From positions 96,001 to 160,000 of the forward strand of contig CAVYGN010000002.1 in assembly GCA_963768055.1 (NCBI GenBank): a stretch of DNA of 64,000 nucleotides, in the 5' to 3' direction. The notes below the pieces were generated by a model. That model was not told the DNA's origin. It made no database searches and saw nothing but the letters and a program-made list of their open reading frames with translations. Positions 1 to 64,000 of this stretch are shown piece after piece; position 1 is the first letter of the stretch; each line of letters begins with the position of its first letter. This DNA is from an uncultured Spirochaetota bacterium (GTDB taxonomy: Bacteria; Spirochaetota; Brevinematia; Brevinematales; JAOACQ01). The translations under genes were made by a program, and so were the position numbers.

Positions 1-1
1 T

Positions 2-745
2 GCCCCATGTGCCTACACCGTTGCCGCAGAAATTATAGGGATTGTAATAGTGAAATGTAACGATCACATACGGGTCGTTGGGAACTATAAAATTGGTTTT
101 ATTGATAAGCTCGTACAAAGAAAACCACTGGTCTGGGCCTATCAGGACGTACCTTGTAGGGTTGCTCTTCCGTATGATCGGCAGGATCTTAGAGTCCATA
201 TCGTTAACCTGGTTCATAGTCATCGGGGCTTGCGGTTCGTTAAGGATTTCGAACATAAGGTTCGGAGATTCGCCGGAAAAATATGCGGCTATCTGCTGCC
301 AGAGGCTTTCGAACTGGGCAATATTGCCAGCGTAATCGCTGTATATCCAGTTTTCATGATGCGCGTTAAGAATGACTATAAGGCCCCTGCTTAAAGCCCA
401 ATCCACAACCGTTTTTACCCGCGCCATCCAGGCGGGATCGACTACGCCGCCCGTAATATGATACTGCCATGTCACCGGGATGCGTACATTTTTGAACCCG
501 GCGTTCGTATAATCGTCGAAATAATAAGCCTGGGCCAGGACTCCGCCTGTCCAGTCCCCTTCTGTAGGAGTGGCGTCCAGTGTGTTGCCGAGGTTGATTC
601 CCGATCCCATGCCGGTAAGTATGGCGTAAGTATTCGGATTGGAGCCGGAACCTCCGGAACCTCCGGAACCCGGAGGAGTTGAACAGGCTGCGGTCAGGAC
701 TCCCAGGACGATCAGCAAAACTGAAAAATATTTATTCTTTTTCAT
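2..745 (-). CDS. GH5 endoglucanase/cellulase-family lipoprotein, 5' part only (runs off the left edge)
   Basis: Not in the ORF track; hand translation from ATG at 745 gives MKKNKYFSVLLIVLGVLTAAC (lipobox), a GSGGSGGSG linker, then GH5 motifs GINLGNTLDA, VRIPVTW, ILNAHH, FEILNEP (acid/base Glu) and FHYY. Confidence 0.9.
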   Translation of the reverse strand, partial: MKKNKYFSVLLIVLGVLTAACSTPPGSGGSGGSGSNPNTYAILTGMGSGINLGNTLDATPTEGDWTGGVLAQAYYFDDYTNAGFKNVRIPVTWQYHITGGVVDPAWMARVKTVVDWALSRGLIVILNAHHENWIYSDYAGNIAQFESLWQQIAAYFSGESPNLMFEILNEPQAPMTMNQVNDMDSKILPIIRKSNPTRYVLIGPDQWFSLYELINKTNFIVPNDPYVIVTFHYYNPYNFCGNGVGTWG

Positions 746-879
746 AATATTTCCTTTATTAAAGAACAAATTATAACAGTTTATATATAATAATACTAAA
801 AATAAATAGTATCAGATAATAAACTTGCCGTTTTATTGTCATTATATCCGTCTCAGCGTCCTTGCGGTGAATCCCCCGA

Positions 880-1191
880 CTAAACATTAGCCGAATGCAA
901 CTTTTTGTATGAATTGATCGCCTCTAATTCATTCTTTAAATGCAGTTCTTCTTCCTCAAGATCAAAGTCGTCCTGCAGCCCCAGCCAGAATTGAGGAGTT
1001 GTCCCGAAATATTTTGAAATCCGTAATGCGATAGGAGCCGTAACCCTTCTTTTACCTTTAATGATATCGGATATTGCTGTTTGCGGTATTTTCGTTTCTT
1101 TTGAAAGTCTGTAACGGGTTATATTTAAAGGAATTAAAAATTCCTCTTTTAAAATTTCTCCCGGATGTATATTTCTTAATCTTTCACTCAT
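880..1191 (-). CDS. higA: HigA/VapI family antitoxin (XRE HTH)
   Basis: IHPGEILKEEFL...ALRISKYFGTTPQFWLGLQ signature; lies directly downstream of the toxin. Confidence 0.93.
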   Translation of the reverse strand: MSERLRNIHPGEILKEEFLIPLNITRYRLSKETKIPQTAISDIIKGKRRVTAPIALRISKYFGTTPQFWLGLQDDFDLEEEELHLKNELEAINSYKKLHSANV

Positions 1192-1208
1192 ATTTATCCT
1201 CCGATTTT

Positions 1209-1490
1209 TTAATGGTAATCTTCTATTTCAACATCGAACACATCATTGTTTTTCCAAACAAAGCATATTCTCCATTGATTGTTTACTCTAATGCCATGCT
1301 GATTTTTTCTGTCTCCTTTTAATTTTTCTAATTTATTTGCCGGCGGTAATGATAAATCTAATAGGTTATGAGCGTTATTAAGCATCCTAAGTTTCCTTCG
1401 AGCAATGTCCTGAATTTCAGGAGGTAATTTTTTTGATCTCATGCCTTTCCAGATCTTTTCTGTTTCATCATTTTTAAAATTCTTTATCAT
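1209..1490 (-). CDS. higB: HigB (RelE/ParE superfamily) toxin
   Basis: MIKNF..ETEKIW, PPANKLEKLKGDR, IRVNNQWRICF and VEIEDYH motifs; toxin-first order; start moved to ATG at 1490. Confidence 0.92.
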   Translation of the reverse strand: MIKNFKNDETEKIWKGMRSKKLPPEIQDIARRKLRMLNNAHNLLDLSLPPANKLEKLKGDRKNQHGIRVNNQWRICFVWKNNDVFDVEIEDYH

Positions 1491-1497
1491 ACGAATA

Positions 1498-1537
1498 ATA
1501 CTAACGCGTCCGATTACTAATGTCAAGAGTTAGTAAT
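1498..1537 (-). promoter_or_regulatory. higBA sigma70 promoter with inverted-repeat operator
   Basis: TTGACA (1526-1521), 17 nt, TAGTAT (1503-1498); inverted repeat ATTACTAA (1513-1520)/TTAGTAAT (1530-1537) brackets the -35. Confidence 0.65.
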
Positions 1538-1613
1538 TATTCAATACCAAGTCCTAGGCTCAAATCTTGTCATTTTTTCCCCTTCCGTATAAAATATCCA
1601 AAAATTTCAGGGG

Positions 1614-3158
1614 TTGAAAATGCTGCCGAACCTTCCGGATTTAAAAAAATTTATCGGATCGAGCCTGTTCGTGATATTGATTTTCGCATTCATCAAGCTT
1701 ATACTGCATCTTGTCTTTGCCAACGGCTACGGCTACTTTATCGACGAGCTTTATACAATAGCCTGCGGGGAGCACCTCTCCTTCGGGTATGTCGATATAC
1801 CGCCGCTGGTCCCTTTTTTATCCAGGTTAAGCGGGATTGTTTTCGGATACTCCCTTTTCGGCATCCATATACTGCCTGCGGTCAGCGGGTCGCTTTTCAT
1901 TCTTTTTACAGGGCTTTTCACAAGGGAATTGGGCGGCGGCAGGATAGCCGTTGCCTTCGCCTGTCTTGCAGCACTGCTTGATATAACCTGGCTGATCGAC
2001 GGTTCGATGTTCGCTTACGACAATTTCGATCTTCTCTTTACGCTTATCTTTCTCTTCACTCTGCTTAGGCTTATTAAAACCGGGAACACGAAAATGTTTA
2101 TCCTGATCGGTTTTATCGCCGGAATATGTATAATGACCAAGTTCACCCTGCTGTTCATGGCCATAGCCCTTGTACCATCCCTGCTGCTTACATCCCGGCG
2201 TAAGCTTTTCGCATCGGGCTGGTTATGGGCTGGAATTCTTATTGCAGCGATAATGACGGTTCCTTATCTTTTATGGCAATACAGCCATGGCTGGCCTTAT
2301 CTTGAATATCTCGCCAATTACTCGAAAAGCGGAACTTACCATGCCAGTGTTTTCGAATACCTCGGCATGACGGTTATTTTCGTCAATTTCGCCCTGGGAA
2401 TATGGGTCATGGGCTTTATTTATTTCTTCAGGGATCCCGGAGGCAAGAAATACATGCTTTTCGGTTTTCTGCCGGCGTTTTTATTTCTGGTCCTCTTCGT
2501 CATATTCAAAGCGAAATATTATATGATCATGGTCAGTTACGTGCCGCTTCTGGCGGGAGGGTCGATCATGCTGGAAAAATACGTGACAAAGCCGTTCTGG
2601 ATAGGAGTAAACGCGTTCATACTGTTATTGGGTTTATTTTTCATACCTATAGCGCTTCCGGTATTAACCCCACCGCAGCTTGAAGCCTTTTATTCCGGTA
2701 TCGGGTCTATCAGGGGAGGCATAAAGCTCGATAACTCCAAATCTTCCGTTTTTCCTCAATGGACCGCCGACCGTTTCGGCTGGGAGCAATCCGTCCAGGC
2801 TATAGCCGGCGTCTATAACAGCCTGCCGGAAGAGGACAGGGCCAAATGCGCGATATTCTGCAGCAATTACGGTGATGCTGGAGCGGTCGACCTGCTTGGA
2901 GGAAAATACGGGCTGCCGAAATCTATAAGCGGTATCCTGAGCTATTATATCTGGGGGCCCGGGAATAACACCGCCGAGATAGCCATTGTAAAAGGGGTCC
3001 CAAAGGAAAAACTGGATCTGCTTTACTCCTCGGTTACCGAGGCCGCTCCGTACTATAATAAATACGCCATGCCCTACAGGAACGTGCCGATCTATCTCTG
3101 CAGGGGCCTGAAGAAGCCGATCGGTGAAATCTGGAAGTATTTTAAATATTACAGGTGA
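1614..3158 (+). CDS. GT-C membrane glycosyltransferase (GT39/ArnT-PMT_2-like)
   Basis: Many TM segments; YGYFIDELY, GYVDIPPL, TKFT, KAKYY and SNYGDAGA motifs. Confidence 0.82.
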   Translation: MKMLPNLPDLKKFIGSSLFVILIFAFIKLILHLVFANGYGYFIDELYTIACGEHLSFGYVDIPPLVPFLSRLSGIVFGYSLFGIHILPAVSGSLFILFTGLFTRELGGGRIAVAFACLAALLDITWLIDGSMFAYDNFDLLFTLIFLFTLLRLIKTGNTKMFILIGFIAGICIMTKFTLLFMAIALVPSLLLTSRRKLFASGWLWAGILIAAIMTVPYLLWQYSHGWPYLEYLANYSKSGTYHASVFEYLGMTVIFVNFALGIWVMGFIYFFRDPGGKKYMLFGFLPAFLFLVLFVIFKAKYYMIMVSYVPLLAGGSIMLEKYVTKPFWIGVNAFILLLGLFFIPIALPVLTPPQLEAFYSGIGSIRGGIKLDNSKSSVFPQWTADRFGWEQSVQAIAGVYNSLPEEDRAKCAIFCSNYGDAGAVDLLGGKYGLPKSISGILSYYIWGPGNNTAEIAIVKGVPKEKLDLLYSSVTEAAPYYNKYAMPYRNVPIYLCRGLKKPIGEIWKYFKYYR

Positions 3159-3994
3159 TGTCTAGCTTTCATAATGTAATCGACCATGGTTTGCGGAAGA
3201 AGTTCCAGGAAAGCCGCGGCCCCGGACATATAACCAACCCTGTACCTGTTCTTCGGTTTTTTCGCTGTTAGTGCTTTGTATACCATTTTTGCCGCTTCCA
3301 GAGGGTCGGTCCTTTTTTTATCTAATTCCTTCCACTTTTTTATCTCTTCGCCGATGGCATTTATATAAAGATCGGATCTTTCTTCCGGCCATGTTTTAAA
3401 AGATATTTCAAGCTCCCTGTAGCATCTTTCAACAGATTCCGTTTTGATTGTTCCGCACCGGACCATTATAACCGGAATATTCCATGGCTTCAATTCAATA
3501 TCCAGTGTCCTTGCAATATTATTTACCGCGAAATCGCATGCATGTATGCTCGAATCGAACGGAACGGGCATTAAAGCCGGAGTTGCGATCCATATGATCC
3601 TGCCCCTGTTTTTTCGGAGCATGGGCAGGAATGCCTGCAATAAACCGATCGGGCCTGTCAGTCTTGCTTCCAATTCATTCCTGAATTTATTTAAATCCAT
3701 AAGTTCAATAGGGGAAATAAAACCGCCCCCCGCGTTATTAATGACCGCGTAAAGCGATTCTCCGGCTATCGCTTCAAATATTCGTGGGAAATGTTCGGGT
3801 TTTGTAAGATCGAAAGGGTATAAGGGAATAAGGTTCTTCAGATCGAGACCCCTCAAATTCTGCACGTCCGTTTCTTTGCGGACTGTGGCAAATACCTTAA
3901 AGCCGTTCTTTGCCAGGAACACTGCGCAAGCCCTGCCTATGCCGCTGGAACATCCGGTTATCAGTACGCTTTTCCCATTTTCTTTCATATCCAT
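3149..3994 (-). CDS. SDR-family oxidoreductase with atypical catalytic site
   Basis: TGCSSGIG and INNAG motifs; YxxxK replaced by SIHACD. Confidence 0.82.
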   Translation of the reverse strand: MDMKENGKSVLITGCSSGIGRACAVFLAKNGFKVFATVRKETDVQNLRGLDLKNLIPLYPFDLTKPEHFPRIFEAIAGESLYAVINNAGGGFISPIELMDLNKFRNELEARLTGPIGLLQAFLPMLRKNRGRIIWIATPALMPVPFDSSIHACDFAVNNIARTLDIELKPWNIPVIMVRCGTIKTESVERCYRELEISFKTWPEERSDLYINAIGEEIKKWKELDKKRTDPLEAAKMVYKALTAKKPKNRYRVGYMSGAAAFLELLPQTMVDYIMKARHHL

Positions 3995-4003
3995 CCTCCA
4001 AAA

Positions 4004-4084
4004 TTAATCGTTTGTTTTAATCAAGTGATTAAATAATAGCATAAAATTTGCAGAAAGTCAATCGCATGATTAAATCATTTGATT
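4004..4084 (-). promoter_or_regulatory. Promoter of the SDR gene with repeated palindromic operators (likely TetR sites)
   Basis: TTGACT (4061-4056), 17 nt, TATTAT (4038-4033); palindrome TTTAATCA-AG-TGATTAAA at 4016-4033; more AATC-N4-GATT cores at 4060 and 4073, degenerate at 4006. Confidence 0.65.
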
Positions 4085-4670
4085 ACAATTTTGGTTTTAA
4101 ATAATGATCGATCAGGAAATCGATATAGACTTTTTGAATTTCCGGTTTTTTAAGGTCGATTCCGGCGAAATCGTCGAACATGCCCGGGAACATGGCGGGG
4201 AAAAGCATCGCGGAAAGCGTCTGTATGACAATAAGCTTTATATTCATATCGCCGATTTCAGGATGGAACCTTTTTATGTTTATTAACATACTGTCGAGGA
4301 ACTTGTTCTTCCATTCTAAAATATCCCTGTCATAGACCTTCTTTGTAAAAGGGTTATAGAACCTGGCTTTTACTATCTCCGGATAATTAACCATGCCCTC
4401 GAAGTTATGCCTGAAAAAATCCCGGAAAATTTCGAACGGGCTCTTACCTTTTTCCTCGAACATTTCAAAGTTTGCCATAGCGTTTTTCATTGCCAGCTGA
4501 AGAGCCGCTTCGATAAGTTTTTTCTTTGACCCGAAATAATAATTTATCGCCGCGCTGTTCACACCTGCTTCCCTGGCGATGTTCCGGATCGTGACCGAAT
4601 GCAGGCCCTCTTCTTCAATGCAGGCCAGTGCGGAAAGTATTATCCTTTCGCGTGTAGAATGTTCATCCAT
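4083..4670 (-). CDS. TetR/AcrR family regulator
   Basis: TIRNIAREAGVNSAAINYYFGSK HTH; probable start ATG 4670 (ORF track start 4682). Confidence 0.9.
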   Translation of the reverse strand: MDEHSTRERIILSALACIEEEGLHSVTIRNIAREAGVNSAAINYYFGSKKKLIEAALQLAMKNAMANFEMFEEKGKSPFEIFRDFFRHNFEGMVNYPEIVKARFYNPFTKKVYDRDILEWKNKFLDSMLINIKRFHPEIGDMNIKLIVIQTLSAMLFPAMFPGMFDDFAGIDLKKPEIQKVYIDFLIDHYLKPKL

Positions 4671-4678
4671 TAAGAGCC

Positions 4679-4945
4679 TCATCCGAACTTATAATGCTTC
4701 TTCACCGCTTTATTGATCTTCCATACGCATGAAAGGCCCTGGGGAAAGACCACGAAATCGCCCTGGCCGAAATGAACCGTATCGTTCCCGGCTTTAATAT
4801 CGACGTCGCCTTCGAGGATGTAGCAGCTCTCCTTTTCGTCGTACTGCCAGTCGAATTCGGACGCTTCCTTCGTCCAGACCGGCCATTCGAAGACGCCCAT
4901 CGTTTTCAGAATATCCTCGGAAATCTTTTTTACTTCTATAGGCAT
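4679..4945 (-). CDS. Cupin domain protein (DUF861/EutQ-like)
   Basis: WPVWTKE, FDWQYDEKESCYILEG, GDFVVFPQG; start ATG 4945 after AGGAGG. Confidence 0.85.
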   Translation of the reverse strand: MPIEVKKISEDILKTMGVFEWPVWTKEASEFDWQYDEKESCYILEGDVDIKAGNDTVHFGQGDFVVFPQGLSCVWKINKAVKKHYKFG

Positions 4946-5109
4946 AAGGGCCTCCTTTATATTATTGCACTGCTTTGTACTGCCTGGACGGAATTCGATC
5001 ATATTGTAGGGATATTTTGAGCAATTGTCAAAAGAATTTACAGGAACAGCTGTTTTGACATTACAGGATGCGTTTATTACTTTTAAGCATCGAATGAGAG
5101 GAGGGTTTT

Positions 5110-5601
5110 ATGAATGAAAACAAAAATAATACCATTATGCAGATCAAGGACAACAAGGTGGTTTTTATACGCGAGTACGAAGCGCCAAGGGACCTTGTTT
5201 TCGAGACTTATACCGATCCGGACCTTATACCGAATTGGTGGGGGCCGGAAAAGCTTACAACTGTCGTAGAAAAAATGGAAGTTAAGCCCGGCGGTTTGTG
5301 GCGCTTCATACAGCGAGACGCAGATGGAAAGGAATTCGCCTTCCATGGCGTTTATCACGGGGTTTCAAAACCCTGCCAGATTGTTTCAACCTTTGAATTC
5401 GAAGGCATGCCGGACCATGTAATGCTGGAAACAATGACATTCGAAGATCTCACGGGCGGAAGGACCAGGATTACCGGCTCATCTGTTTTCCAGTCTGCCG
5501 AAGACCTCGACGGGATGATCAAAACGGGCATGGAGAAAGGGCAGAAAGAGACCTATGACCGTTTCGGCGAACTTCTTAGAAGATTTATGAACAGCAGGTG
5601 A
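5110..5601 (+). CDS. SRPBCC/AHSA1 (START-like) family protein
   Basis: REYEAPRDLVF, TDPDLIPNWWGP, VKPGGLWRF, GMEKG motifs. Confidence 0.88.
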   Translation: MNENKNNTIMQIKDNKVVFIREYEAPRDLVFETYTDPDLIPNWWGPEKLTTVVEKMEVKPGGLWRFIQRDADGKEFAFHGVYHGVSKPCQIVSTFEFEGMPDHVMLETMTFEDLTGGRTRITGSSVFQSAEDLDGMIKTGMEKGQKETYDRFGELLRRFMNSR

Positions 5602-5781
5602 GGCCTTAATCAGCCATAAAATCCCGATAAATTAAAATGTTGTATAATAAATAAAAAAGTTTTAGAATAGCAATGCAATTAGTGTCTAATAAAAAAGCGG
5701 GGCTGATAAGTATATGTTTAGGGGGTCGATGTTTTCAACGGGCGGTAGGCCCGGCGATTCATGGAGAGGAATGGGGGTATT

Positions 5782-8532
5782 ATGAAAAGGTTGATTATTA
5801 CAATTGTTATTCTTTTATTTTCTTCCGGTGTATTCCCTTTATCAAAAAATATTTTAATGCTCCCGGTTGTGCCTAAAGACAGCATCAGTGAAACCCTGTT
5901 AAAATTAATCAGGGACAAATTAATCTCGGAACTAAAAAAAGAAAGTTCATTTAATATCAGTGAAAATCCTTTATCCGATGATATTATGGATAAACTAAAT
6001 AAATCAGGGTTCGATGAGAGCGTCTGCAATGAGATCTTCAAGGGCGTTCAGGTCGAGTATGTATTGTACAGCGAGGCATCCTCTGAAAAATATGATGAAG
6101 CCTCATTAAAAATTAAAATATATTCAAAAAAGGCAAAGAAAATAAAAGTCGAATACAAGCGTTCTTGCTCCGGATTTGCCGATGATTTTGAACTCGCCGA
6201 TAGTATCGTTAAAATTACTGCGGATTATATAAAAGAACGCCTTATCATCACAAAGGATAATATTCATGACAAAACCCCCGGCGGCCTTTATATCACGATA
6301 GTTGAAAATGATATCGAAAAAGCGCGTGCTTTGCTTGAATCCGGGGTAAATCCCAACGATCCTTATGATTCCATAATGACAGTACGGCATCAGGGTAAGC
6401 CGGAGGAAAAAATGGATTTAAAAACGTATCCGGCGTTCGCCGTCTTGCAAAATGAAAAAATGCCTGATGAAGATAAAAAGGCATTTATCAAGCTTTTACA
6501 GGAATTCAAGGCCGATTTTAATATTAAAAACTATTTAAACCTTACTCCTCTTAATCTTTTAATGGAAAATTATATCAAAATCACCGATAAAACTGAAATA
6601 ATGAGTTTACTGCTTAACGCGGGGGCCGATCCTAATATTCCCGACGAGTATGGCGATACATTGATCTTCCGGCTGATTAATAATTATGAAAAATGGCCTG
6701 AAGCCGAAGTTTCAGGTATGATAAAAATGATATTGGAACATGGGGCAAATATCAATTTCTTCGAAAAATACGGCCACACCCCCTTAATGACCGCCGTTCA
6801 GAAAGAAGATACCAACCTTGTGCTGATGCTGATAAAAAACGGCGCTGAAATTAACCGTCAGAATGAATACGGTTCAACCCCATTAATGTGCGCCCTTTCC
6901 GATAACCGTAAAAAAAGGATTGAAATGATGGAACTCCTGATCGATAACGGGGCTGACGTCAATAAGGCCGATTATCATGGAATTACCGTCCTCATGGATG
7001 CCGCTTCCGATGATAAAAATATCGATGTCGTCAAATTTCTTGTTTCGAAGAACGCCGATATCAATATCGGAAATGAAGACGGCCTGACGGCGTTGAATAA
7101 TGCCCAGGGCTGTAAAAAAATTTATGAATTCCTTAAAAGCAAAGGCGGTAAATTGTATTCTTTTAAATACCCTGAAGAAAACGATTCCCCGCTTTGTAAA
7201 GCCGTTTTAAATAAAGATTTAAAAGCCTTTTATACTTTTCCGGTTGAAGAATATCAAAAACTGCAGGCAAGGACTTCGCTCGGAGTGCCTGCGACCGTGC
7301 TTCATCTCGCCGTTGAAAAGGGAGACCCGGATGTTTTAAAAGCATTATGCTTGTACAAGGTTAACTGGAATGCTCCGGACCGCTATAAAAGGACCCCTCT
7401 CTTGCTGGCGGTTATGATGAACCGGAAGGATATTGTCAGCCTTCTCCTTGAAAACGGCGCGGATCCTAATTCCTGCGATCTTCATGGAATGTCCCCATAC
7501 GCTTTCGCAGCCGGTAAGAACCCCGAAATGGCGGATCTTTTATTAAAATCGACAAATAAACCTGATAGCAATGTACCGCTGTTCAACGCTGTAATCGCAG
7601 GAAATATCGATCTGGTCAAACTGCTTTACACTTATTCTGAAAAGAGCATAGATTCGAATATAATAGATTTCGCCGTTGATTTCGGCCAGCCTGAAATAAC
7701 TGGATTTTTAACTGAAAAGATCCCGCAAATGCAAGATAAATCTAATGAACTTATTTCCATCGCCCAGTCCAACAGAATCCGTTTCTCGGGTTATGAAACC
7801 GGTTATAAAGCTCCGGCAACTCCCCTGAAAAAGACAGGGGGAATAGCGGATAAAAGAGGCATGTTCAAGTATGTGCTTGAAGAATGGTCGCCGTATTCCG
7901 ATGAAAAGACCGGACTGGATTTGAAAAAATTGCCGGTCGGTGTTTATGTCCCGAAGGATTATACGGGTGTTAAGCCCTTCGGTTTGCTCGTTTTTATTTC
8001 CTGGGATTATCCCGATGCGGAATACAGGAAAATCCTTGATAAAAACGGCATCATCTGGGTCGGATACGACTGTTATAAAATTAATTATGTTCCTTTTACC
8101 AAAGAACATAAGCATGAGGTTTTTTCTCTCGCCATGGTTTATAACATGCTCAAGTATTACAATATCGACTTTGCCAGGATATATATCGCCGGGGCGTCCT
8201 GGGGCGGACGACTTACCGGTGAAATTATTCACCGCCGCCCGGACATCTTTAAAGGCGGGATAGCTTCCTGCGGGTGCCTTACAGACAACTGGGACGAAAT
8301 TGTAAAAGGGTTCATGTCAAATTTGAATTATGCTCAGAAAAATACATCACTCGTCATTACTGCCGGAGATTATGACTACAACCGTGCGGAAGCATTCGGC
8401 ATGTACGATTATTTTTTAATGCGGAATTTTCATAATATTTTTTACATCCAGGATGCCGGTAAATATCATGGAGGATTGAGCGGCACTAATTTCGAAAAAG
8501 CGATCGATCTGCTGGACGCTAACAGGGATTAA
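5782..8532 (+). CDS. Secreted ankyrin-repeat protein with C-terminal alpha/beta hydrolase domain
   Basis: Signal peptide MKRLIITIVILLFSSGVFP; many GxTPL...LL..GADxN repeats; C-terminal IYIAGASWGG elbow, GDYD and late His. Confidence 0.82.
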   Translation: MKRLIITIVILLFSSGVFPLSKNILMLPVVPKDSISETLLKLIRDKLISELKKESSFNISENPLSDDIMDKLNKSGFDESVCNEIFKGVQVEYVLYSEASSEKYDEASLKIKIYSKKAKKIKVEYKRSCSGFADDFELADSIVKITADYIKERLIITKDNIHDKTPGGLYITIVENDIEKARALLESGVNPNDPYDSIMTVRHQGKPEEKMDLKTYPAFAVLQNEKMPDEDKKAFIKLLQEFKADFNIKNYLNLTPLNLLMENYIKITDKTEIMSLLLNAGADPNIPDEYGDTLIFRLINNYEKWPEAEVSGMIKMILEHGANINFFEKYGHTPLMTAVQKEDTNLVLMLIKNGAEINRQNEYGSTPLMCALSDNRKKRIEMMELLIDNGADVNKADYHGITVLMDAASDDKNIDVVKFLVSKNADINIGNEDGLTALNNAQGCKKIYEFLKSKGGKLYSFKYPEENDSPLCKAVLNKDLKAFYTFPVEEYQKLQARTSLGVPATVLHLAVEKGDPDVLKALCLYKVNWNAPDRYKRTPLLLAVMMNRKDIVSLLLENGADPNSCDLHGMSPYAFAAGKNPEMADLLLKSTNKPDSNVPLFNAVIAGNIDLVKLLYTYSEKSIDSNIIDFAVDFGQPEITGFLTEKIPQMQDKSNELISIAQSNRIRFSGYETGYKAPATPLKKTGGIADKRGMFKYVLEEWSPYSDEKTGLDLKKLPVGVYVPKDYTGVKPFGLLVFISWDYPDAEYRKILDKNGIIWVGYDCYKINYVPFTKEHKHEVFSLAMVYNMLKYYNIDFARIYIAGASWGGRLTGEIIHRRPDIFKGGIASCGCLTDNWDEIVKGFMSNLNYAQKNTSLVITAGDYDYNRAEAFGMYDYFLMRNFHNIFYIQDAGKYHGGLSGTNFEKAIDLLDANRD

Positions 8533-8613
8533 TGCGATTTACCCGATCAAACCGGTGCTCTTCCCGAGTATCCAGTCGAAGATCCTTTCCGGGAGGAGTC
8601 CCGGAGGAGGAGG

Positions 8614-8964
8614 ATGGCCATGAAAGTTAAATCACTTTCTTTCGGCTCTATTAATATCGACGGCGATATTTATGAAAAAGATATCGTCATCGATAATGGA
8701 AAAATCTCTAAAAGAAAGAAATCGGCGTCAAAAAAATACCGTGATACATATGTCCATACCCCCCTGTCGGTTGATGAAAATATTCCATGGGACTGTAAAA
8801 CCCTTATCATCGGCACAGGCCAAAACAAGAACCTGCCGGTAATGGACAATGTAAAGAATCTGGCACTGGAAAAGGGTGTTGAACTCCTTCTGATGAGCAC
8901 TCCTGACGCCGTCAGGCATTTGAACGACAAATCTACAAATTTCGTCCTCCACCTTACCTGCTGA
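8614..8964 (+). CDS. Mth938-like (DUF498) protein
   Basis: FGSINIDG, LIIGTG, TPDAV and terminal HLTC. Confidence 0.85.
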   Translation: MAMKVKSLSFGSINIDGDIYEKDIVIDNGKISKRKKSASKKYRDTYVHTPLSVDENIPWDCKTLIIGTGQNKNLPVMDNVKNLALEKGVELLLMSTPDAVRHLNDKSTNFVLHLTC

Positions 8965-9048
8965 CGGACAGGATAAATACTCCCCGCTGATGAAATAAAA
9001 ATGCAATTTATTCGTCACTAAAAGATATAATATCCATGGAGGTAATCG

Positions 9049-9615
9049 ATGTCCTCAAATGAAAAGAACAGGGTCTGCCCGGTCGAACACGCGGGAGCAT
9101 TGGATTCCGGTTTACGCAAGATATTACATAATCCTCGAAAAATTCTAAAACCTTATATATCCGAAGGGATGAAAGTCCTGGATCTTGGCTGCGGACCGGG
9201 GTTTTTCTCCATAGAAATCGCCCGTTTGGTAGGCGGTTCGGGAAAAGTAATTGCCGCCGATTTGCAGGAAGCCATGCTTGAAATAGTTAAAGAAAAAATA
9301 AAAAACTCAGACCTTAAAAATATCATTGAATTGCATAAAACCGGCAAGGACAGGATAGGCTTATCGGAAAAGGTCGATTTCATATTATTATTTTATATTC
9401 TTCATGAAGTCCCCGATAAAGACGCATTATTTCAGGAAATAAAGACATTATTAAAACCCGGAGGGAAAGTTCTGATAATCGAACCGAAATTCCGGGTTTC
9501 AAAAATCGATTTCAGCAATTCAATCGCTATTATAAAGAATAACGGATTCGATATTATCCGACGGCCGAAAGTATTTCTCAGCCGTTCGATCGTTGTAAAT
9601 ACAGCCGGTAAATAA
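9049..9615 (+). CDS. Class I SAM-dependent methyltransferase
   Basis: VLDLGCGPG motif I; LHEV; LKPGG. Confidence 0.9.
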   Translation: MSSNEKNRVCPVEHAGALDSGLRKILHNPRKILKPYISEGMKVLDLGCGPGFFSIEIARLVGGSGKVIAADLQEAMLEIVKEKIKNSDLKNIIELHKTGKDRIGLSEKVDFILLFYILHEVPDKDALFQEIKTLLKPGGKVLIIEPKFRVSKIDFSNSIAIIKNNGFDIIRRPKVFLSRSIVVNTAGK

Positions 9616-9621
9616 TATATA

Positions 9622-12600
9622 TTAAGACTTGTAATCGACACACAATATGGCCCTGTCGTCATGCAAAGGCGCGCCGCCGCTGAATTCGTTTACATCCAAG
9701 AGGACACACTCGATATATTCCGCGGGAGTCTTTTCCGCACACTTAACTGTCATTTCAAGAAGCCTTTTTGTATCGTAAAGATCGCCATCTTTATTCATTG
9801 TTTCCACTATCCCGTCTGTGAACATCACCAGCCTGTCGCCCTTTTCAAGAAATACTTCACCGCACTTATATGTCGAATTCATTGTCAATCCGATATATCC
9901 GCTTCCTGTTTGAAGCCTCTCGATTTTACCCGTTTTCCTCCTGTAAAGTATGGCCGGCTGGTGAGCGGCGTTAGTAAACTCAAATCTTCCCGTGCCGACA
10001 TCCAGTATCCCGAAGAATACTGTGAGGTCATGCTCGCTCATCTCTCCAACAAATAAACAGATATCCTTATTGACGCTGTAGCAAACTTCGGCGGTCGTTT
10101 TGCCAGTAAGGGCGTCAGTGTTAAAGCTCGCTTTAGCCATTGCCGTCATCAGGGACGCCGACACTCCATGCCCGGATACGTCGGCCATCAGGAAACCGTA
10201 ACGGTTATCGTCGATCTTTATTATATCGTAAAGATCGCCCCCAAGGTCCTCCATCGCTAAGTATTTTCCCGATATATTCAGGTCGGCGCACTGCCTGAGG
10301 GCTTCCTCCTTAGGCAGGAAGCTTGCCTGGACCTTCTGTGCAATCTTCAGTTCGTCGAGCATGGCCTGGTTTTTAGCCGCCAGTTCTTTTGTCCTTTCGG
10401 CAACTTTGACCTCCAGGTTCCTGCTGTAATCCTCGAGCCGGCCGTAAAGCCCGGCGTTCTCAATGGAAATAGCGGCCTGCGAAGACAGTGTGGAAAGAAG
10501 CTCGATCCGCCTTTCAGGGAACGCATTCGTAATTAGATTGTTCTCTATATAGAGGATGGCCACAAGCCGTCCCTGATTTATTATAGCCGTGCAGAGAATG
10601 GATTTGGGCTTATAAGCTTTTATATATTCGTCTCCAGCCCATCTGCCGTCCGATGCGGCATCGTCGATTACGACGCTCTCCCTGCTATTGGAAACATATC
10701 TTACAATAGAAACACATATCTTATCTTCTTTTTCAATTGGTATGTTCTTCAATATATCAGGTTCGTTAACTGTCAATATTTCCGCTTTTGCCTGGATAAA
10801 AAGCTTCCCCCCTGAATCGGGCATTATCAAAAATCCTTTCTGGGCCCCCGCGTTCTCCATCAATATTTTTATTGTCTTGCTGAGCAGAGCTTCAAGGTTC
10901 ATCTCGCCGGCCATAATATTGGAAGACTTTAGAACTGTACTGATATCTAAGGTGCTGCCTCTAGTCGAACTGGAACCTGGTCTTTTACTGGTTGTCGATT
11001 CCGATATGGTCCCGGAATCGAGCCCGGCTTCTTTAACAATGTCGTAATCACTTTCAATGGACGTGATAATGGCAGGGTTCTTTATTCGTAAATCCTGCAA
11101 TTTACCTTTGGCTCCCCAGCTCTGGTAGGTAAGATATGCTTCTTTTAGGTAAAATTCAGAGATCTTCTCCAATCCTATCGATTGATAGAAGAGGCCGGTG
11201 TGTTCCAGAATCATTGCTTTTTCATGGGCAAAGCCGTTCTTTCCCGCTTCTTCCGCCGCCCTTTCGTAGAGCCTCATCGCTTCCTCGTTCTTCCCGAACC
11301 TCGCGATAAGTTCCGCTTCAATGAAAAGCTGCTTGTGCAGGCAGTTTTCTGGGCAGAGCATTGCCCATAAAGTCATCTTTTTCAGGATCGAATCAATCGT
11401 TTTTAAATTTTTCTTCCATAAGTTTTTATTTGCATCAGGATAATTGCCAAGAAGTGACAGGGCGTAGAAATAATAAGAATCTCTATAAAGGCTATTACCC
11501 ATAATGCCTTTAAGGGGCTTTTTTACCTCCAGCGCATAATTTAAAGAGCCTTCGTAATCGTTATACAAATAATGTATAAATTGCTTGAATACCAGGTAAA
11601 AAGCGTACGGATTCATATTCTTGACTTTCTTCCAATAGTCTATGATTGCCTTTTCATCGCAAGAAGGCCCTGAAAAAGAGTATTTGTCATCCTTTGCACC
11701 TGTAAGATTAAGGGCTAAATTCTGCCATAATTTTATTTCTTCAGCTATACGAGGCTGCTTCAATTTTGTGGACTGAATATCGAATAATTTCGCTTTTTCA
11801 CATATTGATTCCAGGTTTTCGCTTAATAAAATAGAAGTCATAAGATTAACATCAATGCTATAGGCAGCGTATTCAAGGTCACCCGTCTCCATACTCAATT
11901 TGTAACTTTCTTCAAATAAAGCAATAGTTTCGCGGAGCGGTTTAACCCAGTGGTACAATAGAAAACCTAGAGCAAAAGTAACTTTACTTTGTACAACTTT
12001 CGTATTTATTTTATTTTTAAACATATATGCAATTTCACCAAGCTGATAACCGCGTTTATAGTTTCCCAGTACCGATGAAACAATATATCCATAAGCCGAA
12101 TAGGCATAAGCGGAATACATGGAGTTTCCATTCCTTAGGGAAAAATTCAGCAATTTTAGTACAATTATTGGTAAATAATCAGCATCGAACATAAAAACCG
12201 GAGAAAGTATTTGTATGAAAAGCTGCGCTATGGCTATTTTTTTAGGCTCATCAAGTATGGGCAAGTTCATCAGAGCCTCGATACCCTTTTTCTTCGTCAG
12301 CTTCTTAACAAGGCTGTTGGCTTTCAGTAATTCATTAATTATATAAATAGGGTTCGCTTTCCCCGGCAATTTCATTCCAAGAAGAGACAAAGCCTTTTTA
12401 CCCTGCTTGATCGCCAATTCCATTTTATTATACGACGTATTCAAAGGTATTTGGATACTGTAAACTTTAACCTCGTCCATTATATCTTTCGCGTTTACCA
12501 TTACTTCATTGAAATGCTTTTCGGCTTTTTCATGTTCTCCAGTAAGATAATCAGCTTCTCCGGCTTCAGTATGAAAGTCTAAGGTTAGTTTATAATATGT

Positions 12601-14895
12601 TTTCCATGAATCTTCAGGAAGAAGTGATAATCCGGCATTCAAAAAATTACTTGCCGAATCATATGCTACCGACATTTTTGCCCTTATCCCCGCTTTTAAA
12701 TTAAGTTCTGCAAGATAGATCTTTTCTTCTTGAGTATTTATAATGCCTATAGCGTAATTTAATTGTGAAGCGACCTCAAAAATCCTTTCATCGACCTGCT
12801 CAGGTTTTAAATTATTGATGAGTGTTTTACCAATCACATAATGGTTTTTTTCTCTTTCTTTCTTATCAATTAAATTGTATACCGTTTCTTTTAACCGGTC
12901 ATGCGCGAACCTTATCTTTTGACCCGAGGCGATCAGGAAACCTTCGTTTACAGCCGGTTTTAAAGCCTCGTATGTTTCTTGTTCTGTCCTGCCTAAGACA
13001 AGGGATAATATATTGATATGAAAATCCGGACCTATGCAAGAAGCTGTCCTTATGAATTTCAAAGTATTTTCAGGAAGTTTTAAAATCTGCCCTGAAATAA
13101 ATTCCGCGACATTCCCGGTAATTTCAGCGTTTTTTATTTTATCGATATCCCATTTCCAGCCATTTCTGAATACTATCATCTCCTTGTCATAAAGGGTCTT
13201 GATCAGACCGTTCACAAAAAACGGGTTACCCCTTGTTTTTAGTTCTATTACATCGGCAAGTTCTCCAGTCGTTTTCACATCACAATACAAAGTATCACTC
13301 AAAAGTTTCGATATTTCACTGGAAGTGAGTTTTGTAAGTTTTAATTCTTCCAAATTAACATTATCCTTATTAATATTATCAATAAATTTCGTTAATTTGC
13401 TTTCCTTTCCAACTTCATTGTCCCTGTAAGCGCCCAGAAAAAGGAAGTGACTGAGACTATTATCAGTTAAAACTGCAGAAAGCAGCTTAAGGCTTGCATC
13501 GTCAGCCCACTCCATCCCATCCAGAAAAAATACGAGAGTCTGCTTTTTTCCGGCAAATACTCTTATAAAATTCTGAAAAACATAGTTGAACCTGTTTTCA
13601 GCTTCCGACGGGGCAAGATCTATAACCTTAGGCTGATCGCCTATGATAACTTTAAGCTGCGGCAGTTCATGTACGATAACATCTCCATTTTCCCCGACAC
13701 CTTCCATAATTCTCTTTTTCCATCCTTTAAGCTTTTCTTCACTTTCAGATAACAGGCGCCCTATTAAACCGTTAAAAGCGTCAATAATAGCGGAAAGCGG
13801 CATTGATATTCTGGCCTGGTCGAATTTTCCCTGAATGAAAAAACCATTTTTCTCGGCCACAGCCTTGCTCATTTCATTTACAAGGCTCGATTTTCCAATG
13901 CCGGGCTCTCCAGTTACAATAACTACTTTCTTTTCACCAGCGGCAGCCTCGTTTAATATTCCCTTTAGATAATTTAATTGCTTTTCCCGGCCGTAAAGTT
14001 TTTCCGGTATAGAGAGCTTTTCAGGAAGATCGTTTTCTCCGGGTAAAAAGTCAGAAATTTTTGATTTTTCTAACAACTCTTTTAAGCATCGCTCCAGATC
14101 CGTTTTTAGACCGTAAGAGCTTTGATATCTCTCTTCCGCATTTTTTGAAAGCAGTTTCATCACAATGCCTGATAATGCCCCGGGAATTTCATGGTTTATA
14201 TCGGACGGGTTTGCCGGTGTTCTGGCAATATGCGCATGCACGATTTCCATCGGATCTTCAGCTTCGAATGGGACTTTCCCCGTCAGCATCTGGTAAAATG
14301 TCACTCCGAGCGAATAATAGTCGGTTCTGTAATCGATTGAACGGTTCATCCTTCCGGTTTGTTCCGGTGATATATATAACAGTGTGCCTTCGAGCTGGTC
14401 ACGCGTTATTATTTCCTGAACTTCCCTTGAAAGTTGCGTCGATATACCGAAATCTATGATCTTGACTTCCGAAGTCTTCCTGTTTAAAAGTATATTATGC
14501 GGCTTTATGTCCTTGTGGATGATATTCTTTTTATGTATTTCCCCCAGAGCCTCTATTATCTTCAAACCGACAGGCAGAAATTCTTTTAACGCAAACTTTC
14601 CCTGCTTTAATATTTTATCAATAGATTCACCTCCGAAATCCTCTTCAACTATTATCAGGGCATTTTCAAGCTTCACGAGTTCGTATACTCCCAGAACTCC
14701 TTCCACGCCTCCAAGGCTTTTCATTACATTATATTCATATTCGAAGTTTTTAAGTTCTTCATGATTTGGATATGAGTTCTTCAGCGTCTTCATTACGACC
14801 TGCCTTTTATTTCGCAGGTCTTCGGCCCTGTAGATTATATTTTTTCTGCCTGAATAAATTTCATCCGATATTTTGTAATCTTTGGGATTGATCAT
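9622..14895 (-). CDS. Multidomain signalling protein: Ser/Thr kinase - AAA/STAND-type ATPase - TPR-like helices - GAF - SpoIIE/PP2C phosphatase
   Basis: HKDIKPHN, IDFG and YISPEQ kinase motifs; Walker A GEPGIGKS; GAF (SILCTAI..ILYIEN); PP2C motifs GGDLYD, ADVSGHG, FTDG and DDRA. Confidence 0.92.
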   Translation of the reverse strand: MINPKDYKISDEIYSGRKNIIYRAEDLRNKRQVVMKTLKNSYPNHEELKNFEYEYNVMKSLGGVEGVLGVYELVKLENALIIVEEDFGGESIDKILKQGKFALKEFLPVGLKIIEALGEIHKKNIIHKDIKPHNILLNRKTSEVKIIDFGISTQLSREVQEIITRDQLEGTLLYISPEQTGRMNRSIDYRTDYYSLGVTFYQMLTGKVPFEAEDPMEIVHAHIARTPANPSDINHEIPGALSGIVMKLLSKNAEERYQSSYGLKTDLERCLKELLEKSKISDFLPGENDLPEKLSIPEKLYGREKQLNYLKGILNEAAAGEKKVVIVTGEPGIGKSSLVNEMSKAVAEKNGFFIQGKFDQARISMPLSAIIDAFNGLIGRLLSESEEKLKGWKKRIMEGVGENGDVIVHELPQLKVIIGDQPKVIDLAPSEAENRFNYVFQNFIRVFAGKKQTLVFFLDGMEWADDASLKLLSAVLTDNSLSHFLFLGAYRDNEVGKESKLTKFIDNINKDNVNLEELKLTKLTSSEISKLLSDTLYCDVKTTGELADVIELKTRGNPFFVNGLIKTLYDKEMIVFRNGWKWDIDKIKNAEITGNVAEFISGQILKLPENTLKFIRTASCIGPDFHINILSLVLGRTEQETYEALKPAVNEGFLIASGQKIRFAHDRLKETVYNLIDKKEREKNHYVIGKTLINNLKPEQVDERIFEVASQLNYAIGIINTQEEKIYLAELNLKAGIRAKMSVAYDSASNFLNAGLSLLPEDSWKTYYKLTLDFHTEAGEADYLTGEHEKAEKHFNEVMVNAKDIMDEVKVYSIQIPLNTSYNKMELAIKQGKKALSLLGMKLPGKANPIYIINELLKANSLVKKLTKKKGIEALMNLPILDEPKKIAIAQLFIQILSPVFMFDADYLPIIVLKLLNFSLRNGNSMYSAYAYSAYGYIVSSVLGNYKRGYQLGEIAYMFKNKINTKVVQSKVTFALGFLLYHWVKPLRETIALFEESYKLSMETGDLEYAAYSIDVNLMTSILLSENLESICEKAKLFDIQSTKLKQPRIAEEIKLWQNLALNLTGAKDDKYSFSGPSCDEKAIIDYWKKVKNMNPYAFYLVFKQFIHYLYNDYEGSLNYALEVKKPLKGIMGNSLYRDSYYFYALSLLGNYPDANKNLWKKNLKTIDSILKKMTLWAMLCPENCLHKQLFIEAELIARFGKNEEAMRLYERAAEEAGKNGFAHEKAMILEHTGLFYQSIGLEKISEFYLKEAYLTYQSWGAKGKLQDLRIKNPAIITSIESDYDIVKEAGLDSGTISESTTSKRPGSSSTRGSTLDISTVLKSSNIMAGEMNLEALLSKTIKILMENAGAQKGFLIMPDSGGKLFIQAKAEILTVNEPDILKNIPIEKEDKICVSIVRYVSNSRESVVIDDAASDGRWAGDEYIKAYKPKSILCTAIINQGRLVAILYIENNLITNAFPERRIELLSTLSSQAAISIENAGLYGRLEDYSRNLEVKVAERTKELAAKNQAMLDELKIAQKVQASFLPKEEALRQCADLNISGKYLAMEDLGGDLYDIIKIDDNRYGFLMADVSGHGVSASLMTAMAKASFNTDALTGKTTAEVCYSVNKDICLFVGEMSEHDLTVFFGILDVGTGRFEFTNAAHQPAILYRRKTGKIERLQTGSGYIGLTMNSTYKCGEVFLEKGDRLVMFTDGIVETMNKDGDLYDTKRLLEMTVKCAEKTPAEYIECVLLDVNEFSGGAPLHDDRAILCVDYKS

Positions 14896-15139
14896 AATAT
14901 CACTCCTTTAAAATTACTTAACGTAGAGACTTTTTGTAAATACAGTTATATTCAATAATTAAAATCATGATTTTATAAGATGATTTCCATATTAGAATAA
15001 AAATATATTTATGTCAATGAAAATGTACAAAATTGTACATATTGTTTAATTAATAATTCACATAAAACAAATCAGACAATTCAGGTCATTACCGATGTAC
15101 TGTAAAGAATAATAAAACAAAGAAAAACAGTTGATATTC

Positions 15140-15826
15140 CTATATATTTTTATTCCATTGATTCCCAGTCGAAGCATCGTAATCAATCCTTTTAATCATA
15201 TTAAGATTTATCTCATTTAGAGAATTTATCAAGTACTTAACTCCAGTCTTAACCATATCTTTTTTCTGATATCCCCATGTATTTGATGAAGGCATTCCAA
15301 TAAAAGGCACATTTAACGACTTTGCAGCCTCGGCTACCATATTGACGTCGTCAATGAACAATGCCTCATTATATTTAAGATTATAAATTTCAGTAGTGAT
15401 TTCTTTTATTCCCGGTCTGAAATCATTTGTACAAACGTACATCGTAAAATATTCGGTATATTGCTTCATTTCTTTACGATAATATGTTTCGGGCAATCCT
15501 CCATAGCAAATTATCAATAAATTAAGCGATTCAATTAATTTTAGCAAATAATCTAAACCTTGATTGAATCCACTTCCATTTCTATTTATAAATTCTTCCC
15601 TTTCTTTAAAATAAATCTTAATTAATTCATCCGTACTAAGATCTAATTTAAATAAATTAATCAGATATTCGGCGGCTTCTTCTCTTTTTTGTGAAAATAT
15701 ATTTCTTTCAATATCCCTGTTATAAGTTCCCCCAAATTTTTCTACCAATAACTTTATTACCGGGCTGAAAGTGTCTTTCAGCAGGACTCCGTCTATATCG
15801 AAAGCAACGAGCTTGAGTGTCTTCAT
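15140..15826 (-). CDS. HAD-superfamily phosphatase
   Basis: AFDIDG motif I, LFIDD motif IV; start ATG 15826 after AAGGA. Confidence 0.82.
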   Translation of the reverse strand: MKTLKLVAFDIDGVLLKDTFSPVIKLLVEKFGGTYNRDIERNIFSQKREEAAEYLINLFKLDLSTDELIKIYFKEREEFINRNGSGFNQGLDYLLKLIESLNLLIICYGGLPETYYRKEMKQYTEYFTMYVCTNDFRPGIKEITTEIYNLKYNEALFIDDVNMVAEAAKSLNVPFIGMPSSNTWGYQKKDMVKTGVKYLINSLNEINLNMIKRIDYDASTGNQWNKNI

Positions 15827-15845
15827 AAATATTTCCTTGTAAAAA

Positions 15846-16613
15846 TCATCTCTGAATACCTGCAAGCGCTCCCCCATCAATAGGGATTATACAGCCTGTA
15901 ATATATGAGGAAGCCTCGGAACACAAAAACATTACAACTTGAGCTACCTCTTCTGTTGAGCCTTCTCTTTGTAAAGGTATCATTTTTTTTATTATTTTTT
16001 CGGAATCCGGACCTGAAAAATACCTTTCTTCGTTGATCGGAGTTTTTATCAAACCCGGACAAATAGCATTAATTCTTATTTTATACTTAGCAAAATCCAG
16101 AGCAAGGGCTTTTGTTAGGCCTATAGCTCCATGTTTCCCTGCACAATAATCCTCGACCAGATTTGTGACTGAAATACCCCAGCCGGAGGATGTATTTATA
16201 ATTGAGCCTCCCCCATTCTTGATCATATATTCAATTTCAAATTTCATACATAACCACAAACCCTTCAAATTAATGTCTATTGAATAATCCCATTCCTTCT
16301 CTGTTCTTTCAAGGATAGTTTTCCGTGATGAAGAAACACCGGCATTATTGAATGCATAGTCAAGCCTTCCGAAATGATCAACCGTTTTCGAAATAAAATT
16401 TGCGACATCGTCAATTTTTGATACATCACATTGAATAAACAGGCAATCACCACCCGCTTTTTTAATATCATTTGAAGTTTCGGCTCCCTTTTTTAAATCA
16501 CGCCCGCAAACCGAAACTTTGGCTCCTTCCTTTGCAAATGAAAAAGCGGCTGCCCTGCCGATGCCGGATGTTCCGCCGGTTATTGCAATAACTCGATCTT
16601 TGAATCTCAACAT
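15846..16613 (-). CDS. Classical SDR oxidoreductase (FabG/glucose-dehydrogenase-like)
   Basis: TGGTSGIG, FNNAG, NTSS, YCAGK, ICPG, DGG. Confidence 0.92.
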   Translation of the reverse strand: MLRFKDRVIAITGGTSGIGRAAAFSFAKEGAKVSVCGRDLKKGAETSNDIKKAGGDCLFIQCDVSKIDDVANFISKTVDHFGRLDYAFNNAGVSSSRKTILERTEKEWDYSIDINLKGLWLCMKFEIEYMIKNGGGSIINTSSGWGISVTNLVEDYCAGKHGAIGLTKALALDFAKYKIRINAICPGLIKTPINEERYFSGPDSEKIIKKMIPLQREGSTEEVAQVVMFLCSEASSYITGCIIPIDGGALAGIQR

Positions 16614-16672
16614 AGCATATCCTTTTTGATTTTAATAAATGTATTATGTGATAATTCCATTTTGAGGGCCGA

Positions 16673-17488
16673 TTATCTTGCGCCGGGGTAGACCCTGTAA
16701 ATCTTTTTTGACCTTTTATCTGTTAAAGCTTTAAATATTATTTTAGCGGCTGCATCCGGAGACATTCTTTTATCTTTAGACTTATTTTGCTCATTTATCA
16801 TTTTATCGAGTTGTTCTGAATAAAACTCCGCTTTATCAGGCTGCAATAGTCCGAAATGCTCTTTTAATTCTTTTACAGCTTTAATTTTTGCACTTGTTTT
16901 AACGCCGCGGCATTTTATTTTGATCACGGGTATTTTCCAGGGAGCCAGTTCATCATTCAAAGTATCAACTAAACAATTCAAAACGGCGTCGCACATATAG
17001 AGGCTTGAAACGAATGGGGAAGTCTTTTTAGAATCTGTTAAAATCCAGACGATTCTTCCATTATTTTCTTTAATCATAGGAAGAAATGTCTGAATCAATC
17101 CGATTGGCCCCAAAACTCTTGTTTCGATCTCTTCCCTTAATCTTTGAAGATTCATCAATTCAACAGGCGATAAGTATGCACCGCCGGCGTTATTAATCAC
17201 TGCGAATAATCCTTCCGGACCGAGTTTATTTAATTTCTCTGAGATAAAATCATGAGCCATAGCAATATGATCCTGATTTCTAAGATCAAACGGAAAAACC
17301 GGTATAAGATTTGGATTATTATAGGATATTAACATATCTGCATCGCTTTTTTTACGGACAGCAGCAAACACGTTAAAACCGTTATCGGCGAATAACAAAG
17401 CACAACTGAGGCCGATTCCCGAAGAAGTTCCTGTTATCAGAATACTTTTTCTTGGAAATGCCGCCTTTAATGAATTATCCCGTTTCAA
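16673..17488 (-). CDS. SDR-family protein, paralog of 3149..3994, atypical catalytic site
   Basis: TGTSSGIG, INNAGG; SLYMCD in place of YxxxK; TTG start. Confidence 0.8.
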   Translation of the reverse strand: MKRDNSLKAAFPRKSILITGTSSGIGLSCALLFADNGFNVFAAVRKKSDADMLISYNNPNLIPVFPFDLRNQDHIAMAHDFISEKLNKLGPEGLFAVINNAGGAYLSPVELMNLQRLREEIETRVLGPIGLIQTFLPMIKENNGRIVWILTDSKKTSPFVSSLYMCDAVLNCLVDTLNDELAPWKIPVIKIKCRGVKTSAKIKAVKELKEHFGLLQPDKAEFYSEQLDKMINEQNKSKDKRMSPDAAAKIIFKALTDKRSKKIYRVYPGAR

Positions 17489-17660
17489 TATTTATTTCCT
17501 TTAATTAATTCGGTAAATAAAATCGACAGAAGATGCAATAATATTTAAATTATGACTTAATAAAATAAATATTACAAAAATCATAGATTTGTGTTTTAAA
17601 ACTTATGCGAGGTGGGAGAAAACAGAGAGGCGATTTTTGATCATGATAATTTCGATAACC

Positions 17661-17688
17661 TTGACAGGATTATACTCTACTTTATAAT
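17661..17688 (+). promoter_or_regulatory. Consensus sigma70 promoter for the acyltransferase-HAD-acyltransferase operon
   Basis: TTGACA (17661-17666), 16 nt, TATAAT (17683-17688). Confidence 0.6.
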
Positions 17689-17851
17689 AGTATATATTAT
17701 TATTAAACTAATTTAGCTTTTTAAATAGAAAGTAATTGGATTTCAAAAGATCAAGTTTCCGGATATAAAAACAGCTATTATCTACCCTATTTTTATTAGA
17801 GGAATAAATTAAAATCAATCTCCAGCAATATTTTATCAATCGAGGAATATT

Positions 17852-19165
17852 ATGAAAAGGCCTTTGTCTTCTATGGAAAATATACTTTATTTAAGGAATA
17901 AAATAACTCCCTATAATTGTTTTGTAAGCATACATATCAAAGGTACTCTTTCCACTGATGTATTCGAACAAGCTCTTGAAATGACAAAAAAAAGGCACCA
18001 ATATTTATTTTATTACATTCTTGAAAACAATAATGTAGCCGAGTTTTTTTATGATGCCAAAGCAAGCATTCCGGTGAGAGAAGTTTATAATGCTGAAGAA
18101 AATAATTGGGTTGATGAATGCAATGCCGAATTAAATATACCTTTTGATTTGGCTAAGGCTCCATTAGCAAGAGCTGTTATTCTAAGGAAAAAAGATGGAG
18201 CCGATATAATTATTATTTTTTCTCACATAATCTGCGACGCCGTTTCTATGGTCTATTTTGCATATGATCTGCTGAAGGTAATAGATCATTTATATGAAAA
18301 CCAGAGTATTGATTTTCTCGATGAATTACCGGATATTTATCCGGAGGTGAAATATTTACCCGATATATCAAAACAATTACATTCATACGAGAAAATTGAA
18401 AAGACTATAGCATACAATAATATAAGTGATAATAATTACCCCATTGAAAAGCGCTCTACTAATATCATTACCTGCTGGCTGAATGAAACGCAAACCGAAT
18501 ATATTATTAGTCAATGTAAAAAAAGAAATATAACCGAAAATTCTCTAATTGCTGCCGCTTTAATAATAAATATGAAAAATTATATTTTCAATAAATATCA
18601 AATAAATAATAATTTTATGATAAAAACAGGCTCATCATTAAATGTAAGAAAATATTATTTATGTGATATTAATAATTCGCAATTCGGATGCTGGGATAGA
18701 AACGGATTTATTGATTTTAAAGTTGAGGAAATAACAAATCTTTGGGATTGTGCCTTGATATATGATGATCGTTTAAAGGAATTGATTGAAAAAGGCAAGC
18801 CATTTTCAATACAAAAAGAAAGAGTAAATGATTATTCAAATTATTCAATGTCTGATATTATAAAAAAAAATGAAAATTCAACTCCTTTTGTCGGATTAAT
18901 TAATCTTGGAAAATTTGAATTGAATGAATATTTCAATGGAAAGATAAAATTGGAAAAATTAAGTGTCGGAGGGCCGTTACATCTATATTGCAAAAACGAT
19001 TTGGGGTTTGGAATAGTTGATATAACTTATGATAATCGATTAAATTTAATATTTTATTATGTGAAGCCTACACGCACTCAAATTGAAGCGAAAATATTCG
19101 CCATGGATTTTTTAAAATTGATATTCGAAAACAATCAAGATTTACTAAAAGAAATTAATCTTTAA
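17852..19165 (+). CDS. Stand-alone condensation-domain / PapA5-like CoA-dependent acyltransferase
   Basis: RPLS..E start, KRH.YL, ELNIPFDL..APLAR, FSHIICDAVS (HxxxD), INLGK. Confidence 0.78.
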   Translation: MKRPLSSMENILYLRNKITPYNCFVSIHIKGTLSTDVFEQALEMTKKRHQYLFYYILENNNVAEFFYDAKASIPVREVYNAEENNWVDECNAELNIPFDLAKAPLARAVILRKKDGADIIIIFSHIICDAVSMVYFAYDLLKVIDHLYENQSIDFLDELPDIYPEVKYLPDISKQLHSYEKIEKTIAYNNISDNNYPIEKRSTNIITCWLNETQTEYIISQCKKRNITENSLIAAALIINMKNYIFNKYQINNNFMIKTGSSLNVRKYYLCDINNSQFGCWDRNGFIDFKVEEITNLWDCALIYDDRLKELIEKGKPFSIQKERVNDYSNYSMSDIIKKNENSTPFVGLINLGKFELNEYFNGKIKLEKLSVGGPLHLYCKNDLGFGIVDITYDNRLNLIFYYVKPTRTQIEAKIFAMDFLKLIFENNQDLLKEINL

Positions 19166-19197
19166 TAAAAAAATAATTTATATGGAAAATTATCGTT

Positions 19198-19848
19198 ATG
19201 GAAGGATTTTTAATTGATTTTGATGGAGTCATTCTAAAAAATTTCCCTGATCTGGTTTCTAAATTTATTTATAATTATATAAATAAGTTAACACCTATAA
19301 ATTATGAAACAATAATATCGTTTGTACGCCTTTTCATAAGTTTTCCGACTAAGGATTTTTTTACATTTCTTTTTAATTCATTGGGAATAGAAGAACACTT
19401 TGAAGATTTTATAAATAAAGTTTCTAATTTGGAAGATAACGGTGAAATAAAATTCGAAATCGATGATTATTTCAATACTTTCATAGATAAATGTAATAAC
19501 AACCAAATAAATTTTAAAATATTCTCTATGGCTGATACTAGGAGAATTTTAAAAACAATTCATAATATTAAACTGGAAGATATTTATTCTTTATGTGAAA
19601 ATTCCAAATCAAATACAAGGACATTTTCTCATCTACAAAAAGAATTAAAAATTGATTTAAATAAATGGGTTTTAATTGATGACGATCCTTTTTCATTGAG
19701 ATCAGGCAAATTAAATGGAATGTTTACGATTATGATGCAAAATAATGTTTTTGGCGAATCAGAATATTATTTATATAAAGATTATATCGATGTTAAAGTT
19801 AATTCTTTTAAAGAAGTTATTGATTATTATTTTAAAGGCTTTCGATGA
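19198..19848 (+). CDS. HAD-superfamily hydrolase
   Basis: LIDFDG motif I; LIDDD...GKLNGM motif IV. Confidence 0.72.
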   Translation: MEGFLIDFDGVILKNFPDLVSKFIYNYINKLTPINYETIISFVRLFISFPTKDFFTFLFNSLGIEEHFEDFINKVSNLEDNGEIKFEIDDYFNTFIDKCNNNQINFKIFSMADTRRILKTIHNIKLEDIYSLCENSKSNTRTFSHLQKELKIDLNKWVLIDDDPFSLRSGKLNGMFTIMMQNNVFGESEYYLYKDYIDVKVNSFKEVIDYYFKGFR

Positions 19849-19907
19849 ATATTAATGCCTGTATAATCAAATTAAGGCATGTGGCAAAATAATAATTGGA
19901 GAACAAT

Positions 19908-21203
19908 ATGCCGATTTTAGGCAGGGATTTGAATGAATTGGAAAACGCATGCTATCTGCAAAATAAAAGTGCGCCTTTTAACATTGTTATTTGCTTGCAC
20001 TTCAAAGGCTGTTTGGCGTATGAAACTTTTGCGGAAGCACTGGAAATAAACAGAGCCAGGCATTATTATTTATCCTGCTTTATAGAGGAAAAGGATGGGG
20101 TTCCAAAGTTCGTATATAATAATAATGTCAAAATTCCTATAAAAATTATGAATTCTGATTACGATAACCAATGGGTCAATGAATGTAAGGAACAGATGAA
20201 TTGCCCTTTTGATCTCGGGAAAGCTCCGCCTGCTAAAATAATCTGGATAATAAAAAATAATTCCTCTGATATAATTTTTAATTTTTCACATATAATATCT
20301 GATGGAATTTCCATGATGAATTTTATAATTGATTTATTTAAAACTCTGAATATTTTATTAAAAAAGGAAAAAATAACTATCAAGAAAGAAACCGAAATTT
20401 TTCCAGATATAAGGTATTTTCCTGATAATTTTGATAATTTGAATAAAAAAAAAGATGAATCCCTTATTATGGATTGGCTTGAAAAGGTAAAATCTTATAA
20501 GATTGAAAACAGGTCTTCCAATATAATAGTCTGCCAATTAAGTAAAGAAGAAACAAGGGAAATTATCAATAGATGCAAAAAAGAAGATACTACCATAAAT
20601 TCGATGCTTGCTGCCGCATTAATCTTAAGTATGAAAAATTATATCCTGCAAAAGTATGGTGTAACGGAGGATTTCCTGATTAATACCAGCTCGGGATTGA
20701 ATTTGAGGAAGTTTTATAAATGCGCCGTATCGGATCGTCAATTGGGGTGCTGGGCAGGAAAGGGTTATATTTTATACAATTCAAGAAATGTCGGGTCTTT
20801 ATGGGATTGCTCAAGGGACTATGAACAAAGATTATATCAAAATATCAATTCGGGCGCACCTTTCTTATATCTGAAAAAGAGTTTTGAAATTTTAAAGCGG
20901 TATCAAGCCGGTGAAAAAGCATTAAAAAAAGAAAATAATTTACCAAGTGTAATGCTTACAAATCTTGGTAAAGTAGATTATATCGATCTGTATAGTAACG
21001 AAACAAAATTAGAGAAAATCAGTTTTACTTCGCCGATGTACCGGAATTGGCCCAGTGATTTAGGTTTTGGAATTTGTGCTTTGACATACGATAATCAATT
21101 ATCGATGGTATTTCAATATATGAGTCCGGCATGGATCGATAGCGAAGCTAAAAAATATGTCAATAGCCTATTGAAGCTGATGGATATTAAGGCTAAAAAT
21201 TAG
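19908..21203 (+). CDS. Second condensation-domain / PapA5-like acyltransferase (paralog of 17852..19165)
   Basis: RARH.YL, PFDLGKAP, FSHIISDGIS (HxxxDG), TNLGK; shares QxGCW, LWDC and DLGFGI with the first copy; alternative TTG start 19896. Confidence 0.8.
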   Translation: MPILGRDLNELENACYLQNKSAPFNIVICLHFKGCLAYETFAEALEINRARHYYLSCFIEEKDGVPKFVYNNNVKIPIKIMNSDYDNQWVNECKEQMNCPFDLGKAPPAKIIWIIKNNSSDIIFNFSHIISDGISMMNFIIDLFKTLNILLKKEKITIKKETEIFPDIRYFPDNFDNLNKKKDESLIMDWLEKVKSYKIENRSSNIIVCQLSKEETREIINRCKKEDTTINSMLAAALILSMKNYILQKYGVTEDFLINTSSGLNLRKFYKCAVSDRQLGCWAGKGYILYNSRNVGSLWDCSRDYEQRLYQNINSGAPFLYLKKSFEILKRYQAGEKALKKENNLPSVMLTNLGKVDYIDLYSNETKLEKISFTSPMYRNWPSDLGFGICALTYDNQLSMVFQYMSPAWIDSEAKKYVNSLLKLMDIKAKN

Positions 21204-21241
21204 GGGACAGACTGAGAATTTAAAATAAATCTCTAAAATTA

Positions 21242-22516
21242 TCAACCCTTCTTCCTGTCAGTCCTGAGATGGCAGAAACGCTTGACCGCTTGTTTCAGGT
21301 TGTCTTTATCCGCTTTCACAATCCTGTTTATATGAAAACCTCCGAAAAAACTCTCGTTTTCATTCCGGCTCCATCTCTGGTGACATCCTCCCCTGACAAA
21401 ACCGATCACCGGGAAATACATGATGAAGTCGTAATCTTTTTGAGACGCTTCCTCGCCCACGAATTCGCCTATTTCTATGCAGAAACCATTTAATGAAATA
21501 TCTATCAATTTCCCGACATAGTAATCTTCCTTATCGGAACTCCATAGGGAAGTGGGACAAAGTTCGGGATCGACGGGGTAAAACCTGTGAGCGGGGTTTG
21601 TCATGTTCCTTCCCTCGCGGAACCTTGAAAAGAGCTTTTTACTCATAATACGGCCGTCTATATCGAATTCAGTGCAGACCACGCCTTTTTGAAAAATTGA
21701 AACGAGGGCTTTAGCCCATGTCCATTCGCCGTTCTTATCGTCAATTCTTAAAAAATCGGCTTTCATCCCGATGGGATAATGGAGGTCGATGTAATCGATA
21801 AACTTGGCATTGAAAGTATTTAAAGCGATCTGGGAACCCTTTAACGGTATGTTGCCGAAAACATGGCAGCAGGCTATGGTCATCTGCCTCGCCGCTTCCA
21901 TGACCATCATGCCGGGGACATGCTCCTGGTGATGCTCGAAAAAAAAGCTGTGCCGCATATCTACAAGCATTTCGGCGTAAAAAACATTTTCCTTTTTAAA
22001 AGCTTCAATGGATTCGAAAATTTCATAAAGGATCATTTTTTCATGATTGGTGAGGCTGATATCCTTTTTGCTCAGGATATCCTGGATGGCCCTGTCCTCG
22101 AACTCTGAAAGGCTTTTCTTTAACAGGTAGCAATTGTACTTCTCGTTTTTCCTGTAATAGTTCATTAGAAAATCATGGTCTTTTTTAGAAAGCTTCAGAT
22201 CATTTTCAAGAAAATCTGCCTCGATCGTATGCGGTATATTAAAGAGAATATAACATTCCCTGTTATGAATTATCGGATCGGAGGTATCCTGTGATTCTTC
22301 ATTAACGGGCAGCGGAGCGCCCGGTTTATGGAAAATATAGTATTCCAGGAATATCGCTAAGTCCGGGAGCGTTAAAGAGGGTATGATGATGTTTTCAACA
22401 GTTTCCTTTTCGATGCAGTATGGAATGCTCCTTCGGAGACCCCTTAAAAAGACATTCTCCGGGTATTTCTTATGGACATATTTTCTATCGACAGCCTTGT
22501 CCGCGCCATTACGCAT
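21242..22516 (-). CDS. AfsA/ScbA-related hotdog-domain protein with C-terminal PilZ-like domain
   Basis: N-terminal VDRKYVHK..PENVFL and HSFFFEHHQEHVPGMMVMEAARQ match AfsA-family motifs; C-terminal HRF...GKLIDISLNGFCI...RWSR...GFH fits PilZ (DxSxxG). Confidence 0.82.
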   Translation of the reverse strand: MRNGADKAVDRKYVHKKYPENVFLRGLRRSIPYCIEKETVENIIIPSLTLPDLAIFLEYYIFHKPGAPLPVNEESQDTSDPIIHNRECYILFNIPHTIEADFLENDLKLSKKDHDFLMNYYRKNEKYNCYLLKKSLSEFEDRAIQDILSKKDISLTNHEKMILYEIFESIEAFKKENVFYAEMLVDMRHSFFFEHHQEHVPGMMVMEAARQMTIACCHVFGNIPLKGSQIALNTFNAKFIDYIDLHYPIGMKADFLRIDDKNGEWTWAKALVSIFQKGVVCTEFDIDGRIMSKKLFSRFREGRNMTNPAHRFYPVDPELCPTSLWSSDKEDYYVGKLIDISLNGFCIEIGEFVGEEASQKDYDFIMYFPVIGFVRGGCHQRWSRNENESFFGGFHINRIVKADKDNLKQAVKRFCHLRTDRKKG

Positions 22517-22741
22517 AAAAAAGGTCTCCGTGGGTCGCAGTTAAATCCCCCGTACAAAAGACCCATGTTTTATTATAAAAACAAATAAATAAAAATATCA
22601 AGAATTGAAATATAACTGAATTGAAAAATAACATTTTTTCACTGAAAAAAGCAATAGAAAAAGGTTATAAAATTTATTTGACATAACGATATTGATTTAT
22701 TAAATTAAAAACAATATTTTACACTCTTAAAGGAGGGATGT

Positions 22742-23152
22742 ATGAAAAAAATCGTGATTTTAAGCTTTCTGCCCATAGTTTTGATCGCGGCGATGGCACT
22801 GGCGGCATCTAAAACTGCTGTTTACAACGGTTATTTATCCGACACTCTGTGCTATACTAACAAGGACAGCATAGCGTTCGACGGGGCGAACATGAAGACG
22901 AACCCTGAAAAACACACTGTAGTCTGCCTGAAAAACAAGTCTTGCGCGGCTTCGGGATACGGACTTTTAATCAAGAACGACAGCGGCACTTACGATTTTA
23001 CAAAATTCGACAATAACGGCAACAAGCAGATAAAAGCCTTGCTGAAATCGACAAAGAGAACAGACAACTATTATATTCAGGTTAAGGGCGTTATGGCTAA
23101 AAATATTATCAGAGTAGTGAAGATCAGCGAAGCCCAACCGGCCGGCAATTAA
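22742..23152 (+). CDS. Secreted hypothetical protein with Cys/His motif
   Basis: Signal peptide; GYLSDTLC, KHTVVCL, CAASGYG; strong RBS AAGGAGG. Confidence 0.7.
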   Translation: MKKIVILSFLPIVLIAAMALAASKTAVYNGYLSDTLCYTNKDSIAFDGANMKTNPEKHTVVCLKNKSCAASGYGLLIKNDSGTYDFTKFDNNGNKQIKALLKSTKRTDNYYIQVKGVMAKNIIRVVKISEAQPAGN

Positions 23153-23178
23153 GCATTCCAAAATCACAATTCAAAGCG

Positions 23179-23222
23179 TCGTCCCAAAAGCTTAAGTTCA
23201 AAGCGCTTTTGGGACGATTTCA
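23179..23222 (+). terminator. Rho-independent terminator-like hairpin
   Basis: 13-bp stem TCGTCCCAAAAGC/GCTTTTGGGACGA followed by a short T run. Confidence 0.6.
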
Positions 23223-23257
23223 TATATGGGTCAGGATAAGGGTATCAGGAGGGTCTT

Positions 23258-25123
23258 ATTAAATTCAATTCCATCCAGACAAAAATACTTTCGTCTCTTT
23301 CAGCCCTTTTGGTTGCGGCAGTAGTATTGATAATCGTCTTTATAGTATATAATCAGCGTGCGAACCTCCTCGATGAAAATCATAAAAACGTTAAGGTAAA
23401 CCTGGAATCCCTCATCGTGTCGCTTAAAAACATGATGCTCACAGGAAACGCCCCCGTCCTGGTCAATACCATGAGAGACCTTTCAGGGGAAAAGCTTTAC
23501 AAAAAAATTAACATATTGAGAATGGACGGGACCATCGCCTTCAGCGACGATCAAACTATCAAGGCCGTTAACGCAAAATCGGGCCAGTCGTTTGAAATTT
23601 CCGAAAGGCTTGCCGACGACAGGAGCGATTCTGAAAAAGCAAAGGATTCTCAAAATATTATTTTCGTTTCAAACACACAGGGTTTCGTTACAAAATCAAA
23701 TCCAGGGCAGGGTGAAAACGATTATTACCTACCGATAAAATTCGAAAATTCCTGCGCCCTCTGCCATGAAAGCGGCCGGATTTTCCGCGGCGTGGCCCAT
23801 ATTACCCTTTCGACTATGGAAATTAACGATAAAATCACGGGGATGCGTAATATTCTTTCTTTGTTTTTTATCGGTGCCGGTGCGATACTGCTCATGTTTA
23901 TTTTCCTTCTTGTTAAAAGGCAGATAATTACACCGATCCTGAAAATCAGCGAAACGGCTGAAGAAGTCAGCAGGGGCGATTTCACCAGGCGGTTCGACCT
24001 TAAAAACAGGGACGAAATCGGCGACTTCGCGGCTAACCTGAACGATTTCGTGGGCAATCTGAACGGCGATATCCGGCAGGTTAAAAGCGCGTCCGAAAAA
24101 ATCAACAGCCTTTCAAACAATTCGATCCGGCTCATGGAGGGCAAGGTTAAAAACAATATAATGGAGATTGAATCCAGTATCAACCATATTGACGGACAGA
24201 CTGAAAGAACCACTACAGGCGTCAACGAACTTACCACCACAGTCGAGGAAATCGTACGCAACCTTCAAAGCATTATGGGCAGTATAAAGAACCAGGCCGT
24301 TGCCGTCGAGGAATCTTCAAGCTCTATCGAAGAAATAGTCAGGACTATCGAAAGGACAACCGATATGTCCACCCAAACCCGGAGCATAGCGGACGAACTC
24401 AATAAGGTCGCTAAGGATGGAGGCGAAGCTGTCAAAAATTCCGTATCGGCGATCAGGGAAGTATCCGAGTATTCGCAGCAGATCATCAAGATCCTGTCCC
24501 TCATCACAAACGTATCGAAGAATACTAACCTGCTGGCCATGAACGCTGCTATAGAGGCCGCGCATGCCGGAGACGCCGGAAAAGGTTTCGCCATTGTAGC
24601 TGAAGAGATACGTCATCTTTCAGAGGAAACCGGCAAAAATGCCCGCGAAATCGGCGAAGTGGTCAGTACAATTGTCTCCCGGATCGATGTTTCAGTGAAC
24701 CTGGCGGAGAAAGCCGGGATAGGACTCGAAACTATAATGGCTTATTCAAGCCAGAGTGCAAAAATCATAGAACAATTGAATGTAAGCATGGAAGAGCAGA
24801 ACCATGGGGCAAAGGAGATCCTGAAAGCGATCCAGTACCTCGTTCAAATCTCGGAGGAGGTTAAATTCTCTATCCAGGAACAAAACAAGGCGACGGACGA
24901 ATTCGCGGCGGCATTAAAAGAGATCTGCGACCTGACTTTTAAAAATAAAGACGATGTGAAAATGCATATAAATAACCTTGAGAGCCTCATAAAGGCGGTT
25001 GAAGAGATCAAAAACAATATAAGCGTAAATCAGGAGCTTGCAAAAAACCTCAAATCCCTGATGGACAAGTTCAATACCGGAGAAACAGAAAGTGAAAGAT
25101 CGGAAATGAGGCTTGTCGAGTAA
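23258..25123 (+). CDS. Methyl-accepting chemotaxis protein with CxxCH (heme c-type, Tll0287/DUF3365-like) sensor domain
   Basis: Two TMs, periplasmic CALCH, HAMP (RDEIG), signalling tip TNLLAMNAAIEAAHAGDAGKGFAIVAEEIR; start placed at ATT 23258 after AGGAGG (track start TTG 23309). Confidence 0.9.
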   Translation: MKFNSIQTKILSSLSALLVAAVVLIIVFIVYNQRANLLDENHKNVKVNLESLIVSLKNMMLTGNAPVLVNTMRDLSGEKLYKKINILRMDGTIAFSDDQTIKAVNAKSGQSFEISERLADDRSDSEKAKDSQNIIFVSNTQGFVTKSNPGQGENDYYLPIKFENSCALCHESGRIFRGVAHITLSTMEINDKITGMRNILSLFFIGAGAILLMFIFLLVKRQIITPILKISETAEEVSRGDFTRRFDLKNRDEIGDFAANLNDFVGNLNGDIRQVKSASEKINSLSNNSIRLMEGKVKNNIMEIESSINHIDGQTERTTTGVNELTTTVEEIVRNLQSIMGSIKNQAVAVEESSSSIEEIVRTIERTTDMSTQTRSIADELNKVAKDGGEAVKNSVSAIREVSEYSQQIIKILSLITNVSKNTNLLAMNAAIEAAHAGDAGKGFAIVAEEIRHLSEETGKNAREIGEVVSTIVSRIDVSVNLAEKAGIGLETIMAYSSQSAKIIEQLNVSMEEQNHGAKEILKAIQYLVQISEEVKFSIQEQNKATDEFAAALKEICDLTFKNKDDVKMHINNLESLIKAVEEIKNNISVNQELAKNLKSLMDKFNTGETESERSEMRLVE

Positions 25124-25136
25124 GTGTGCGGAAGGT

Positions 25137-25340
25137 TTAAAACTCAAGATAGGCCCTGTTGATCCCGAATTCGCTGAACCTGGACCATGGGATGCCGTTG
25201 TCCCTGAAAACCCCTTTAATGATTTCCTGCCAGTTATCCCATGTCGCATGGTGAATATATGATCTTTCTTCCCCGATAATGACAATTATATCCAATGTTC
25301 CACGGACCCTGTCTATGTTCCCTAATTTCACGCAATTCAC
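25137..25340 (-). CDS. Small hypothetical protein
   Basis: GTG start overlaps the upstream stop (GTGA); no motif recognised. Confidence 0.45.
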   Translation of the reverse strand: MNCVKLGNIDRVRGTLDIIVIIGEERSYIHHATWDNWQEIIKGVFRDNGIPWSRFSEFGINRAYLEF

Positions 25341-25852
25341 AGGCTTTTTATTCCAAGTTTATCGAATAATTTAATAAGGCCATAGAAATTATTTTCTAAA
25401 CCGGCTTGTTTTTTCAATATGAAGAAAATATTTTTTTCAGGATAGAGCAGGATAAGATCGCCTGAATGATAATAACCGTAAAAGTTATTTATGCCGGTTT
25501 TGCTCTCTTCATTGTTTTCCCTGGCTTCGCATGACCCGTCATCAAAGAATTTTAAAAACATTTCACTGCCGTAATTTTTATCTTTTTTTGCACTTTTAAG
25601 AATTTTTCTTATATAAAACCATTTTTTGAATATAATGCTTATGCCATAGACTATTAAACCTATGTCGGCAATGACAAAGAGTATAAACTTACCGGAAAAA
25701 CGAAGCAGTAAAATATTTAACATTATTAAACCTGCGATTGATAATATAATACCCAGGATCGGAAAGATAATGTTGATTTTATTCCTCCCGTAATGGATCG
25801 ATGCCGCCTTTTTATAATCATTATCTTTTAATATCTGAGAAAATTCAATCAT
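25337..25852 (-). CDS. YcxB-like membrane protein
   Basis: Two TM helices followed by a soluble beta region ending in LLY...FFILKK. Confidence 0.6.
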   Translation of the reverse strand: MIEFSQILKDNDYKKAASIHYGRNKINIIFPILGIILSIAGLIMLNILLLRFSGKFILFVIADIGLIVYGISIIFKKWFYIRKILKSAKKDKNYGSEMFLKFFDDGSCEARENNEESKTGINNFYGYYHSGDLILLYPEKNIFFILKKQAGLENNFYGLIKLFDKLGIKSL

Positions 25853-25868
25853 ATCGAAACGTCCGCCT

Positions 25869-26981
25869 TTACTTCATTTTCTTTATCAGCATAAGATTAC
25901 GTGCATGGTCTTTTCTCCGGTAGCTGTATTCGAAATCCAGGGGGATCTTCGGAGCCTTTTCATAAGCGTCCCTTAAATCTTTCTGGAGGAATCCCCGAAA
26001 CAAAAAATGGGGTTCATGATAGATGCCGAACAGGGTTATTTTCCAATCACTGCCGAAATATTTATAGGGAATGGCGCTGTCATCCTGGACTATAACATCC
26101 ATGTTTGTCAATGATATCCCCCTGATAATTGAGAAATTATCCATATGCGGCAGATAAGAAGCGGCTTTCAAAATACCGGCGGTCTTTCCCAGGCCGGTCA
26201 GGTATTTTCTCCATGAAATTTCTTTGGACAATGACGGATTCGACAGGTCTAAATGAAGGAAGATCACCTGTTTTTTCACACCGTCCGAATCAAGAAACTC
26301 GATTGCTCCGCTCCTGCACTGTTCGCCGTTTTTCAGTTTAATGAATGAAAGCGATCCATCGCTTTGAACGTCTACCTTATAAAGGGCGACAGGTGTTATG
26401 CCAAGCCAGCTCATTTGCGCCAGAATATGCGGGAACACTCCCCTTATAGGGGATTTTTCCAGGTCGCTTGCCATATCTTTTGTCGTATAATAGTTCCAAT
26501 AAATCAGATAATCGTAACCCGCGATCATTTTTAAAAGGCTTTTGTCCATGTCCTTCTTCGAAATGTTTAACAGGTCGGGTATTCCTCCCGCCGTTTCAAG
26601 CCCTATCAGAATATAAGTTTTTGCGCCGGGGAAAAAATCATGGGCGTTGATGAAATCCGCTCCGGCGAATGGATAAAAACAGACGCTATGATTTTCATCT
26701 TTCAGCCATTTCTCCCTCCACGAGCGAACAGGCTGAAATGTTTTCGACTCGTAATAATTCCAGTAATCGTTCATCTTTTTCTTGAATTTAATGTAATTCT
26801 CGTCGTCTGTTAAAACCCGGAGCGCGCTTCCTTCAGGAAGTTCCCCGCCGGAAAAAAACTTCGCCGCTTCAAGCGGGGTGTATTCGATTGCCGTTTTATT
26901 ATCATCGGTAAAAGCACATGATAAAACCGTCAATAGCAATATCGATAAACCGATTAAATTAATTTTAAGATTGTTATGCAA
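25869..26981 (-). CDS. Hypothetical lipoprotein
   Basis: Lipobox VLSC; FYPFAGADF, LKAASYL and VQDDSAIP blocks. Confidence 0.7.
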   Translation of the reverse strand: MHNNLKINLIGLSILLLTVLSCAFTDDNKTAIEYTPLEAAKFFSGGELPEGSALRVLTDDENYIKFKKKMNDYWNYYESKTFQPVRSWREKWLKDENHSVCFYPFAGADFINAHDFFPGAKTYILIGLETAGGIPDLLNISKKDMDKSLLKMIAGYDYLIYWNYYTTKDMASDLEKSPIRGVFPHILAQMSWLGITPVALYKVDVQSDGSLSFIKLKNGEQCRSGAIEFLDSDGVKKQVIFLHLDLSNPSLSKEISWRKYLTGLGKTAGILKAASYLPHMDNFSIIRGISLTNMDVIVQDDSAIPYKYFGSDWKITLFGIYHEPHFLFRGFLQKDLRDAYEKAPKIPLDFEYSYRRKDHARNLMLIKKMK

Positions 26982-27063
26982 GAAAAACCTCCGACATACT
27001 TTTAATAGAAGATATTTTAAAGGAAGCCTGAAAATTTATCCATAAGACAGGGAATTGTATTAT

Positions 27064-27170
27064 GGGCCCTTCTAATAACCCCCGGACAAGCCGGGATAAA
27101 CGCCTTTTCACGCCGAGCAAGTCGGCACAAGGGCGGCAAGGTTGGGCCCATAGGGTTTATGACAATTGCC
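27064..27170. repeat. Degenerate copy of the 111-bp MITE-like repeat
   Basis: GGGCCCTTCTAATAAC...CGCCTTTTCA...GGCGGCAAGGTTGGGCCCAT matches blocks of 38601-38650. Confidence 0.65.
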
Positions 27171-27176
27171 GATCCG

Positions 27177-28010
27177 TCATTCACCTGTCCATGAGGCTAT
27201 ATATTTCAAGTCTCCGGTATCGATGCCGGGTTTTTTGCGGCTAAATGCCCCTTTCAGCCCCAGTTCCCATGCGGCGAATTCGAAATGGCAGATAGCTATA
27301 CCCATATCGATGTTCTGAAGTTTTATATCCCTGAAGATATTGTTATACATTACATTCTCGTTAAGATAGAAGTGAAAACCAAGGCTTTCAGGCTTCTCCC
27401 TGATGATCCTCCAGGGCTGCCTGTTTGATGCGGAAGGGGCGGCCCTGACCGCTTCAAGGACAGTTCCGTACTGCCCCGCATCTTTTTTTAAGAGGGGGTT
27501 GTCAAAAGACCTGTCGAAAAAGAGTTCTTCAAAGCTCTTCCGGTTTCTAGCGCCTTTAGACGATCCGAATATTCCTACAATGAAAGAGCTTTTATCACCG
27601 GGGTAACCGAGCGGGGTAACTGCAGGAATAACCTCCCCGGGCATAAGGCCGATCCTTTTCGCGAAAGCGCTTCTTGAAAGCGTGCCGGCAATCCAGCAGC
27701 TTCCGAGCCCTAACCCGGTAGCCTTCAACACGCCTGCTTCCATGCAATACCCGAAATCTTCCATTGACATTTCGCCCTTTTTAACTGCGCCTGCAAGATA
27801 AGAAACCGCCCCCTTTATCATCAAACTAGTCCCAAGGTTATTTCCTTCCCCCTGTCCTACAAGCCTGAAACGCACAGTGTTTCCGAACGGACCTTTTTCG
27901 AAAGATTTTAGATAATCCATCAGGGAATCCTTTTTTTCGTTTTCCACATCCCTGCCGTCGTAAGCCCTTGTAGAATGCCTGCGGAATATCAGGTCTATCA
28001 TCGATTCCAT
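27177..28010 (-). CDS. Nitroreductase family protein (tandem domains)
   Basis: RRHSTRAY, LGLGSCWIAG, AAPSASNRQPW, IDMGIAICHF. Confidence 0.88.
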   Translation of the reverse strand: MESMIDLIFRRHSTRAYDGRDVENEKKDSLMDYLKSFEKGPFGNTVRFRLVGQGEGNNLGTSLMIKGAVSYLAGAVKKGEMSMEDFGYCMEAGVLKATGLGLGSCWIAGTLSRSAFAKRIGLMPGEVIPAVTPLGYPGDKSSFIVGIFGSSKGARNRKSFEELFFDRSFDNPLLKKDAGQYGTVLEAVRAAPSASNRQPWRIIREKPESLGFHFYLNENVMYNNIFRDIKLQNIDMGIAICHFEFAAWELGLKGAFSRKKPGIDTGDLKYIASWTGE

Positions 28011-28207
28011 AAATCACACTCCTTTATGAAGATATCATTATTTGGAAAAAATCTTCCGCGAAGCCGCACTATGGCGTCTTATAATTTACCACTTATTTTG
28101 ATATTACTTCGCGTTGATTAGTGTAGCCTTGAACAAAAATATTATAATCATAAATGCAGAAAAAATAAAAATAATGTAAAATTAACGGGGGCCGGGAATA
28201 ATAACTT

Positions 28208-29506
28208 ATGAAATCATATCTGTATCTTATCTGCTTTTTTTTTCTTTCCTGTACTGTCGTCCCTAACTCCCGTTACACAGGCGATTTTAATCTCAAAGAA
28301 TTTAGCTGGCTGTGCGGCAGAAAAATTTTCCTGGACCCGGGCCATGGGGGGACGGGAAAAAGCGACAGTTTCAGGGTGGCGCCCAACGGCCTCACCGAGG
28401 AAGAGGTAAACCTTAAAGTATCCCTTATACTGCGCGATATGCTCACAGGCGCCGGCGCGGTTGTATGTATGAGCCGGGAAAGCGATGTTAAAGTACCGCT
28501 TAAGTCCAGGGTGGAAAAAGCTCACGATTTCAACCCTGATATTTTTATAAGCATGCATCACAACGGGAGCCCCAGAAGGATTGACGGCGTAAACTATCCC
28601 CTGGTTTTGATCTGGGGCAACGCAGAATGCAGGCCCGAAAGTTATGAGTTTGCAGGGCTTCTCCTTGAGGAATTCGAAAAGATCATGAAAAAAAAGGGGC
28701 TTATAGTTTCGGATCTTTCTTTATTTACTGAAAGCGGATCAATGGTTTTAAGGGAAACCCGGGCCGATTGTCCGGGAGTTATCGGAGAAGCAGGTTTTTA
28801 TTCCGATTATGATTTCGCGGAAAGGCTTAAAGACAAAGAATACAATCAAAAGGAAGCCGAAGCCTATTTTACTGCGATATCAAGGTATTTTATAACAGGA
28901 GTCCCAACAGCTGAGGTAATTTTACATGCCGGGATGTTTGCCGGCCCCATGATCGAAATTTCCGCCGATCCCGGGATAAAAGAGGCCGGGATCGAACCGG
29001 CTTCCATAACGGCCTCGCTTGACGGCCTTCCTGTCAAAATAAAATTATTGAAAGATAATAGATTCATTATCGATTATGGTAAAACTGTTTACCCGGGCGA
29101 TCACGAACTCAGGTTCCATTTCAGGAACACACTAGGCCGTTCAAGTATGTTCTATACCGCATGTTTTTCTATACCAGTCGGAAAGGGCGATTACCGGAGG
29201 CTCATTCGAAACGGCCTCGGCCTTATCAATAAAAAAGGGGCGTCAAATACGGCCGAGGGCCTTAAAATGCTCCTTTCCGCTTATTCCTTATCGGTTACGG
29301 ACCCTGGATCGGACGATATCCTTTGGAGTATCGCGTCCGCTTTTAACTACCTTGGCGAAAGGGGCAAAGCCTATTATTATTACTCCCTTCTTCGCGAGGG
29401 TTACCCGCAGTCAAAATACAGCGCCTTGCTCTCGAAATACGACCTGGGAGACAAATTGGTCGCAGATTACAAGGGCAAGGTCATTTATGCGAAATACGAG
29501 CAATAA
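28208..29506 (+). CDS. N-acetylmuramoyl-L-alanine amidase (Amidase_3) lipoprotein with C-terminal TPR-like region
   Basis: Lipobox FLSC; LDPGHGG, EEEVNL, ISMHHN, GEAGF. Confidence 0.88.
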   Translation: MKSYLYLICFFFLSCTVVPNSRYTGDFNLKEFSWLCGRKIFLDPGHGGTGKSDSFRVAPNGLTEEEVNLKVSLILRDMLTGAGAVVCMSRESDVKVPLKSRVEKAHDFNPDIFISMHHNGSPRRIDGVNYPLVLIWGNAECRPESYEFAGLLLEEFEKIMKKKGLIVSDLSLFTESGSMVLRETRADCPGVIGEAGFYSDYDFAERLKDKEYNQKEAEAYFTAISRYFITGVPTAEVILHAGMFAGPMIEISADPGIKEAGIEPASITASLDGLPVKIKLLKDNRFIIDYGKTVYPGDHELRFHFRNTLGRSSMFYTACFSIPVGKGDYRRLIRNGLGLINKKGASNTAEGLKMLLSAYSLSVTDPGSDDILWSIASAFNYLGERGKAYYYYSLLREGYPQSKYSALLSKYDLGDKLVADYKGKVIYAKYEQ

Positions 29507-29707
29507 AGGACTCGATTCAGAAACGATATGCTGTTCCAAAATCGAATAAGATCGTCCATTCAAAAGAACTCCCGCGGACATATTATGTTAAGATAGGAAA
29601 GTTTGCCGATTATACCGAATTATGTTATATTTTATAATTGTTATTATATGAAATAAAGAAGGATACCTTTATTGAAGATAAAAGATAACCCTTCATCAAG
29701 GAGTATT

Positions 29708-31072
29708 ATGATGAAAAGAATATTAATTATGCTGTCGGTTCTTATGCTTACCGGAAATATCTTTGCAGAGATAAGGACCATCAACCTCTCCAACGCTATT
29801 GAACTTGCAATCCGGAATAATCTTTCCATAGCAAAGTCGGAGAAGGAAATAGGCATAGCAGAGGCGCAGTACAACGAGTCTTTAGCCGATTTCGCGATGC
29901 CTTCAATAAACGGGAACGCAAGTTTCACCGAACTTGACCCGCAGACGGTCCAGGATGGAATTCTCAATTTCCCTTTGCCCCCGCAGTTTGCAGGATTGTT
30001 CCCGACGATCACCAATGTTTATCCCGATAATTACCATGCAGGAATATCGGTATCCAAGACCCTGTTCGCGGGATTCAGGCTCTGGAATTCCCTTTCAGTC
30101 AGGAAGGCGTATCTCGATCTGGCAAAGGCTAAGCTCAAAGACATGAAAAACGAAGTGGTTTCAAGCGTTACAACCTCTTTTTATAACCTTTTTCTTATCA
30201 GGGAAACAATTAAAAGCCAGGAGGATTATAACAGTTCCCTGAAAGACCATGTAACTTATACGAGCAACAGTTATATATCGGGAAATGCGACAGAGTTCGA
30301 TTTTATCACGGCTAACCTCAGATACAAGCTCAATATCCCGAAATTGACCGATCTGTCGAACAATCTTCTTAATGAAAAGCTGGTATTTTGCCAGCAGATG
30401 GGCATAAATGATCCCGGATCTGTCGAGATCGTCGGCGATCTTCTCGATACAACTAATATTTCTCTTCCTGTGACCAATAAGGACCAGATACTCAACCTAG
30501 CCCTTTCCAACGACATCAATCTGATGAGCATCGATGCTTCAATTAAAATAGCTAAGCTTTCCAAAGAAATCGTGGAGGGCGGAATGTATCCGTCGCTTTC
30601 AGCTTTCTTTAATTACGGATACGACCTGGGTAAGACAAATACTTTTGCCCCTGTGGAAAGGACATGGAATAGTTCCTGGAGCGCGGGCCTGCAGCTTTCG
30701 ATGTCTTTCGACAGCCTGATCCCCTACGCTTCGAAAACCTGGAACAGCGCCGATGAGGCGGAAAAAAATATCGAATCCCTGCTGTTGCAGAGAAGCATGA
30801 CCACTAACTCTGTGACCCTCCAGGTTCAATCGCTTCTCCTCCAGCTGGAAGAAGGCAGGGAGAATATCAGCGTTTCACTGGACGATGTCAATCTCGCTAA
30901 ACTGGGTTACCGCCTCGCTGACGCGAGGTACAAGGCGGGAAATTCGACAGAGCTTGAAGTAATCGATGCGGAGAATTCCGAGGTCGAAGCCGAGGCAAGG
31001 TGGTTTAAATCAATTTTCGATTATTACAGCGCCAACGTAAGACTTAACCGTCTTATCGGAGGGTTGTATTAG
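29708..31072 (+). CDS. TolC-family outer membrane efflux protein
   Basis: Signal peptide, LSNAIELAIRNN, YPSLS, RYKAGNSTELEVIDA. Confidence 0.88.
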   Translation: MMKRILIMLSVLMLTGNIFAEIRTINLSNAIELAIRNNLSIAKSEKEIGIAEAQYNESLADFAMPSINGNASFTELDPQTVQDGILNFPLPPQFAGLFPTITNVYPDNYHAGISVSKTLFAGFRLWNSLSVRKAYLDLAKAKLKDMKNEVVSSVTTSFYNLFLIRETIKSQEDYNSSLKDHVTYTSNSYISGNATEFDFITANLRYKLNIPKLTDLSNNLLNEKLVFCQQMGINDPGSVEIVGDLLDTTNISLPVTNKDQILNLALSNDINLMSIDASIKIAKLSKEIVEGGMYPSLSAFFNYGYDLGKTNTFAPVERTWNSSWSAGLQLSMSFDSLIPYASKTWNSADEAEKNIESLLLQRSMTTNSVTLQVQSLLLQLEEGRENISVSLDDVNLAKLGYRLADARYKAGNSTELEVIDAENSEVEAEARWFKSIFDYYSANVRLNRLIGGLY

Positions 31073-31131
31073 CGGCTATTTGGCGTAACTTTTTATAATT
31101 ATTATATTTTATTATAATCATAGAGGTAATT

Positions 31132-31602
31132 ATGACTGAACCTGTAATCGATACATTGGTAGATTCTTTTTCTTCCCTTATCCCCGTATTTATGAAGGTC
31201 CTCAAGCAAATCCAGTCCGAAGTACTTCAGGACAGTGAAATTTCAAGCGTTCATATGCAGATAATGTTTATTCTTAAACATGAGGGGCAGCTAAACATGT
31301 CGGCCCTGGGTAAAAAGTTAATGGCCCCAAAACCCAACGTGACGGTCTTTATCGATAAACTGATAGAACATGAATATGTGGAAAGGCTATACAATGATTC
31401 GGACAGGAGGGTTATTTCTATAAAGCTCACTGAATCGGGCCAAAACAGGATAGACGAACACCTGAAAGAAATGAAAAAATATTTCAGGCAGTTTATGAAA
31501 AGATTCAGCGAAGACGACCTGGAAATGCTGAAAAAATCGATTGAAAATGTAAATTATTTTGTTGAAAAATATAAAAATGACAAGGAGAAAAATAATGGCT
31601 GA
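31132..31602 (+). CDS. MarR family regulator
   Basis: VTVFIDKLIEHEYVER..SDRR..IKLTESG. Confidence 0.9.
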   Translation: MTEPVIDTLVDSFSSLIPVFMKVLKQIQSEVLQDSEISSVHMQIMFILKHEGQLNMSALGKKLMAPKPNVTVFIDKLIEHEYVERLYNDSDRRVISIKLTESGQNRIDEHLKEMKKYFRQFMKRFSEDDLEMLKKSIENVNYFVEKYKNDKEKNNG

Positions 31603-32530
31603 AAGACCTATGGGCTCGAAAGAAAAAAAAGGAAATAACAAATATCTCATTGGATTGATCGTTTTAATCGCCTTATTAGCAGGGGGCTGGTTCTGGTATG
31701 TGTTCGTTAACGGTTCCATAACAATAGACGACGCTTATATCGATAGAGACAAGGTTTCAATCAGCCCGAAGATGCTCGGTAAAATCGCCAGATTTTACGT
31801 ACAGGAAGGGGACAGGGTAACAAACGGCCAGGTGCTTGTAGTACTCGATAAATCGACCCTTTTAGCGCAGGAAAGCCAGGCCATGGCATCTTACAATGTC
31901 TCCCTGGGCAACATTGAATCGGCAAAAGTAAACCTTGAAAGGGCGCAGGACGATTACACGCGCGCGGATACACAGTTTAAAAGTTCGGTTATTACGGTCG
32001 AACAGTATTCACATGCTAAAAAAGCCCTTGAGGCCGCAAAAGCCTCATACGGCGTAGCTCTTAGCCAGGCCAATATGTCTTTAGCCCAGCTTAACCTTAC
32101 AAGGGTTAATCTTAATGACATGACCCTTTCCTCACCGTTTAAAGGCGTAGTCGCCAAGAAATGGCTCATGGAAGGGGATGTCGCCCAGCCGGGCGAGGCT
32201 GTCCTGACCGTAAACGATACTGAAGATATATGGGTGACTGCGAATATCGAAGAGGTCAATATGTCAAGCTTCAGGGTCGGAAAGGAAGTCTCGATCCATG
32301 TCGATGCATACCCGGGCATTCCTTTTAAGGGTAAGGTCAGGGAAATAGGATCCGATACGGGTTCTCAATTCTCGCTGATCCCGCCTAATAACGCTTCGGG
32401 AAACTTCACTAAAGTTACCCAGAGGATACCGGTAAAAATATCGATCGAAACCGTCGATCCATCCCAAGAGTCGTCTGCAGATCTCCTGCCGGGTATGTCG
32501 GTTGAGGTGGTAATAAAAAAAAGAGGTTAA
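31595..32530 (+). CDS. EmrA/HlyD-family membrane fusion protein
   Basis: DDAYI, SPFKGVV, FSLIPPNNASGNFTKVTQRIPVKI, LLPGMSV. Confidence 0.92.
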   Translation: MAERPMGSKEKKGNNKYLIGLIVLIALLAGGWFWYVFVNGSITIDDAYIDRDKVSISPKMLGKIARFYVQEGDRVTNGQVLVVLDKSTLLAQESQAMASYNVSLGNIESAKVNLERAQDDYTRADTQFKSSVITVEQYSHAKKALEAAKASYGVALSQANMSLAQLNLTRVNLNDMTLSSPFKGVVAKKWLMEGDVAQPGEAVLTVNDTEDIWVTANIEEVNMSSFRVGKEVSIHVDAYPGIPFKGKVREIGSDTGSQFSLIPPNNASGNFTKVTQRIPVKISIETVDPSQESSADLLPGMSVEVVIKKRG

Positions 32531-32539
32531 CATAAGTTT

Positions 32540-34156
32540 ATGCCGGAAAATAGTAGATTCAGACGGGGGGGCGGTTTTCTTCCCCGCGCCAATCATGATC
32601 ATGATTATTATCCATGGCTTGTCCTGATAAACGTAATGGTTGGAACATTCATGGCCGTGCTGGATTCGACTATAGTCAATGTCGGCCTTACAAATATAAT
32701 GAACACATTCGGTACAAGCGTGGACAAAATCGAATGGATCATGACCGGATATATGCTTGTCATGGCGGTAATGCTTCCGGCCTCCGGATGGATCGCCGAC
32801 CATTTCGGCTACAAGAGGAGCTATTTTGCGGCCCTGTTTTTTTTCACCCTGGGTTCCCTCCTCTGCGGATTCGCATGGAACGAGACGGTACTGATCGCTT
32901 GCCGGGTCATCCAGGGATTGGGCGCCGGGCTCCTTATGCCGGTCGGAATGGCGATTCTCACCAGGACATTTCCCCCTGAAAAAAGAGGAATGGCGCTTGG
33001 TTTCTGGGGGATCGCCGCAGCGGCTTCAGTTTCCTTCGGCCCTGTAATCGGCGGATACCTGATAGATAATTTCAGCTGGCATGCAATATTTCTAGTGAAT
33101 ATCCCTGTCGGCATATTAGGGCTGGCGGCCACCGTCATCATCCAGAAGGAATACAGGACAGAAAAAGCGCGTTCATTCGATTTCGGTGGAGCTATATCGA
33201 TGGCGGTTTTCCTGACATTCCTTCTTCTAGCGCTTGCATGCGGAAATTCCTCATGGAACACCGACGGATGGCATTCCAATTTCATCATCACCTGCTTTGT
33301 TTTGTCAGCTATAGGCTTTGCCACTTTCCTCTACTTTGATCTGCGAATAGAGCACCCCCTTATCGATTTGAGGCTGCTTAAGGACTTCAACTTTTCGATA
33401 GCGAATATAGTGTTCTTCATATTCGGTTTCGGGATGTTCGGAAGCACCTTCCTGCTCCCTCTATATCTGCAGAATTCCCTTGGTTACACGGCTCTTCAGG
33501 CAGGGATGGTTTTTCTTCCTATCGGGATTTTGCAGGCCATAATGTCGCCTGTTTCCGGGGTATTGGCGGACAGGATCAATCCGAAAATCCCGGCATTCAT
33601 CGGCATAGTTTTGCTCGGCATAGGCCTTCACATGCAGAATTATCTCTCTCTCGATTCAAGCAACTTTCAGATAGTACTTCCCCTTTTAGTGAGGGGAATA
33701 GGCATGGGAATGATCATCGCCCCGCTCGGCACCCTGGCCATGTCCAAAATGCCCCCGCAGAAACTCGCCCAGGCCTCGGGCCTCTTCAACGTTATTCGCC
33801 AGATCGGCGGCAGTTTCGGCGTCGCGGTCATGGGAACTATCCTTTCCCACCAGGTTGTCATACACTCGGCGAATTATTTTCAGGCGGTAAACAGGTATTC
33901 CCCCGCGTTTCAGCATTCCGTACTCGGGACAAGGACAATGATCGAACAATTTTCAGGGAAGAACATCGGCGACGCGCTTGCTATCTCGCAAATGTCTATC
34001 TTTCAGAACGCGGCGAATCAGGCCTTTGTCCAGGCTGTATGCGACGATTTCCTTATCGCAGGGCTGGCTACTTTCTTCTGTCTCATTCCTCTCCTGATGC
34101 TGAGATACCAGAAGAAAGAAAATGCCAAAGGCGTTTCAGTATCGAGCATGGAATAA
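32540..34156 (+). CDS. EmrB/QacA (DHA2) MFS efflux permease
   Basis: FMAVLDSTIVNV, GWIADHFG, FGPVIGG, FLVNIPVG, RQIGGSFG; about 14 TMs. Confidence 0.93.
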   Translation: MPENSRFRRGGGFLPRANHDHDYYPWLVLINVMVGTFMAVLDSTIVNVGLTNIMNTFGTSVDKIEWIMTGYMLVMAVMLPASGWIADHFGYKRSYFAALFFFTLGSLLCGFAWNETVLIACRVIQGLGAGLLMPVGMAILTRTFPPEKRGMALGFWGIAAAASVSFGPVIGGYLIDNFSWHAIFLVNIPVGILGLAATVIIQKEYRTEKARSFDFGGAISMAVFLTFLLLALACGNSSWNTDGWHSNFIITCFVLSAIGFATFLYFDLRIEHPLIDLRLLKDFNFSIANIVFFIFGFGMFGSTFLLPLYLQNSLGYTALQAGMVFLPIGILQAIMSPVSGVLADRINPKIPAFIGIVLLGIGLHMQNYLSLDSSNFQIVLPLLVRGIGMGMIIAPLGTLAMSKMPPQKLAQASGLFNVIRQIGGSFGVAVMGTILSHQVVIHSANYFQAVNRYSPAFQHSVLGTRTMIEQFSGKNIGDALAISQMSIFQNAANQAFVQAVCDDFLIAGLATFFCLIPLLMLRYQKKENAKGVSVSSME

Positions 34157-34182
34157 ATCGTAATAATGGAGGTGATTTAATT

Positions 34183-34941
34183 ATGAAAATGTCGGGAAAT
34201 ACAGTGCTCATCACCGGTGGCGCAACCGGGATAGGATTCGCGCTCGCAGAGTCCTTTCTTGCCGCCGGAAACGAGGTGATTATCTGCGGCCGCAGGAAAG
34301 ACCGCCTTGCCGAAGCGCAGAAGAAACTTCCCGCCCTGAAAACCAGGCAATGCGACCTTATAGACGACAAAGAGAGAAAATCCCTTACCGAATGGATAAC
34401 TTCAAATTTCAAAAATCTTAATGTACTTATAAATAACGCCGGCATCCAGAAGGATATAGATCTTAAAAAAGGAACTGATGAACTCCTGCACGGAGAAGAC
34501 GAAATTAATATAAATCTTGAAGCGCCTATTATTCTGACCGCTATGCTTATCCCTTTCCTGATGAAAGCGAAAGACCCGGTTATAATAAACGTATCATCGG
34601 GATTGGGATTCGTTCCGGCTGCCGGAATGCCTGTATACTGCGCCACAAAAGCCGCTCTCCATTCTTTCACCATGTCGCTCAGATATCAGCTCAGGGAAAA
34701 CGGCATAAAGGTTTACGAACTTATTCCGCCGGGAGTCGATACGGAGCTTAATCCCGAAGGAAGGGCGAAGAGAAAATACGGCAGCACCGGAGTCCAGCCT
34801 GCCGAATTCGCTGAGGCCGTTATGAAGGGGCTTCAAAACGACAGCGCCGAAATAGGCTATTCATACACGGAAAACTTCAGAAAAGCCTCCAGGGAAGAAC
34901 TGGACGAACGGTTTCAAGCCATGAACGAAAGGTGGAAATAA
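34183..34941 (+). CDS. DltE-like SDR oxidoreductase
   Basis: ITGGATGIG, NNAG, NVSSGL, YCATK; start ATG 34183 after GGAGG. Confidence 0.9.
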   Translation: MKMSGNTVLITGGATGIGFALAESFLAAGNEVIICGRRKDRLAEAQKKLPALKTRQCDLIDDKERKSLTEWITSNFKNLNVLINNAGIQKDIDLKKGTDELLHGEDEININLEAPIILTAMLIPFLMKAKDPVIINVSSGLGFVPAAGMPVYCATKAALHSFTMSLRYQLRENGIKVYELIPPGVDTELNPEGRAKRKYGSTGVQPAEFAEAVMKGLQNDSAEIGYSYTENFRKASREELDERFQAMNERWK

Positions 34942-34945
34942 ACGG

Positions 34946-35203
34946 ATGGACTGCCGTACCGGGTGCGGCGCTTGCTGCATCGCAATATCTATTTCATCCC
35001 CCATCCCCGGGATGCCGGGCGGGAAACCCGCGGGAGTAATATGCCCTCACCTGTGCGGCAATTATACATGCCTGATTTACAATGACAGGCCGGATGTCTG
35101 CCGTAATTTCAGGGCCGACCAGGACTACTGTGGAGTATCGAGGGAAATGGCCCTTGAAAATCTTAAAAGGCTGGAAGAAGCCACTGACCCGCATCTACCT
35201 TGA
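34946..35203 (+). CDS. YkgJ family cysteine-cluster protein
   Basis: CRTGCGACC...CPHL...CLIY..RP.VC. Confidence 0.88.
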   Translation: MDCRTGCGACCIAISISSPIPGMPGGKPAGVICPHLCGNYTCLIYNDRPDVCRNFRADQDYCGVSREMALENLKRLEEATDPHLP

Positions 35204-37264
35204 TTCGCCATTCATATCCCTGAGAACGTTAAAGGCTTCGTCGGCGTAAATATCTTTAACAAGGCTCTTAAGGTATGATTCCATTTTATCCTTTCTATCG
35301 CCGTAATCTCCTTCTTCCTTTTCACCCTCCGGTATGCTGGCAGTGAAAAAGTTAGTCCCTTCGAGGAGCCGGTTGATCCTGTCGCCGAGTTCTTTAGCTA
35401 TCTTTTGTTCGTTCATAAGCCTTGAAAGCTGAAGGATTTTAGGATTATCCATCTCCTGCTTCATAATCTGGGAATTGGATGCAATAAGATTGAATATTTC
35501 ATTTTTACCGACCCTTTCTCTGCTTTTAGCCCTCAAAACATCGATATTATAAGAAGCATCCCATTTTGAATAACTCAAAACCCTCGTACTGTCCCATGGC
35601 AGCGGATAATCCATCGAACTCTCCCCCATGTCCATTACACTGTAAGGATCGGGAAGGGGAATATCACCGGTAACTCCCTTCAGCTGCGTCGAATCTCCAT
35701 TGATCCTGTAAAACTTCTGAACAGTCAGCTTAACTGAGCCCAGAGGCTTCAAATCATTGAATAATAGAAGGCTATCCAGGTCGACCGGCTGCTGCACAGT
35801 CCCCTTGCCGAAGGTGCGGTCGCCGAGGATCACGGCGCGGCCATAATCCTGAAGCGCTGCGGCGACGATTTCAGAAGCTGAAGCGCTAAAGGAATTGATC
35901 ATTACGACCAGGGGACCTGTATAAACAATATCGGGGTCTGGATCCATATATACCCTGGATCTTCCACGCCCGTCTCTTACCTGAACGACAGGCCCGTTTT
36001 TAATGAAAAGCCCGGCTGTGCGAATAGCGTCTTCGAGTGCGCCTCCTCCATTATTCCTTAAATCCAGGATGATCCCTGAAACGTTTTCATTTTTCAGGTT
36101 TTCAAGCTCTTTTTTCATATCGTCCGAAGCATTCCTGCCGTCTTTGTTATTAAAATCACGGTAAAACAGGGGAAGATAAATATAACCGTATTTTTTACCG
36201 GTATTAGCATCATTGATTATATCGGACCTGACATAAGTATCTTCCAGGACAACTTTATCCCTGACAATCGGAATGATCTTTATCCGTCCGTCGGGTTTTT
36301 TTACAGTCAGGCGTACTTCTGTTCCCTTAGGACCCCTTATTAATTTTACAACGTCTTTAACAACCATATTCGCGATATCGGTAGGTTCGTTCGTGCTCTG
36401 CCCTACTTTTAATATTATATCCCCGCTTTTAAGGATATTCTGGCGCCATGCAGCGCTGCCGGGAATAATCTCCTGCACCTTTATAACATCTCCTTCCTCT
36501 TTGAGCTGCGCGCCTATACCCTCGAAAGTCCCGCTGATCGTCATATCGAAATCCGTTTTATCGATCGGGGACATAAATGAAGTATGAGGATCGAAAGTCT
36601 CTGCGATAACATTCAGATACCGGTAAAACTGGTCTTCCTCCTTTTCATCAAGCATTCTATCGAGCATCTGGTTGAAACTTTTGGATACTTTTTCCCTTGC
36701 GCTCTTTTCAACATCAGGCTGGAAAGAAACATCCTCATTGGATTTTTCAGATTCAACCTCCAGATATTGCTGAAGGACCTCATATTTAAGATACTTTCGC
36801 AAAAATTCCTTTTCTTCACCAACCGTTGTACAATAATCGAGTTTTTTAGGATTAAATTCCACCGTTTCGTTCTCATTCAAATCGAACGGTTTTGCCAGGA
36901 TTTCGTTGCCATAAAGCCTTACATCCTTTATCCTCTTATTCATAATGGCCCTGGATGCGTCGAGGATGCTCGTATCGGCTTCCAGAAAATCCTCTCCCAT
37001 CTGTGTTTCAAAACGGCCCAGATTATCAATATCTTCCTTCAGCAGAAACCTCTTATAGTAATCAAGATTTTTTAAATAAAGGTTAAAGGCATTTGTTGAA
37101 AAAGTAGGATTGAAGTCACCGCCGCTGTAATGCTCCTTAAGGATTTCATCCATCAATTTCATTGTGACCTTTTCCTTTTGCCCCGTTTCGGTACCGCCAA
37201 GCGGAACAAGAGCCAGGGTAAAGAAAAATATAACCATAAAATATTTTTTTAAAAGCTTACACAT
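35195..37264 (-). CDS. prc: Carboxy-terminal processing protease Prc/Tsp (S41A, long form)
   Basis: DPHT, EGIGA, PDZ, LDLRNNGGG, SASASEI, TFGKGTVQ, KFYRING.STQ.KGV, C-terminal LPWD extension. Confidence 0.88.
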   Translation of the reverse strand: MCKLLKKYFMVIFFFTLALVPLGGTETGQKEKVTMKLMDEILKEHYSGGDFNPTFSTNAFNLYLKNLDYYKRFLLKEDIDNLGRFETQMGEDFLEADTSILDASRAIMNKRIKDVRLYGNEILAKPFDLNENETVEFNPKKLDYCTTVGEEKEFLRKYLKYEVLQQYLEVESEKSNEDVSFQPDVEKSAREKVSKSFNQMLDRMLDEKEEDQFYRYLNVIAETFDPHTSFMSPIDKTDFDMTISGTFEGIGAQLKEEGDVIKVQEIIPGSAAWRQNILKSGDIILKVGQSTNEPTDIANMVVKDVVKLIRGPKGTEVRLTVKKPDGRIKIIPIVRDKVVLEDTYVRSDIINDANTGKKYGYIYLPLFYRDFNNKDGRNASDDMKKELENLKNENVSGIILDLRNNGGGALEDAIRTAGLFIKNGPVVQVRDGRGRSRVYMDPDPDIVYTGPLVVMINSFSASASEIVAAALQDYGRAVILGDRTFGKGTVQQPVDLDSLLLFNDLKPLGSVKLTVQKFYRINGDSTQLKGVTGDIPLPDPYSVMDMGESSMDYPLPWDSTRVLSYSKWDASYNIDVLRAKSRERVGKNEIFNLIASNSQIMKQEMDNPKILQLSRLMNEQKIAKELGDRINRLLEGTNFFTASIPEGEKEEGDYGDRKDKMESYLKSLVKDIYADEAFNVLRDMNGESR

Positions 37265-38241
37265 TACATGCTCCTGTGATAATTTTCTTGCTGATTTCCA
37301 TTAAAATTAATCTTCAAATCGATTATAAATTCCGGCCTTCCTTTTACTTCATCGAACACGCTCCCGATATACTCACCCAGAACTCCTATAGTCATGAGTT
37401 GAACCCCGCCGAAAAAAACGAGGGTTATTATAGTTGAAGCCCAGCCGGGAACTGTTTTAATAATATTGGAGAATTTTGCTATAAAGACGTACACGATCAA
37501 AGCAAGCCCGATGATAATGCTTAAAAATCCCAGGCCCATAGCAATTTTAAGCGGTTTTTTTGTAAAATAAAGGAGACCGGTAGTGGCGAAGGAAAACATC
37601 TTCTTTAAAGGATACTTAGTCTCGCCGGCCTTCCTCGGATCGCGGGTGTAATAAAAAGGAGATTGACTGAATCCAATCCAGCTTACCAATCCTCGTATAT
37701 ACTTATTCCTTTCTTTAAGGCTTTTAAATGCATCTATTACTTTCCTGTCGATCAGCCGGAAATCGCCGGTATCGAGGGGAATAGGAGTCTCGGAAAGATA
37801 GCTCAGAGTCCTGTAGAAAAGCGCTGAACTCAATTTCTTAAAAAACGATTCCCCGCGCCTCTTTACACGCATTCCATAAACAACATTATATCCTTTTTCA
37901 AGATGGATCTTTATCATATCGGGAATAAGTTCAGGTGGGTCCTGAAGATCCGCATCAATAATCACAGCGACATCTCCGCGCGTATTATTGATCCCCGCCG
38001 ATACCGCCGCCTGGTGGCCGAAATTCCTTGAAAAGCTGATTATTTTAACATTTTTATCATCGGCCGCTATTTCTTCGAGAAATTCCATGGTTCTATCCCT
38101 GCTGCCGTCATTTATGAATATAATCTCGAAGCCGTTAAATCCGCCAGCTGTTAATACAGCCTTAACCCTGCTGTAAGTCTCTTTTATTACATCCTGTTCA
38201 TTATAGCATGGTATGATGACAGATACGAAAACGGAACTCAT
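37264..38241 (-). CDS. GT2 polyprenol-phosphate glycosyltransferase (GtrB/YkoT-like)
   Basis: IPCYNE, NDGSRD, SRNFGHQ, DADLQDPP, two C-terminal TMs, EVKGRP. Confidence 0.92.
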   Translation of the reverse strand: MSSVFVSVIIPCYNEQDVIKETYSRVKAVLTAGGFNGFEIIFINDGSRDRTMEFLEEIAADDKNVKIISFSRNFGHQAAVSAGINNTRGDVAVIIDADLQDPPELIPDMIKIHLEKGYNVVYGMRVKRRGESFFKKLSSALFYRTLSYLSETPIPLDTGDFRLIDRKVIDAFKSLKERNKYIRGLVSWIGFSQSPFYYTRDPRKAGETKYPLKKMFSFATTGLLYFTKKPLKIAMGLGFLSIIIGLALIVYVFIAKFSNIIKTVPGWASTIITLVFFGGVQLMTIGVLGEYIGSVFDEVKGRPEFIIDLKINFNGNQQENYHRSM

Positions 38242-38294
38242 CTACGACCACTCCCCTGGCCGCAATTGTGCGGTGATATAGTTAATTGACTAAT

Positions 38295-38405
38295 GGGCGG
38301 TTCCAAAAACTAGATTCTTGGAAAACAATAGTAAAAACGAATCTAATAATTCCGCCCAATGGGCACTACCTTGCTGCCCCAAAGGGGCAGTTATTAGAAG
38401 TGCCC
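38295..38405. mobile_element. MITE-like element copy A (111 bp) with TAAT target-site duplication
   Basis: Imperfect ends GGGCGGTTCCAAAAACT / AGTTATTAGAAGTGCCC; TAAT at both 38291-38294 and 38406-38409. Confidence 0.65.
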
Positions 38406-38444
38406 TAATAATAAATTGCAGCGGGAATAAAATCAAGAAAATGT

Positions 38445-38548
38445 GAATCGATCAATATGCAGATCCGTTATGAAGTAAATTTTTTCCAGGCGGTATTCGA
38501 CAGCATTTGTGTTGAAAGCATAATCTGCTAAGTTACAAAATGATGGCA
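38445..38548. repeat. Solo copy of the about 100-bp arm also found at 55228-55331
   Basis: Near-identical alignment, including GAAGTAAATTTTTTCC, GTATTCGACAGC and ATCTGCTAAGTTACAAAATGA. Confidence 0.85.
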
Positions 38549-38600
38549 GTAATGTCATTTCGAGTGTCGCCCTACCGGGCTTCTCGAAATGATGACCTGA

Positions 38601-38711
38601 GGGCACTTCTAAAAACCGCCTTTTCAAGGCGGCAAGGTAGTGCCCATTGGGCGGTTTCATTATGATTAAAACATCTTTTATTACTAACAAAGTTAGTTTT
38701 TGGAACCGCCC
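38601..38711. mobile_element. MITE-like element copy B, inverted relative to copy A
   Basis: GGGCACTTCTAAAAAC...GCAAGGTAGTGCCCATTGGGCGG...AGTTTTTGGAACCGCCC approximates the reverse complement of 38295-38405. Confidence 0.7.
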
Positions 38712-38809
38712 TTAAATATCAACAATAATAACCGGTATTTCTTGAAATTATTATATTTAAAGATTATATTAGTCTCGTATTAAACAAAATTCATTCTTAG
38801 GGGGTTTTT

Positions 38810-39076
38810 ATGCCTGAAGAATCAAAAGAGAAATCAAGGACAGAGGAATTCAAGGTCAGCGGCGATAGCCTTCTTTCAAAAATAAGGGAAATCATTCATG
38901 AAGGCAATATCCGGCGTATTACGATAAAAAATGAGGAAGGTCAAAGCCTTATTGAGATTCCGCTTACTTTAGGCGTTATAGGCGCGGTTCTTCTGCCGGT
39001 CTGGGCCGCGATAGGAGCGATAGCCGCACTGGCGGTTAACTTCAGGATCGTTGTGGAAAAAGTTGAGGATAAGTAA
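38810..39076 (+). CDS. DUF4342 domain protein
   Basis: KIREIIHEGNIRRITIK...EIPLTLG...AAIGAIAAL. Confidence 0.85.
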   Translation: MPEESKEKSRTEEFKVSGDSLLSKIREIIHEGNIRRITIKNEEGQSLIEIPLTLGVIGAVLLPVWAAIGAIAALAVNFRIVVEKVEDK

Positions 39077-39083
39077 TTTGCAT

Positions 39084-40628
39084 TTATTTTTTATTTCTTC
39101 GCGCAAACTCATCAATATCCTCAAGGACCTTGTCGATTGACAGCGTGAATTCTTTTTTTTTGATTTCTAAAAGCAGATGCAGGCTGTAACGGCTCTCATT
39201 GAAAATATCTGTAATTTTCGAAAGTTCGCCGATATTCCCGGGAAGGTATTCTTTAAGCATGTCCATATATTCACGGGGTCCGTAATGCAGATAATAAGGC
39301 GTAACTGAGCGGCTCGCAGCCTCAATAAGTCTGATAAAATCTTTAATAATAATCTTAATCTCATCAAGCTTCTCATTGGTCAACTTAACATATTTCTCAA
39401 AAAAGGACAATAGCTGTTTTTCAATTTTCCTTGTCTTTTCAAGGTCCTTTTTTCTGTTTATTTTCCCGAACCCGAACATAGTAAGGATGAAATTCAGTAG
39501 AAATATAACAGCAGCGGCGGCTATATTGACAAAACCCGATATACGCATAAATCTTTTTATAAAAAAAGAAACCCACGCCGGTCTTTTTTTATTCCTGAAA
39601 ATTATTAATAGAACGAGGCCTATAACCGACGCTATCAAATATAACGCGATATAGGCTGCAAAGGCTAACAAAAGATACTTTATGAATAACTGGCCTGTGT
39701 TCCATATTTCCCCCGAGAGTTTATCAACAGAAGAATCGACGGCTGGCGACGGGGTGATATTTGCGACGGAGGACCCCGGCTGTGAAAGATTAATTGAGAG
39801 AAGTAAGAAAATTTTATTAAGGGCTTTAGTCAGCCAAACGGATGAAAAGACCGAGAAATTCCATGGGATAGCCAGAGAGACAATTATCAGGAAGACAGGA
39901 AGGATTGATATTATCCTGTTCCAGTTTTTAATGATAGCGCCCTTGATGCCGTAGCCCAGAAGTTTCCATTGAAGCACTGATGATAATTGAAACAGGACAA
40001 GATAAACCCCAAACCCGCCGAAACCAAGGCAAAGCAGGAAAAGCGATTGAAACCACCTGGTCTCAGGATTTTTCGCCACCGATATAAACGATACGATAAG
40101 GAGAATAAAAGCGGTATTAGTAATAAGTTTGACAAACCAGACAGGTTCTATTTTCTCATTCCTAACATCTATCCTGCCTTCGGCCCATCCCCTGAATTTT
40201 TCCTGGGAGGTAAAGCTGCTCTCACATTCCAATATCGAGTATAACCGGTCGAATCCCCTTTTTATCGAGTTCAAATATGCCCTCTGGATCATGTACAACC
40301 CGAAAACCACCAAAAGGAGCTGAATATCGCTGAAAACCGGTATATGCAGGAACGGGAGGATGAGCTTGATAAAATACTGTACTGAAAAGAAAGATCCTGA
40401 AAATAGCACGAGGGTCAGCAGAATTTTTAGAACTGAGCTTATGCGGTCGCTAAAATAAATCAGCACTACAAAAGCCCCGGCAAAAAAGATAATAATATTC
40501 ATCCACAATGCCGCGCCCGCAAAATTCGTTAAAAAAAAGCTCATGAATGAATAAAACAGGATACCGGAAATACCTGTCAGGACCAGAAAGAGATAAACCG
40601 CAAACAGCCTCCTGCTCCAGGAGAACAT
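39084..40628 (-). CDS. Multi-pass membrane protein with C-terminal DUF4129-like domain
   Basis: Many TMs; C-terminal PREY...ITDIFNESRYS; third gene of the MoxR-DUF58 operon. Confidence 0.65.
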   Translation of the reverse strand: MFSWSRRLFAVYLFLVLTGISGILFYSFMSFFLTNFAGAALWMNIIIFFAGAFVVLIYFSDRISSVLKILLTLVLFSGSFFSVQYFIKLILPFLHIPVFSDIQLLLVVFGLYMIQRAYLNSIKRGFDRLYSILECESSFTSQEKFRGWAEGRIDVRNEKIEPVWFVKLITNTAFILLIVSFISVAKNPETRWFQSLFLLCLGFGGFGVYLVLFQLSSVLQWKLLGYGIKGAIIKNWNRIISILPVFLIIVSLAIPWNFSVFSSVWLTKALNKIFLLLSINLSQPGSSVANITPSPAVDSSVDKLSGEIWNTGQLFIKYLLLAFAAYIALYLIASVIGLVLLIIFRNKKRPAWVSFFIKRFMRISGFVNIAAAAVIFLLNFILTMFGFGKINRKKDLEKTRKIEKQLLSFFEKYVKLTNEKLDEIKIIIKDFIRLIEAASRSVTPYYLHYGPREYMDMLKEYLPGNIGELSKITDIFNESRYSLHLLLEIKKKEFTLSIDKVLEDIDEFARRNKK

Positions 40629-40640
40629 AAGCTTCCCCTC

Positions 40641-41819
40641 CTATAACCGGTACAAATTTATCAAATCGGCCTGTCCTTCCGCATAGAAACTCTGAAACCC
40701 TATGTTCCAAAGACTCAGCTCATGCCTTATTTCAGGCCCCGCGTTAATTATATTTATCGAATGTCCCCTTTTCTGAAGATCCATTAATCTTCCGAGGGAT
40801 TCCTGATCCAGTTTTGTCGTTATCAGGTATACGGACAATCCCCATCTAATATTCTTAAGTTTTTCAAATACCGATTTCAAGGGTATGGTCCTGCTGGAAT
40901 CTATTACAGCCAGGTCGGTCAGAAGGGAGATCAAATGATTTTCAGATTTCCCTTCCGGGGTCGCAAGAACAGTTTCAATACCGTTTTTTGAGCAATTGAC
41001 TACGAGGCCGAATGATTGTTTCATTTCATAGAGTTCGTTAAAAAGGGAAGCGCATGTTTCTATCAGCTTGCCTACATAGTAATCTTTTTCCCTGAAGTTG
41101 AAATCCTGTTCAAACAGGTTCAACAGGACCAGGCTGTTCGAGGATATGGAATGCTGATAGGTATTTATATAAAATTTATTGTGCCTCGCGGAGATTTTCC
41201 AGTTAATTTTCTTGACATCGTCCCCATGTTCATATTCCCTTACGCCGGTTATTATGGACGGGTCCTCGTAAATAGGCACCCTGTTTTTAATGATACCCTG
41301 GGGCTGGAGGCTCTTGAAGATTAGTTGAGGAATTTTATATATCCGGGGAAGAACGATAACTTCCCGGGTCGTATCGATTTCCACGCTGAATGAAAACAGT
41401 CCGATCAAGTCGCGAAACGATATCTTTGTCGGGCCTATAATATACCTGCCTCGTTTCCTTCCATAAAGCGTGTAATCAAAATCCTCTCTTCCCCCTCCTT
41501 TAATAGAGGTTAAAAAAGTATGGCTCTGCATAGCGCTGACCTGCAGATCGGTATAATCGATTATAAGGAGCGCATGATAGGGCAGGAAAGATCTATTATA
41601 GGCGGATAATAAACTTTCATCATTTATCCCTGTAAATATTACCGAGTTTTCCGATTTTCTTTCAATCACGATATTGGCCCGGACAATCCTCGAATATATA
41701 TAATTCAGAAGGATAAGTATAATACTTCCATATAAAATGATCTTTACACCCGGATAATCGATAAACAGGAAATTTGCTGAAATCAAAATGATAAGAATTA
41801 CCGCTCTTCCCGCGGTCAC
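40641..41819 (-). CDS. DUF58 domain protein
   Basis: KRGRYIIGP, DLIGLF, GVREYEHGDDVKKINWKISAR. Confidence 0.9.
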   Translation of the reverse strand: MTAGRAVILIILISANFLFIDYPGVKIILYGSIILILLNYIYSRIVRANIVIERKSENSVIFTGINDESLLSAYNRSFLPYHALLIIDYTDLQVSAMQSHTFLTSIKGGGREDFDYTLYGRKRGRYIIGPTKISFRDLIGLFSFSVEIDTTREVIVLPRIYKIPQLIFKSLQPQGIIKNRVPIYEDPSIITGVREYEHGDDVKKINWKISARHNKFYINTYQHSISSNSLVLLNLFEQDFNFREKDYYVGKLIETCASLFNELYEMKQSFGLVVNCSKNGIETVLATPEGKSENHLISLLTDLAVIDSSRTIPLKSVFEKLKNIRWGLSVYLITTKLDQESLGRLMDLQKRGHSINIINAGPEIRHELSLWNIGFQSFYAEGQADLINLYRL

Positions 41820-42781
41820 CTGGCCGCCCTGTTATCCGCCTGAAGCGGGACCGGTATATTGGCGAGAATTTTTTCGATAATATTTTCAGCCTTGAGATTT
41901 TTCAATTTCGATTCCGAGCGCATGATTATACGGTGCTTGAGAATTTCAACCGCCATGGCCTTTATATCTTCGGGTATGACAAAATCCCTGCCGTTTAAAG
42001 CCGCGAAAGCCTGCGATGCCTTATAAAGGGCTATACTTCCGCGGGGAGAAGAACCAAGTTCAAGATTGGGGTCGTTCCTTGTATTGTTTACAATACTTAC
42101 GATATATTCCCTCAGGGAATTATCGACATGAATATTGTAGATAAGATTCTGGATTTGAATAATATCCCCGGTACTTACGACAGGCGTAAGCGAATAGATG
42201 GGGTGAGTTTTTGCTTGCATCATGATTATCTCTTCCTCTTCCTTGCCGGCCGGGTAACCTATCTTCAGGCTGACAAAAAATCTGTCCATTTGGGCTTCCG
42301 GAAGGGGAAAGGTCCCTTCAAACTCGATGGGGTTTTCTGTGGCGATAACAAAAAAAGGCTCGGGGAGAGGTATAGTCAAACCTTCTATCGAAACCTGCGA
42401 TTCTCCCATCGCTTCCAGCATTGCCGATTGGGTCTTCGGTGTCGCCCGGTTGACCTCGTCGACAAGAACTATCTGGGCGAAAATAGGGCCTTTGCGGTAT
42501 TCGAATTTTTTTGTTTCAGGATTATAGATTGAAACACCTATGATATCCATAGGAAGAAGATCGGGAGTGCCCTGAATTCTTTTAAAGGACGCGTCGATGG
42601 ATTTTGCGATGGACCTGGCAAGCATAGTCTTTCCCAGGCCCGGCACATCTTCAAGAAGTATATGCCCCCTGCAGTAAACTGTCACAAGCGCTTTTTCTAT
42701 TACCGGCCGTTTACCAACAATAACTTTCTCAATATTGGCTATGAGCTTTTCGGAGATGACCTGGATCTCTGAAAGTTCCAT
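41816..42781 (-). CDS. MoxR family AAA+ ATPase
   Basis: GHILLEDVPGLGKT, LVDEVNRATPKTQSAMLEAM, EGTFPLPEAQMDRF, SPRG. Confidence 0.95.
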   Translation of the reverse strand: MELSEIQVISEKLIANIEKVIVGKRPVIEKALVTVYCRGHILLEDVPGLGKTMLARSIAKSIDASFKRIQGTPDLLPMDIIGVSIYNPETKKFEYRKGPIFAQIVLVDEVNRATPKTQSAMLEAMGESQVSIEGLTIPLPEPFFVIATENPIEFEGTFPLPEAQMDRFFVSLKIGYPAGKEEEEIIMMQAKTHPIYSLTPVVSTGDIIQIQNLIYNIHVDNSLREYIVSIVNNTRNDPNLELGSSPRGSIALYKASQAFAALNGRDFVIPEDIKAMAVEILKHRIIMRSESKLKNLKAENIIEKILANIPVPLQADNRAAR

Positions 42782-42808
42782 TAGACCCTCCTGAGAGATA
42801 TTTTTCAG

Positions 42809-43054
42809 CTACTCGGTTATATCTTTTTTCATCCTATCGTATTCTTCTTTTGTGATCTCCCCTTTAGCGTATCGCTTTTTCAGTATATCAAGAGCGCTAT
42901 CCTGACGGCTATGATAAATTCCTCCGGCTGAGAAAAGCCTTATAAACAGGAAAACTATCAAGGCCATGAATATTATGCCTATGATCGGCCCTCCGAAGCC
43001 CCACCATCCCATCATGCCCGGCCAGCCATAGTGCCAGTAATTATTCCACATCAT
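42809..43054 (-). CDS. SHOCT domain membrane protein
   Basis: GMMGW, one TM, ALDILKKRYAKGEITKEEY. Confidence 0.85.
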   Translation of the reverse strand: MMWNNYWHYGWPGMMGWWGFGGPIIGIIFMALIVFLFIRLFSAGGIYHSRQDSALDILKKRYAKGEITKEEYDRMKKDITE

Positions 43055-43201
43055 ACAATCACCCCCTGTGATTTTGCCTATTATTATAATAATAACATGA
43101 TTTTTAAAAGGCAAAAAACGGGATAAGTTGAAGATAAAGCATTTTTATTGTATACTTTAACTTAATCTACAGTATATATGGTAATAATACAGGGAGAACT
43201 T

Positions 43202-43591
43202 ATGAAAATAAAATCATCGATGATTACGATGGCCACATTCCTGGTGCTGGCCGGGTGCGGGAGTCTTAACGTTGTTCCGGAAAAGGATCTATTGACCTAT
43301 TCCCCTAAAAAGGTTATGGAACTTGGAGCACAAAATTACAGCAACTACAATTTTGACGCGGCACTCTATTACTATAACGAAGTTGAAAAGATTTTCACAA
43401 ACGATGCGCCGGAAAACGTGGACGCTAGGGCATGGGCCTTATATGAAATCGGGTTTATAATGTATGTCCAGGGAAGATACGACGAGGCTGATAAATATTT
43501 TAATCAAGTCCTGACATTCAAACTTGTCAACCAGGCTCCTCTGGTTCTTGCTAACGAAATGAAGGATAAAATAAAAGCAATTAAAAAATAA
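43202..43591 (+). CDS. TPR lipoprotein
   Basis: Lipobox LAGC; WALYEIGF...GRYDEADKYFNQV. Confidence 0.75.
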   Translation: MKIKSSMITMATFLVLAGCGSLNVVPEKDLLTYSPKKVMELGAQNYSNYNFDAALYYYNEVEKIFTNDAPENVDARAWALYEIGFIMYVQGRYDEADKYFNQVLTFKLVNQAPLVLANEMKDKIKAIKK

Positions 43592-43630
43592 CCTTATGGG
43601 CTGTTTGCCCGAAGGGAGAAGCGCCCTTTT

Positions 43631-44395
43631 TTACATTGTAAAATCTCTGCCCAGGTAAATACGGCGCGCTTCCTTGTCTTTGATCAGTTCCTCCGACGTA
43701 CCGCTGACAAGGATTTTGCCTTCGTTGATTATATAAGCGCGGTCAGTGATTTTAAGGGTTTCACGTACATTGTGATCCGTGATCAGGATGCCGAGCTGCC
43801 GCTCTTTTTTTAATTGAAGTATTATATTCTGAATATCGGCTATCGCTATCGGATCTATCCCTGTGAAAGGTTCGTCGAGAAGCAGGAAGTCCGGTTTAAT
43901 GGATAATATTCTCGCAACCTCAGTCCTGCGTCTTTCCCCGCCTGACAGCGTATACGCTTTCTGAAATCTTATCTTTTCCAGACCCAGTTCGCTTACAAGG
44001 GAATCTACCATACTTTCGATTTCATCCTTATCCATTCCTTTGAGATCGAGGACGCTCCGAATGTTATCCTCGACGGACAGCTTCCTGAATATGGAATTTT
44101 CCTGGGGAAGGTACCCTATGCCCATAAGGGCCCTTTTAAACATCGGGAAACCGGCGATATTCTCTCCCTTAAGGAAAACCTTTCCTTCGTCAGGCCTGAT
44201 AAGTCCTACTATCATGTAAAACGTCGTTGTCTTTCCCGCGCCGTTGGGCCCAAGGAGGCCGACTATCTCACCCTGTTTGATATGAAATGAAACATCATTG
44301 ACCACTCTTCTTTTTTTATAAACCTTGACAAGGTTTTCTGCCGTTATACCCGTGGCTATATATTTTGCAGCATCCTCAGCCTGGAAAACTTTCAT
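43631..44395 (-). CDS. lptB: LPS export ABC transporter ATP-binding protein
   Basis: GPNGAGKTT, GYLPQE.SIFRKL, LSGGERRR, DEPF.G.DP, TDHNVRETL, YLG. Confidence 0.93.
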   Translation of the reverse strand: MKVFQAEDAAKYIATGITAENLVKVYKKRRVVNDVSFHIKQGEIVGLLGPNGAGKTTTFYMIVGLIRPDEGKVFLKGENIAGFPMFKRALMGIGYLPQENSIFRKLSVEDNIRSVLDLKGMDKDEIESMVDSLVSELGLEKIRFQKAYTLSGGERRRTEVARILSIKPDFLLLDEPFTGIDPIAIADIQNIILQLKKERQLGILITDHNVRETLKITDRAYIINEGKILVSGTSEELIKDKEARRIYLGRDFTM

Positions 44396-44398
44396 ACT

Positions 44399-45247
44399 CT
44401 ACCCCACGGTATACCGGATAATGCTCGATATAGTGTTTTTCAAATCCTTTCTCTCCGACACAATATCGAGGAAGCCATGATCAAGTAAAAATTCGGCGCG
44501 CTGGAAACCCTCGGGGAGTTTCTGCTTTATTGTCCCCTCGATCACCCTGGCCCCCGCAAAACCGATGAGAGCGTTTTTCTCGGCAATGTTGAAATCGCCA
44601 AGCATGGCAAATGACGCCATGACTCCGGCAGTAGTGGGATCGGTAAGGACAGATATGAAAAGCCCCCCGTTTTGCGATAGCCTTTTCAGGGCGGCTGAAG
44701 TTTTTACCATCTGCATCAGGGATAAAATCCCCTCATACATCCGGGCACCCCCGGAAGCGGCGACTATGACAAGCGGCCTTCTGTTTGACAAGGCCGATTC
44801 TATAGCCAGCGTGATTTTCTCGCCGACGACAAATCCCATGCTTCCGCCTAAAAAGGCAAAATCCATTACCGCTATGTCGATCAATCGGCCGTTTAGTTTA
44901 CCATAGCCGGTGATCACGGCCTCCTTCAGCTTTGTCTTTTCCATCTGTTTCTTTATCTTATCCCTATACGATGTATCGCCGTCATGAAAGTTGAGGGGAT
45001 CGCTCGATATAAGTTTTGCATTTGTTTCAACGAATGTTCCTGCATCGATCAGGGTCTGTATACGCTCCATTGCTGAGAGCTTGTCATGATAACCGCAATG
45101 GGGGCAGACATGAAAGTTCTCCTCCCATTCCTTATTGTATATTATAGCGCTGCAGCTTACACATTTTCTCCATAACCCCGCATTGATCTTTGCATGCAGA
45201 TTTTTTTTAACGATATATTTCGGTTTTTCAAACCAGGCCATAAGCAT
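44399..45247 (-). CDS. accD: Acetyl-CoA carboxylase carboxyltransferase beta subunit
   Basis: Zn finger CVSC..CPHC, FLGGSMG, SGGARM.EG..SLMQM, LPEGFQRAEFLL.HG. Confidence 0.95.
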   Translation of the reverse strand: MLMAWFEKPKYIVKKNLHAKINAGLWRKCVSCSAIIYNKEWEENFHVCPHCGYHDKLSAMERIQTLIDAGTFVETNAKLISSDPLNFHDGDTSYRDKIKKQMEKTKLKEAVITGYGKLNGRLIDIAVMDFAFLGGSMGFVVGEKITLAIESALSNRRPLVIVAASGGARMYEGILSLMQMVKTSAALKRLSQNGGLFISVLTDPTTAGVMASFAMLGDFNIAEKNALIGFAGARVIEGTIKQKLPEGFQRAEFLLDHGFLDIVSERKDLKNTISSIIRYTVG

Positions 45248-45265
45248 TTATCTCCCGGAGTAAGA

Positions 45266-46759
45266 TTATTTTTCTTCCCTGTAAACTTTAAAAGGTTTTT
45301 TATACTTATCGTAATCCTGGAGGACATTCAAAGCTTTCACAAGCTGATTATCATCCGACAGATCATAAACCGGAGGGATGGAATTCTCCGTTTTTTTCAT
45401 CCCGATCAGGTAGTTCAGGGATTTTTCACTGACATTGAAGCCTTTCGCAAGAAGTTCCTTCCTGAAACCCTTCAATTTTTCATCGGTAATATCGCCATTT
45501 TTAGACATAAAATCTTTAATAATATTTGTGTTCTCTAATTTTACGATTGCTGTTTTTTCATCGTCCCCGAGGGTTTCGTACCATAATTTTTCCGTGACAT
45601 TGGGAGTAAGCCCGATTTTATCTATACATATACCGGAAGGCGTATAATACCTCGCCACAGTATATTTAATCGTGGAACCGTCATCAGGGAATGTATAAGT
45701 TTTCTGGACCGACCCCTTCCCGAAGCTTTTCATTCCTACAAGGACTCCCCTGCCGGTGTCCTGCATCGCTCCTGCAAATATTTCGCTTGCGCTCGCGCTT
45801 CCCTGGTTGATTAATACGACCAGGGGCAGTTCCTTCGGTACGAATGTCAAATCTTTCTTCGCTGAGAATTCCTGATTGTTATCAGACACCCTGCCGCGGG
45901 TATATACGATGATCCCTTCATCTAAAAAGTAATTTACACAGTCTGCCACTACATTTAAGAGGCCGCCCGGGTTATTTCTCAGGTCAACGATGATTCCCGC
46001 GGGATTCTTCGCCAGTTCATCTTTTAGCTGTTTTTTAAATTCGTCGGCTGTCGGCACGCTGAATTCAAGCATCTTTATATATCCGTATTTTCTCTTTCCG
46101 AAATCAATGTAGTCGGACTTTACTGTTTTAAGCTTTATCTCCTCCCTCGTCATAGTGACTTTGAAGGGTTCCTCCACTCCCTCCCTCTGGAGAGTAATTG
46201 TCAATTTTGTGCCGATATTACCGCGAAGCTTGTCTACCGCGTCCTTGACCAATATTCCTTTTGTCGATACGCCTTCTATTTCAATAATTTTATCCCCGGG
46301 TTTTATACCTGCCCGCCAGGCCGGAGTATCTTCCATAGGGGAAACAACAGTCAGTTCTCCGTCCTTCATATCGATTTGAAGTCCAAGCCCTCCGAAACTC
46401 CCGGTAACATCAATGCTGAATTCCTTGGCAGTGGTGGGATCCATGAACATTGAATAAGGATCGTTAAGGTTTTCCATCATGCCTTTCAAAGCCCCATACC
46501 ACAGATTGCTGGAGCTGACCATTTTCTCATCATAAAATTCTTTTTTTATAACATTGTAGCTTTCTGAAAACATCCTGTAATATTTGAAATAACTATTCTC
46601 ATCGATGGTAAGAGAATTCTGGAGAGTATTCGTTCCGTAAGTATCTGCATATATTATATTCGAAGTAAGGAAAAGCTTGTTTAAAGTCAAAAGCCCGATA
46701 CCGAATATAGAACCCGAAATAAAAATAAGCAGAATATAGATCTTTTTTATCTGATTCAT
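45266..46759 (-). CDS. ctpA: S41A carboxy-terminal protease CtpA-type
   Basis: DPYS, FGGLG, PDZ, VDLRNNPGGLL, SASASEI, SFGKGSVQ, YYTPSG. Confidence 0.88.
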   Translation of the reverse strand: MNQIKKIYILLIFISGSIFGIGLLTLNKLFLTSNIIYADTYGTNTLQNSLTIDENSYFKYYRMFSESYNVIKKEFYDEKMVSSSNLWYGALKGMMENLNDPYSMFMDPTTAKEFSIDVTGSFGGLGLQIDMKDGELTVVSPMEDTPAWRAGIKPGDKIIEIEGVSTKGILVKDAVDKLRGNIGTKLTITLQREGVEEPFKVTMTREEIKLKTVKSDYIDFGKRKYGYIKMLEFSVPTADEFKKQLKDELAKNPAGIIVDLRNNPGGLLNVVADCVNYFLDEGIIVYTRGRVSDNNQEFSAKKDLTFVPKELPLVVLINQGSASASEIFAGAMQDTGRGVLVGMKSFGKGSVQKTYTFPDDGSTIKYTVARYYTPSGICIDKIGLTPNVTEKLWYETLGDDEKTAIVKLENTNIIKDFMSKNGDITDEKLKGFRKELLAKGFNVSEKSLNYLIGMKKTENSIPPVYDLSDDNQLVKALNVLQDYDKYKKPFKVYREEK

Positions 46760-47019
46760 GTCAATAACCTCTCTTTAACATAGGCAGAATACAACTTAGG
46801 GCACTTTTATATTATATTTTATTATCATTTTATCTACAATAAAAACTTCGGAAAGATTTCCGGTACCGGGGCTATACTTTTCAGCCTAAAACTTTCAAAA
46901 AAGCAAATAATATGATATTCTTAATGGTCAGACCTGCGGGATAATACATTAATGATAATTGTTTTGCAAATATCGGCGGTTATTCCGGACAATAAAAAGA
47001 ATAAAGGAGTCATTAATAT

Positions 47020-49698
47020 ATGGATCTCTTGAGAAAATTAATAAATCTGATTTTCGGTACAAAACAGCAAAGAGACGCTAAAAAAATGATCCCCATAGTC
47101 CAGGCGGTTAGTGAACTTGAAAATGAAATTTCAGCCCTTTCCAACGACAAGCTGATTGAAAAAACAGCCGATTTCAAAGCCAGGATCCTAAATAACGAAC
47201 CTCTTACAGATATTCTTCCCGAGGCTTATGCCGTAGTTCGCGAAGCATCTAAAAGAACTATCGGAATGAGACATTTCGATGTCCAGATAATGGGCGGTAT
47301 TTCATTGAACAACAACATGATCGCAGAGATGAAAACCGGCGAAGGCAAGACGCTTGTCGCTACCCTGCCTTTATACCTGAACGGACTAACGGGCAAAGGC
47401 TGCCACCTTATCACGGTAAACGATTACCTTGCCAAGAGGGACGCCCTATGGATGGGACCGATTTTCAAATTCCTGGGCCTTTCGGTAGGAGTCATAAACC
47501 ATGAAAAGTCCTACAAAGTGGAATGGTCGGATATTTCTGCATATAAGGTGCAGGTTTTTGAATGTTCCAGGCAGGAAGCTTACCGCGCTGACATAACGTA
47601 CGGCACGAATAACGAGTTCGGTTTCGATTATTTGAGAGATAACATGGTCTTCTCTTTCCAGCAGAAAGTTCAAAGAAAGCATTATTACGCAATAGTCGAT
47701 GAAGTGGATTCGATCCTGATTGACGAGGCGAGGACGCCTCTCATAATTTCGGGCCCTTCCGAAGAAGCTACCGATTTATATTACAAGATAGATAAATTCA
47801 TTCCAAGACTTACTGAAGCGGAGAAGAACGAAAAAAAGGAGCCGATCGAGGGTACGGGAGATTACGCGGTTGATGAAAAAGATAAAACCGCAGTCCTTAC
47901 CGAAATGGGAATCGAGAAAATTGAGAAGCTTCTTGGCATGAAAGATCTTTATTCGCCGAAAAACAGCATGATCGTTCATCATGTGATCGCGGGGATCAGG
48001 GCTCACAAACTGTACCAGAGGGATGTCGCTTATGTTGTGGAAAACAACGAAGTAGTTATCGTCGACGAATTTACAGGCAGAAAGATGCCGGGCAGGCGCT
48101 GGTCGGATGGACTTCACCAGGCCATAGAAGCTAAAGAAAGGGTCCAGATCAAGCAGGAATTCCAGACCCTGGCGACAATTACATTCCAAAATTATTTCAG
48201 GATGTACGAAAAGCTGGCCGGCATGACCGGTACGGCAGAAACCGAGGCGCAGGAATTTTACGCAATATATAAGCTGGATGTTGCCGTAATACCGACGAAC
48301 ATGCCGGTTGTGCGTACGGATAATGCAGACAAGATCTTCCTGAACGAAAACGCAAAATACAAAGCCATAATCCGGGATGTAGAAGAGAAGCATAAAAAAG
48401 GCCAGCCGATACTTCTCGGCACTATCTCGGTTGAAAAATCCGAAAAAATTTCAAGGCTTCTTGAACAGAAGAGAATCCGTCATAACGTTCTCAACGCTAA
48501 GTTCCATGAAAAAGAGGCCGAGATTATCGCTAACGCCGGTTTAAATGGGGCGGTAACTATAGCAACGAACATGGCCGGGCGAGGGACGGACATCAAACTT
48601 GGGGAGGGAGTCGTCGGACTCGGCGGGCTGCATGTTATTGGAAGCGAGCGTCATGAAGCGAGAAGAATCGATAATCAACTCCGCGGACGTACCGGACGAC
48701 AGGGCGATCCGGGTTCATCCCAGTTTTATGTGTCCCTTCAGGACGATCTTATGCGCATTTTCGGCATGGATAACCAGATGGGCCTCATGAAAAGTTTCGG
48801 TTTCAGCGAAGAAGATGAAATACAGAACAGGATGATATCCAGGGCGATCGAAGGGGCGCAGAAACGGGTCGAGGGCAGGAACTTTGAAATCCGGAAAAAC
48901 CTCCTCGAGTATGACAATGTCATGAATGAGCAACGATCGTATATTTATTCCATCAGGGATAAAATCATGGATGTGGCTAACAATTATTCCGTTATTGACG
49001 AACTTAACCGCACAATCGTAGAAGATTACGTAATAAATTTTGAGAAGCCGCAGAGGCCCGAGACCTGGAACAGGGAAGAATTGGATAAATGGTTTAAACA
49101 CCACTTCTTTACAGGGCTCGATCTTGATTTTTCAAAAGACGACCAGGGAACAGCCATTTCCAGAATTTGCGCAAAGATCAAAGGGCAGGTATGGGACCGG
49201 CTTTCGAACGTTCCGGAAGAGATAAGGGCTGAGGGATTCAAGTATGTGGTCCTGAATTCCCTCGATACTCAATGGAAACAGCATTTGAGAAATATCGATT
49301 CCCTGCAGGAGGGAATAGGACTTCGCGGTTATGCACAAAAAAACCCGATCGTTGAATACAAACTTGAAGCATACGATCTCTTCAGGGCTATGCGGTCCGG
49401 GTTCATGCTTGAGGCTTTTTCACTCATGTCCAGACTCGAGATCCATACAACCCTTGACACCGAAAGGGAAGAGGAAGTCTCCATTCCTACGCAAACAGTC
49501 CATAGCGAATACGATCAGTTCGGTTCTGTCAAAGGCGGTCAGGCCGCTCAAGTTTCCGATAAACCGCAGCCTTACAAGAGGAATGTAAAACTGGGAAGAA
49601 ACGATCCCTGCTGGTGCGGAAGCGGCAAAAAATATAAGTTTTGCCATATGGATGAGGATATGAGAAAAGAAAGGCATGCAATGTCAGCTAGAATGTAA
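47020..49698 (+). CDS. secA: Preprotein translocase ATPase SecA
   Basis: MKTGEGKT, DEVDSILIDEARTPLIISG, TNMAGRGTDI, C-terminal SEC-C GRNDPCWCGSGKKYKFCH. Confidence 0.99.
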   Translation: MDLLRKLINLIFGTKQQRDAKKMIPIVQAVSELENEISALSNDKLIEKTADFKARILNNEPLTDILPEAYAVVREASKRTIGMRHFDVQIMGGISLNNNMIAEMKTGEGKTLVATLPLYLNGLTGKGCHLITVNDYLAKRDALWMGPIFKFLGLSVGVINHEKSYKVEWSDISAYKVQVFECSRQEAYRADITYGTNNEFGFDYLRDNMVFSFQQKVQRKHYYAIVDEVDSILIDEARTPLIISGPSEEATDLYYKIDKFIPRLTEAEKNEKKEPIEGTGDYAVDEKDKTAVLTEMGIEKIEKLLGMKDLYSPKNSMIVHHVIAGIRAHKLYQRDVAYVVENNEVVIVDEFTGRKMPGRRWSDGLHQAIEAKERVQIKQEFQTLATITFQNYFRMYEKLAGMTGTAETEAQEFYAIYKLDVAVIPTNMPVVRTDNADKIFLNENAKYKAIIRDVEEKHKKGQPILLGTISVEKSEKISRLLEQKRIRHNVLNAKFHEKEAEIIANAGLNGAVTIATNMAGRGTDIKLGEGVVGLGGLHVIGSERHEARRIDNQLRGRTGRQGDPGSSQFYVSLQDDLMRIFGMDNQMGLMKSFGFSEEDEIQNRMISRAIEGAQKRVEGRNFEIRKNLLEYDNVMNEQRSYIYSIRDKIMDVANNYSVIDELNRTIVEDYVINFEKPQRPETWNREELDKWFKHHFFTGLDLDFSKDDQGTAISRICAKIKGQVWDRLSNVPEEIRAEGFKYVVLNSLDTQWKQHLRNIDSLQEGIGLRGYAQKNPIVEYKLEAYDLFRAMRSGFMLEAFSLMSRLEIHTTLDTEREEEVSIPTQTVHSEYDQFGSVKGGQAAQVSDKPQPYKRNVKLGRNDPCWCGSGKKYKFCHMDEDMRKERHAMSARM

Positions 49699-49721
49699 TT
49701 ATCTCACAGGAGAGGGTTTTT

Positions 49722-50738
49722 ATGGATTACAAATCGGCTGGTGTGGATATCAACATGGCTGATTCTTTAATCAAGGATGTTGGGCATTTTGCTTCGCTTT
49801 CATATCAAAAAGGCGTCCTTGGCGGTGTCGGCGGGTTCGGGGCCCTTTTTGAAATTAAAAGATATAAAAATCCTGTGATAGTTTCCTCAACCGACGGCGT
49901 GGGAACCAAAATACTTCTTGCCCACAGGATGAAAAAATACTCGGGCCTTGGTTACGACCTGGCGGCAATGAGCATAGACGACGTGGTTTGTACCGGGGCA
50001 AAACCTTTGTTTTTCCTGGATTATATAGCAGTCGGCAGGCTGGATAAATCCGTATATCTTACTATTATTGAAAGTATTTCAAAGGCATGCAATTACTGCG
50101 ACTGCTCGCTGATCGGCGGGGAAACCGCCGAATTGCCGGGAATGTACCCCGAAGAAGAATTCGATCTTGCCGGTTTCTGTGTAGGTGTAATGGAAAAAAA
50201 AGATATAATCCGGCCTGAAAATATTAAAGAAGGAGACCGGGTTATAGGACTGGCGTCTTCCGGTTTTCATTCAAACGGATTTTCCCTTGTAAGGAAAGTG
50301 ATTGAAATAAAAAACCTCGATTTGAATAATAATTATGGATTCGGGGTTCTGGGAAATATTCTCCTGACGCCAAGCGAAATTTACTCCCCGGTAATTTTCA
50401 AGGCCTTATCTCTTTTCAAGAAAGCGATCAAAGGGATCGCTCACATTACAGGCGGAGGCATCGAGGGTAATCTCAACAGGGTACTGCCGAAGGGCCTTAA
50501 CGCTGTGATAAACAAACAATGCTGGAAAATCCCTGAAGCTATACAGTTCATCATAAGCCGCGGAGAGATCGATGAAAAAGAAGCTTTCAAAGCTTTCAAT
50601 ATGGGCATCGGAATGGCCTTAGTAACGAATGATTCAAAAAAAGACGAAATTCTTGAATTTTTCAATAAGAACAGTTACAAATCATATGAAATCGGAAGTA
50701 TCGAGAAGGGAACAGGTATTGTAAGGTTCATTCCATAG
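49722..50738 (+). CDS. purM: Phosphoribosylformylglycinamidine cyclo-ligase
   Basis: YKSAGVD, TDGVGTK, GGETAELPG, SSGFHSNGFSL, HITGGG, FNMGIG. Confidence 0.97.
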   Translation: MDYKSAGVDINMADSLIKDVGHFASLSYQKGVLGGVGGFGALFEIKRYKNPVIVSSTDGVGTKILLAHRMKKYSGLGYDLAAMSIDDVVCTGAKPLFFLDYIAVGRLDKSVYLTIIESISKACNYCDCSLIGGETAELPGMYPEEEFDLAGFCVGVMEKKDIIRPENIKEGDRVIGLASSGFHSNGFSLVRKVIEIKNLDLNNNYGFGVLGNILLTPSEIYSPVIFKALSLFKKAIKGIAHITGGGIEGNLNRVLPKGLNAVINKQCWKIPEAIQFIISRGEIDEKEAFKAFNMGIGMALVTNDSKKDEILEFFNKNSYKSYEIGSIEKGTGIVRFIP

Positions 50739-50746
50739 AGGAATCA

Positions 50747-52915
50747 ATGACGGTTTCTTATATTTTCATGATTTCCGCAGCATGCCTCTTAGCAGCTATG
50801 GCTGTTGAAAGCCTGTTAAGAAGCATGAATATTCTTAACGCAGCAGCTTCCCTTCTGCTTTTTTTATCTACGTTGATAACGCTTTGCATCGGGCTTTCCG
50901 ATTATTTCGCAATTCTGGACTATCAGAATATCACCCTGCTGACGATTAAAATACGATACGCTTCGATTCCACTGGCAGGTTACGCTTTTTTTTTGTTTTC
51001 CATTAATTTTCCAAGGGGCCTTTATTCGGGAAAACTCGCTCCGTCAGGCTGGGTTGTTCTGGCATTGTCCGCCGCATTCGCCGCGGCGTCGTTAACAGGG
51101 CTCTCGATCAGCCATTACAGCCATCTCACCTATCCTCAGGAATTCAACAGTAAAGTATTCGAGTCGAATATCACCTTTAATTTCATTCATTACGCAGGAT
51201 TGTATTATTCTATTTTTCTATTCGCTTTTTCATTAATATTAATCATTTTTAAATACGGGAAATCCCAGCTTATATACCAGAGGAAGCAGATCCGTTATTT
51301 TTTGAGCGGTTTATTATTTTTTGCAATCATACAGGCTTTTCTCCGTCTTTTCGGCGGGGCCCTGCCGCCAGTTGTTATTAATTCGGCGAGCGCTTTATCT
51401 TTCATAACCGCCGGCGGAATGCTGCTGTATTCTATAATAGTTTATCGTTTTAATAATTTGAGAAACAGGTTAATAATCCTGTTTCAGAACCTGCTGATAG
51501 GTTTCATTGTCTCGATTCCTATAATAATTCTTCTGTATATTTTCAGGATATGGCTTTTAAATGTAACAGTTTATTATTTTTTCATAATAATGGTTCCTGC
51601 ATTTGTAGCGTTTTTCTGGCTTTATGGGTTAACCTGCAACCTTATCAGGAAAATATTTCAAATAAATTATATGAACTCCGATATGACGGAAATATTTCTA
51701 GATAAGATCGGAAAATCATATACTATAACAGAACTCGCCAGAAACACAATCAACGCGCTTACCGACAATATCAATTGCAGGAACTCGGATTTCCTGCTTT
51801 TTGACAGGGAAAAGGATATTTTTAAGGTGCTTTATTCTTCAAACAATAGTGAATACAGCATTTCCGCGATCGAACCGTTTTTCAGGCATGTCAATGATAA
51901 GTTCGATATCTATGACAGGGAACAAATCAACTTCGACCCCAGGTTCGCCGGGATTAAAGACAGCGCTGAAAGGTATTTTAAAAAACATGAAGCCTCCCTT
52001 TTAGTCCCTTTTTATTATGATAATGTTCTAATAGCGCTTCTTCCTATCGCCGGAAAAATCGACAATACCTCTTATGTAAGCGGGGAACTCTCGCTCATAA
52101 TAAAGTTGAAGAAAATAGCTCAAATCGTTCTTCATAATATAATCCTTTTCGATAAGGAAGAGGAAGCTAAATTGACTAAAAGGGATCTTACCCTGGCTTC
52201 CAATATACAGGATGCTATTTTTCAAAACATTATTCCGGCCTTTACCAATATTGATGTTTACGCCTTTCAGAAACCAGCCAGGGGTGTCAGCGGAGACTAT
52301 TTCCTGATTGAAAAGGCATCGAATGATTCACTTGGAGTCCTTATAGCCGATGTTTCCGGAAAAGGATTTTCAGCGGCCCTCGTTTCAATGATAATCCATA
52401 CCATCACTAAGAGCCAGGAATTCTCTTCAACAAGTACAAATGCCATTGTTTCAAAGATCAATGATGTAATGACTTCAAGTCAGAATTATAACCGTATTAC
52501 CAAAACAATGAGCTTCGCAACGGTTTTTTGCGGATTTTTCGACAACTATTTAAAGACATTGTTCTACACTAACGCGGGTCATTACCCAATAATAGTCTAT
52601 GACAGGAGTTCGAAAATATTCGACTTTGTAAAGGCAAACGGAAAACCCGTCGGTATTTTCCCGGAGGAAACTTATCTTTCGAAGAGTTATCATTACGAAG
52701 GAGAAAAAATATTCGTCCTTTATTCCGATGGAATTACCGAAGCTATAAATTCTGCCGAAGAAGAATTCGGGCAGGAGAGATTGCTTGAAATGATCAGAAA
52801 GAACGATGAAAAAACCAGCCGTGAAATTATCAATGAAATAATACAGGCGGTTGAAAATCATGCAGACTCTGTCGAAAATCTTGACGACATGACTTTGATT
52901 GTCATTAAGTTATAG
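50747..52915 (+). CDS. Membrane sensor phosphatase: multi-TM input - GAF-like - SpoIIE/PP2C
   Basis: N-terminal TM bundle; VSGDYF, ADVSGKG, TNAGH, YSDGITE, DDMT. Confidence 0.88.
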   Translation: MTVSYIFMISAACLLAAMAVESLLRSMNILNAAASLLLFLSTLITLCIGLSDYFAILDYQNITLLTIKIRYASIPLAGYAFFLFSINFPRGLYSGKLAPSGWVVLALSAAFAAASLTGLSISHYSHLTYPQEFNSKVFESNITFNFIHYAGLYYSIFLFAFSLILIIFKYGKSQLIYQRKQIRYFLSGLLFFAIIQAFLRLFGGALPPVVINSASALSFITAGGMLLYSIIVYRFNNLRNRLIILFQNLLIGFIVSIPIIILLYIFRIWLLNVTVYYFFIIMVPAFVAFFWLYGLTCNLIRKIFQINYMNSDMTEIFLDKIGKSYTITELARNTINALTDNINCRNSDFLLFDREKDIFKVLYSSNNSEYSISAIEPFFRHVNDKFDIYDREQINFDPRFAGIKDSAERYFKKHEASLLVPFYYDNVLIALLPIAGKIDNTSYVSGELSLIIKLKKIAQIVLHNIILFDKEEEAKLTKRDLTLASNIQDAIFQNIIPAFTNIDVYAFQKPARGVSGDYFLIEKASNDSLGVLIADVSGKGFSAALVSMIIHTITKSQEFSSTSTNAIVSKINDVMTSSQNYNRITKTMSFATVFCGFFDNYLKTLFYTNAGHYPIIVYDRSSKIFDFVKANGKPVGIFPEETYLSKSYHYEGEKIFVLYSDGITEAINSAEEEFGQERLLEMIRKNDEKTSREIINEIIQAVENHADSVENLDDMTLIVIKL

Positions 52916-52973
52916 AATTTGAAATCCGAAAATCAAAGTAGCGTCTCATGTTCCGGATATTAGAGGAGGCATT

Positions 52974-53570
52974 ATGAGAATGATTTTAATTGCTGCTGTC
53001 TTTATTTTTTTTATTTTTCTTTTAGCATATCCGGATTCCCCCAGTTCGTCCCAGGCGAGCCCTTATACTCAGTTAATCGGCTTCAGTGCGGGCGGAGAGT
53101 TTTTTCTTAATAACTATCTCAGCGACTGGTCTACCGGCGTGTTTTTTGAAAACGTTATAAATCCATGGTTCGGTTTTGAAATAGAAATGGCAAGATCTTC
53201 GACGCCGATCACCAGTTATACTCAGGTTATCGCCGTTAATCCGCAGACATATTACGGTACAGGCAAACTTGATTATATCGAAATGAGCGGAGCCTTGAAA
53301 GTCTATATCCAGGGGATAGGCATATCATTTGGAATAACATATAACAGTTTTAATTCCGGTTATATTGTAGTAAATACAAACAACTATTATCAAACGATCG
53401 GGGACGGATTAAATTATTTCTCGATTTTCTTCGGGCCGGAATTAACCGCACAGATTTCATCGGACCTTTTTACCAAAGTGGGCATCATCGGCATCTATGG
53501 AATACTTGACACTATCCCTAATTACAACATAGGATTCCGGTTTTATATCTCCTTCGCTTATGGTATTTAA
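52974..53570 (+). CDS. Putative outer-membrane beta-barrel protein
   Basis: Signal peptide; alternating aromatic/Gly beta strands; C-terminal FYISFAYGI. Confidence 0.55.
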   Translation: MRMILIAAVFIFFIFLLAYPDSPSSSQASPYTQLIGFSAGGEFFLNNYLSDWSTGVFFENVINPWFGFEIEMARSSTPITSYTQVIAVNPQTYYGTGKLDYIEMSGALKVYIQGIGISFGITYNSFNSGYIVVNTNNYYQTIGDGLNYFSIFFGPELTAQISSDLFTKVGIIGIYGILDTIPNYNIGFRFYISFAYGI

Positions 53571-53578
53571 AGGATCGG

Positions 53579-54179
53579 AACCACTGATTTCACAGATAAC
53601 ACAGATTTAAATTTTAAAAATAATTGAAAAAGAAGTATCTGTGTAATCATTAATAAATTATAAATAAAAAACAGACTGAATAATCTTAATACAACATTAA
53701 TGCTCTAAAGTTTTTAATTGGAGTTATTATGGAATTTAAAGATTGGTTGACGGTTATTATTAGTTTTTTAACATTTATTGTTGGCATTATCACTCTTATT
53801 TTTATTATAAGAATTGAAATAAAATCAAAAGAAATGAAAGATGATGTTTGGGGTGCAATTAATGATTTGGCTTTATATTTAAATGCCGAACAAATAATGA
53901 TGTTAAGAAACGGCTCAATGGATAAAGAAAATATTAAAACTTTAATAGACTACTGGAAAACAGAACATGAATCTAAAATTTCACAAAAAGACCGTAAGAA
54001 ATTATCTGATGAAAATAAGAAATGGCAAGTTAAATATGACAATACTTTTAATATAATGAGTCAATACCTAGATAACCCAAAAAAATAAATTTATCGCCTA
54101 TACTTTTATAGAGAGATTGGCATATAATTTTATATGGATTTCACAGATAACATCGGTGAAATCTGTGAAATCTGTGGTT
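53579..54179. mobile_element. Inverted-repeat-bounded cassette carrying one orphan gene
   Basis: Ends AACCACTGATTTCACAGAT (53579-53597) and ATCTGTGAAATCTGTGGTT (54161-54179) are inverted copies with 1 mismatch; internal 9-bp-period repeats. Confidence 0.6.
53729..54088 (+). CDS. AT-rich orphan protein with N-terminal TM
   Basis: GGAG RBS; one hydrophobic helix then a charged helical region; much lower GC than the flanks. Confidence 0.65.
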   Translation: MEFKDWLTVIISFLTFIVGIITLIFIIRIEIKSKEMKDDVWGAINDLALYLNAEQIMMLRNGSMDKENIKTLIDYWKTEHESKISQKDRKKLSDENKKWQVKYDNTFNIMSQYLDNPKK

Positions 54180-54205
54180 TCATCTTAACTTTAATAGTTG
54201 ATCGG

Positions 54206-54493
54206 TTATTTCCTAAAAGTCCTGTAAGGGGCCTTTATCGCTTCCCAGCTGAATCGCAGGGGCACATCGTCATCCCCCCCTTTAAAAAACCATCCGTTGC
54301 ACCTGAAGAGCCTCGAAAATCCGAGCAGAAGCCCCTTTATAACCCCGAAACGCAACACCGATTTCCTGAAATATTCCGAGCATGTCGGTTTATACATGCA
54401 GGCCATCGGAAGAATCGGAGATATAAGAACCTTATAAACAGTGAACGGAAAAGCGGCCGCTTTTCTTATAACGGTTTCAAATCTTTGAGGCAT
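54206..54493 (-). CDS. yidD: Membrane protein insertion efficiency factor
   Basis: YK..ISP....C.YKPTCSEY...RFG..KG...RLFRC..W..GG.D.VP. Confidence 0.92.
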   Translation of the reverse strand: MPQRFETVIRKAAAFPFTVYKVLISPILPMACMYKPTCSEYFRKSVLRFGVIKGLLLGFSRLFRCNGWFFKGGDDDVPLRFSWEAIKAPYRTFRK

Positions 54494-54813
54494 TTAAAGA
54501 TCCTTCTCAAATCGGAGAGTTTGGAGTCTTCATCTGGGGGCTTTTTTGACAGTACAATAACAATATCGCAGGGCATCGAAAATTCGTTTTTAATTTTCCT
54601 GAAAACCTCGCGAACGGCTCTTTTCTCATGATTTCTGAAAACGGCATTCCCAAGCCTTGATGAAACTGATATTCCGATACGGGAAATTGTTGACGGGAGA
54701 TAATAGGCGCGGAAAAAAGAGGACCTGAGGACCTTGCCTAGCTTATAAACAGCCTCAATGTCCGCTTTCTTTTTTAAATGATTCTCTTTTTTATATGAGA
54801 AAGGCTTATTCAT
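54466..54813 (-). CDS. rnpA: Ribonuclease P protein component
   Basis: [26 protein letters not shown] (RNR motif); lies between rpmH and yidD. Confidence 0.92.
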
Positions 54814-54949
54814 CAGATACGGTCAGCTTTTTCCTTCCTTTTAGCCGGCGGCGGTTCAGTATTAACCTGCCATCCTTTGACTTCATCCTTCTCCTGAACC
54901 CATGCGTCCTTGCCCTTTTAACATTGCTGGGTTGATATGTTCTCTTCAT
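54806..54949 (-). CDS. rpmH: 50S ribosomal protein L34
   Basis: Hand translation: [56 protein letters not shown]. Confidence 0.98.
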
Positions 54950-54977
54950 TGGGTCTGCTCCTTGAAGTTAAATAAAA

Positions 54978-55050
<73 letters not shown>

Positions 55051-55067
55051 AATTTTAAAGTGTGAGT

Positions 55068-55096
55068 ATTCTATCTTATTTTCACTTCATTGTCAA
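55068..55096 (-). promoter_or_regulatory. sigma70 promoter for tRNA-Phe/rpmH-rnpA-yidD
   Basis: TTGACA (55096-55091), 17 nt, TAGAAT (55073-55068). Confidence 0.75.
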
Positions 55097-55101
55097 AAAT
55101 T

Positions 55102-55174
55102 AGCCACCTGTGGGACTTGAACCCACAACCTGCTGATTACAAGTCAGCTGCTCTACCAATTGAGCTAAAGTGGC
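55102..55174 (-). tRNA. tRNA-Thr(TGT)
   Basis: GCCACTTTAGCTCAATTGGTAGAGCAGCTGACTTGTAATCAGCAGGTTGTGGGTTCAAGTCCCACAGGTGGCT; CCA not encoded. Confidence 0.97.
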
Positions 55175-55184
55175 GCAAGGTGTA

Positions 55185-55213
55185 ATTTTAAAGAAAAACG
55201 GCGAATTTGTCAA
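55185..55213 (-). promoter_or_regulatory. sigma70 promoter for tRNA-Thr
   Basis: TTGACA (55213-55208), 17 nt, TAAAAT (55190-55185). Confidence 0.75.
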
Positions 55214-55220
55214 AAATCGA

Positions 55221-55835
55221 GGGGACCGAATCGATTAATATGCCGATCTCTTTGTGAAGTAAATTTTTTCCGGGCAGTATTCGACAGCGTTTATGTTGAA
55301 GCATGATCTGCTAAGTTACAAAATGACAGCAAGCGTTGATTGAATGCTTTAAAAAAAAAGAAATTTCAATTATCTGATGGGTAGAATAATTAGGTATAGA
55401 AAAGCTTGGCGAAACGACAATTAAAAAATCAAGTCTTTTCCCGCTGCGGATTCCGGTGAAACCTGCCACCAAATCCGGGTGAAAGTTTATCACTAAAAAA
55501 GACATTAACAAATCCAGATTTATTTTATCCCTGATGGCAGGTTTGAACCGGATTACATGGAAGGTTTCGTCCGGTTTACGTAGAACTACTCCGAATTAAT
55601 GACAATATGAAGGTTATTTGAAGTTAATTTTTTTACGCGCGTTATGAGCAAGCGCTTAACTGAGGCCGCTCGTTATATTTTAATAATCTCATATTGATAA
55701 AAATATTTCTTTATTAAAAAAGAATTCCATCAGCGCTTGCGACAGTTTTAAAGCATTGCAGTTCAAGCTTGTGAATACAGCGCGGTAAAAAAATTTACTT
55801 TATAAAGTAATCTGCATATTGATCTAATCGACCCC
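55221..55835. mobile_element. Non-autonomous element with long imperfect terminal inverted repeats (GGGG...CCCC)
   Basis: 55221-55350 aligns with the reverse complement of about 55718-55835 (GGGG..GAT.AATATGC.GAT..CTTT.T.AAGTAAATTTTTT..GTATTC..GCAAGCG.TGAT.GAAT); no intact ORF inside. Confidence 0.55.
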
Positions 55836-55927
55836 ACACTTATTGACTAAAAACCAAATTTATCCTAATATAAATGTCATATTTAACATAACGAAGTTAA
55901 TAATTATCTCATCTTTCGGGGCTATTG

Positions 55928-57268
55928 ATGAAATTTAAAAAGAAGACATTCGGCTTCGGCGGCATCTATATCGATAAAAGGAAGCTTACAGATTCAATCC
56001 CCTTTACAAAGACACATATTCCGTTTCAGATCAGACTCCCGATGTCGCAGGACAGCGGAAAGCCTGCCAGAACTATTGTCGAAGCCGGCCAATACGTGGA
56101 GGAAGGCCAGATCATCGGCGAGGCTGCCGACGCGGATTCGGCGTACATTCATACCAGCGTTTCAGGGAGGGTAGTTTCTGTTGAGAGAGGCCGGGGATTC
56201 GGACAGACAGAAACAAATGTTGTAACAATCGAGACAGGCGGAATTGTGAAGAACTGGTATGGGAAAAAATATGAAATCGCCAACATGACCCCCGAGCAGA
56301 TGGTTAAAGAGATCATGCTGGCGGGAATCGTCGGGCTTGGCGGCATGTTTGACTGCCTGCCTGTTCAGACCAAGCTTGTACGTAAGGAGGGCAAAAAGGC
56401 CGATACGCTGATCGTCAACGCGGCTGAATCCGGCCCCTATCTTACCTCCGAGCACAGGTTAATGATCGAAAAAACCGGAGAGGTAATCGAAGGAATTATC
56501 CAGGTCATGAAAATCATCGGCGCACCTGAAGCCATTATAGGTATTGAAGAAAACAAGGCTGACGCCGCCGAAGCAATATTGTCAAAGCTTGGGGATCATC
56601 CCGGGATCAGGGTCGAGGTCCTCAGGTCGAAATACCCCCAGGACGGTGAAAGAGAACTTATTTTTTCACTATTAAAAAAGGAGGTACCGGCGGGTTGGTC
56701 TCCTATCAATATGGGGGTTGTAGTTGAGAATGTCTCGACTATCTTCGCAATTTACGAGGCCCTTGTTTATAAAAAACCATTGATAGAGCGCTATATGACA
56801 TATTCAGGGGAAAATGTTGAAAAACGCGGTAATTATAAAGTCAGGATAGGGACTCCGATCAGGCTCATCCTGGAAGAATTCGGCTTGCCGGAAAGTTTCG
56901 GAGCAGTAATATCGGGAGACCCGTTGACAGGGATCGATATCAAGGATTTGAACACCCCTGTAATGAAAAATACCGCCGCAATTATCATACTGTCGAAGCC
57001 TCAAAATTACAGGGTTCTGAACAGGCCCTGCATACGGTGTTCGAAGTGCCTATCTTCATGCCCGATGAGACTCAACCCTGCTGTACTTGCCAGGCTGTGC
57101 GGGGAGGAAAATATTAATGAAGCCGCCGGACTGGGTTTAACTCAATGCATAGAATGCGGCTGCTGTTCCTACAGCTGTCCGTCGACAATTCCAATAACGG
57201 GCCTTATCCGGTACGGGAAAAAGATCCTGGGTTCACCCAGTAGGGAGGGCACTAATGGCAGGAACTGA
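55928..57268 (+). CDS. rnfC: Rnf/Rsx electron transport complex subunit C (divergent)
   Basis: IHTSVSG, AGIVGLGG, KYPQ.GE, VRIGTP, two CxxCxxCxxxCP motifs. Confidence 0.9.
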   Translation: MKFKKKTFGFGGIYIDKRKLTDSIPFTKTHIPFQIRLPMSQDSGKPARTIVEAGQYVEEGQIIGEAADADSAYIHTSVSGRVVSVERGRGFGQTETNVVTIETGGIVKNWYGKKYEIANMTPEQMVKEIMLAGIVGLGGMFDCLPVQTKLVRKEGKKADTLIVNAAESGPYLTSEHRLMIEKTGEVIEGIIQVMKIIGAPEAIIGIEENKADAAEAILSKLGDHPGIRVEVLRSKYPQDGERELIFSLLKKEVPAGWSPINMGVVVENVSTIFAIYEALVYKKPLIERYMTYSGENVEKRGNYKVRIGTPIRLILEEFGLPESFGAVISGDPLTGIDIKDLNTPVMKNTAAIIILSKPQNYRVLNRPCIRCSKCLSSCPMRLNPAVLARLCGEENINEAAGLGLTQCIECGCCSYSCPSTIPITGLIRYGKKILGSPSREGTNGRN

Positions 57269-58295
57269 GGGTTTATCCTGTAAGGGAAAAGCTGGAACAG
57301 TTGTATTTTCACCCCATATTCACAACGGGTCAAGCATAGAAAGGATAATGTGGGATGTTGTAATAGCGCTGATCCCGGCGGGCCTGGCAAGCGTCTATTT
57401 TTTTGGAATGAATTCCATCAGGATAATAGGCATAAGCCTTCTTACAGGCATCACGACAGAGTTATTGATGTGCCTTATAACAAGAAGACCCGTCACTATT
57501 CTTGATGGAAGCGCGGTTATTACATCCCTTTTATTCGCCTATATCATGCCGCCTTCCTGCCCATGGTATGTAATCATCGCAGGATGTTCTTTTTCAATAG
57601 CGGTTGTAAAATGGGCCTTCGGAGGGCTCGGCAATAACTTTATGAACCCTGCGCTTGGAGGATATATATTCTCTGCGGCGGCATGGCAAAATATTGTAAC
57701 GGGAAGCTGGTCTCCTACAATAAGGCCCTTCTTAAAAGCAGGATTCGGCTTTTTCGACGCTTCTTTGCAGATAATCGATCCGGTAATTATTAACGGCCGG
57801 GCAACGCCTCTTTCCGCCTTGAAAACCGGAGGATGGGACGCTGTTACCTCGGCTCATCTGGATAATTATTTTAATCTCTTCATCGGCAATATCCCTGGCG
57901 CAATCGGTGAAACCTCCAAGCTGGCCATATTGATCGGTCTCGGTTACCTTTTGATCAGGAGGATAATACTCCCCGTAATCCCCCTGGTTTTCATGGGCAG
58001 TTCTATTGTTTTTTTATCGGTTTTCGGAGGTTTTCAGTTCCCTTTATTCCACCTGCTGTCAGGCGGACTTATTCTCTGTGCGAGTTTTATGGCCGTTGAT
58101 TATACGACATCCCCGATAACTGTCGCCGGAAAAATTATCTTTGCCGTAAGCCTGGGTTTATTGACGGCGGTAATACGCTTATGGGGCGATTTTGCCGAGG
58201 GGGCGTTATATGCCGTAGCTTTTATGAATATATTCGTTCCGCTTATAGACAGGTTTGTCAGGAAAAGAATATTCGGGTACGGGAGGTCCGGATGA
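57255..58295 (+). CDS. rnfD: Rnf subunit D
   Basis: SPHIH, FGGLGNNFMNPA, ATPL (FMN-Thr), G.IGETS, FMA.DY.TSP, PLIDR. Confidence 0.92.
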   Translation: MAGTEGLSCKGKAGTVVFSPHIHNGSSIERIMWDVVIALIPAGLASVYFFGMNSIRIIGISLLTGITTELLMCLITRRPVTILDGSAVITSLLFAYIMPPSCPWYVIIAGCSFSIAVVKWAFGGLGNNFMNPALGGYIFSAAAWQNIVTGSWSPTIRPFLKAGFGFFDASLQIIDPVIINGRATPLSALKTGGWDAVTSAHLDNYFNLFIGNIPGAIGETSKLAILIGLGYLLIRRIILPVIPLVFMGSSIVFLSVFGGFQFPLFHLLSGGLILCASFMAVDYTTSPITVAGKIIFAVSLGLLTAVIRLWGDFAEGALYAVAFMNIFVPLIDRFVRKRIFGYGRSG

Positions 58296-58888
58296 AGCGC
58301 TTTACGCTGGGATTGGCCCCTGTTCTTGCCGTATCGGCGCTTGCCGTAAACAGTATCGCAATAGGCATCTCCATCGCTTTGACGCTTGTCATATCGGCAA
58401 GCTTTAACAAAATAATAGGGAACCGCCTTCCTAAAATTATCCTTAACATATTATCGGTTATAATAATATCAGCCGCCGTTACTTCGCTTCAAATCGCAGC
58501 AGGATATTTTACCCCGGATTTAAGCTCGTCTCTGGGCATATACCTTCCGATTATCGCCGTTAATTGCCTGATATATGATATGTCAGGAATTTATCCGGAA
58601 AATGAAGCCCCCCGCAGCGTAATTTTAGTTTTTTTCAGCCTGGCAGTAGCATCCGTGCTTATAGGCCTTATCAGGGAAGTCGCGGGCAAAGGTACAATTA
58701 CCATGATGATTTCCGGAGCAGGGTTTGTATACGATCTTGCAAAATCCGGGTCGAAGGGCCTGGCCCTGGCTCCGGCTATGGTTTTTGTACTGCCGGCCGG
58801 AGGTTTCATTATCATAGGATTGGCGCTCGCACTTATTCAATATATTACAAACAAAACTCAAACCGGCAAAACGCCTCAGGAGGTATAA
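58292..58888 (+). CDS. rnfE: Rnf subunit E, N-terminally shortened
   Basis: LGLAPVLAVS, LGIYLPIIAVNC, IRE..G.G, LPAGGF; ATG 58292 overlaps the rnfD stop. Confidence 0.82.
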   Translation: MKRFTLGLAPVLAVSALAVNSIAIGISIALTLVISASFNKIIGNRLPKIILNILSVIIISAAVTSLQIAAGYFTPDLSSSLGIYLPIIAVNCLIYDMSGIYPENEAPRSVILVFFSLAVASVLIGLIREVAGKGTITMMISGAGFVYDLAKSGSKGLALAPAMVFVLPAGGFIIIGLALALIQYITNKTQTGKTPQEV

Positions 58889-59064
58889 TGGATTTCATGA
58901 AGATTATGGCGGTGTCCTTCGGCGCGATTATAAAGATCGCGCCGATGGAGGTATAATGGATTTCATGAAGATTATGACGGTGTCCTTCGGCGCGATTATA
59001 AAGATCGCGCCGATGGAGGTATAATGGATTTCATGAAGATTATGGCGGTGTCCTTCGGCGCGAT
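58879..59064 (+). repeat. 68-bp tandem repeat (two full units plus the true rnfA start)
   Basis: GGAGGTATAATGGATTTCATGAAGATTATG(G/A)CGGTGTCCTTCGGCGCGAT at 58879, 58947 and 59015. Confidence 0.97.
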
Positions 59065-59611
59065 CTTTATAAACAATTTTGTTTTCAGCCGATTCCTGGG
59101 GTTCTGCCCCTTTTTCTCTGTTTCAAAAAGTCCCGGACCGGCTTTTATTATGGGACTTGCCGTTACAGTAATGATGACGGCATCCAGCGCTATTCTTTAT
59201 CCTTTGAATCATTACATCCTTGTTCCGTTTAAGCTCGACAAATTCCTTCAGACAGGCGTATTCGTTTTATTGACATACCTTTTAATCAGGACAGCTGAAT
59301 TTATAATGAAACGCTTCTTATCTGGTCTAAGCAAAGGCCCCGGCATATATTTTCCGCTCCTAACTTCCAATTGCGCGGTCCTGGGTGCGGCTTTCATCGT
59401 TATACGGGAAAATTATAATATTGCTCAAGGCCTCGTATTCAGTTTCGCTTCGGGAATAGGATTTACACTGGCCCTCTTTATGATGTCAAGTGCAAAAGAG
59501 AGGATTGACAGTTCAAATGTCCCCGCCGCTTTCAGGGATCTGCCGATCTCATTCATTTCAGCTGGCCTGATGGCTCTTTCCATGTACGGCTTCTCCGGGA
59601 TACTGAAATAA
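59024..59611 (+). CDS. rnfA: Rnf subunit A
   Basis: INNFVFSRFLGFCPF, GIYFPLLTSNCAVLG, VP..F...PI..I.AGLMAL...GF.G. Confidence 0.92.
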   Translation: MDFMKIMAVSFGAIFINNFVFSRFLGFCPFFSVSKSPGPAFIMGLAVTVMMTASSAILYPLNHYILVPFKLDKFLQTGVFVLLTYLLIRTAEFIMKRFLSGLSKGPGIYFPLLTSNCAVLGAAFIVIRENYNIAQGLVFSFASGIGFTLALFMMSSAKERIDSSNVPAAFRDLPISFISAGLMALSMYGFSGILK

Positions 59612-59614
59612 AAT

Positions 59615-59725
59615 TGTCATTTCGGGCGCAGCGAGAAATCCTCCAATTTATCAATTTCCCGACTCAGGGAAGATTTCTCTCACAGGGTAAACCCTTACAG
59701 GATGAACCCTTCGGTCGAAATGACA
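59615..59725. repeat. REP-like nested palindromic element between convergent rnfA and trxB
   Basis: TGTCATTTCG/CGAAATGACA ends with inner GAGAAATC/GATTTCTC pair; related short hairpin at 38555-38592. Confidence 0.7.
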
Positions 59726-59737
59726 TCACTTTTTGTA

Positions 59738-60718
59738 TCATTTATTCTCGCATTTTTTGTTTTCCAGGTAATCCTCCGCCATATACGCCGCGATCGCCCC
59801 GTCTCCTACGGCTGTCGATATCTGGCGAAGGGGGGTTTTCCTGCAGTCTCCGGCCGCAAATACCCCCTTAATTGTGGTCTGCATCAATTCATCGGTTATT
59901 ATATATCCGTCATGGTCTTTTTTTACATCGACCAGGGCTGTATTTGGGACATGGCCGATATATATGAAAAGTCCGTCTATCTCCAGGCCGCTTTCGGCGC
60001 CGGTTTTAACGTTCCTGATTCTGATTGAGCGTATTTTTTCATCCCCGATCACTTCGGTGACAACGCTGTCCCATATGAAATCCATTTTCGGGTTTTCGAA
60101 CGCCTTTTTTTGAAGTATTTTTTCAGCGCGCAGTTCATCGCGCCTGTGAATAACAGTTACCTTATCGGCGAAACGCGTCAGGAATAGACCTTCGGTTATC
60201 GCCGAGTCCCCGCCCCCAACAACGGCTACCTTTTTTTTCCTATATAAAGCCGCATCGCATGTTGCGCAGGTAGATATCCCCCTGCCCATATACCTGTCCT
60301 CGCCCTTGATCCCAAGGAGACGCGACATGGAACCTGTTGTGATAATAATGGATTTCGCCCTGAACAGTCTGGACTGCCCTTTTAAAATAAAAGTATCGCT
60401 ACCTGCTGTTTTTTCAATGGAATGGATCTCATCGGACTCGAAACCCGCCCCGAACTTTTTAGCCTGGTCTTCCATCCTCTTGGAAAGATCGAAACCGTTG
60501 ATCCCTTCATGAAAACCGGGATAATTCTCGATCAGGTCGGATACCATGGCCTGCCCGCCGGAACCCAGTTTTTCTATAACGAGGGTCGAGAGCAGTGCGC
60601 GGGAAGAGTAAATGGCGGCAGTAAGTCCCGCAGGCCCGGCCCCCACTATCACAGTGTCGAAAACCGTATCGGTATTTACAACAGCGGACTGGCCTGTATC
60701 TATTTCAAGCTTAAGCAT
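59738..60718 (-). CDS. trxB: Thioredoxin-disulfide reductase
   Basis: GAGPAG, IENYPG, CATCD, GGGDSA, HRRD, AAGD; ATG 60718 after AAGGAGG. Confidence 0.96.
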   Translation of the reverse strand: MLKLEIDTGQSAVVNTDTVFDTVIVGAGPAGLTAAIYSSRALLSTLVIEKLGSGGQAMVSDLIENYPGFHEGINGFDLSKRMEDQAKKFGAGFESDEIHSIEKTAGSDTFILKGQSRLFRAKSIIITTGSMSRLLGIKGEDRYMGRGISTCATCDAALYRKKKVAVVGGGDSAITEGLFLTRFADKVTVIHRRDELRAEKILQKKAFENPKMDFIWDSVVTEVIGDEKIRSIRIRNVKTGAESGLEIDGLFIYIGHVPNTALVDVKKDHDGYIITDELMQTTIKGVFAAGDCRKTPLRQISTAVGDGAIAAYMAEDYLENKKCENK

Positions 60719-60778
60719 CAAAGCCTCCTTTATCACCCTTCATACAATGTTATATCATAATTTTTTTTATTAAAAATT

Positions 60779-61372
60779 TCAAATAACGCCCTTTCTTAAA
60801 ATATCTCCCGGCAGTCCGGATTTTCGCAGGCATACAATCAACTCACTCATTGGGGCGCCGATCACGTTATCGAAACTCCCTTTAACAATGCTTATAAATT
60901 CATCCCTGTCCTGGACCGCGTAGCCCCCGGCATATTTTGTGACACGATGGTCCGAAACATAATCCGAAATGAATTTATCATCGATGGATTTAAAATTCAA
61001 TACGGTCTCCCCGACCCCAGAGGCCTCTACATTCCTTCGCCTGTTGATAACAGCATAACCGCTAAAAACAGATTGGGGCTTTCCGCTTAAAAAACGCAGG
61101 ATTTTCCGCGCTTCTTCCGGATCGGACGGCTTTCCTATAATAATGCCTTCACAGACTACAACCGTATCAAAACCGATAACAAAATCTAAGGGAAATTTTT
61201 CTGAAACTCTTAAGGCTTTATTTAAAGCAAGGATCCTTGTAAGTTCGGCCGGATTATCAGCTTTTATGCTTGATTCGTCGAAATCCGAGACGCTGACTTT
61301 AAATCTTGTGAAGTATTTTTTGAACAGCTGTTTTCTGCCCATTGACGCGCTTGCAAGGATGATCCGGTCCAT
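60779..61372 (-). CDS. maf: Maf family nucleoside-triphosphate pyrophosphatase
   Basis: IILASAS..R, DTVV, IGKP, LSGK, AGGY.VQ, NVIG.P. Confidence 0.9.
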   Translation of the reverse strand: MDRIILASASMGRKQLFKKYFTRFKVSVSDFDESSIKADNPAELTRILALNKALRVSEKFPLDFVIGFDTVVVCEGIIIGKPSDPEEARKILRFLSGKPQSVFSGYAVINRRRNVEASGVGETVLNFKSIDDKFISDYVSDHRVTKYAGGYAVQDRDEFISIVKGSFDNVIGAPMSELIVCLRKSGLPGDILRKGVI

Positions 61373-61384
61373 AAATAAAATCCG

Positions 61385-63193
61385 CTATTCGTCGTCGCTG
61401 CGTTTGAGAACCTCGATGAAGGCTTCCTGCGGTATATTGACATTACCTATAGTTTTCATACGCTTCTTGCCCTCCTTCTGCTTTTCAAGGAGCTTTCTTT
61501 TCCTTGTTATGTCCCCGCCGTAGCATTTCGCTGTAACATCCTTGCGGAGAGCCTTGATAGTTTCGCGGGCGATGATCTTGCTTCCGATAGCGGCCTGCAC
61601 CGGTATCTGGAACAGGTGCTGGGGGATAAGATCACGGAGTTTCTCGCATACATTACGGGCCCTTACATAAGCATTTTCCTCATGGACCATCTGGGCGAGG
61701 GCGTCAACCGGCTTTCCATTTACAAGGATTTCCATCCTGACGATCCTGCCGGGCCTGAATTCAAGAAATTCGTAATCGAACGATGCGTAACCCTTTGAAA
61801 AAGATTTGAGCTTGTCATAAAAATCATATATGATCTCGGCAAGGGGAAGCTCGCATTTCACCTCGACCCTTGTAGAATCTATGTACAGCATGTTCTTCTG
61901 GATCCCTCTCCTTTTCTGGATAAGGTCGAGGATAGTGCCCAGGAAATCGTTCGGCATTATTATACGCGCGCTCACGAAAGGTTCCTCTATGAGAGATACG
62001 TTCGAAGGGTCGGGCAGTTCCATCGCGCTTTCAATATAAATAGTTTCCCCGTTTGTAAGTTTTATCATATATTCTACGGAAGGTACGGTGGATATAATAT
62101 TCAGGTTGAATTCGTTCTCCACCCTTTCCTGGATTATCTGCAGATGAAGCAGGCCCAGGAAACCGCATTTGAAACCCATTCCCAGAGCGCCCGAATTCCA
62201 CTTGGCGAATGAAAGCGAAGCGTCGTTCAGCTTGAGCTTGAAGAGGGCTTCATTAAGTTCGTTGAATTGTTCCCCATCGATAGGGAAAAGCCCGGCGAAA
62301 ACATACTGCTTTGGAGGCTTGTAGCCTTCAAGGGGTTTGCTGCAGGGTCTTTCCTTCGAAGTGATCGTATCTCCTACGCCGAACTCCGAGATCGATTTTA
62401 TACCCGCTATTATATATCCAACCTCGCCCGCTTTGAGACCGTCCTTTTTAAGGAGGGACATCCTCATCAGCCCGGTCTCTTCGACATGATAATCCCTTTT
62501 GGAGAGCATGAAGGTTATCTCGTCGCCTGGACTCACCGAACCCTCGTAAACCCTGACCTTGACGATAACACCCCTGTAAATATCATAGTACGAATCGAAG
62601 ACAAGGGCTTTCAGGGGAGCGTTTTCATCTCCCCCGGGGGGAGGAATTCTCCCGACTATCGCCTCGAGAACTTCTTCGATCCCCAATCCCGACTTGGCGC
62701 TTATGAGAAGGGCTTCCTCCGGGGTCAGGCCGAGGTCTTTTTCTATTTGTTCCTTTACCATGTCCACATGAGCGCTGGGAAGGTCGATCTTGTTGATGAC
62801 AGGAACTATCTCAAGGTTCTGTTCGAAGGCCAGGTAGAAATTTGAAAGGGTCTGGGCCTGGATACCCTGTGAAGCGTCGATCAGAAGCAGAACGCCCTCG
62901 CAGGCCCCGAGACTCCTTGAAACTTCGTAGGTGAAGTCTACATGGCCTGGTGTATCGATAAGGTTCAGGGTATAATCGTTTCCGTCCCTGGCCCTGTAAG
63001 GGACCGATACCGTGTGCGCCTTCACGGTAATCCCATGGTCTTTCTCGACCTGCATTGAATCGAGAACCTGTTCGACGGTCTTCGATCTATCTATCACGCC
63101 GGTCCTTTCAAGTATCCTGTCGGCAAGTGTGGACTTGCCATGATCTATATGGGCAATAATAGAGAAATTTCTGATCTTATCCCTGTAGGACAT
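61385..63193 (-). CDS. lepA: Elongation factor 4
   Basis: IAHIDHGKSTLADR, DTPGHVDF, NKID, KCYGGDITRKRKLLEKQKEGKKRMK. Confidence 0.99.
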   Translation of the reverse strand: MSYRDKIRNFSIIAHIDHGKSTLADRILERTGVIDRSKTVEQVLDSMQVEKDHGITVKAHTVSVPYRARDGNDYTLNLIDTPGHVDFTYEVSRSLGACEGVLLLIDASQGIQAQTLSNFYLAFEQNLEIVPVINKIDLPSAHVDMVKEQIEKDLGLTPEEALLISAKSGLGIEEVLEAIVGRIPPPGGDENAPLKALVFDSYYDIYRGVIVKVRVYEGSVSPGDEITFMLSKRDYHVEETGLMRMSLLKKDGLKAGEVGYIIAGIKSISEFGVGDTITSKERPCSKPLEGYKPPKQYVFAGLFPIDGEQFNELNEALFKLKLNDASLSFAKWNSGALGMGFKCGFLGLLHLQIIQERVENEFNLNIISTVPSVEYMIKLTNGETIYIESAMELPDPSNVSLIEEPFVSARIIMPNDFLGTILDLIQKRRGIQKNMLYIDSTRVEVKCELPLAEIIYDFYDKLKSFSKGYASFDYEFLEFRPGRIVRMEILVNGKPVDALAQMVHEENAYVRARNVCEKLRDLIPQHLFQIPVQAAIGSKIIARETIKALRKDVTAKCYGGDITRKRKLLEKQKEGKKRMKTIGNVNIPQEAFIEVLKRSDDE

Positions 63194-63264
63194 AACCGCT
63201 CCGGCAAATTATTACTGTAATTATAATAGAAGAACGGTTATTTATCAAAATTGGCCGTTTTCCC

Positions 63265-63924
63265 CTATTTGGATCCTGTAATCACCAATCCAAAACCGTT
63301 TTCAGTGACGGAATAATTCCCCAGAAGACTGTTTCTCAATAGCTCGGATATTTCATTGACTAAATATGCGGAACGAATGCTCGAAATCAGGCCATTTTTC
63401 ATAGATCTCTGTTTTACCATCGATTTCATCAGAAACAACAGTATTGGATTTATATTCCTTTTCAGATCGCCGATAAAAATTTTCCCGCCTTTTTTCAAGA
63501 CCCTTTCGATTTCATTAAAAACAGATACGGGTTTCGCCCATTCATGAAGGGATCCGCTGGTAAAAACACCATCAAAAGTATTATCCTCGAAAGGGAAATT
63601 TTTCGTCGCGTCCGACAGTACATAATTAACCCTGTCCGTAAGTCTGTAGTCCCCGGCGTTCTTTTCAGCCAATTTTTTCATATCGGGGCTTATTTCCAGT
63701 CCGGTCAGAACGGTATTATCCGTTTTTTTCAGCCATTCGAGTCCGAGATAACCGGGACCGGGGCCTATCTCAAGGGCCTTGGTGCCGGAGGTTATTCCCG
63801 CCTTGATAACCAGGTCGGTCATTATCAAACCCCGGTCCCTCATCCCCTTCTGGAAGGCGTTATAATCTGCAACAATACTTTCCCCCATTATCCCGCCTGT
63901 TTCAGGTACTCTGACTTTTTTCAT
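63265..63924 (-). CDS. Class I SAM-dependent methyltransferase
   Basis: LEIGPGPG, PFEDNTFD, SLHEW, RVLKKGG; start ATG 63924 after AAGGAG. Confidence 0.88.
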   Translation of the reverse strand: MKKVRVPETGGIMGESIVADYNAFQKGMRDRGLIMTDLVIKAGITSGTKALEIGPGPGYLGLEWLKKTDNTVLTGLEISPDMKKLAEKNAGDYRLTDRVNYVLSDATKNFPFEDNTFDGVFTSGSLHEWAKPVSVFNEIERVLKKGGKIFIGDLKRNINPILLFLMKSMVKQRSMKNGLISSIRSAYLVNEISELLRNSLLGNYSVTENGFGLVITGSK

Positions 63925-64000
63925 AACATTCTCCTTATATAGTTTAACTATAATATTAAACCTTGTATATTTAGTCATCAGTGGGTAGCTAACTACAGAC

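Follow-up and report, generated by a model that had tools for sequence, protein, structure and literature searches.

The window analysed here is a 64,000-nucleotide stretch of DNA in which the locus of interest occupies positions 15140–22516, and all seven open reading frames of the original prediction were confirmed there with their coordinates and strands. HAD1 (15140–15826), SDR1 (15846–16613; a classical FabG-like short-chain reductase) and SDR2 (16673–17488; a second, divergent SDR) lie on the minus strand, and C1 (17852–19165; a free-standing condensation-domain acyltransferase resembling PapA5 and WS/DGAT), HAD2 (19198–19848; from a second HAD family) and C2 (19896–21203; a PapA5-like condensation-domain acyltransferase) lie on the plus strand. 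As previously described, the two groups diverge from an intergenic region (17489–17851; GC 0.24) with promoter-like sites, among them a 12/12 sigma-70-like match, by consensus only, upstream of C1 (17661–17688, plus strand), and the layout is closed by the convergent ends, 38 bp apart, of C2 and the AfsA-type gene (21242–22516, minus strand), which encodes a 424-residue hotdog/PilZ fusion protein that is a candidate phosphorylated-butenolide synthase. The longest reading frame of HAD1 (15140–15880) opens with TTG at 15880; the start is probably the ATG at 15826, since homologue alignments begin near residue 19. The gene families assigned earlier were upheld by Pfam matches above cut-off for AfsA (PF03756), Condensation (C1 and C2) and, marginally, HAD_2 (both HADs), and by matches to PapA_C (C2) and to the SDR families, and the HxxxD(G) motifs are HIICD in C1 and HIISDG in C2. 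No carrier protein or acyl-activating gene was found in the cluster. The closest named relatives are uncultured Spirochaetota/Brevinematales bacteria, which fits the spirochaetal origin first thought probable. The functional unit reaches left to a gene just outside 15140–22516, at 9622–14895 on the minus strand, that encodes a giant signalling protein of 1757 residues, a candidate for a sensing or regulatory role. The set of seven genes is not conserved as a unit, with C1, C2 and SDR2 being lineage-specific.

The assignment of the 424-residue protein to the AfsA family stands, with a PF03756 match of 69.7 bits (cut-off 24), but the protein is not canonical. The match is a single stretch (residues 174–287), and the NCBIfam ScbA/BarX equivalog gives 55.6 bits against a cut-off of 200. 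Whereas canonical AfsA/ScbA proteins contain two repeats, the AfsA–PilZ protein contains one hotdog repeat, split by an insert of about 145 residues. When it was compared with a Streptomyces ScbA/BarX protein using hhalign, repeat 2 alone aligned (probability 97.7, 37% identity), with the common block ..FEH..(D/E)HVPGM..EAxRQ. The corresponding FFFEH..EHVPGM..MEAxRQ block is invariant across 12 members of the AfsA–PilZ family, and the invariant residues H195, H199, E207 and R210 are common to the catalytic repeat 2 of AfsA/ScbA. The family-conserved insert (residues 31–174, about one third of the protein; 21995–22426, minus strand) has conserved columns at Y59, Y60, P95, H96, Y121 and Y130, and yielded no Pfam match and no recognised fold or family. 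A literature search found no assayed single-repeat AfsA-related protein.

In the AF2 model of the AfsA–PilZ protein (pLDDT 78), the hotdog core (residues 175–292; 21641–21994, minus strand) and N-terminal residues ~5–30 together form one FabZ-like hotdog, which matches FabZ 1u1z_A in VIA-align (Z 14.5, rmsd 2.8, 136 aligned, model range 5..292) and FabZ 6n3p_D in Foldseek (TM 0.63). The C-terminal domain (residues 307–418; 21263–21598, minus strand) matches the PilZ domains of PP4397 (Z 13.2), YcgR (Z 12.3) and BcsA (Z 12.0) in VIA-align. Of the 12 family members, nine match Pfam PilZ (E ≤ 1; best 2.4e-5); the window's own protein falls short of the cut-off (12.3 against 22.5 bits). This domain has the DxSxxG motif, with D339, S341 and G344 conserved, and the canonical RxxxR motif is degenerate, with one invariant Arg left; as context for c-di-GMP, the genome contains 28 GGDEF matches, 27 of them above cut-off. 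Residues 1–295 are predicted to form a homodimer with a score of 0.70 (best of three controls 0.00; the mark for this score is reached by 20/30 solved homomers and 1/23 solved monomers), a prediction that may show likeness only because solved structures are well stocked with hotdog dimers. Contact agreement between runs was 100% with a partner pLDDT of at least 78, and the predicted interface consists of the invariant residues 15–18, 21, 190–195 and 202–210 together with strand 231–239.

The HAD_2 calls are marginal for both HADs (24.3 bits for HAD1 and 26.1 bits for HAD2 against a cut-off of 23.8). Both proteins contain DxDGV, HAD1 carries the motifs DIDGV and FIDD, and the nearest solved relatives of HAD1 are small phospho-sugar/nucleotide phosphatases. 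Across phyla, genes of the HAD1 family and AfsA-type genes are tightly linked, and the co-occurrence that the original prediction had proposed checking proved strong. HAD1 was found in nine of the 401 genomes of the phylum, all nine of which carry the AfsA–PilZ gene, and in seven of the eight other than the present one HAD1 adjoins AfsA–PilZ or only HAD2 lies between them. Metagenome loci seeded with HAD1 hold an AfsA-type hotdog gene in 44/65 cases (36 by HMM and eight by weak Pfam matches plus BLAST) and in 26/26 of those that extend 3 kb or more in each direction; seven of the seeded loci encode a megasynthase of more than 1300 residues with an AfsA-type match and the HAD directly downstream. 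The plasmid matches to HAD1 are all Streptomyces HAD phosphatases (21/21; 36–44% identity, full length), and HAD1 shares 44% identity (E 5e-76) with the HAD encoded in one Streptomyces ScbA–ScbR–HAD–SDR cluster. Proximity to ScbA/BarX was assessed for 12 of these 21 records: in all six annotated regions ScbA/BarX lies no more than two genes from the HAD and ScbR-type receptors are present, with an SDR directly after the HAD in five, and in six further records a ScbA/BarX match lies within ~2.5 kb by coordinates. Within the phylum, both HADs are missing from most AfsA–PilZ genomes (a strong AfsA–PilZ match, E ≤ 1e-54, in 52/401 versus nine for HAD1 and six for HAD2), so that a dedicated phosphatase may be dispensable there or the product may differ.

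SDR1 matches Pfam adh_short_C2 (211 bits) and NCBIfam PRK07231 (223 bits, cut-off 215), and its homologue adjoins AfsA–PilZ at 13 of the 34 distinct Spirochaetota AfsA–PilZ loci that were surveyed. Its identity to the SDR encoded directly after the HAD in a Streptomyces cluster is 37%, versus 44–46% to unrelated plasmid SDRs; SDR1 is a candidate ketoreductase and at most a putative orthologue of that Streptomyces SDR. Cluster L009 of the same genus holds no equivalent of SDR2 (Pfam adh_short, 80.1 bits), and the second SDR found in the proteobacterial clusters is not an orthologue of SDR2. The core of AfsA, HAD and SDR is the best-supported part of the reading, and it is this core that survives of the near-complete analogous pathway originally claimed; the seven genes as a single unit do not, given the lineage-specific SDR2 and the rarity of the C genes.

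The most frequent conserved neighbour of AfsA–PilZ is the gene for the 1757-residue protein, which comprises a Ser/Thr kinase (Pkinase, 141.7 bits), a STAND NTPase (AAA_16, 122.6 bits), a TPR-like region, a GAF domain (53.8 bits) and a PP2C/SpoIIE phosphatase (SpoIIE, 136.6 bits). Its homologues (30–60% identity over 1200–1780 residues) lie within 6.4 kb of AfsA–PilZ at 20/34 loci, variously transcribed in the same direction as AfsA–PilZ, away from it or towards it, and the family is multi-copy and also occurs in genomes without AfsA–PilZ (17/41 versus 7/41 relatives). At least one HAD was found at 15 of the 34 loci, and SDR1 or a HAD at 22. The reported absence of an adjacent ScbR/ArpA-type TetR receptor was borne out, the sole TetR in the window (4083–4682) scoring 32 bits against the ScbR model (cut-off 150; Streptomyces control 208). 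The single AfsA repeat, the PilZ fusion and the giant kinase gene as a conserved neighbour had all been missed in the original prediction.

In published work, AfsA-family enzymes convert dihydroxyacetone phosphate (DHAP) and β-ketothioesters to phosphorylated butenolides, and a PKS-terminal AfsA-like domain performed this condensation in vitro (PMC7756379). Streptomyces butenolides need the synthase SabA, the phosphatase SabP and the ketoreductase SabD, and synthase/phosphatase pairs of the MmfL/MmfP type are described in PMC7037778. We modestly favour reading the locus as a spirochaetal version of such a pathway, on the basis of the genes present, their assigned domains and folds, the conserved residues and the linkage among the genes. 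As homology and the conserved residues suggest, the hotdog–PilZ homodimer would first transfer a β-ketoacyl group to DHAP, with a thioester of ACP or CoA as donor, and the ester would then cyclise to a phosphorylated 2-acyl-3-hydroxymethyl-butenolide. The phosphate may be removed or processed by HAD1, as its cross-phylum linkage suggests, with HAD2 as a putative second pathway-specific HAD, and a keto group would then be reduced by SDR1 in the manner of the Streptomyces butenolide/butyrolactone ketoreductases. In the fourth and weakest step, proposed for this genus, the product may be modified by the low-GC C1–HAD2–C2 cassette and SDR2, the two PapA5-like enzymes esterifying the hydroxyl(s) freed in the second and third steps. 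The PilZ domain may link synthesis either with c-di-GMP or with a partner protein, and the adjacent kinase–STAND–GAF–PP2C protein, rather than a TetR receptor, would sense or control the product, which is probably a signal.

C1 and C2 are 40% identical to each other and match Condensation (46.1 and 56.8 bits, cut-off 30.6) and AATase (24.3 and 30.6 bits), with PapA_C at 37.7 bits in C2, the best solved relative of which is PapA5 8s6l_A (E 2.5e-5). Of the 401 genomes, G000 (two copies), G003 and G006 are the only ones with close homologues of C2. O-acylation of the product by C1 and C2 is plausible, and as a tailoring step it stays conditional because the two genes are lineage-specific, low in GC and found at 2/34 loci. 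This restricted distribution also suits the possible, if unlikely, view that the locus joins two units, an ancestral module of AfsA–PilZ, HAD1, SDR1 and the kinase and a separately acquired C1–HAD2–C2 cassette (perhaps with SDR2) that would simply have ended up within the operon and would serve lipid-ester synthesis, for example of wax esters or PapA5-type diesters, on unrelated alcohols. The cassette lies on the opposite strand, where it breaks an order of AfsA, HAD1, SDR1 and kinase whose genes all point the same way in other families, it is preceded by its own strong promoter-like site, and distant C homologues (21–26% identity) occur mostly in genomes without full-length AfsA–PilZ. The GC content of C1 (0.284), HAD2 (0.233) and C2 (0.323) likewise differs from that of the AfsA-type gene (0.428) and the window (0.417), but HAD1 is also low in GC (0.311), so that GC does not cleanly split the two units. 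The middle gene of the cassette argues against separation: HAD2, which has no BLASTP similarity to HAD1, was found in six of the 401 genomes, all six of which carry AfsA–PilZ, and in the five others it lies within 1.5 kb of AfsA–PilZ, next to it even without a C gene. Furthermore, C adjoins HAD2 in both genus members, and in G006 a C homologue adjoins an SDR1 homologue of 51% identity, on a different contig from AfsA.

The signalling neighbourhood raises the improbable alternative that the hotdog–PilZ protein is a sensor or adaptor, with a ligand-binding hotdog as in FapR, that relays acyl-thioester and/or c-di-GMP status to the kinase–GAF–PP2C protein, hybrid kinases or chemoreceptors; in that case another role would fall to the HAD and SDR genes. 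FapR, a hotdog-fold regulator, is among the structural matches (Z 11.6 and 11.0), and the PilZ fusion, the persistent kinase and the neighbours at other loci (hybrid histidine kinases, an MCP, a flagellar rod-binding gene and an RsbW–STAS fusion) are consistent with such a role, as are the 12/34 loci with neither SDR1 nor a HAD in the flanks obtained, some of which are short contigs. The synthase assignment is nevertheless favoured by the invariant H195, H199, E207 and R210, which the dimer prediction places at the interface, the location of active sites in hotdog proteins, by the plainly biosynthetic clusters of the proteobacterial relatives (KASIII, an asparagine-synthase-like protein, Old Yellow Enzyme and two SDRs), and by the cross-phylum HAD1 linkage, which covers PKS-terminal AfsA domains and Streptomyces ScbA clusters. 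A very unlikely scheme, modelled on the eukaryotic acyl-DHAP pathway, would have the hotdog enzyme acylate DHAP with ordinary acyl-ACP rather than a β-ketoacyl group, SDR1 convert acyl-DHAP to lysophosphatidate, a HAD take off the phosphate, and the pair C1 and C2 attach two further acyl groups to give a neutral lipid. The genes match its steps one-to-one (an enzyme to form acyl-DHAP, a reductase, phosphatases and a pair of acyltransferases of the WS/DGAT or PapA5 type), and the hotdog enzyme might accept ordinary acyl groups, but the acyltransferases are missing at 32/34 loci, bulk lipid synthesis leaves the signalling neighbourhood and the PilZ fusion unexplained, and the HAD1 family accompanies ScbR-flanked Streptomyces ScbA/BarX and PKS-terminal AfsA domains, for which PMC7756379 gives butenolide formation as the chemistry.

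In conclusion, the locus that we read as a butenolide-type pathway resembles the Streptomyces butenolide/butyrolactone hormone gene sets in its combination of AfsA-type, HAD and SDR genes. It differs from them in that the candidate synthase is fused to a PilZ domain of the c-di-GMP-sensor type, a giant signalling kinase stands in place of the usual receptor and two lipid-type acyltransferases have been added in the spirochaete genus.

ORF translation recovers all seven genes of the original prediction, position and strand included, and the labels attached to them (HAD, SDR, condensation-type and AfsA) are each backed by Pfam, with the HxxxD and DxD motifs readable in the translations. HAD1 (15140-15880, with ATG 15826 as the likely start), SDR1 (15846-16613; Pfam SDR match of 211 bits) and SDR2 (16673-17488; 80 bits) lie on the minus strand, followed on the plus strand by the acyltransferase gene C1 (17852-19165), HAD2 (19198-19848) and the second acyltransferase gene C2 (19896-21203), on which the gene of the AfsA-PilZ fusion protein (21242-22516, minus strand) converges. 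AfsA-PilZ, SDR2, SDR1, HAD1 and the giant kinase gene (9622-14895) are all on the minus strand, and the plus-strand block C1-HAD2-C2 lies between AfsA-PilZ and SDR2 with a GC content of 0.284 (C1), 0.233 (HAD2) and 0.323 (C2), compared with 0.417 for the window. The genome (3.69 Mb in two contigs) contains a single AfsA gene. No riboswitch is found in the cluster with Rfam at the gathering threshold, the sole RNA matches of the window being two tRNAs (54978-55174). These genes form a real cluster, not a chance grouping, and represent a new variant on the AfsA-type butenolide/butyrolactone pathway. The pathway originally proposed stands at its core, but where the cluster ends and what kind of protein the synthase is have to be revised.

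The synthase candidate matches the AfsA family PF03756 with 69.7 bits against a cut-off of 24, in one stretch covering residues 174-287, and the same family is matched by all 12 aligned members of the AfsA-PilZ family. Two tandem AfsA repeats are absent, with a single Pfam repeat in the protein, and the profile of the 12-member alignment, when compared with a Streptomyces ScbA/BarX protein using hhalign, aligns to repeat 2 only (probability 97.7, 37% identity). The AlphaFold model (mean pLDDT 78.4) has three parts, and its residues ~5-30 and 175-292 form one FabZ-like hotdog (FabZ 1u1z_A, Z 14.5, rmsd 2.8, 136 aligned residues). A double-hotdog architecture is rejected, given the alignment to repeat 2 only and the single hotdog of the model. 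Inside the hotdog is an insert of ~145 residues, about one third of the protein, which is conserved in the family and matches no recognised family. The block FFFEH..EHVPGM..MEAxRQ is invariant in the 12 sequences, including H195, H199, P201, G202, E207, R210 and Q211, and its equivalent in Streptomyces ScbA/BarX is ..FEH..(D/E)HVPGM..EAxRQ, of which the Glu and Arg are presumably essential in ScbA. An N-terminal 'VHK..NV' motif is common to AfsA-PilZ, ScbA and a 186-aa single-hotdog AfsA-related protein of Mycetohabitans. The NCBIfam ScbA/BarX equivalog NF041195 is not reached (55.6 bits against a cut-off of 200), and the family profile, run against the sequences of solved structures, gave chance-level matches only (E >= 0.17). 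AfsA-PilZ is an AfsA-type protein, yet not a canonical AfsA. A homodimer prediction for residues 1-295 scored 0.70, a mark that 20 of 30 solved homomers but one of 23 solved monomers attained, compared with 0.00 for the best of three controls; the contact agreement of the dimer runs was 100%, with a partner pLDDT of at least 78, and invariant residues lie at the predicted interface. Hotdog dimers are frequent among PDB entries, and the predicted dimer may therefore reflect likeness only.

The C-terminal part of the model (residues 307-418) is a PilZ barrel, with PP4397 (3kyf_A, Z 13.2), YcgR (5y6g_A, Z 12.3) and BcsA (4p00_A, Z 12.0) as structural relatives, and Foldseek agrees on the fold (target-normalised TM 0.65-0.71). 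The window protein does not reach the Pfam PilZ (PF07238) gathering score (12.3 bits against 22.5), and nine of the 12 family members match this family at E <= 1, the best at 2.4e-5. The c-di-GMP motifs of PilZ domains are RxxxR and D/NxSxxG. In the family alignment, the DxSxxG half of the site is conserved as D339-x-S341-x-x-G344, and at the RxxxR position R311 alone is invariant (H-R-F-Y-P), with R298 and R300 conserved upstream. The genome contains 28 GGDEF matches. The presence of the PilZ domain suggests control of the synthase by c-di-GMP; one half of the binding motif is degenerate. A literature search found no publication pairing AfsA with a PilZ domain, and nothing linking AfsA to Leptospira or AfsA/butyrolactone to spirochaetes.

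A word-based homologue search with AfsA-PilZ returned 12 proteins, a bad underestimate of the family size, given that 111 representatives at E <= 1e-30 (1436 at E <= 1e-3) came out of an exhaustive profile search. Most of the best 150 profile matches are 400-430 aa long and match end to end; other forms are proteins of ~300 aa without PilZ, single hotdogs of ~185 aa and two proteins longer than 1000 aa whose match is C-terminal. In Spirochaetota, 70 of 401 genomes have a match to AfsA-PilZ at E <= 1e-3 (52 at E <= 1e-54, by row count), and full-length relatives are also present in Proteobacteria, for example Rhizobacter and Nevskia. The neighbourhoods of 34 distinct loci, the window included and duplicates removed, were compared by tblastn, ORF clustering and Pfam; these loci are mutually related and hence not independent counts. 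A homologue of the giant kinase (1757 aa, with kinase, AAA_16, GAF and PP2C domains) lies within 6.4 kb of AfsA-PilZ at 20 of the 34 loci and an SDR1 homologue is near it at 13, with HAD1 at 12, HAD2 at 11, at least one HAD at 15, and SDR1 or any HAD at 22. A C-domain gene is found at two (the window and the same-genus locus L009), and neither kinase, SDR1 nor HAD is found at seven, two of which (L087 and L088) are on contigs shorter than 4 kb. The layouts differ between family groups: co-directional AfsA, (HAD1), SDR1 and kinase in f15 (L044, L045, L053, L054, L072-L074); kinase and SDR1 pointing away from AfsA, in many cases accompanied by a LytB/IspH-like gene, in f36 (L046-L048, L057); a convergent arrangement with an RsbW-STAS fusion in f39 (L049, L055); MCP, AfsA and SDR1 in f57 (L051, L052); and AfsA and HAD together with a PDC-like protein and a hybrid histidine kinase in the window's own family (L011-L014). 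That proximity is kept through rearrangement argues for selection on it. At four loci (L011:8480-9520, L046:10920-11831, L048:10917-11822 and L057:8373-9305) a LytB/IspH-like paralogue adjoins AfsA-PilZ, with 26-45 bits against a Pfam cut-off of 24.5, and this protein could reduce an intermediate that is an allylic phosphate.

Both HAD proteins match HAD_2 marginally (24.3 bits for HAD1, 26.1 for HAD2; the cut-off is 23.8). The catalytic HAD motifs are DxD and DD, and the corresponding motifs are DIDGV and FIDD in HAD1, and DFDGV and IDDD in HAD2. The two proteins share no sequence similarity and were rejected as paralogues. The co-occurrence of HAD1 with afsA, which the original prediction proposed as a test, is found in the phylum, on plasmids and in metagenomes. 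Among the 401 Spirochaetota genomes, HAD1 occurs in nine (E <= 1e-10), all nine of which carry AfsA-PilZ, and in seven of the other eight genomes it is adjacent to AfsA-PilZ or separated from it by HAD2 only, the copy of G006 being broken and elsewhere; HAD2 occurs in six genomes, all with AfsA-PilZ, and lies at most 1.5 kb from this gene in five of the five others. Against 72,556 plasmids, HAD1 matched 21 records, all Streptomyces 'HAD family phosphatase' proteins aligned over the full length with 36-44% identity, whereas HAD2 gave no match. All six Streptomyces plasmid regions that were opened contain ScbA/BarX within two genes of the HAD1-family gene together with ScbR-type receptor genes, and in five of them an SDR directly follows the HAD; in six further records the HAD is by coordinates at most ~2.5 kb from a ScbA/BarX match, the remaining nine of the 21 being outside this comparison. 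The identity between HAD1 and the HAD of one such cluster is 44% (E 5e-76). The 21 matches include no record from S. coelicolor and so give no indication that MmfP belongs to the HAD1 family.

The HAD1 family comprises 342 members at E <= 1e-10 in the protein collection, with sources including Streptomyces, Nocardiopsis, Streptococcus, Enterococcus, Clostridioides, Massilia and Tolumonas. A metagenome scan seeded on the HAD1 alignment gave 65 loci, 36 of which contain an AfsA-type hotdog by a custom HMM (E <= 1e-3). A divergent hotdog is present at eight more: three have weak Pfam AfsA matches (21.1-26.2 bits, cut-off 24), and the other five were recognised through BLAST similarity to these three and to the hotdog of locus L170. 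An AfsA-type hotdog is present at every one of the 26 HAD1 loci in which the HAD is flanked by 3 kb or more on each side (19 by HMM and seven by the weaker route), and all 20 HAD-bearing negative loci are truncated on at least one side. In seven positive loci, the AfsA-type match lies within an ORF of more than 1300 aa and the HAD follows directly. It is this co-occurrence in the phylum, on plasmids and in metagenomes that identifies HAD1 as a pathway-specific partner of AfsA-type enzymes across phyla. As a genome-mining handle, the family points to AfsA-type chemistry also at loci whose hotdog gene has diverged beyond what Pfam recognises. In several actinomycete homologues DxD begins with Asn (NIDGV), as opposed to the Asp of spirochaete, Firmicutes and proteobacterial members, and therefore some members may not be simple phosphatases.

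Four of the metagenome loci look like Firmicutes (L170, L178, L181 and L193, with the HAD at ~6001-6680 in each), and their cluster consists of genes for a divergent AfsA-like hotdog, an MFS transporter, a Zn-alcohol dehydrogenase, an Rrf2 regulator, a HAD1-family protein, a carboxymuconolactone-decarboxylase-like protein and a histidine phosphatase. It may represent an unrecognised AfsA-type pathway in Firmicutes. Named HAD1 homologues include proteins from Streptococcus mutans, Enterococcus and Clostridioides difficile.

SDR1 is 37% identical to the SDR of a Streptomyces cluster and 44-46% identical to unrelated SDRs, so that orthology is unproven. SDR2 was rejected as an orthologue of the second SDR of proteobacterial clusters, since only the Rossmann motif aligns. 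C1 (HIICD) and C2 (HIISDG) match Condensation with 46.1 and 56.8 bits (cut-off 30.6), C2 also matches PapA_C (37.7 against 30), AATase matches occur too, and the best solved relative of both is PapA5. Between 9622 and 25123, ORFs and Pfam reveal no carrier protein, PKS or acyl-activating ORF. A C gene adjoins HAD2 in both members of the genus, and a C gene adjoins a 51%-identical SDR1 homologue in G006. Between AfsA-PilZ and the MCP gene, a 136-aa protein (22742-23152, plus strand) matches no Pfam family and has a hydrophobic N-terminus that looks signal-peptide-like by eye; its 44%-identical homologue in G006 (L070:19521-19949) is ~8 kb from the C-domain/SDR1 pair.

The absence of an adjacent ArpA-like TetR regulator, as originally predicted, is borne out: none is in the cluster, and the sole TetR tested (4083-4682) was rejected as such a receptor with 32.1 bits against the ScbR-model cut-off of 150 (208.4 for a Streptomyces control). 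This TetR gene is followed by an SDR gene with a DUF1776-like match (3149-4682, minus strand), a pair for which the tests made showed no tie to the cluster. The strongest candidate for a sensor or regulator of the product would be the giant kinase, with its GAF and partner-switching-type PP2C domains. This link is only suggestive because the kinase family is multi-copy and also occurs in genomes without AfsA-PilZ, which refutes exclusivity to AfsA-PilZ genomes. In G003, a genome of the same genus, two copies of the kinase gene stand in tandem (G003:C1:1360986-1371727); the window's own genome has three paralogues and G004 has four. A fusion of an RsbW-like kinase (HATPase_c_2) with STAS (L049:8439-9410, L055:5035-6051) lies between or beside AfsA-PilZ and the PP2C-bearing giant kinase, and fits a partner-switching output. 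An MCP gene (HAMP and MCPsignal; 23309-25123, plus strand) lies 0.8 kb from AfsA-PilZ in the window, and in f57 (L051, L052) AfsA comes right after an MCP gene of the same strand. A 923-aa protein encoded at 5761-8532 (plus strand) contains many ankyrin repeats, an unusual build for a bacterium, and its C-terminus has a weak prolyl-oligopeptidase (S9) match (27.1 bits, cut-off 22.6).

From the genes, folds, conserved residues and gene linkage established here, a pathway can be drawn in which a homodimeric hotdog-PilZ enzyme would condense DHAP with a 3-ketoacyl thioester and so yield a phosphorylated butenolide, HAD1 would dephosphorylate or otherwise process the butenolide phosphate and SDR1 would reduce a keto group. 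In the window's genus, C1 and C2 may then esterify the freed hydroxyl group(s), which is the weakest proposed step because their genes are rare, low in GC and without a carrier-protein partner. Counting against this pathway are the single repeat, the sub-threshold equivalog score, the insert of about one third of the protein without a recognised family, the closer identity of SDR1 to unrelated SDRs than to the Streptomyces cluster SDR, and the fact that most AfsA-PilZ genomes contain neither HAD1 nor HAD2. A fuller reading, which as a whole we regard as improbable, is that Spirochaetota have their own hormone-like, butenolide-class cell-to-cell signal with three unusual features: its synthase would be gated by c-di-GMP via the fused PilZ domain; its receptor would be, instead of a TetR protein, the GAF domain of a kinase-STAND-GAF-PP2C protein of ~1750-2150 aa feeding a partner-switching cascade, or in other lineages a hybrid histidine kinase or chemoreceptor; and in the window's genus the signal would be O-acylated by the two PapA5-like enzymes to a lipid-anchored or stored form. 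The same improbable whole includes the HAD1 family as a marker that would universally indicate AfsA-type chemistry across many phyla, Firmicutes among them.

In actinomycetes, AfsA-type signals belong to the textbook regulators and, to our knowledge, the use of dedicated autoinducers by spirochaetes is unsettled. The window locus provides a concrete, testable candidate for AfsA-type signalling outside the actinomycetes, with a synthase whose activity may be coupled to c-di-GMP, a signalling partner that is conserved and not of the TetR type, and accessory enzymes that predict a new acylated product. The AfsA-PilZ/SDR/kinase operon is conserved in a genus with ~4-Mb genomes, in a family with Leptospiraceae-labelled relatives, which makes the question of spirochaete autoinducers approachable.

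As outlined in PMC7756379, AfsA-family enzymes convert DHAP and beta-ketothioesters to phosphorylated butenolides, which later enzymes diversify, and the SAB butenolides of Streptomyces need the synthase SabA, the phosphatase SabP and the ketoreductase SabD, all three. The chemistry of ScbA is summarised in PMC13454427. The Streptomyces ScbA/BarX-HAD-SDR-ScbR clusters, which resemble SabA/SabP/SabD and, for the plasmid regions compared, are known solely by the annotations ScbA/BarX, HAD and SDR, contain the same triad as the window: in both, a dedicated HAD gene and a ketoreductase gene, with predicted activities in the window, are linked to the AfsA-type synthase gene. The order HAD then SDR is shared by five of the six Streptomyces regions and several spirochaete loci. 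In contrast to Streptomyces, the window synthase comprises one repeat, the 145-residue insert and PilZ instead of two repeats, and ScbR/ArpA-type TetR is missing from a neighbourhood occupied by the giant kinase-GAF-PP2C protein and the PapA5-like acyltransferases. The MmfL/MmfP-type pairs consist, according to PMC7037778, of an AfsA-like synthase and a dedicated phosphatase that acts on the butenolide phosphate. The same pairing in MmfL/MmfP/MmfH (methylenomycin furan) and AhfaL/P/H resembles the window, although an MmfH-type flavoenzyme is not found in the window cluster. In the gladiostatin PKS, a C-terminal AfsA-like PBS domain condenses DHAP with 3-ketothioesters in vitro, with putative phosphatases encoded nearby (PMC7756379). 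This domain with the GdsA/GdsG phosphatases is comparable to the seven metagenome megasynthase loci with a downstream HAD1-family gene, whereas the window enzyme is free-standing and fused to PilZ, with no PKS in the window.

PF03756 is found in 12 phyla, mostly without known products according to PMC8209734, and for proteobacterial 'butyrolactone' clusters PMC13433383 states, for Pseudoalteromonas, that the role is undetermined. The closest relatives of AfsA-PilZ outside the phylum (ESM Atlas 0.97 and 0.96) are held by proteobacterial clusters encoding KASIII, an asparagine-synthase-like protein, an AfsA hotdog of ~360 aa, an Old Yellow Enzyme and two SDRs (L098 6669-13324, L111 6699-13369, L096 8554-14020). 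The Nevskia homologue has the same hotdog-PilZ build (Pfam PilZ E 2.4e-4), and at 13 proteobacterial loci the first or second gene downstream is SDR1-like, with a constant AfsA-to-SDR spacing. These clusters carry an ene-reductase and KASIII, whereas HAD1, the giant kinase and the C-domain gene occur in none of the three that were Pfam-annotated. The Nevskia cluster also has a lactonase-like gene.

The free-standing condensation enzymes PapA5 (phthiocerol dimycocerosyl transferase) and WS/DGAT are like C1 and C2 in HxxxD(G) and in the Pfam families Condensation, PapA_C and AATase, although the likeness to PapA5 is very distant (E 2.5e-5 over residues 5-152); C1 and C2 are without a nearby PKS or carrier-protein partner, and their family is tiny (six proteins in the word-based search). 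Unlike canonical c-di-GMP sites, the RxxxR half of AfsA-PilZ is not conserved, and binding is here a prediction; as in the PilZ-regulated BcsA (cellulose synthase) and Alg44 (Z 10.2 for the latter), a putative biosynthetic enzyme carries a PilZ fold.

Follow-up and report, generated by a model that had tools for sequence, protein, structure and literature searches.

The gene at 21242..22516 encodes an AfsA-type protein built on a single hotdog, which is interrupted by an inserted domain and followed by a C-terminal PilZ-fold domain. It is proposed here, with moderate confidence, that this protein is a homodimeric AfsA-type synthase of a butenolide- or butanolide-like molecule. The PilZ-fold domain would serve it as a regulatory or docking module and not as a canonical c-di-GMP switch. 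To our knowledge, butyrolactone and butenolide 'bacterial hormones', as well as the AfsA-type synthases, are described almost only from actinomycetes. In these organisms, the butyrolactones and butenolides are sensed by TetR-family receptors.

All the coordinates are positions in the window, i.e., the whole stretch of 64,000 nucleotides that was analysed. The loci are labelled L, and the family proteins are labelled P. The features of the gene are as follows:

21242..22516, minus strand: the whole gene, with an ATG start and 424 aa; single-hotdog AfsA-type enzyme, inserted domain and C-terminal PilZ-fold domain
22572..22601, minus strand: promoter-like site TTGATA-18-TATAAT, ~55 nt ahead of the start codon, proposed from the consensus match alone (11 of 12 positions)
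22430..22516, minus strand: N-terminal hotdog strand, aa 1-29, with the VHK..ENVF..LRR motif, taken from the FabZ alignment of the model
21992..22429, minus strand: family-specific inserted alpha/beta domain, aa 30-175, lying within the hotdog and conserved in relatives
21641..21991, minus strand: AfsA hotdog body, aa 176-292, with the central helix HVPGMMxxEAxRQ (Pfam AfsA at aa 174-287)
21584..21640, minus strand: post-hotdog helix F296-x-R298-x-R300 and the loop to H310-R311, aa 293-311 (helix 293-303 in the model)
21263..21583, minus strand: PilZ-fold beta-barrel and C-terminal helix, aa 312-418, with D339-I-S-L-N-G344 kept and RxxxR absent

The domain boundaries were checked with AlphaFold and Foldseek. 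The full-length model (pLDDT 91.3, pTM 0.87) contains one AfsA-type hotdog with a long insertion, and its C-terminus forms a PilZ barrel, in agreement with the original prediction. The AfsA N-terminal motif named there was located as VDRKYVHK at aa 9 and ENVFL at aa 20. The one hotdog repeat said to carry HVPGMMVMEAARQ was also recovered; the motif starts at aa 199, and Pfam AfsA (PF03756) matches the protein in one stretch (aa 174-287, profile positions 17-130 of 133; E 3.3e-19; 69.7 bits, above the cut-off of 24). In the model, the single hotdog is formed by aa ~4-30 and 174-292. The N-terminal segment is a part of this one hotdog, as FabZ chains align over positions 4..294 of the model (7qv0_A: Z 16.1, rmsd 2.6, 136/139 residues aligned).

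The key columns of the hotdog are strongly conserved among 83 relatives. In the N-terminal strand, H15 is kept in 77, K16 in 74 and R28 in 78 of them. E207, R210 and Q276 are invariant (83/83), H199 and Q211 are found in 82/83, and in the helix after the hotdog, R300 is kept in 78/83 and R298 in 63/83. Hsiao et al. are said to have found in 2007 that the Glu and Arg of the active-site helix motif are essential in ScbA. In the AfsA homologues from Streptomyces, it is the second repeat that aligns with this hotdog, the motif H..FFEH...HVPGMMxxEAARQ being near-identical. Nevertheless, the layout of two tandem repeats in a chain of ~300 aa, as in canonical AfsA/ScbA/BarX, was not found; there is one Pfam stretch and one hotdog with an insert. 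The match to the NCBIfam ScbA/BarX model (NF041195) spans only profile positions 198-265 of 290 and scores 55.6 bits, under the equivalog cut-off of 200. Because this cut-off is missed and one repeat is present instead of two, the substrate and the product may differ from those of AfsA.

It can be argued that the hotdog works as a dehydratase of the FabZ/FabA kind or as a thioesterase rather than as an acyltransferase, and that its likeness to AfsA reflects only a shared hotdog ancestry. FabZ is indeed the best structural match, and hotdog thioesterases follow at Z ~13. When the PDB was searched by sequence, using the family profile, no AfsA structure came up, and the fold search is, therefore, unable to separate AfsA from dehydratase or thioesterase activities. 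However, the AfsA profile is found in all 83 full-length relatives, whereas FabA appears, and weakly, in only 2/83. The protein also carries the AfsA signature HVPGMMxxEAxRQ with its invariant Arg. Further, the phosphatase neighbours and a phosphatase fusion, described below, suit a phosphorylated acceptor. A dehydratase or thioesterase is quite improbable, and an AfsA-type activity is retained as the preferred reading.

The insertion had been described as about 150 aa of unrelated, Tyr/Lys-rich sequence. A long insertion is present (~145 aa), but it is a conserved and confidently folded domain and not an unrelated filler. Its richness in these residues is only mild (Y 6.2% and K 9.6%, against 4.5% and 8.3% in the whole protein). 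When modelled in isolation, it reaches a pLDDT of 82.7, and it has well-kept columns of its own among the 83 relatives (Y60 in 77, Y121 in 76 and L132 in 76). It occupies the place at which, in the insert-free AfsA forms, the N-terminal strand leads directly into the hotdog. Such forms, which lack the PilZ domain as well and are 185-212 aa long, are present in L022, L023, L025 and L026. No Pfam domain was found within aa 30-173, the best Foldseek match to the insert alone has an E of 0.51, and none of 48,161 solved chains resembles it at Z>=5 (best 3.7). It was also considered that the insert might be a decayed first hotdog repeat. This idea was rejected, as the FabZ alignment bridges the insert, joining the N-terminal strand to aa 174-292.

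The homodimer was checked by structure prediction. A hotdog-type homodimer is predicted with an ipSAE of 0.67 in three runs against 0.00 for the best control, a score that may also reflect the memory of solved complexes, since hotdog dimers are common among solved structures. The ipSAE mark was reached by 20/30 proteins solved as pairs and by 1/23 solved as single chains. The runs have at least 60% of their contacts in common, with a partner pLDDT of at least 76, and the predicted interface comprises residues 16-18, 21, 190-195, 202-210 and 231-242. On this model, two copies would pair via the hotdog sheet and replace the two-repeat pseudo-dimer of Streptomyces AfsA. The conserved H15/K16/N21, H189, E194/H195, E207 and R210 would then line the dimer interface.

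The C-terminus had been called PilZ-like, and a failure to fold as a PilZ barrel had been named in advance as the outcome that would speak against it. A PilZ barrel was found. The model superposes on 3kyf, i.e., PP4397 with c-di-GMP (Z 13.1 and rmsd 2.6 over 109 aligned residues; positions 307..418 of the model against 123..238 of the chain). The top Foldseek matches of this region, namely PP4397, VCA0042, MotI, MrkH and MapZ, are all PilZ proteins, and the family profile matches PP4397 at E 0.006. Pfam PilZ (PF07238) matches the protein itself at aa 329-411 with an E of 0.22 and 12.3 bits, under the cut-off of 22.5. The homology is supported via the family, because 44 of the 83 relatives match PilZ at E<=0.01, the best at 5.6e-10.

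The two sequence motifs of c-di-GMP binding show a different fate in this domain. The DISLNG motif was located at aa 339, as claimed earlier, and gives the [D/N]hSxxG pattern as D339-I-S-L-N-G344; [DN]xSxxG is kept in 53/83 relatives. RxxxR is expected ~20-25 residues upstream of it, and none was found in any register from aa 271 to 340, the local sequence being N307-P-A-H-R311-F-Y-P-V315. Among the relatives, RxxxR is present at the canonical distance in only 9/83, and both motifs occur at canonical spacing in only 8/83. These eight are scattered singly on the tree and need eight separate changes, no better than shuffled labels (500/500), and the motif pair is thus not under family-wide selection.

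Of the earlier statement that the first Arg of RxxxR is missing (NPAHR, aa 307), the absence of RxxxR stands. The position of the lost Arg is less settled, as R311 may correspond to the last Arg of the motif, to its first or to a flanking one. The strand that starts at 312 and the structural alignment that starts at 307 favour the last; so does the RxxxRhxh pattern of PilZ domains, as given in 10.1101/814665. The 8 relatives with an Arg at position 315 favour the first, and the HMM alignment to PA4608 puts R311 on the middle Arg. R311 is itself kept in 64/83 relatives and F312 in 71/83, and among the 64, an Arg lies four residues before R311 in 1 and four residues after it in 8. The upstream R298/R300 were considered as a displaced, PilZ-specific RxxxR. 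This candidate was rejected, because AfsA proteins without a PilZ domain carry the equivalent F-x-R-x-R stretch after their hotdog too, and the stretch belongs, therefore, to the enzyme part.

The original prediction had offered two alternatives for this domain, namely that c-di-GMP directly gates the synthesis of a small-molecule signal or that the PilZ is a non-binding interaction module. For the first, the domain would bind c-di-GMP via D339/S341/G344, R311 and perhaps an Arg of the preceding helix, and would switch the AfsA-type activity on or off. It is consistent with an intact fold close to a c-di-GMP-bound structure and with the retention of [DN]xSxxG, R311 and F312 in most relatives. 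Of the 8 both-motif relatives, 5 were scanned, and all 5 score above the Pfam cut-off for PilZ. The host genome also has 28 GGDEF and 16 canonical PilZ matches, and PA2989 is reported in 10.1101/814665 to bind c-di-GMP with an imperfect second motif. Because the PilZ domain is conserved, with [DN]xSxxG in 53/83 relatives and 28 GGDEF matches in the genome, some non-canonical binding of c-di-GMP may still occur. Against these points stand the loss of RxxxR in every register, the rarity of an Arg at either spacing from R311, the scattered appearance of the motif pair, the sub-cut-off PilZ score of the protein and the presence of the upstream Arg residues in PilZ-less AfsA forms. Moreover, the same source describes PilZ domains without the motifs as unable to bind. 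Direct gating thus gains no support from the motifs and is unlikely, and the non-binding or interaction module is the more likely of the two alternatives. On sequence grounds, the domain is unlikely to be a c-di-GMP gate of the canonical kind, and a regulatory or docking module is the role most likely for it, the RxxxR half of the c-di-GMP site having been lost.

The family to which the protein belongs is sizeable. Homologues comprise 405 cluster representatives at E<=1e-3 and 63 at E<=1e-30, and the architecture is thus not a product of chance. In the ESM Atlas, AfsA-related clusters alone were returned. The family is mainly spirochaetal and is present in 35 of the 301 genomes sampled from the phylum; one genus among the carriers accounts for 18 near-complete genomes of about 4 Mb. 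Natural fusions suggest the partners of the enzyme. P0022 joins a TubC_N docking domain and an ACP to the AfsA-type family and PilZ, and in P0042 the AfsA-type family and PilZ are followed by a HAD domain at the C-terminus. This HAD shares 36% identity over 227 aa (E 3e-50) with HAD1, a hydrolase encoded near the synthase in the window. AfsA hotdogs are also found as terminal domains of PKS modules in P0123, P0137 and P0141. The natural ACP and HAD fusions lead to direct and testable hypotheses on the substrate and the pathway.

The gene neighbourhood was compared across 25 loci (the window, L001-L020, L060, L061, L063 and L064). The neighbours in the window are as follows:

9622..14895, minus strand: 1757-aa Ser/Thr kinase - AAA_16 - TPR - GAF - PP2C (SpoIIE) protein by Pfam, candidate sensor or regulator
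15140..15880, minus strand: HAD1, HAD-family hydrolase (Pfam HAD_2), candidate pathway phosphatase
15846..16613, minus strand: FabG-like SDR (Pfam adh_short_C2, E 2.5e-62), candidate keto- or ene-reductase
16673..17488, minus strand: second SDR oxidoreductase (Pfam adh_short, E 2e-22)
17852..21203, plus strand: opposite-strand low-GC block with domains by Pfam (GC 26.7% at 18-20 kb)
17852-19165, plus strand: condensation/PapA-like acyltransferase by Pfam
19198-19848, plus strand: HAD2 by Pfam
19896-21203, plus strand: second condensation/PapA-like acyltransferase by Pfam

Homologues of these genes recur beside the synthase elsewhere. Those of HAD1 adjoin it in L004, L012, L013, L016, L061 and L064, those of HAD2 in 10 other loci and those of the FabG-like SDR in L010, L018, L019, L060 and L061. 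Altogether, a HAD hydrolase is present in 13/25 loci, a reductase (SDR, NmrA or OYE) in 8/25 and either of them in at least 16/25. In the remaining 9/25 neither was seen; several of the nine lie on short contigs, but the flanks of L001 are 8 kb long. In the window itself, the helper genes do not share one operon with the synthase, as the opposite-strand block intervenes. The HAD and reductase neighbours fit the route of AfsA, the BprA reductase and a phosphatase, as published in PMC11877004.

The giant kinase, with its GAF region at aa ~1333-1478, is another recurrent neighbour. It has a homologue in the flanks of 12/24 other loci, hence in 13/25 with the window, although the order and orientation vary. 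In L060, the kinase gene, the synthase gene and an SDR follow directly upon one another on a single strand. The own genome, of 3.69 Mb, has only 3 such giant paralogues. When PAS histidine kinases are counted along with it, sensor kinases adjoin the synthase in 16/25 loci. STAS, anti-sigma-kinase and PP2C genes adjoin in L004 and L007, and a TetR gene of the ArpA-type family lies beside the synthase in L019 only.

These neighbours also bear on the nature of the product. The enzyme might start a specialised lipid or metabolite pathway, for instance to acylated or phosphorylated butenolides, or off-load carrier-bound polyketide or fatty acyl chains, with the kinases acting merely as regulators. 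The two condensation/PapA-like acyltransferases beside the gene, which have homologues in L010 and L061, agree with this, as do the terminal AfsA hotdogs of the PKS modules and the docking domain and ACP of P0022. Salinipostin-type phosphotriesters are likewise reported to be made via an AfsA homologue (10.1101/2020.10.11.335315). However, the condensation genes occur in only 3/25 loci against 16/25 for adjoining sensor kinases, and there is a single synthase gene per genome. The minimal recurrent set of synthase, phosphatase and reductase is, in addition, that of the autoregulator route in PMC11877004. A product that is not a diffusible signal is, on the whole, unlikely.

By analogy with AfsA, the preferred synthase would load dihydroxyacetone phosphate, or a phosphorylated acceptor like it, with a beta-ketoacyl group taken from an acyl carrier protein. 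The resulting phospho-butenolide would be reduced by the neighbouring SDR, NmrA or OYE reductases. Its subsequent dephosphorylation by the neighbouring HAD hydrolases would yield a small molecule of the butenolide or butanolide type. As for a regulator or sensor of this pathway, the best candidate would be the giant Ser/Thr kinase-STAND-GAF-PP2C protein, or PAS histidine kinases in some lineages. A further-reaching proposal joins the AfsA-PilZ synthase, the HAD, the reductases and the giant kinase into a spirochaete-specific, hormone-like signalling module. In such a module, a butenolide- or butanolide-type autoregulator would be sensed by the GAF domain of the kinase (by PAS histidine kinases in some lineages) and relayed to partner-switching regulators. 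The PilZ-derived domain would tie the synthesis to the signalling state, via either residual c-di-GMP binding or docking to the kinase. This proposal is speculative and, taken as a whole, doubtful.

A search of full-text literature, in which subscription journals and supplements lay outside the scope, found no paper describing an AfsA-PilZ fusion. There was likewise no full-text match for AfsA along with c-di-GMP and the PilZ domain, for AfsA and butyrolactone together in Leptospira or the spirochaetes, or for PilZ and hotdog with c-di-GMP. Among the matches listed for AfsA along with PilZ, all were author-name noise. AfsA, hotdog and A-factor are absent from the PilZ papers 10.1101/814665, PMC11800159 and PMC12943098. 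What is at hand is a differently built AfsA enzyme that is spread through the spirochaetes. If its product is a signal, it would mean chemical signalling between or within cells in a phylum for which no such type has been described, a new class of receptor and the first PilZ-derived domain on a small-molecule synthase. If the signalling module were true, it would be a butyrolactone-type system outside the actinomycetes with a non-TetR receptor. If the product is a lipid and the PilZ turns out to be inert, the result is a modest extension of the diversity of the AfsA family.

Among the known systems, the closest comparison is with AfsA/ScbA/BarX of Streptomyces. They have in common the hotdog family, the near-identical active-site helix motif, the VH[KR]..E[NV] N-terminal strand and the x-R-x-R helix after the hotdog. 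Reductase and phosphatase genes are also nearby, as the published pathway requires (PMC11877004). The spirochaetal protein differs in having one repeat and, where they have a two-repeat pseudo-dimer, a predicted homodimer, in its host, which is not an actinobacterium, and in its score under the equivalog cut-off.

One-repeat AfsA-related proteins of ~360-400 aa are also found in proteobacteria such as Photobacterium, Pseudoalteromonas, Gilliamella, Brenneria and Rhizobium (L021, L024, L028 and L030-L032), and they are the nearest ESM-Atlas clusters (0.97, 0.96). Their order of parts is the same: the N-terminal strand is followed by an insert of ~100 aa, the AfsA hotdog and, lastly, a C-terminal region, which in L021 and L024 aligns to aa 189-413. 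An SDR lies downstream, and L021 has an OYE reductase. However, the identity over the hotdog is ~24-31%, their insert is shorter, and their C-terminal motifs look more eroded (DIGLSG in L021). BLAST found no giant kinase in the flanks of these proteobacterial loci.

The PilZ barrel superposes on that of PP4397 and shares [D/N]hSxxG with MapZ/PA4608, PP4397 and PlzD/VCA0042. Cellulose synthase BcsA and alginate Alg44 are PilZ-gated synthases. The PilZ structures of both are mentioned in 10.1101/814665. As in BcsA, a PilZ domain is fused here to a biosynthetic enzyme. Unlike these synthases, the spirochaetal protein has no RxxxR and a sub-cut-off PilZ score, and its enzyme part would be a cytosolic small-molecule synthase, whereas theirs make polysaccharides.

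The FabZ/FabA single-hotdog dehydratase dimers give the best structural match to the catalytic domain, and the predicted dimer appears to use the same sheet-to-sheet interface, with conserved residues placed there. The sequence profiles, however, point to AfsA, and the insertion and the PilZ domain are extra. In terms of gene organization, a parallel is offered by CqsA/CqsS, a gene pair of autoinducer synthase and sensor kinase. In both, a small-molecule synthase gene is found beside a large sensory kinase, recurrently so in the spirochaetes. The synthase families are, nevertheless, unrelated, and in the spirochaetes the candidate partner, a Ser/Thr kinase-STAND-GAF-PP2C protein, is cytoplasmic.

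The AfsA-PilZ gene, hereafter the synthase, is an intact open reading frame in which every motif string quoted in the original prediction was located: VDRKYVHK at residue 9, ENVFL at 20, HVPGMMVMEAARQ at 199, NPAHR at 307 and DISLNG at 339.

21242..22516 (-), AfsA-PilZ open reading frame, ATG start, 424 aa
about 55 nt upstream of the gene, promoter-like site TTGATA-18-TATAAT (consensus match only)

A word-based search identified 11 full-length relatives at 35-63% identity. HMMER, run exhaustively against 1.84 billion cluster representatives, matched 405 of them at E<=1e-3; of these, 132 pass E<=1e-10 and 63 pass E<=1e-30. The 83 HMMER matches of 380-440 aa were aligned (alignment A2), and all of them match the AfsA profile. 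Conservation spans the whole protein, including the middle region earlier called unrelated; pairs drawn from the 11 closest members have an average identity of 0.51 in the N-terminal strand, 0.37 in the insert, 0.52 in the hotdog and 0.39 in the PilZ region. Judged by sequence, the AfsA-PilZ proteins form a real, sizeable and uncharacterised family, of which no description was found in the literature searched (AfsA with PilZ, c-di-GMP, butyrolactone, spirochaetes or hotdog). Its full-length members come from Spirochaetota, under the record titles Brevinematales, Leptospiraceae, Leptospirales, Spirochaetales or Salinispira. When the phylum was sampled evenly, matches at E<=1e-20 turned up in 35 of 301 genomes, representing 12 of 125 genera; 18 of the positive genomes belong to one genus of ~4 Mb, with completeness of 99-100%. 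A homologue from the same genus as the window (G211:C4:347123-348376) contains one in-frame TAG, which could mark a pseudogene or stem from a sequencing error. In a Leptospiraceae MAG, fragments of a group II intron reverse transcriptase and maturase lie directly 5' of the AfsA-PilZ gene (L010:6573-7517).

The single hotdog repeat proposed earlier is borne out. Pfam AfsA matches one stretch, aa 174-287 (profile positions 17-130 of 133, E 3.3e-19, 69.7 bits, cut-off 24). The AlphaFold2 model built with A2 has a pLDDT of 91.3, falling below 50 at aa 71-80 only, and a pTM of 0.87. The single-hotdog FabZ chain 7qv0_A superposes on model residues 4..294 (Z 16.1, rmsd 2.6, ~136 of 139 residues matched). 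Since single-hotdog FabZ chains align across this span, the N-terminal strand (aa ~4-30) and aa 174-292 make up one hotdog. The inserted domain occupies aa ~30-175, where insert-free forms pass uninterrupted from the N-terminal strand to the next; such forms, of 185-212 aa, with neither insert nor PilZ, are found at four other loci (L022, L023, L025 and L026). The insert had been described as Tyr/Lys-rich and unrelated. It is mildly Tyr/Lys-rich, but it is conserved across relatives and folds when modelled on its own (pLDDT 82.7). None of 48,161 solved-structure chains matched it at Z>=5 (best Z 3.7), nor did Foldseek find a match among solved structures (best E-value 0.51). The AfsA hotdog is thus split by a conserved, novel insert.

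The synthase is probably a homodimer, as modelled. Two-copy predictions gave ipSAE values of 0.67, 0.66 and 0.67 over three runs, with the best control at 0.00. That mark is attained by 20 of the 30 proteins whose solved structures are pairs and by 1 of the 23 whose solved structures are single chains, and memory of solved hotdog dimers may explain the score. At least 60% of contacts are common to the runs, and partner pLDDT is 76 or higher. The predicted interface (residues 16-18, 21, 190-195, 202-210 and 231-242) consists of the hotdog sheet and conserved residues, and has the same arrangement as in FabZ.

The C-terminal domain is confirmed as a PilZ barrel at the level of fold. The PilZ domain of PP4397 solved with c-di-GMP (3kyf) overlays model residues 307-418 (Z 13.1, rmsd 2.6, 109 aligned), and the best Foldseek matches are all PilZ proteins, namely PP4397, VCA0042, MotI, MrkH and MapZ. 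By sequence, the family profile recovers PP4397 (E 0.006) and PA4608 (E 0.06). Pfam PilZ is sub-threshold on the window protein (aa 329-411, E 0.22, 12.3 bits, cut-off 22.5); though this copy is under the cut-off, the domain is taken as homologous to PilZ because 44 of the 83 relatives match at E<=0.01 (best 5.6e-10).

The domain appears to carry half a c-di-GMP site. Residues D339-I-S-L-N-G344 satisfy [D/N]hSxxG, and no RxxxR was found across aa 271-340. As to which arginine is missing, the lines of evidence conflict. The assumption that R311 is the last Arg, and the first is lost, is favoured by the RxxxRhxh pattern set out in bioRxiv 10.1101/814665, by a strand that begins at aa 312 and by a structural alignment that begins at aa 307. 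The eight relatives that carry R315 instead point to R311 being the first Arg, and an HMM alignment to PA4608 sets it on the middle one. R311, F312 and P314 are conserved in 64, 71 and 64 of the 83 relatives; among the 64 keeping R311, Arg occurs at -4 in one and at +4 in eight. The helix F296-x-R298-x-R300 was considered as a displaced PilZ motif and ruled out, as x-R-x-R also follows the hotdog in PilZ-less and Streptomyces AfsA proteins.

It was also suggested, as one of two alternatives, that c-di-GMP gates synthase activity through this domain, which we consider possible yet unlikely; motif conservation gives it no support. RxxxR 23-24 residues upstream together with [DN]xSxxG occurs in 8 of 83 relatives, [DN]xSxxG alone in 45 (including the window protein), RxxxR alone in one and neither in 29. 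On a tree built from non-PilZ columns, the eight two-motif members need eight independent changes, and shuffled labels fare no worse (500/500); therefore, the complete signature is not maintained by the family. The same preprint states that c-di-GMP cannot be bound by PilZ domains without the motifs, and cites PA2989 as a binder despite an imperfect second motif. The window's genome has 28 GGDEF and 16 canonical PilZ matches; with such plentiful machinery, a non-canonical link to c-di-GMP is conceivable. The L060 homologue (9243-10556 (-), from the ~4-Mb genus) retains its motifs in the opposite pattern to the window's copy, with RxxxR-like RILDR 20 residues before NISNSG. The original prediction of an AfsA-type enzyme with a long insertion and a PilZ-like domain is, in sum, upheld and sharpened to a split hotdog, a probable dimer and a putative half site.

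The neighbourhood of the synthase is as follows.

16673-17488 (-), SDR, downstream of the synthase
15846-16613 (-), FabG-like SDR, downstream of the synthase
15140-15880 (-), HAD hydrolase (HAD1), downstream of the synthase
9622-14895 (-), Ser/Thr kinase-AAA_16-TPR-GAF-PP2C protein of 1757 aa (giant kinase), downstream of the synthase
17852-21203 (+), low-GC block with two condensation/PapA-like acyltransferases and a second HAD hydrolase (HAD2), between the synthase and its (-) partners
23309-25123 (+), methyl-accepting chemotaxis protein (MCP), adjoining the synthase divergently
5761-8532 (+), protein of 923 aa, rich in ankyrin repeats, with an S9 peptidase-like C-terminal segment, unusual among bacteria

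The low-GC block, with 26.7% GC at 18-20 kb against ~42% in the surroundings, resembles an inverted segment or a cassette that was acquired. Its acyltransferases bear HxxxD(G)-type motifs, and homologues of its genes are present in L061 (same genus as the window) and L010. An MCP also lies immediately 5' of the synthase on the same strand at L015:2-1186 and L019:5918-8014, and within 5 kb at L020; these neighbours hint at a possible chemotaxis link.

Twenty-five loci were compared: the window, L001-L020, L060, L061, L063 and L064, with L062 left out as a duplicate of L001. The fetched flanks hold a HAD hydrolase at no fewer than 13 loci, a reductase (SDR, NmrA-like or Old Yellow Enzyme) at at least 8, and one or the other at at least 16; the giant kinase is found at at least 13, and either it or a PAS histidine kinase at at least 16. 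All these are lower bounds, as several contigs are short and some neighbours unscanned. Neighbour order and orientation differ among loci. L013 has synthase-HAD1-HAD2-kinase on one strand; L060 has synthase, SDR and kinase contiguous on one strand; L020 has a different HAD 5' and two OYE ene-reductases 3' of the synthase; and L004 and L007 have additional STAS, anti-sigma-kinase and PP2C partner-switching genes. Chance adjacency is unlikely, because the window's genome has a single AfsA gene and, over 3.69 Mb, no more than three paralogous giant kinases. Bacterial alpha-2-macroglobulin genes encoding ~2,000 aa lie divergently 5' of the synthase in Spirochaetales/Spirochaetaceae MAGs (L017:1685-7720, L020:870-6917). 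In Streptomyces butyrolactone systems, the receptors belong to the TetR family; a TetR-family regulator was seen at one locus only, in a Salinispira genome, where it stands two genes away from the synthase (L019:9972-10646 (-)).

Natural fusions speak for an acyl donor bound to a carrier protein and for a phosphorylated intermediate. P0022 (591 aa) joins a TubC_N docking domain and an ACP to the AfsA-PilZ family region and a PilZ domain over the cut-off (26.3 bits); P0024 joins a docking domain to a family member; and P0042 (644 aa) has the family region, then PilZ, then a HAD. This HAD is homologous to HAD1 (36% identity over 227 aa, E 3e-50), and its comparison with HAD2 gave no homology. 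In P0123, P0137 and P0141, the AfsA hotdog is the last domain of PKS modules (KS-...-ACP-AfsA, AT-...-AfsA), which suggests AfsA-type off-loading of carrier-bound chains. On balance, we favour a reading in which the synthase would start a butenolide- or butanolide-type small-molecule pathway, the adjoining reductases and phosphatases would finish the product, and large sensory kinases would be coupled to it. The donor and intermediate match the published AfsA route (PMC11877004), where AfsA catalyses the condensation of beta-ketoacyl-ACP and DHAP, the butenolide phosphate is reduced by BprA and a phosphatase acts last.

The residues of the hotdog are strongly conserved in A2: E207, R210 and Q276 in 83 of 83, H199, Q211 and P248 in 82, and H15, K16 and R28 in 77, 74 and 78, respectively. 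The L060 copy has lost the N-terminal VHK motif, its helix reads HISGMQIVEASRQ, and its catalytic motif is more divergent than the window's. A search of PDB sequences with the family profile found no AfsA structure. With NCBIfam NF041195 (ScbA/BarX), the window protein reaches 55.6 bits over profile positions 198-265 of 290; the cut-off is 200, and by that measure it is not an equivalog. The order of its parts is common to a related proteobacterial family of ~360-400 aa. In Streptomyces AfsA homologues with two repeats, it is the second (match at aa ~234-305 of their open frames) that the hotdog of the window protein resembles, and the H..FFEH...HVPGMMxxEAARQ motif is nearly the same. Two-repeat AfsA forms a pseudo-dimer within one chain, and in the window protein the predicted homodimer would take its place.
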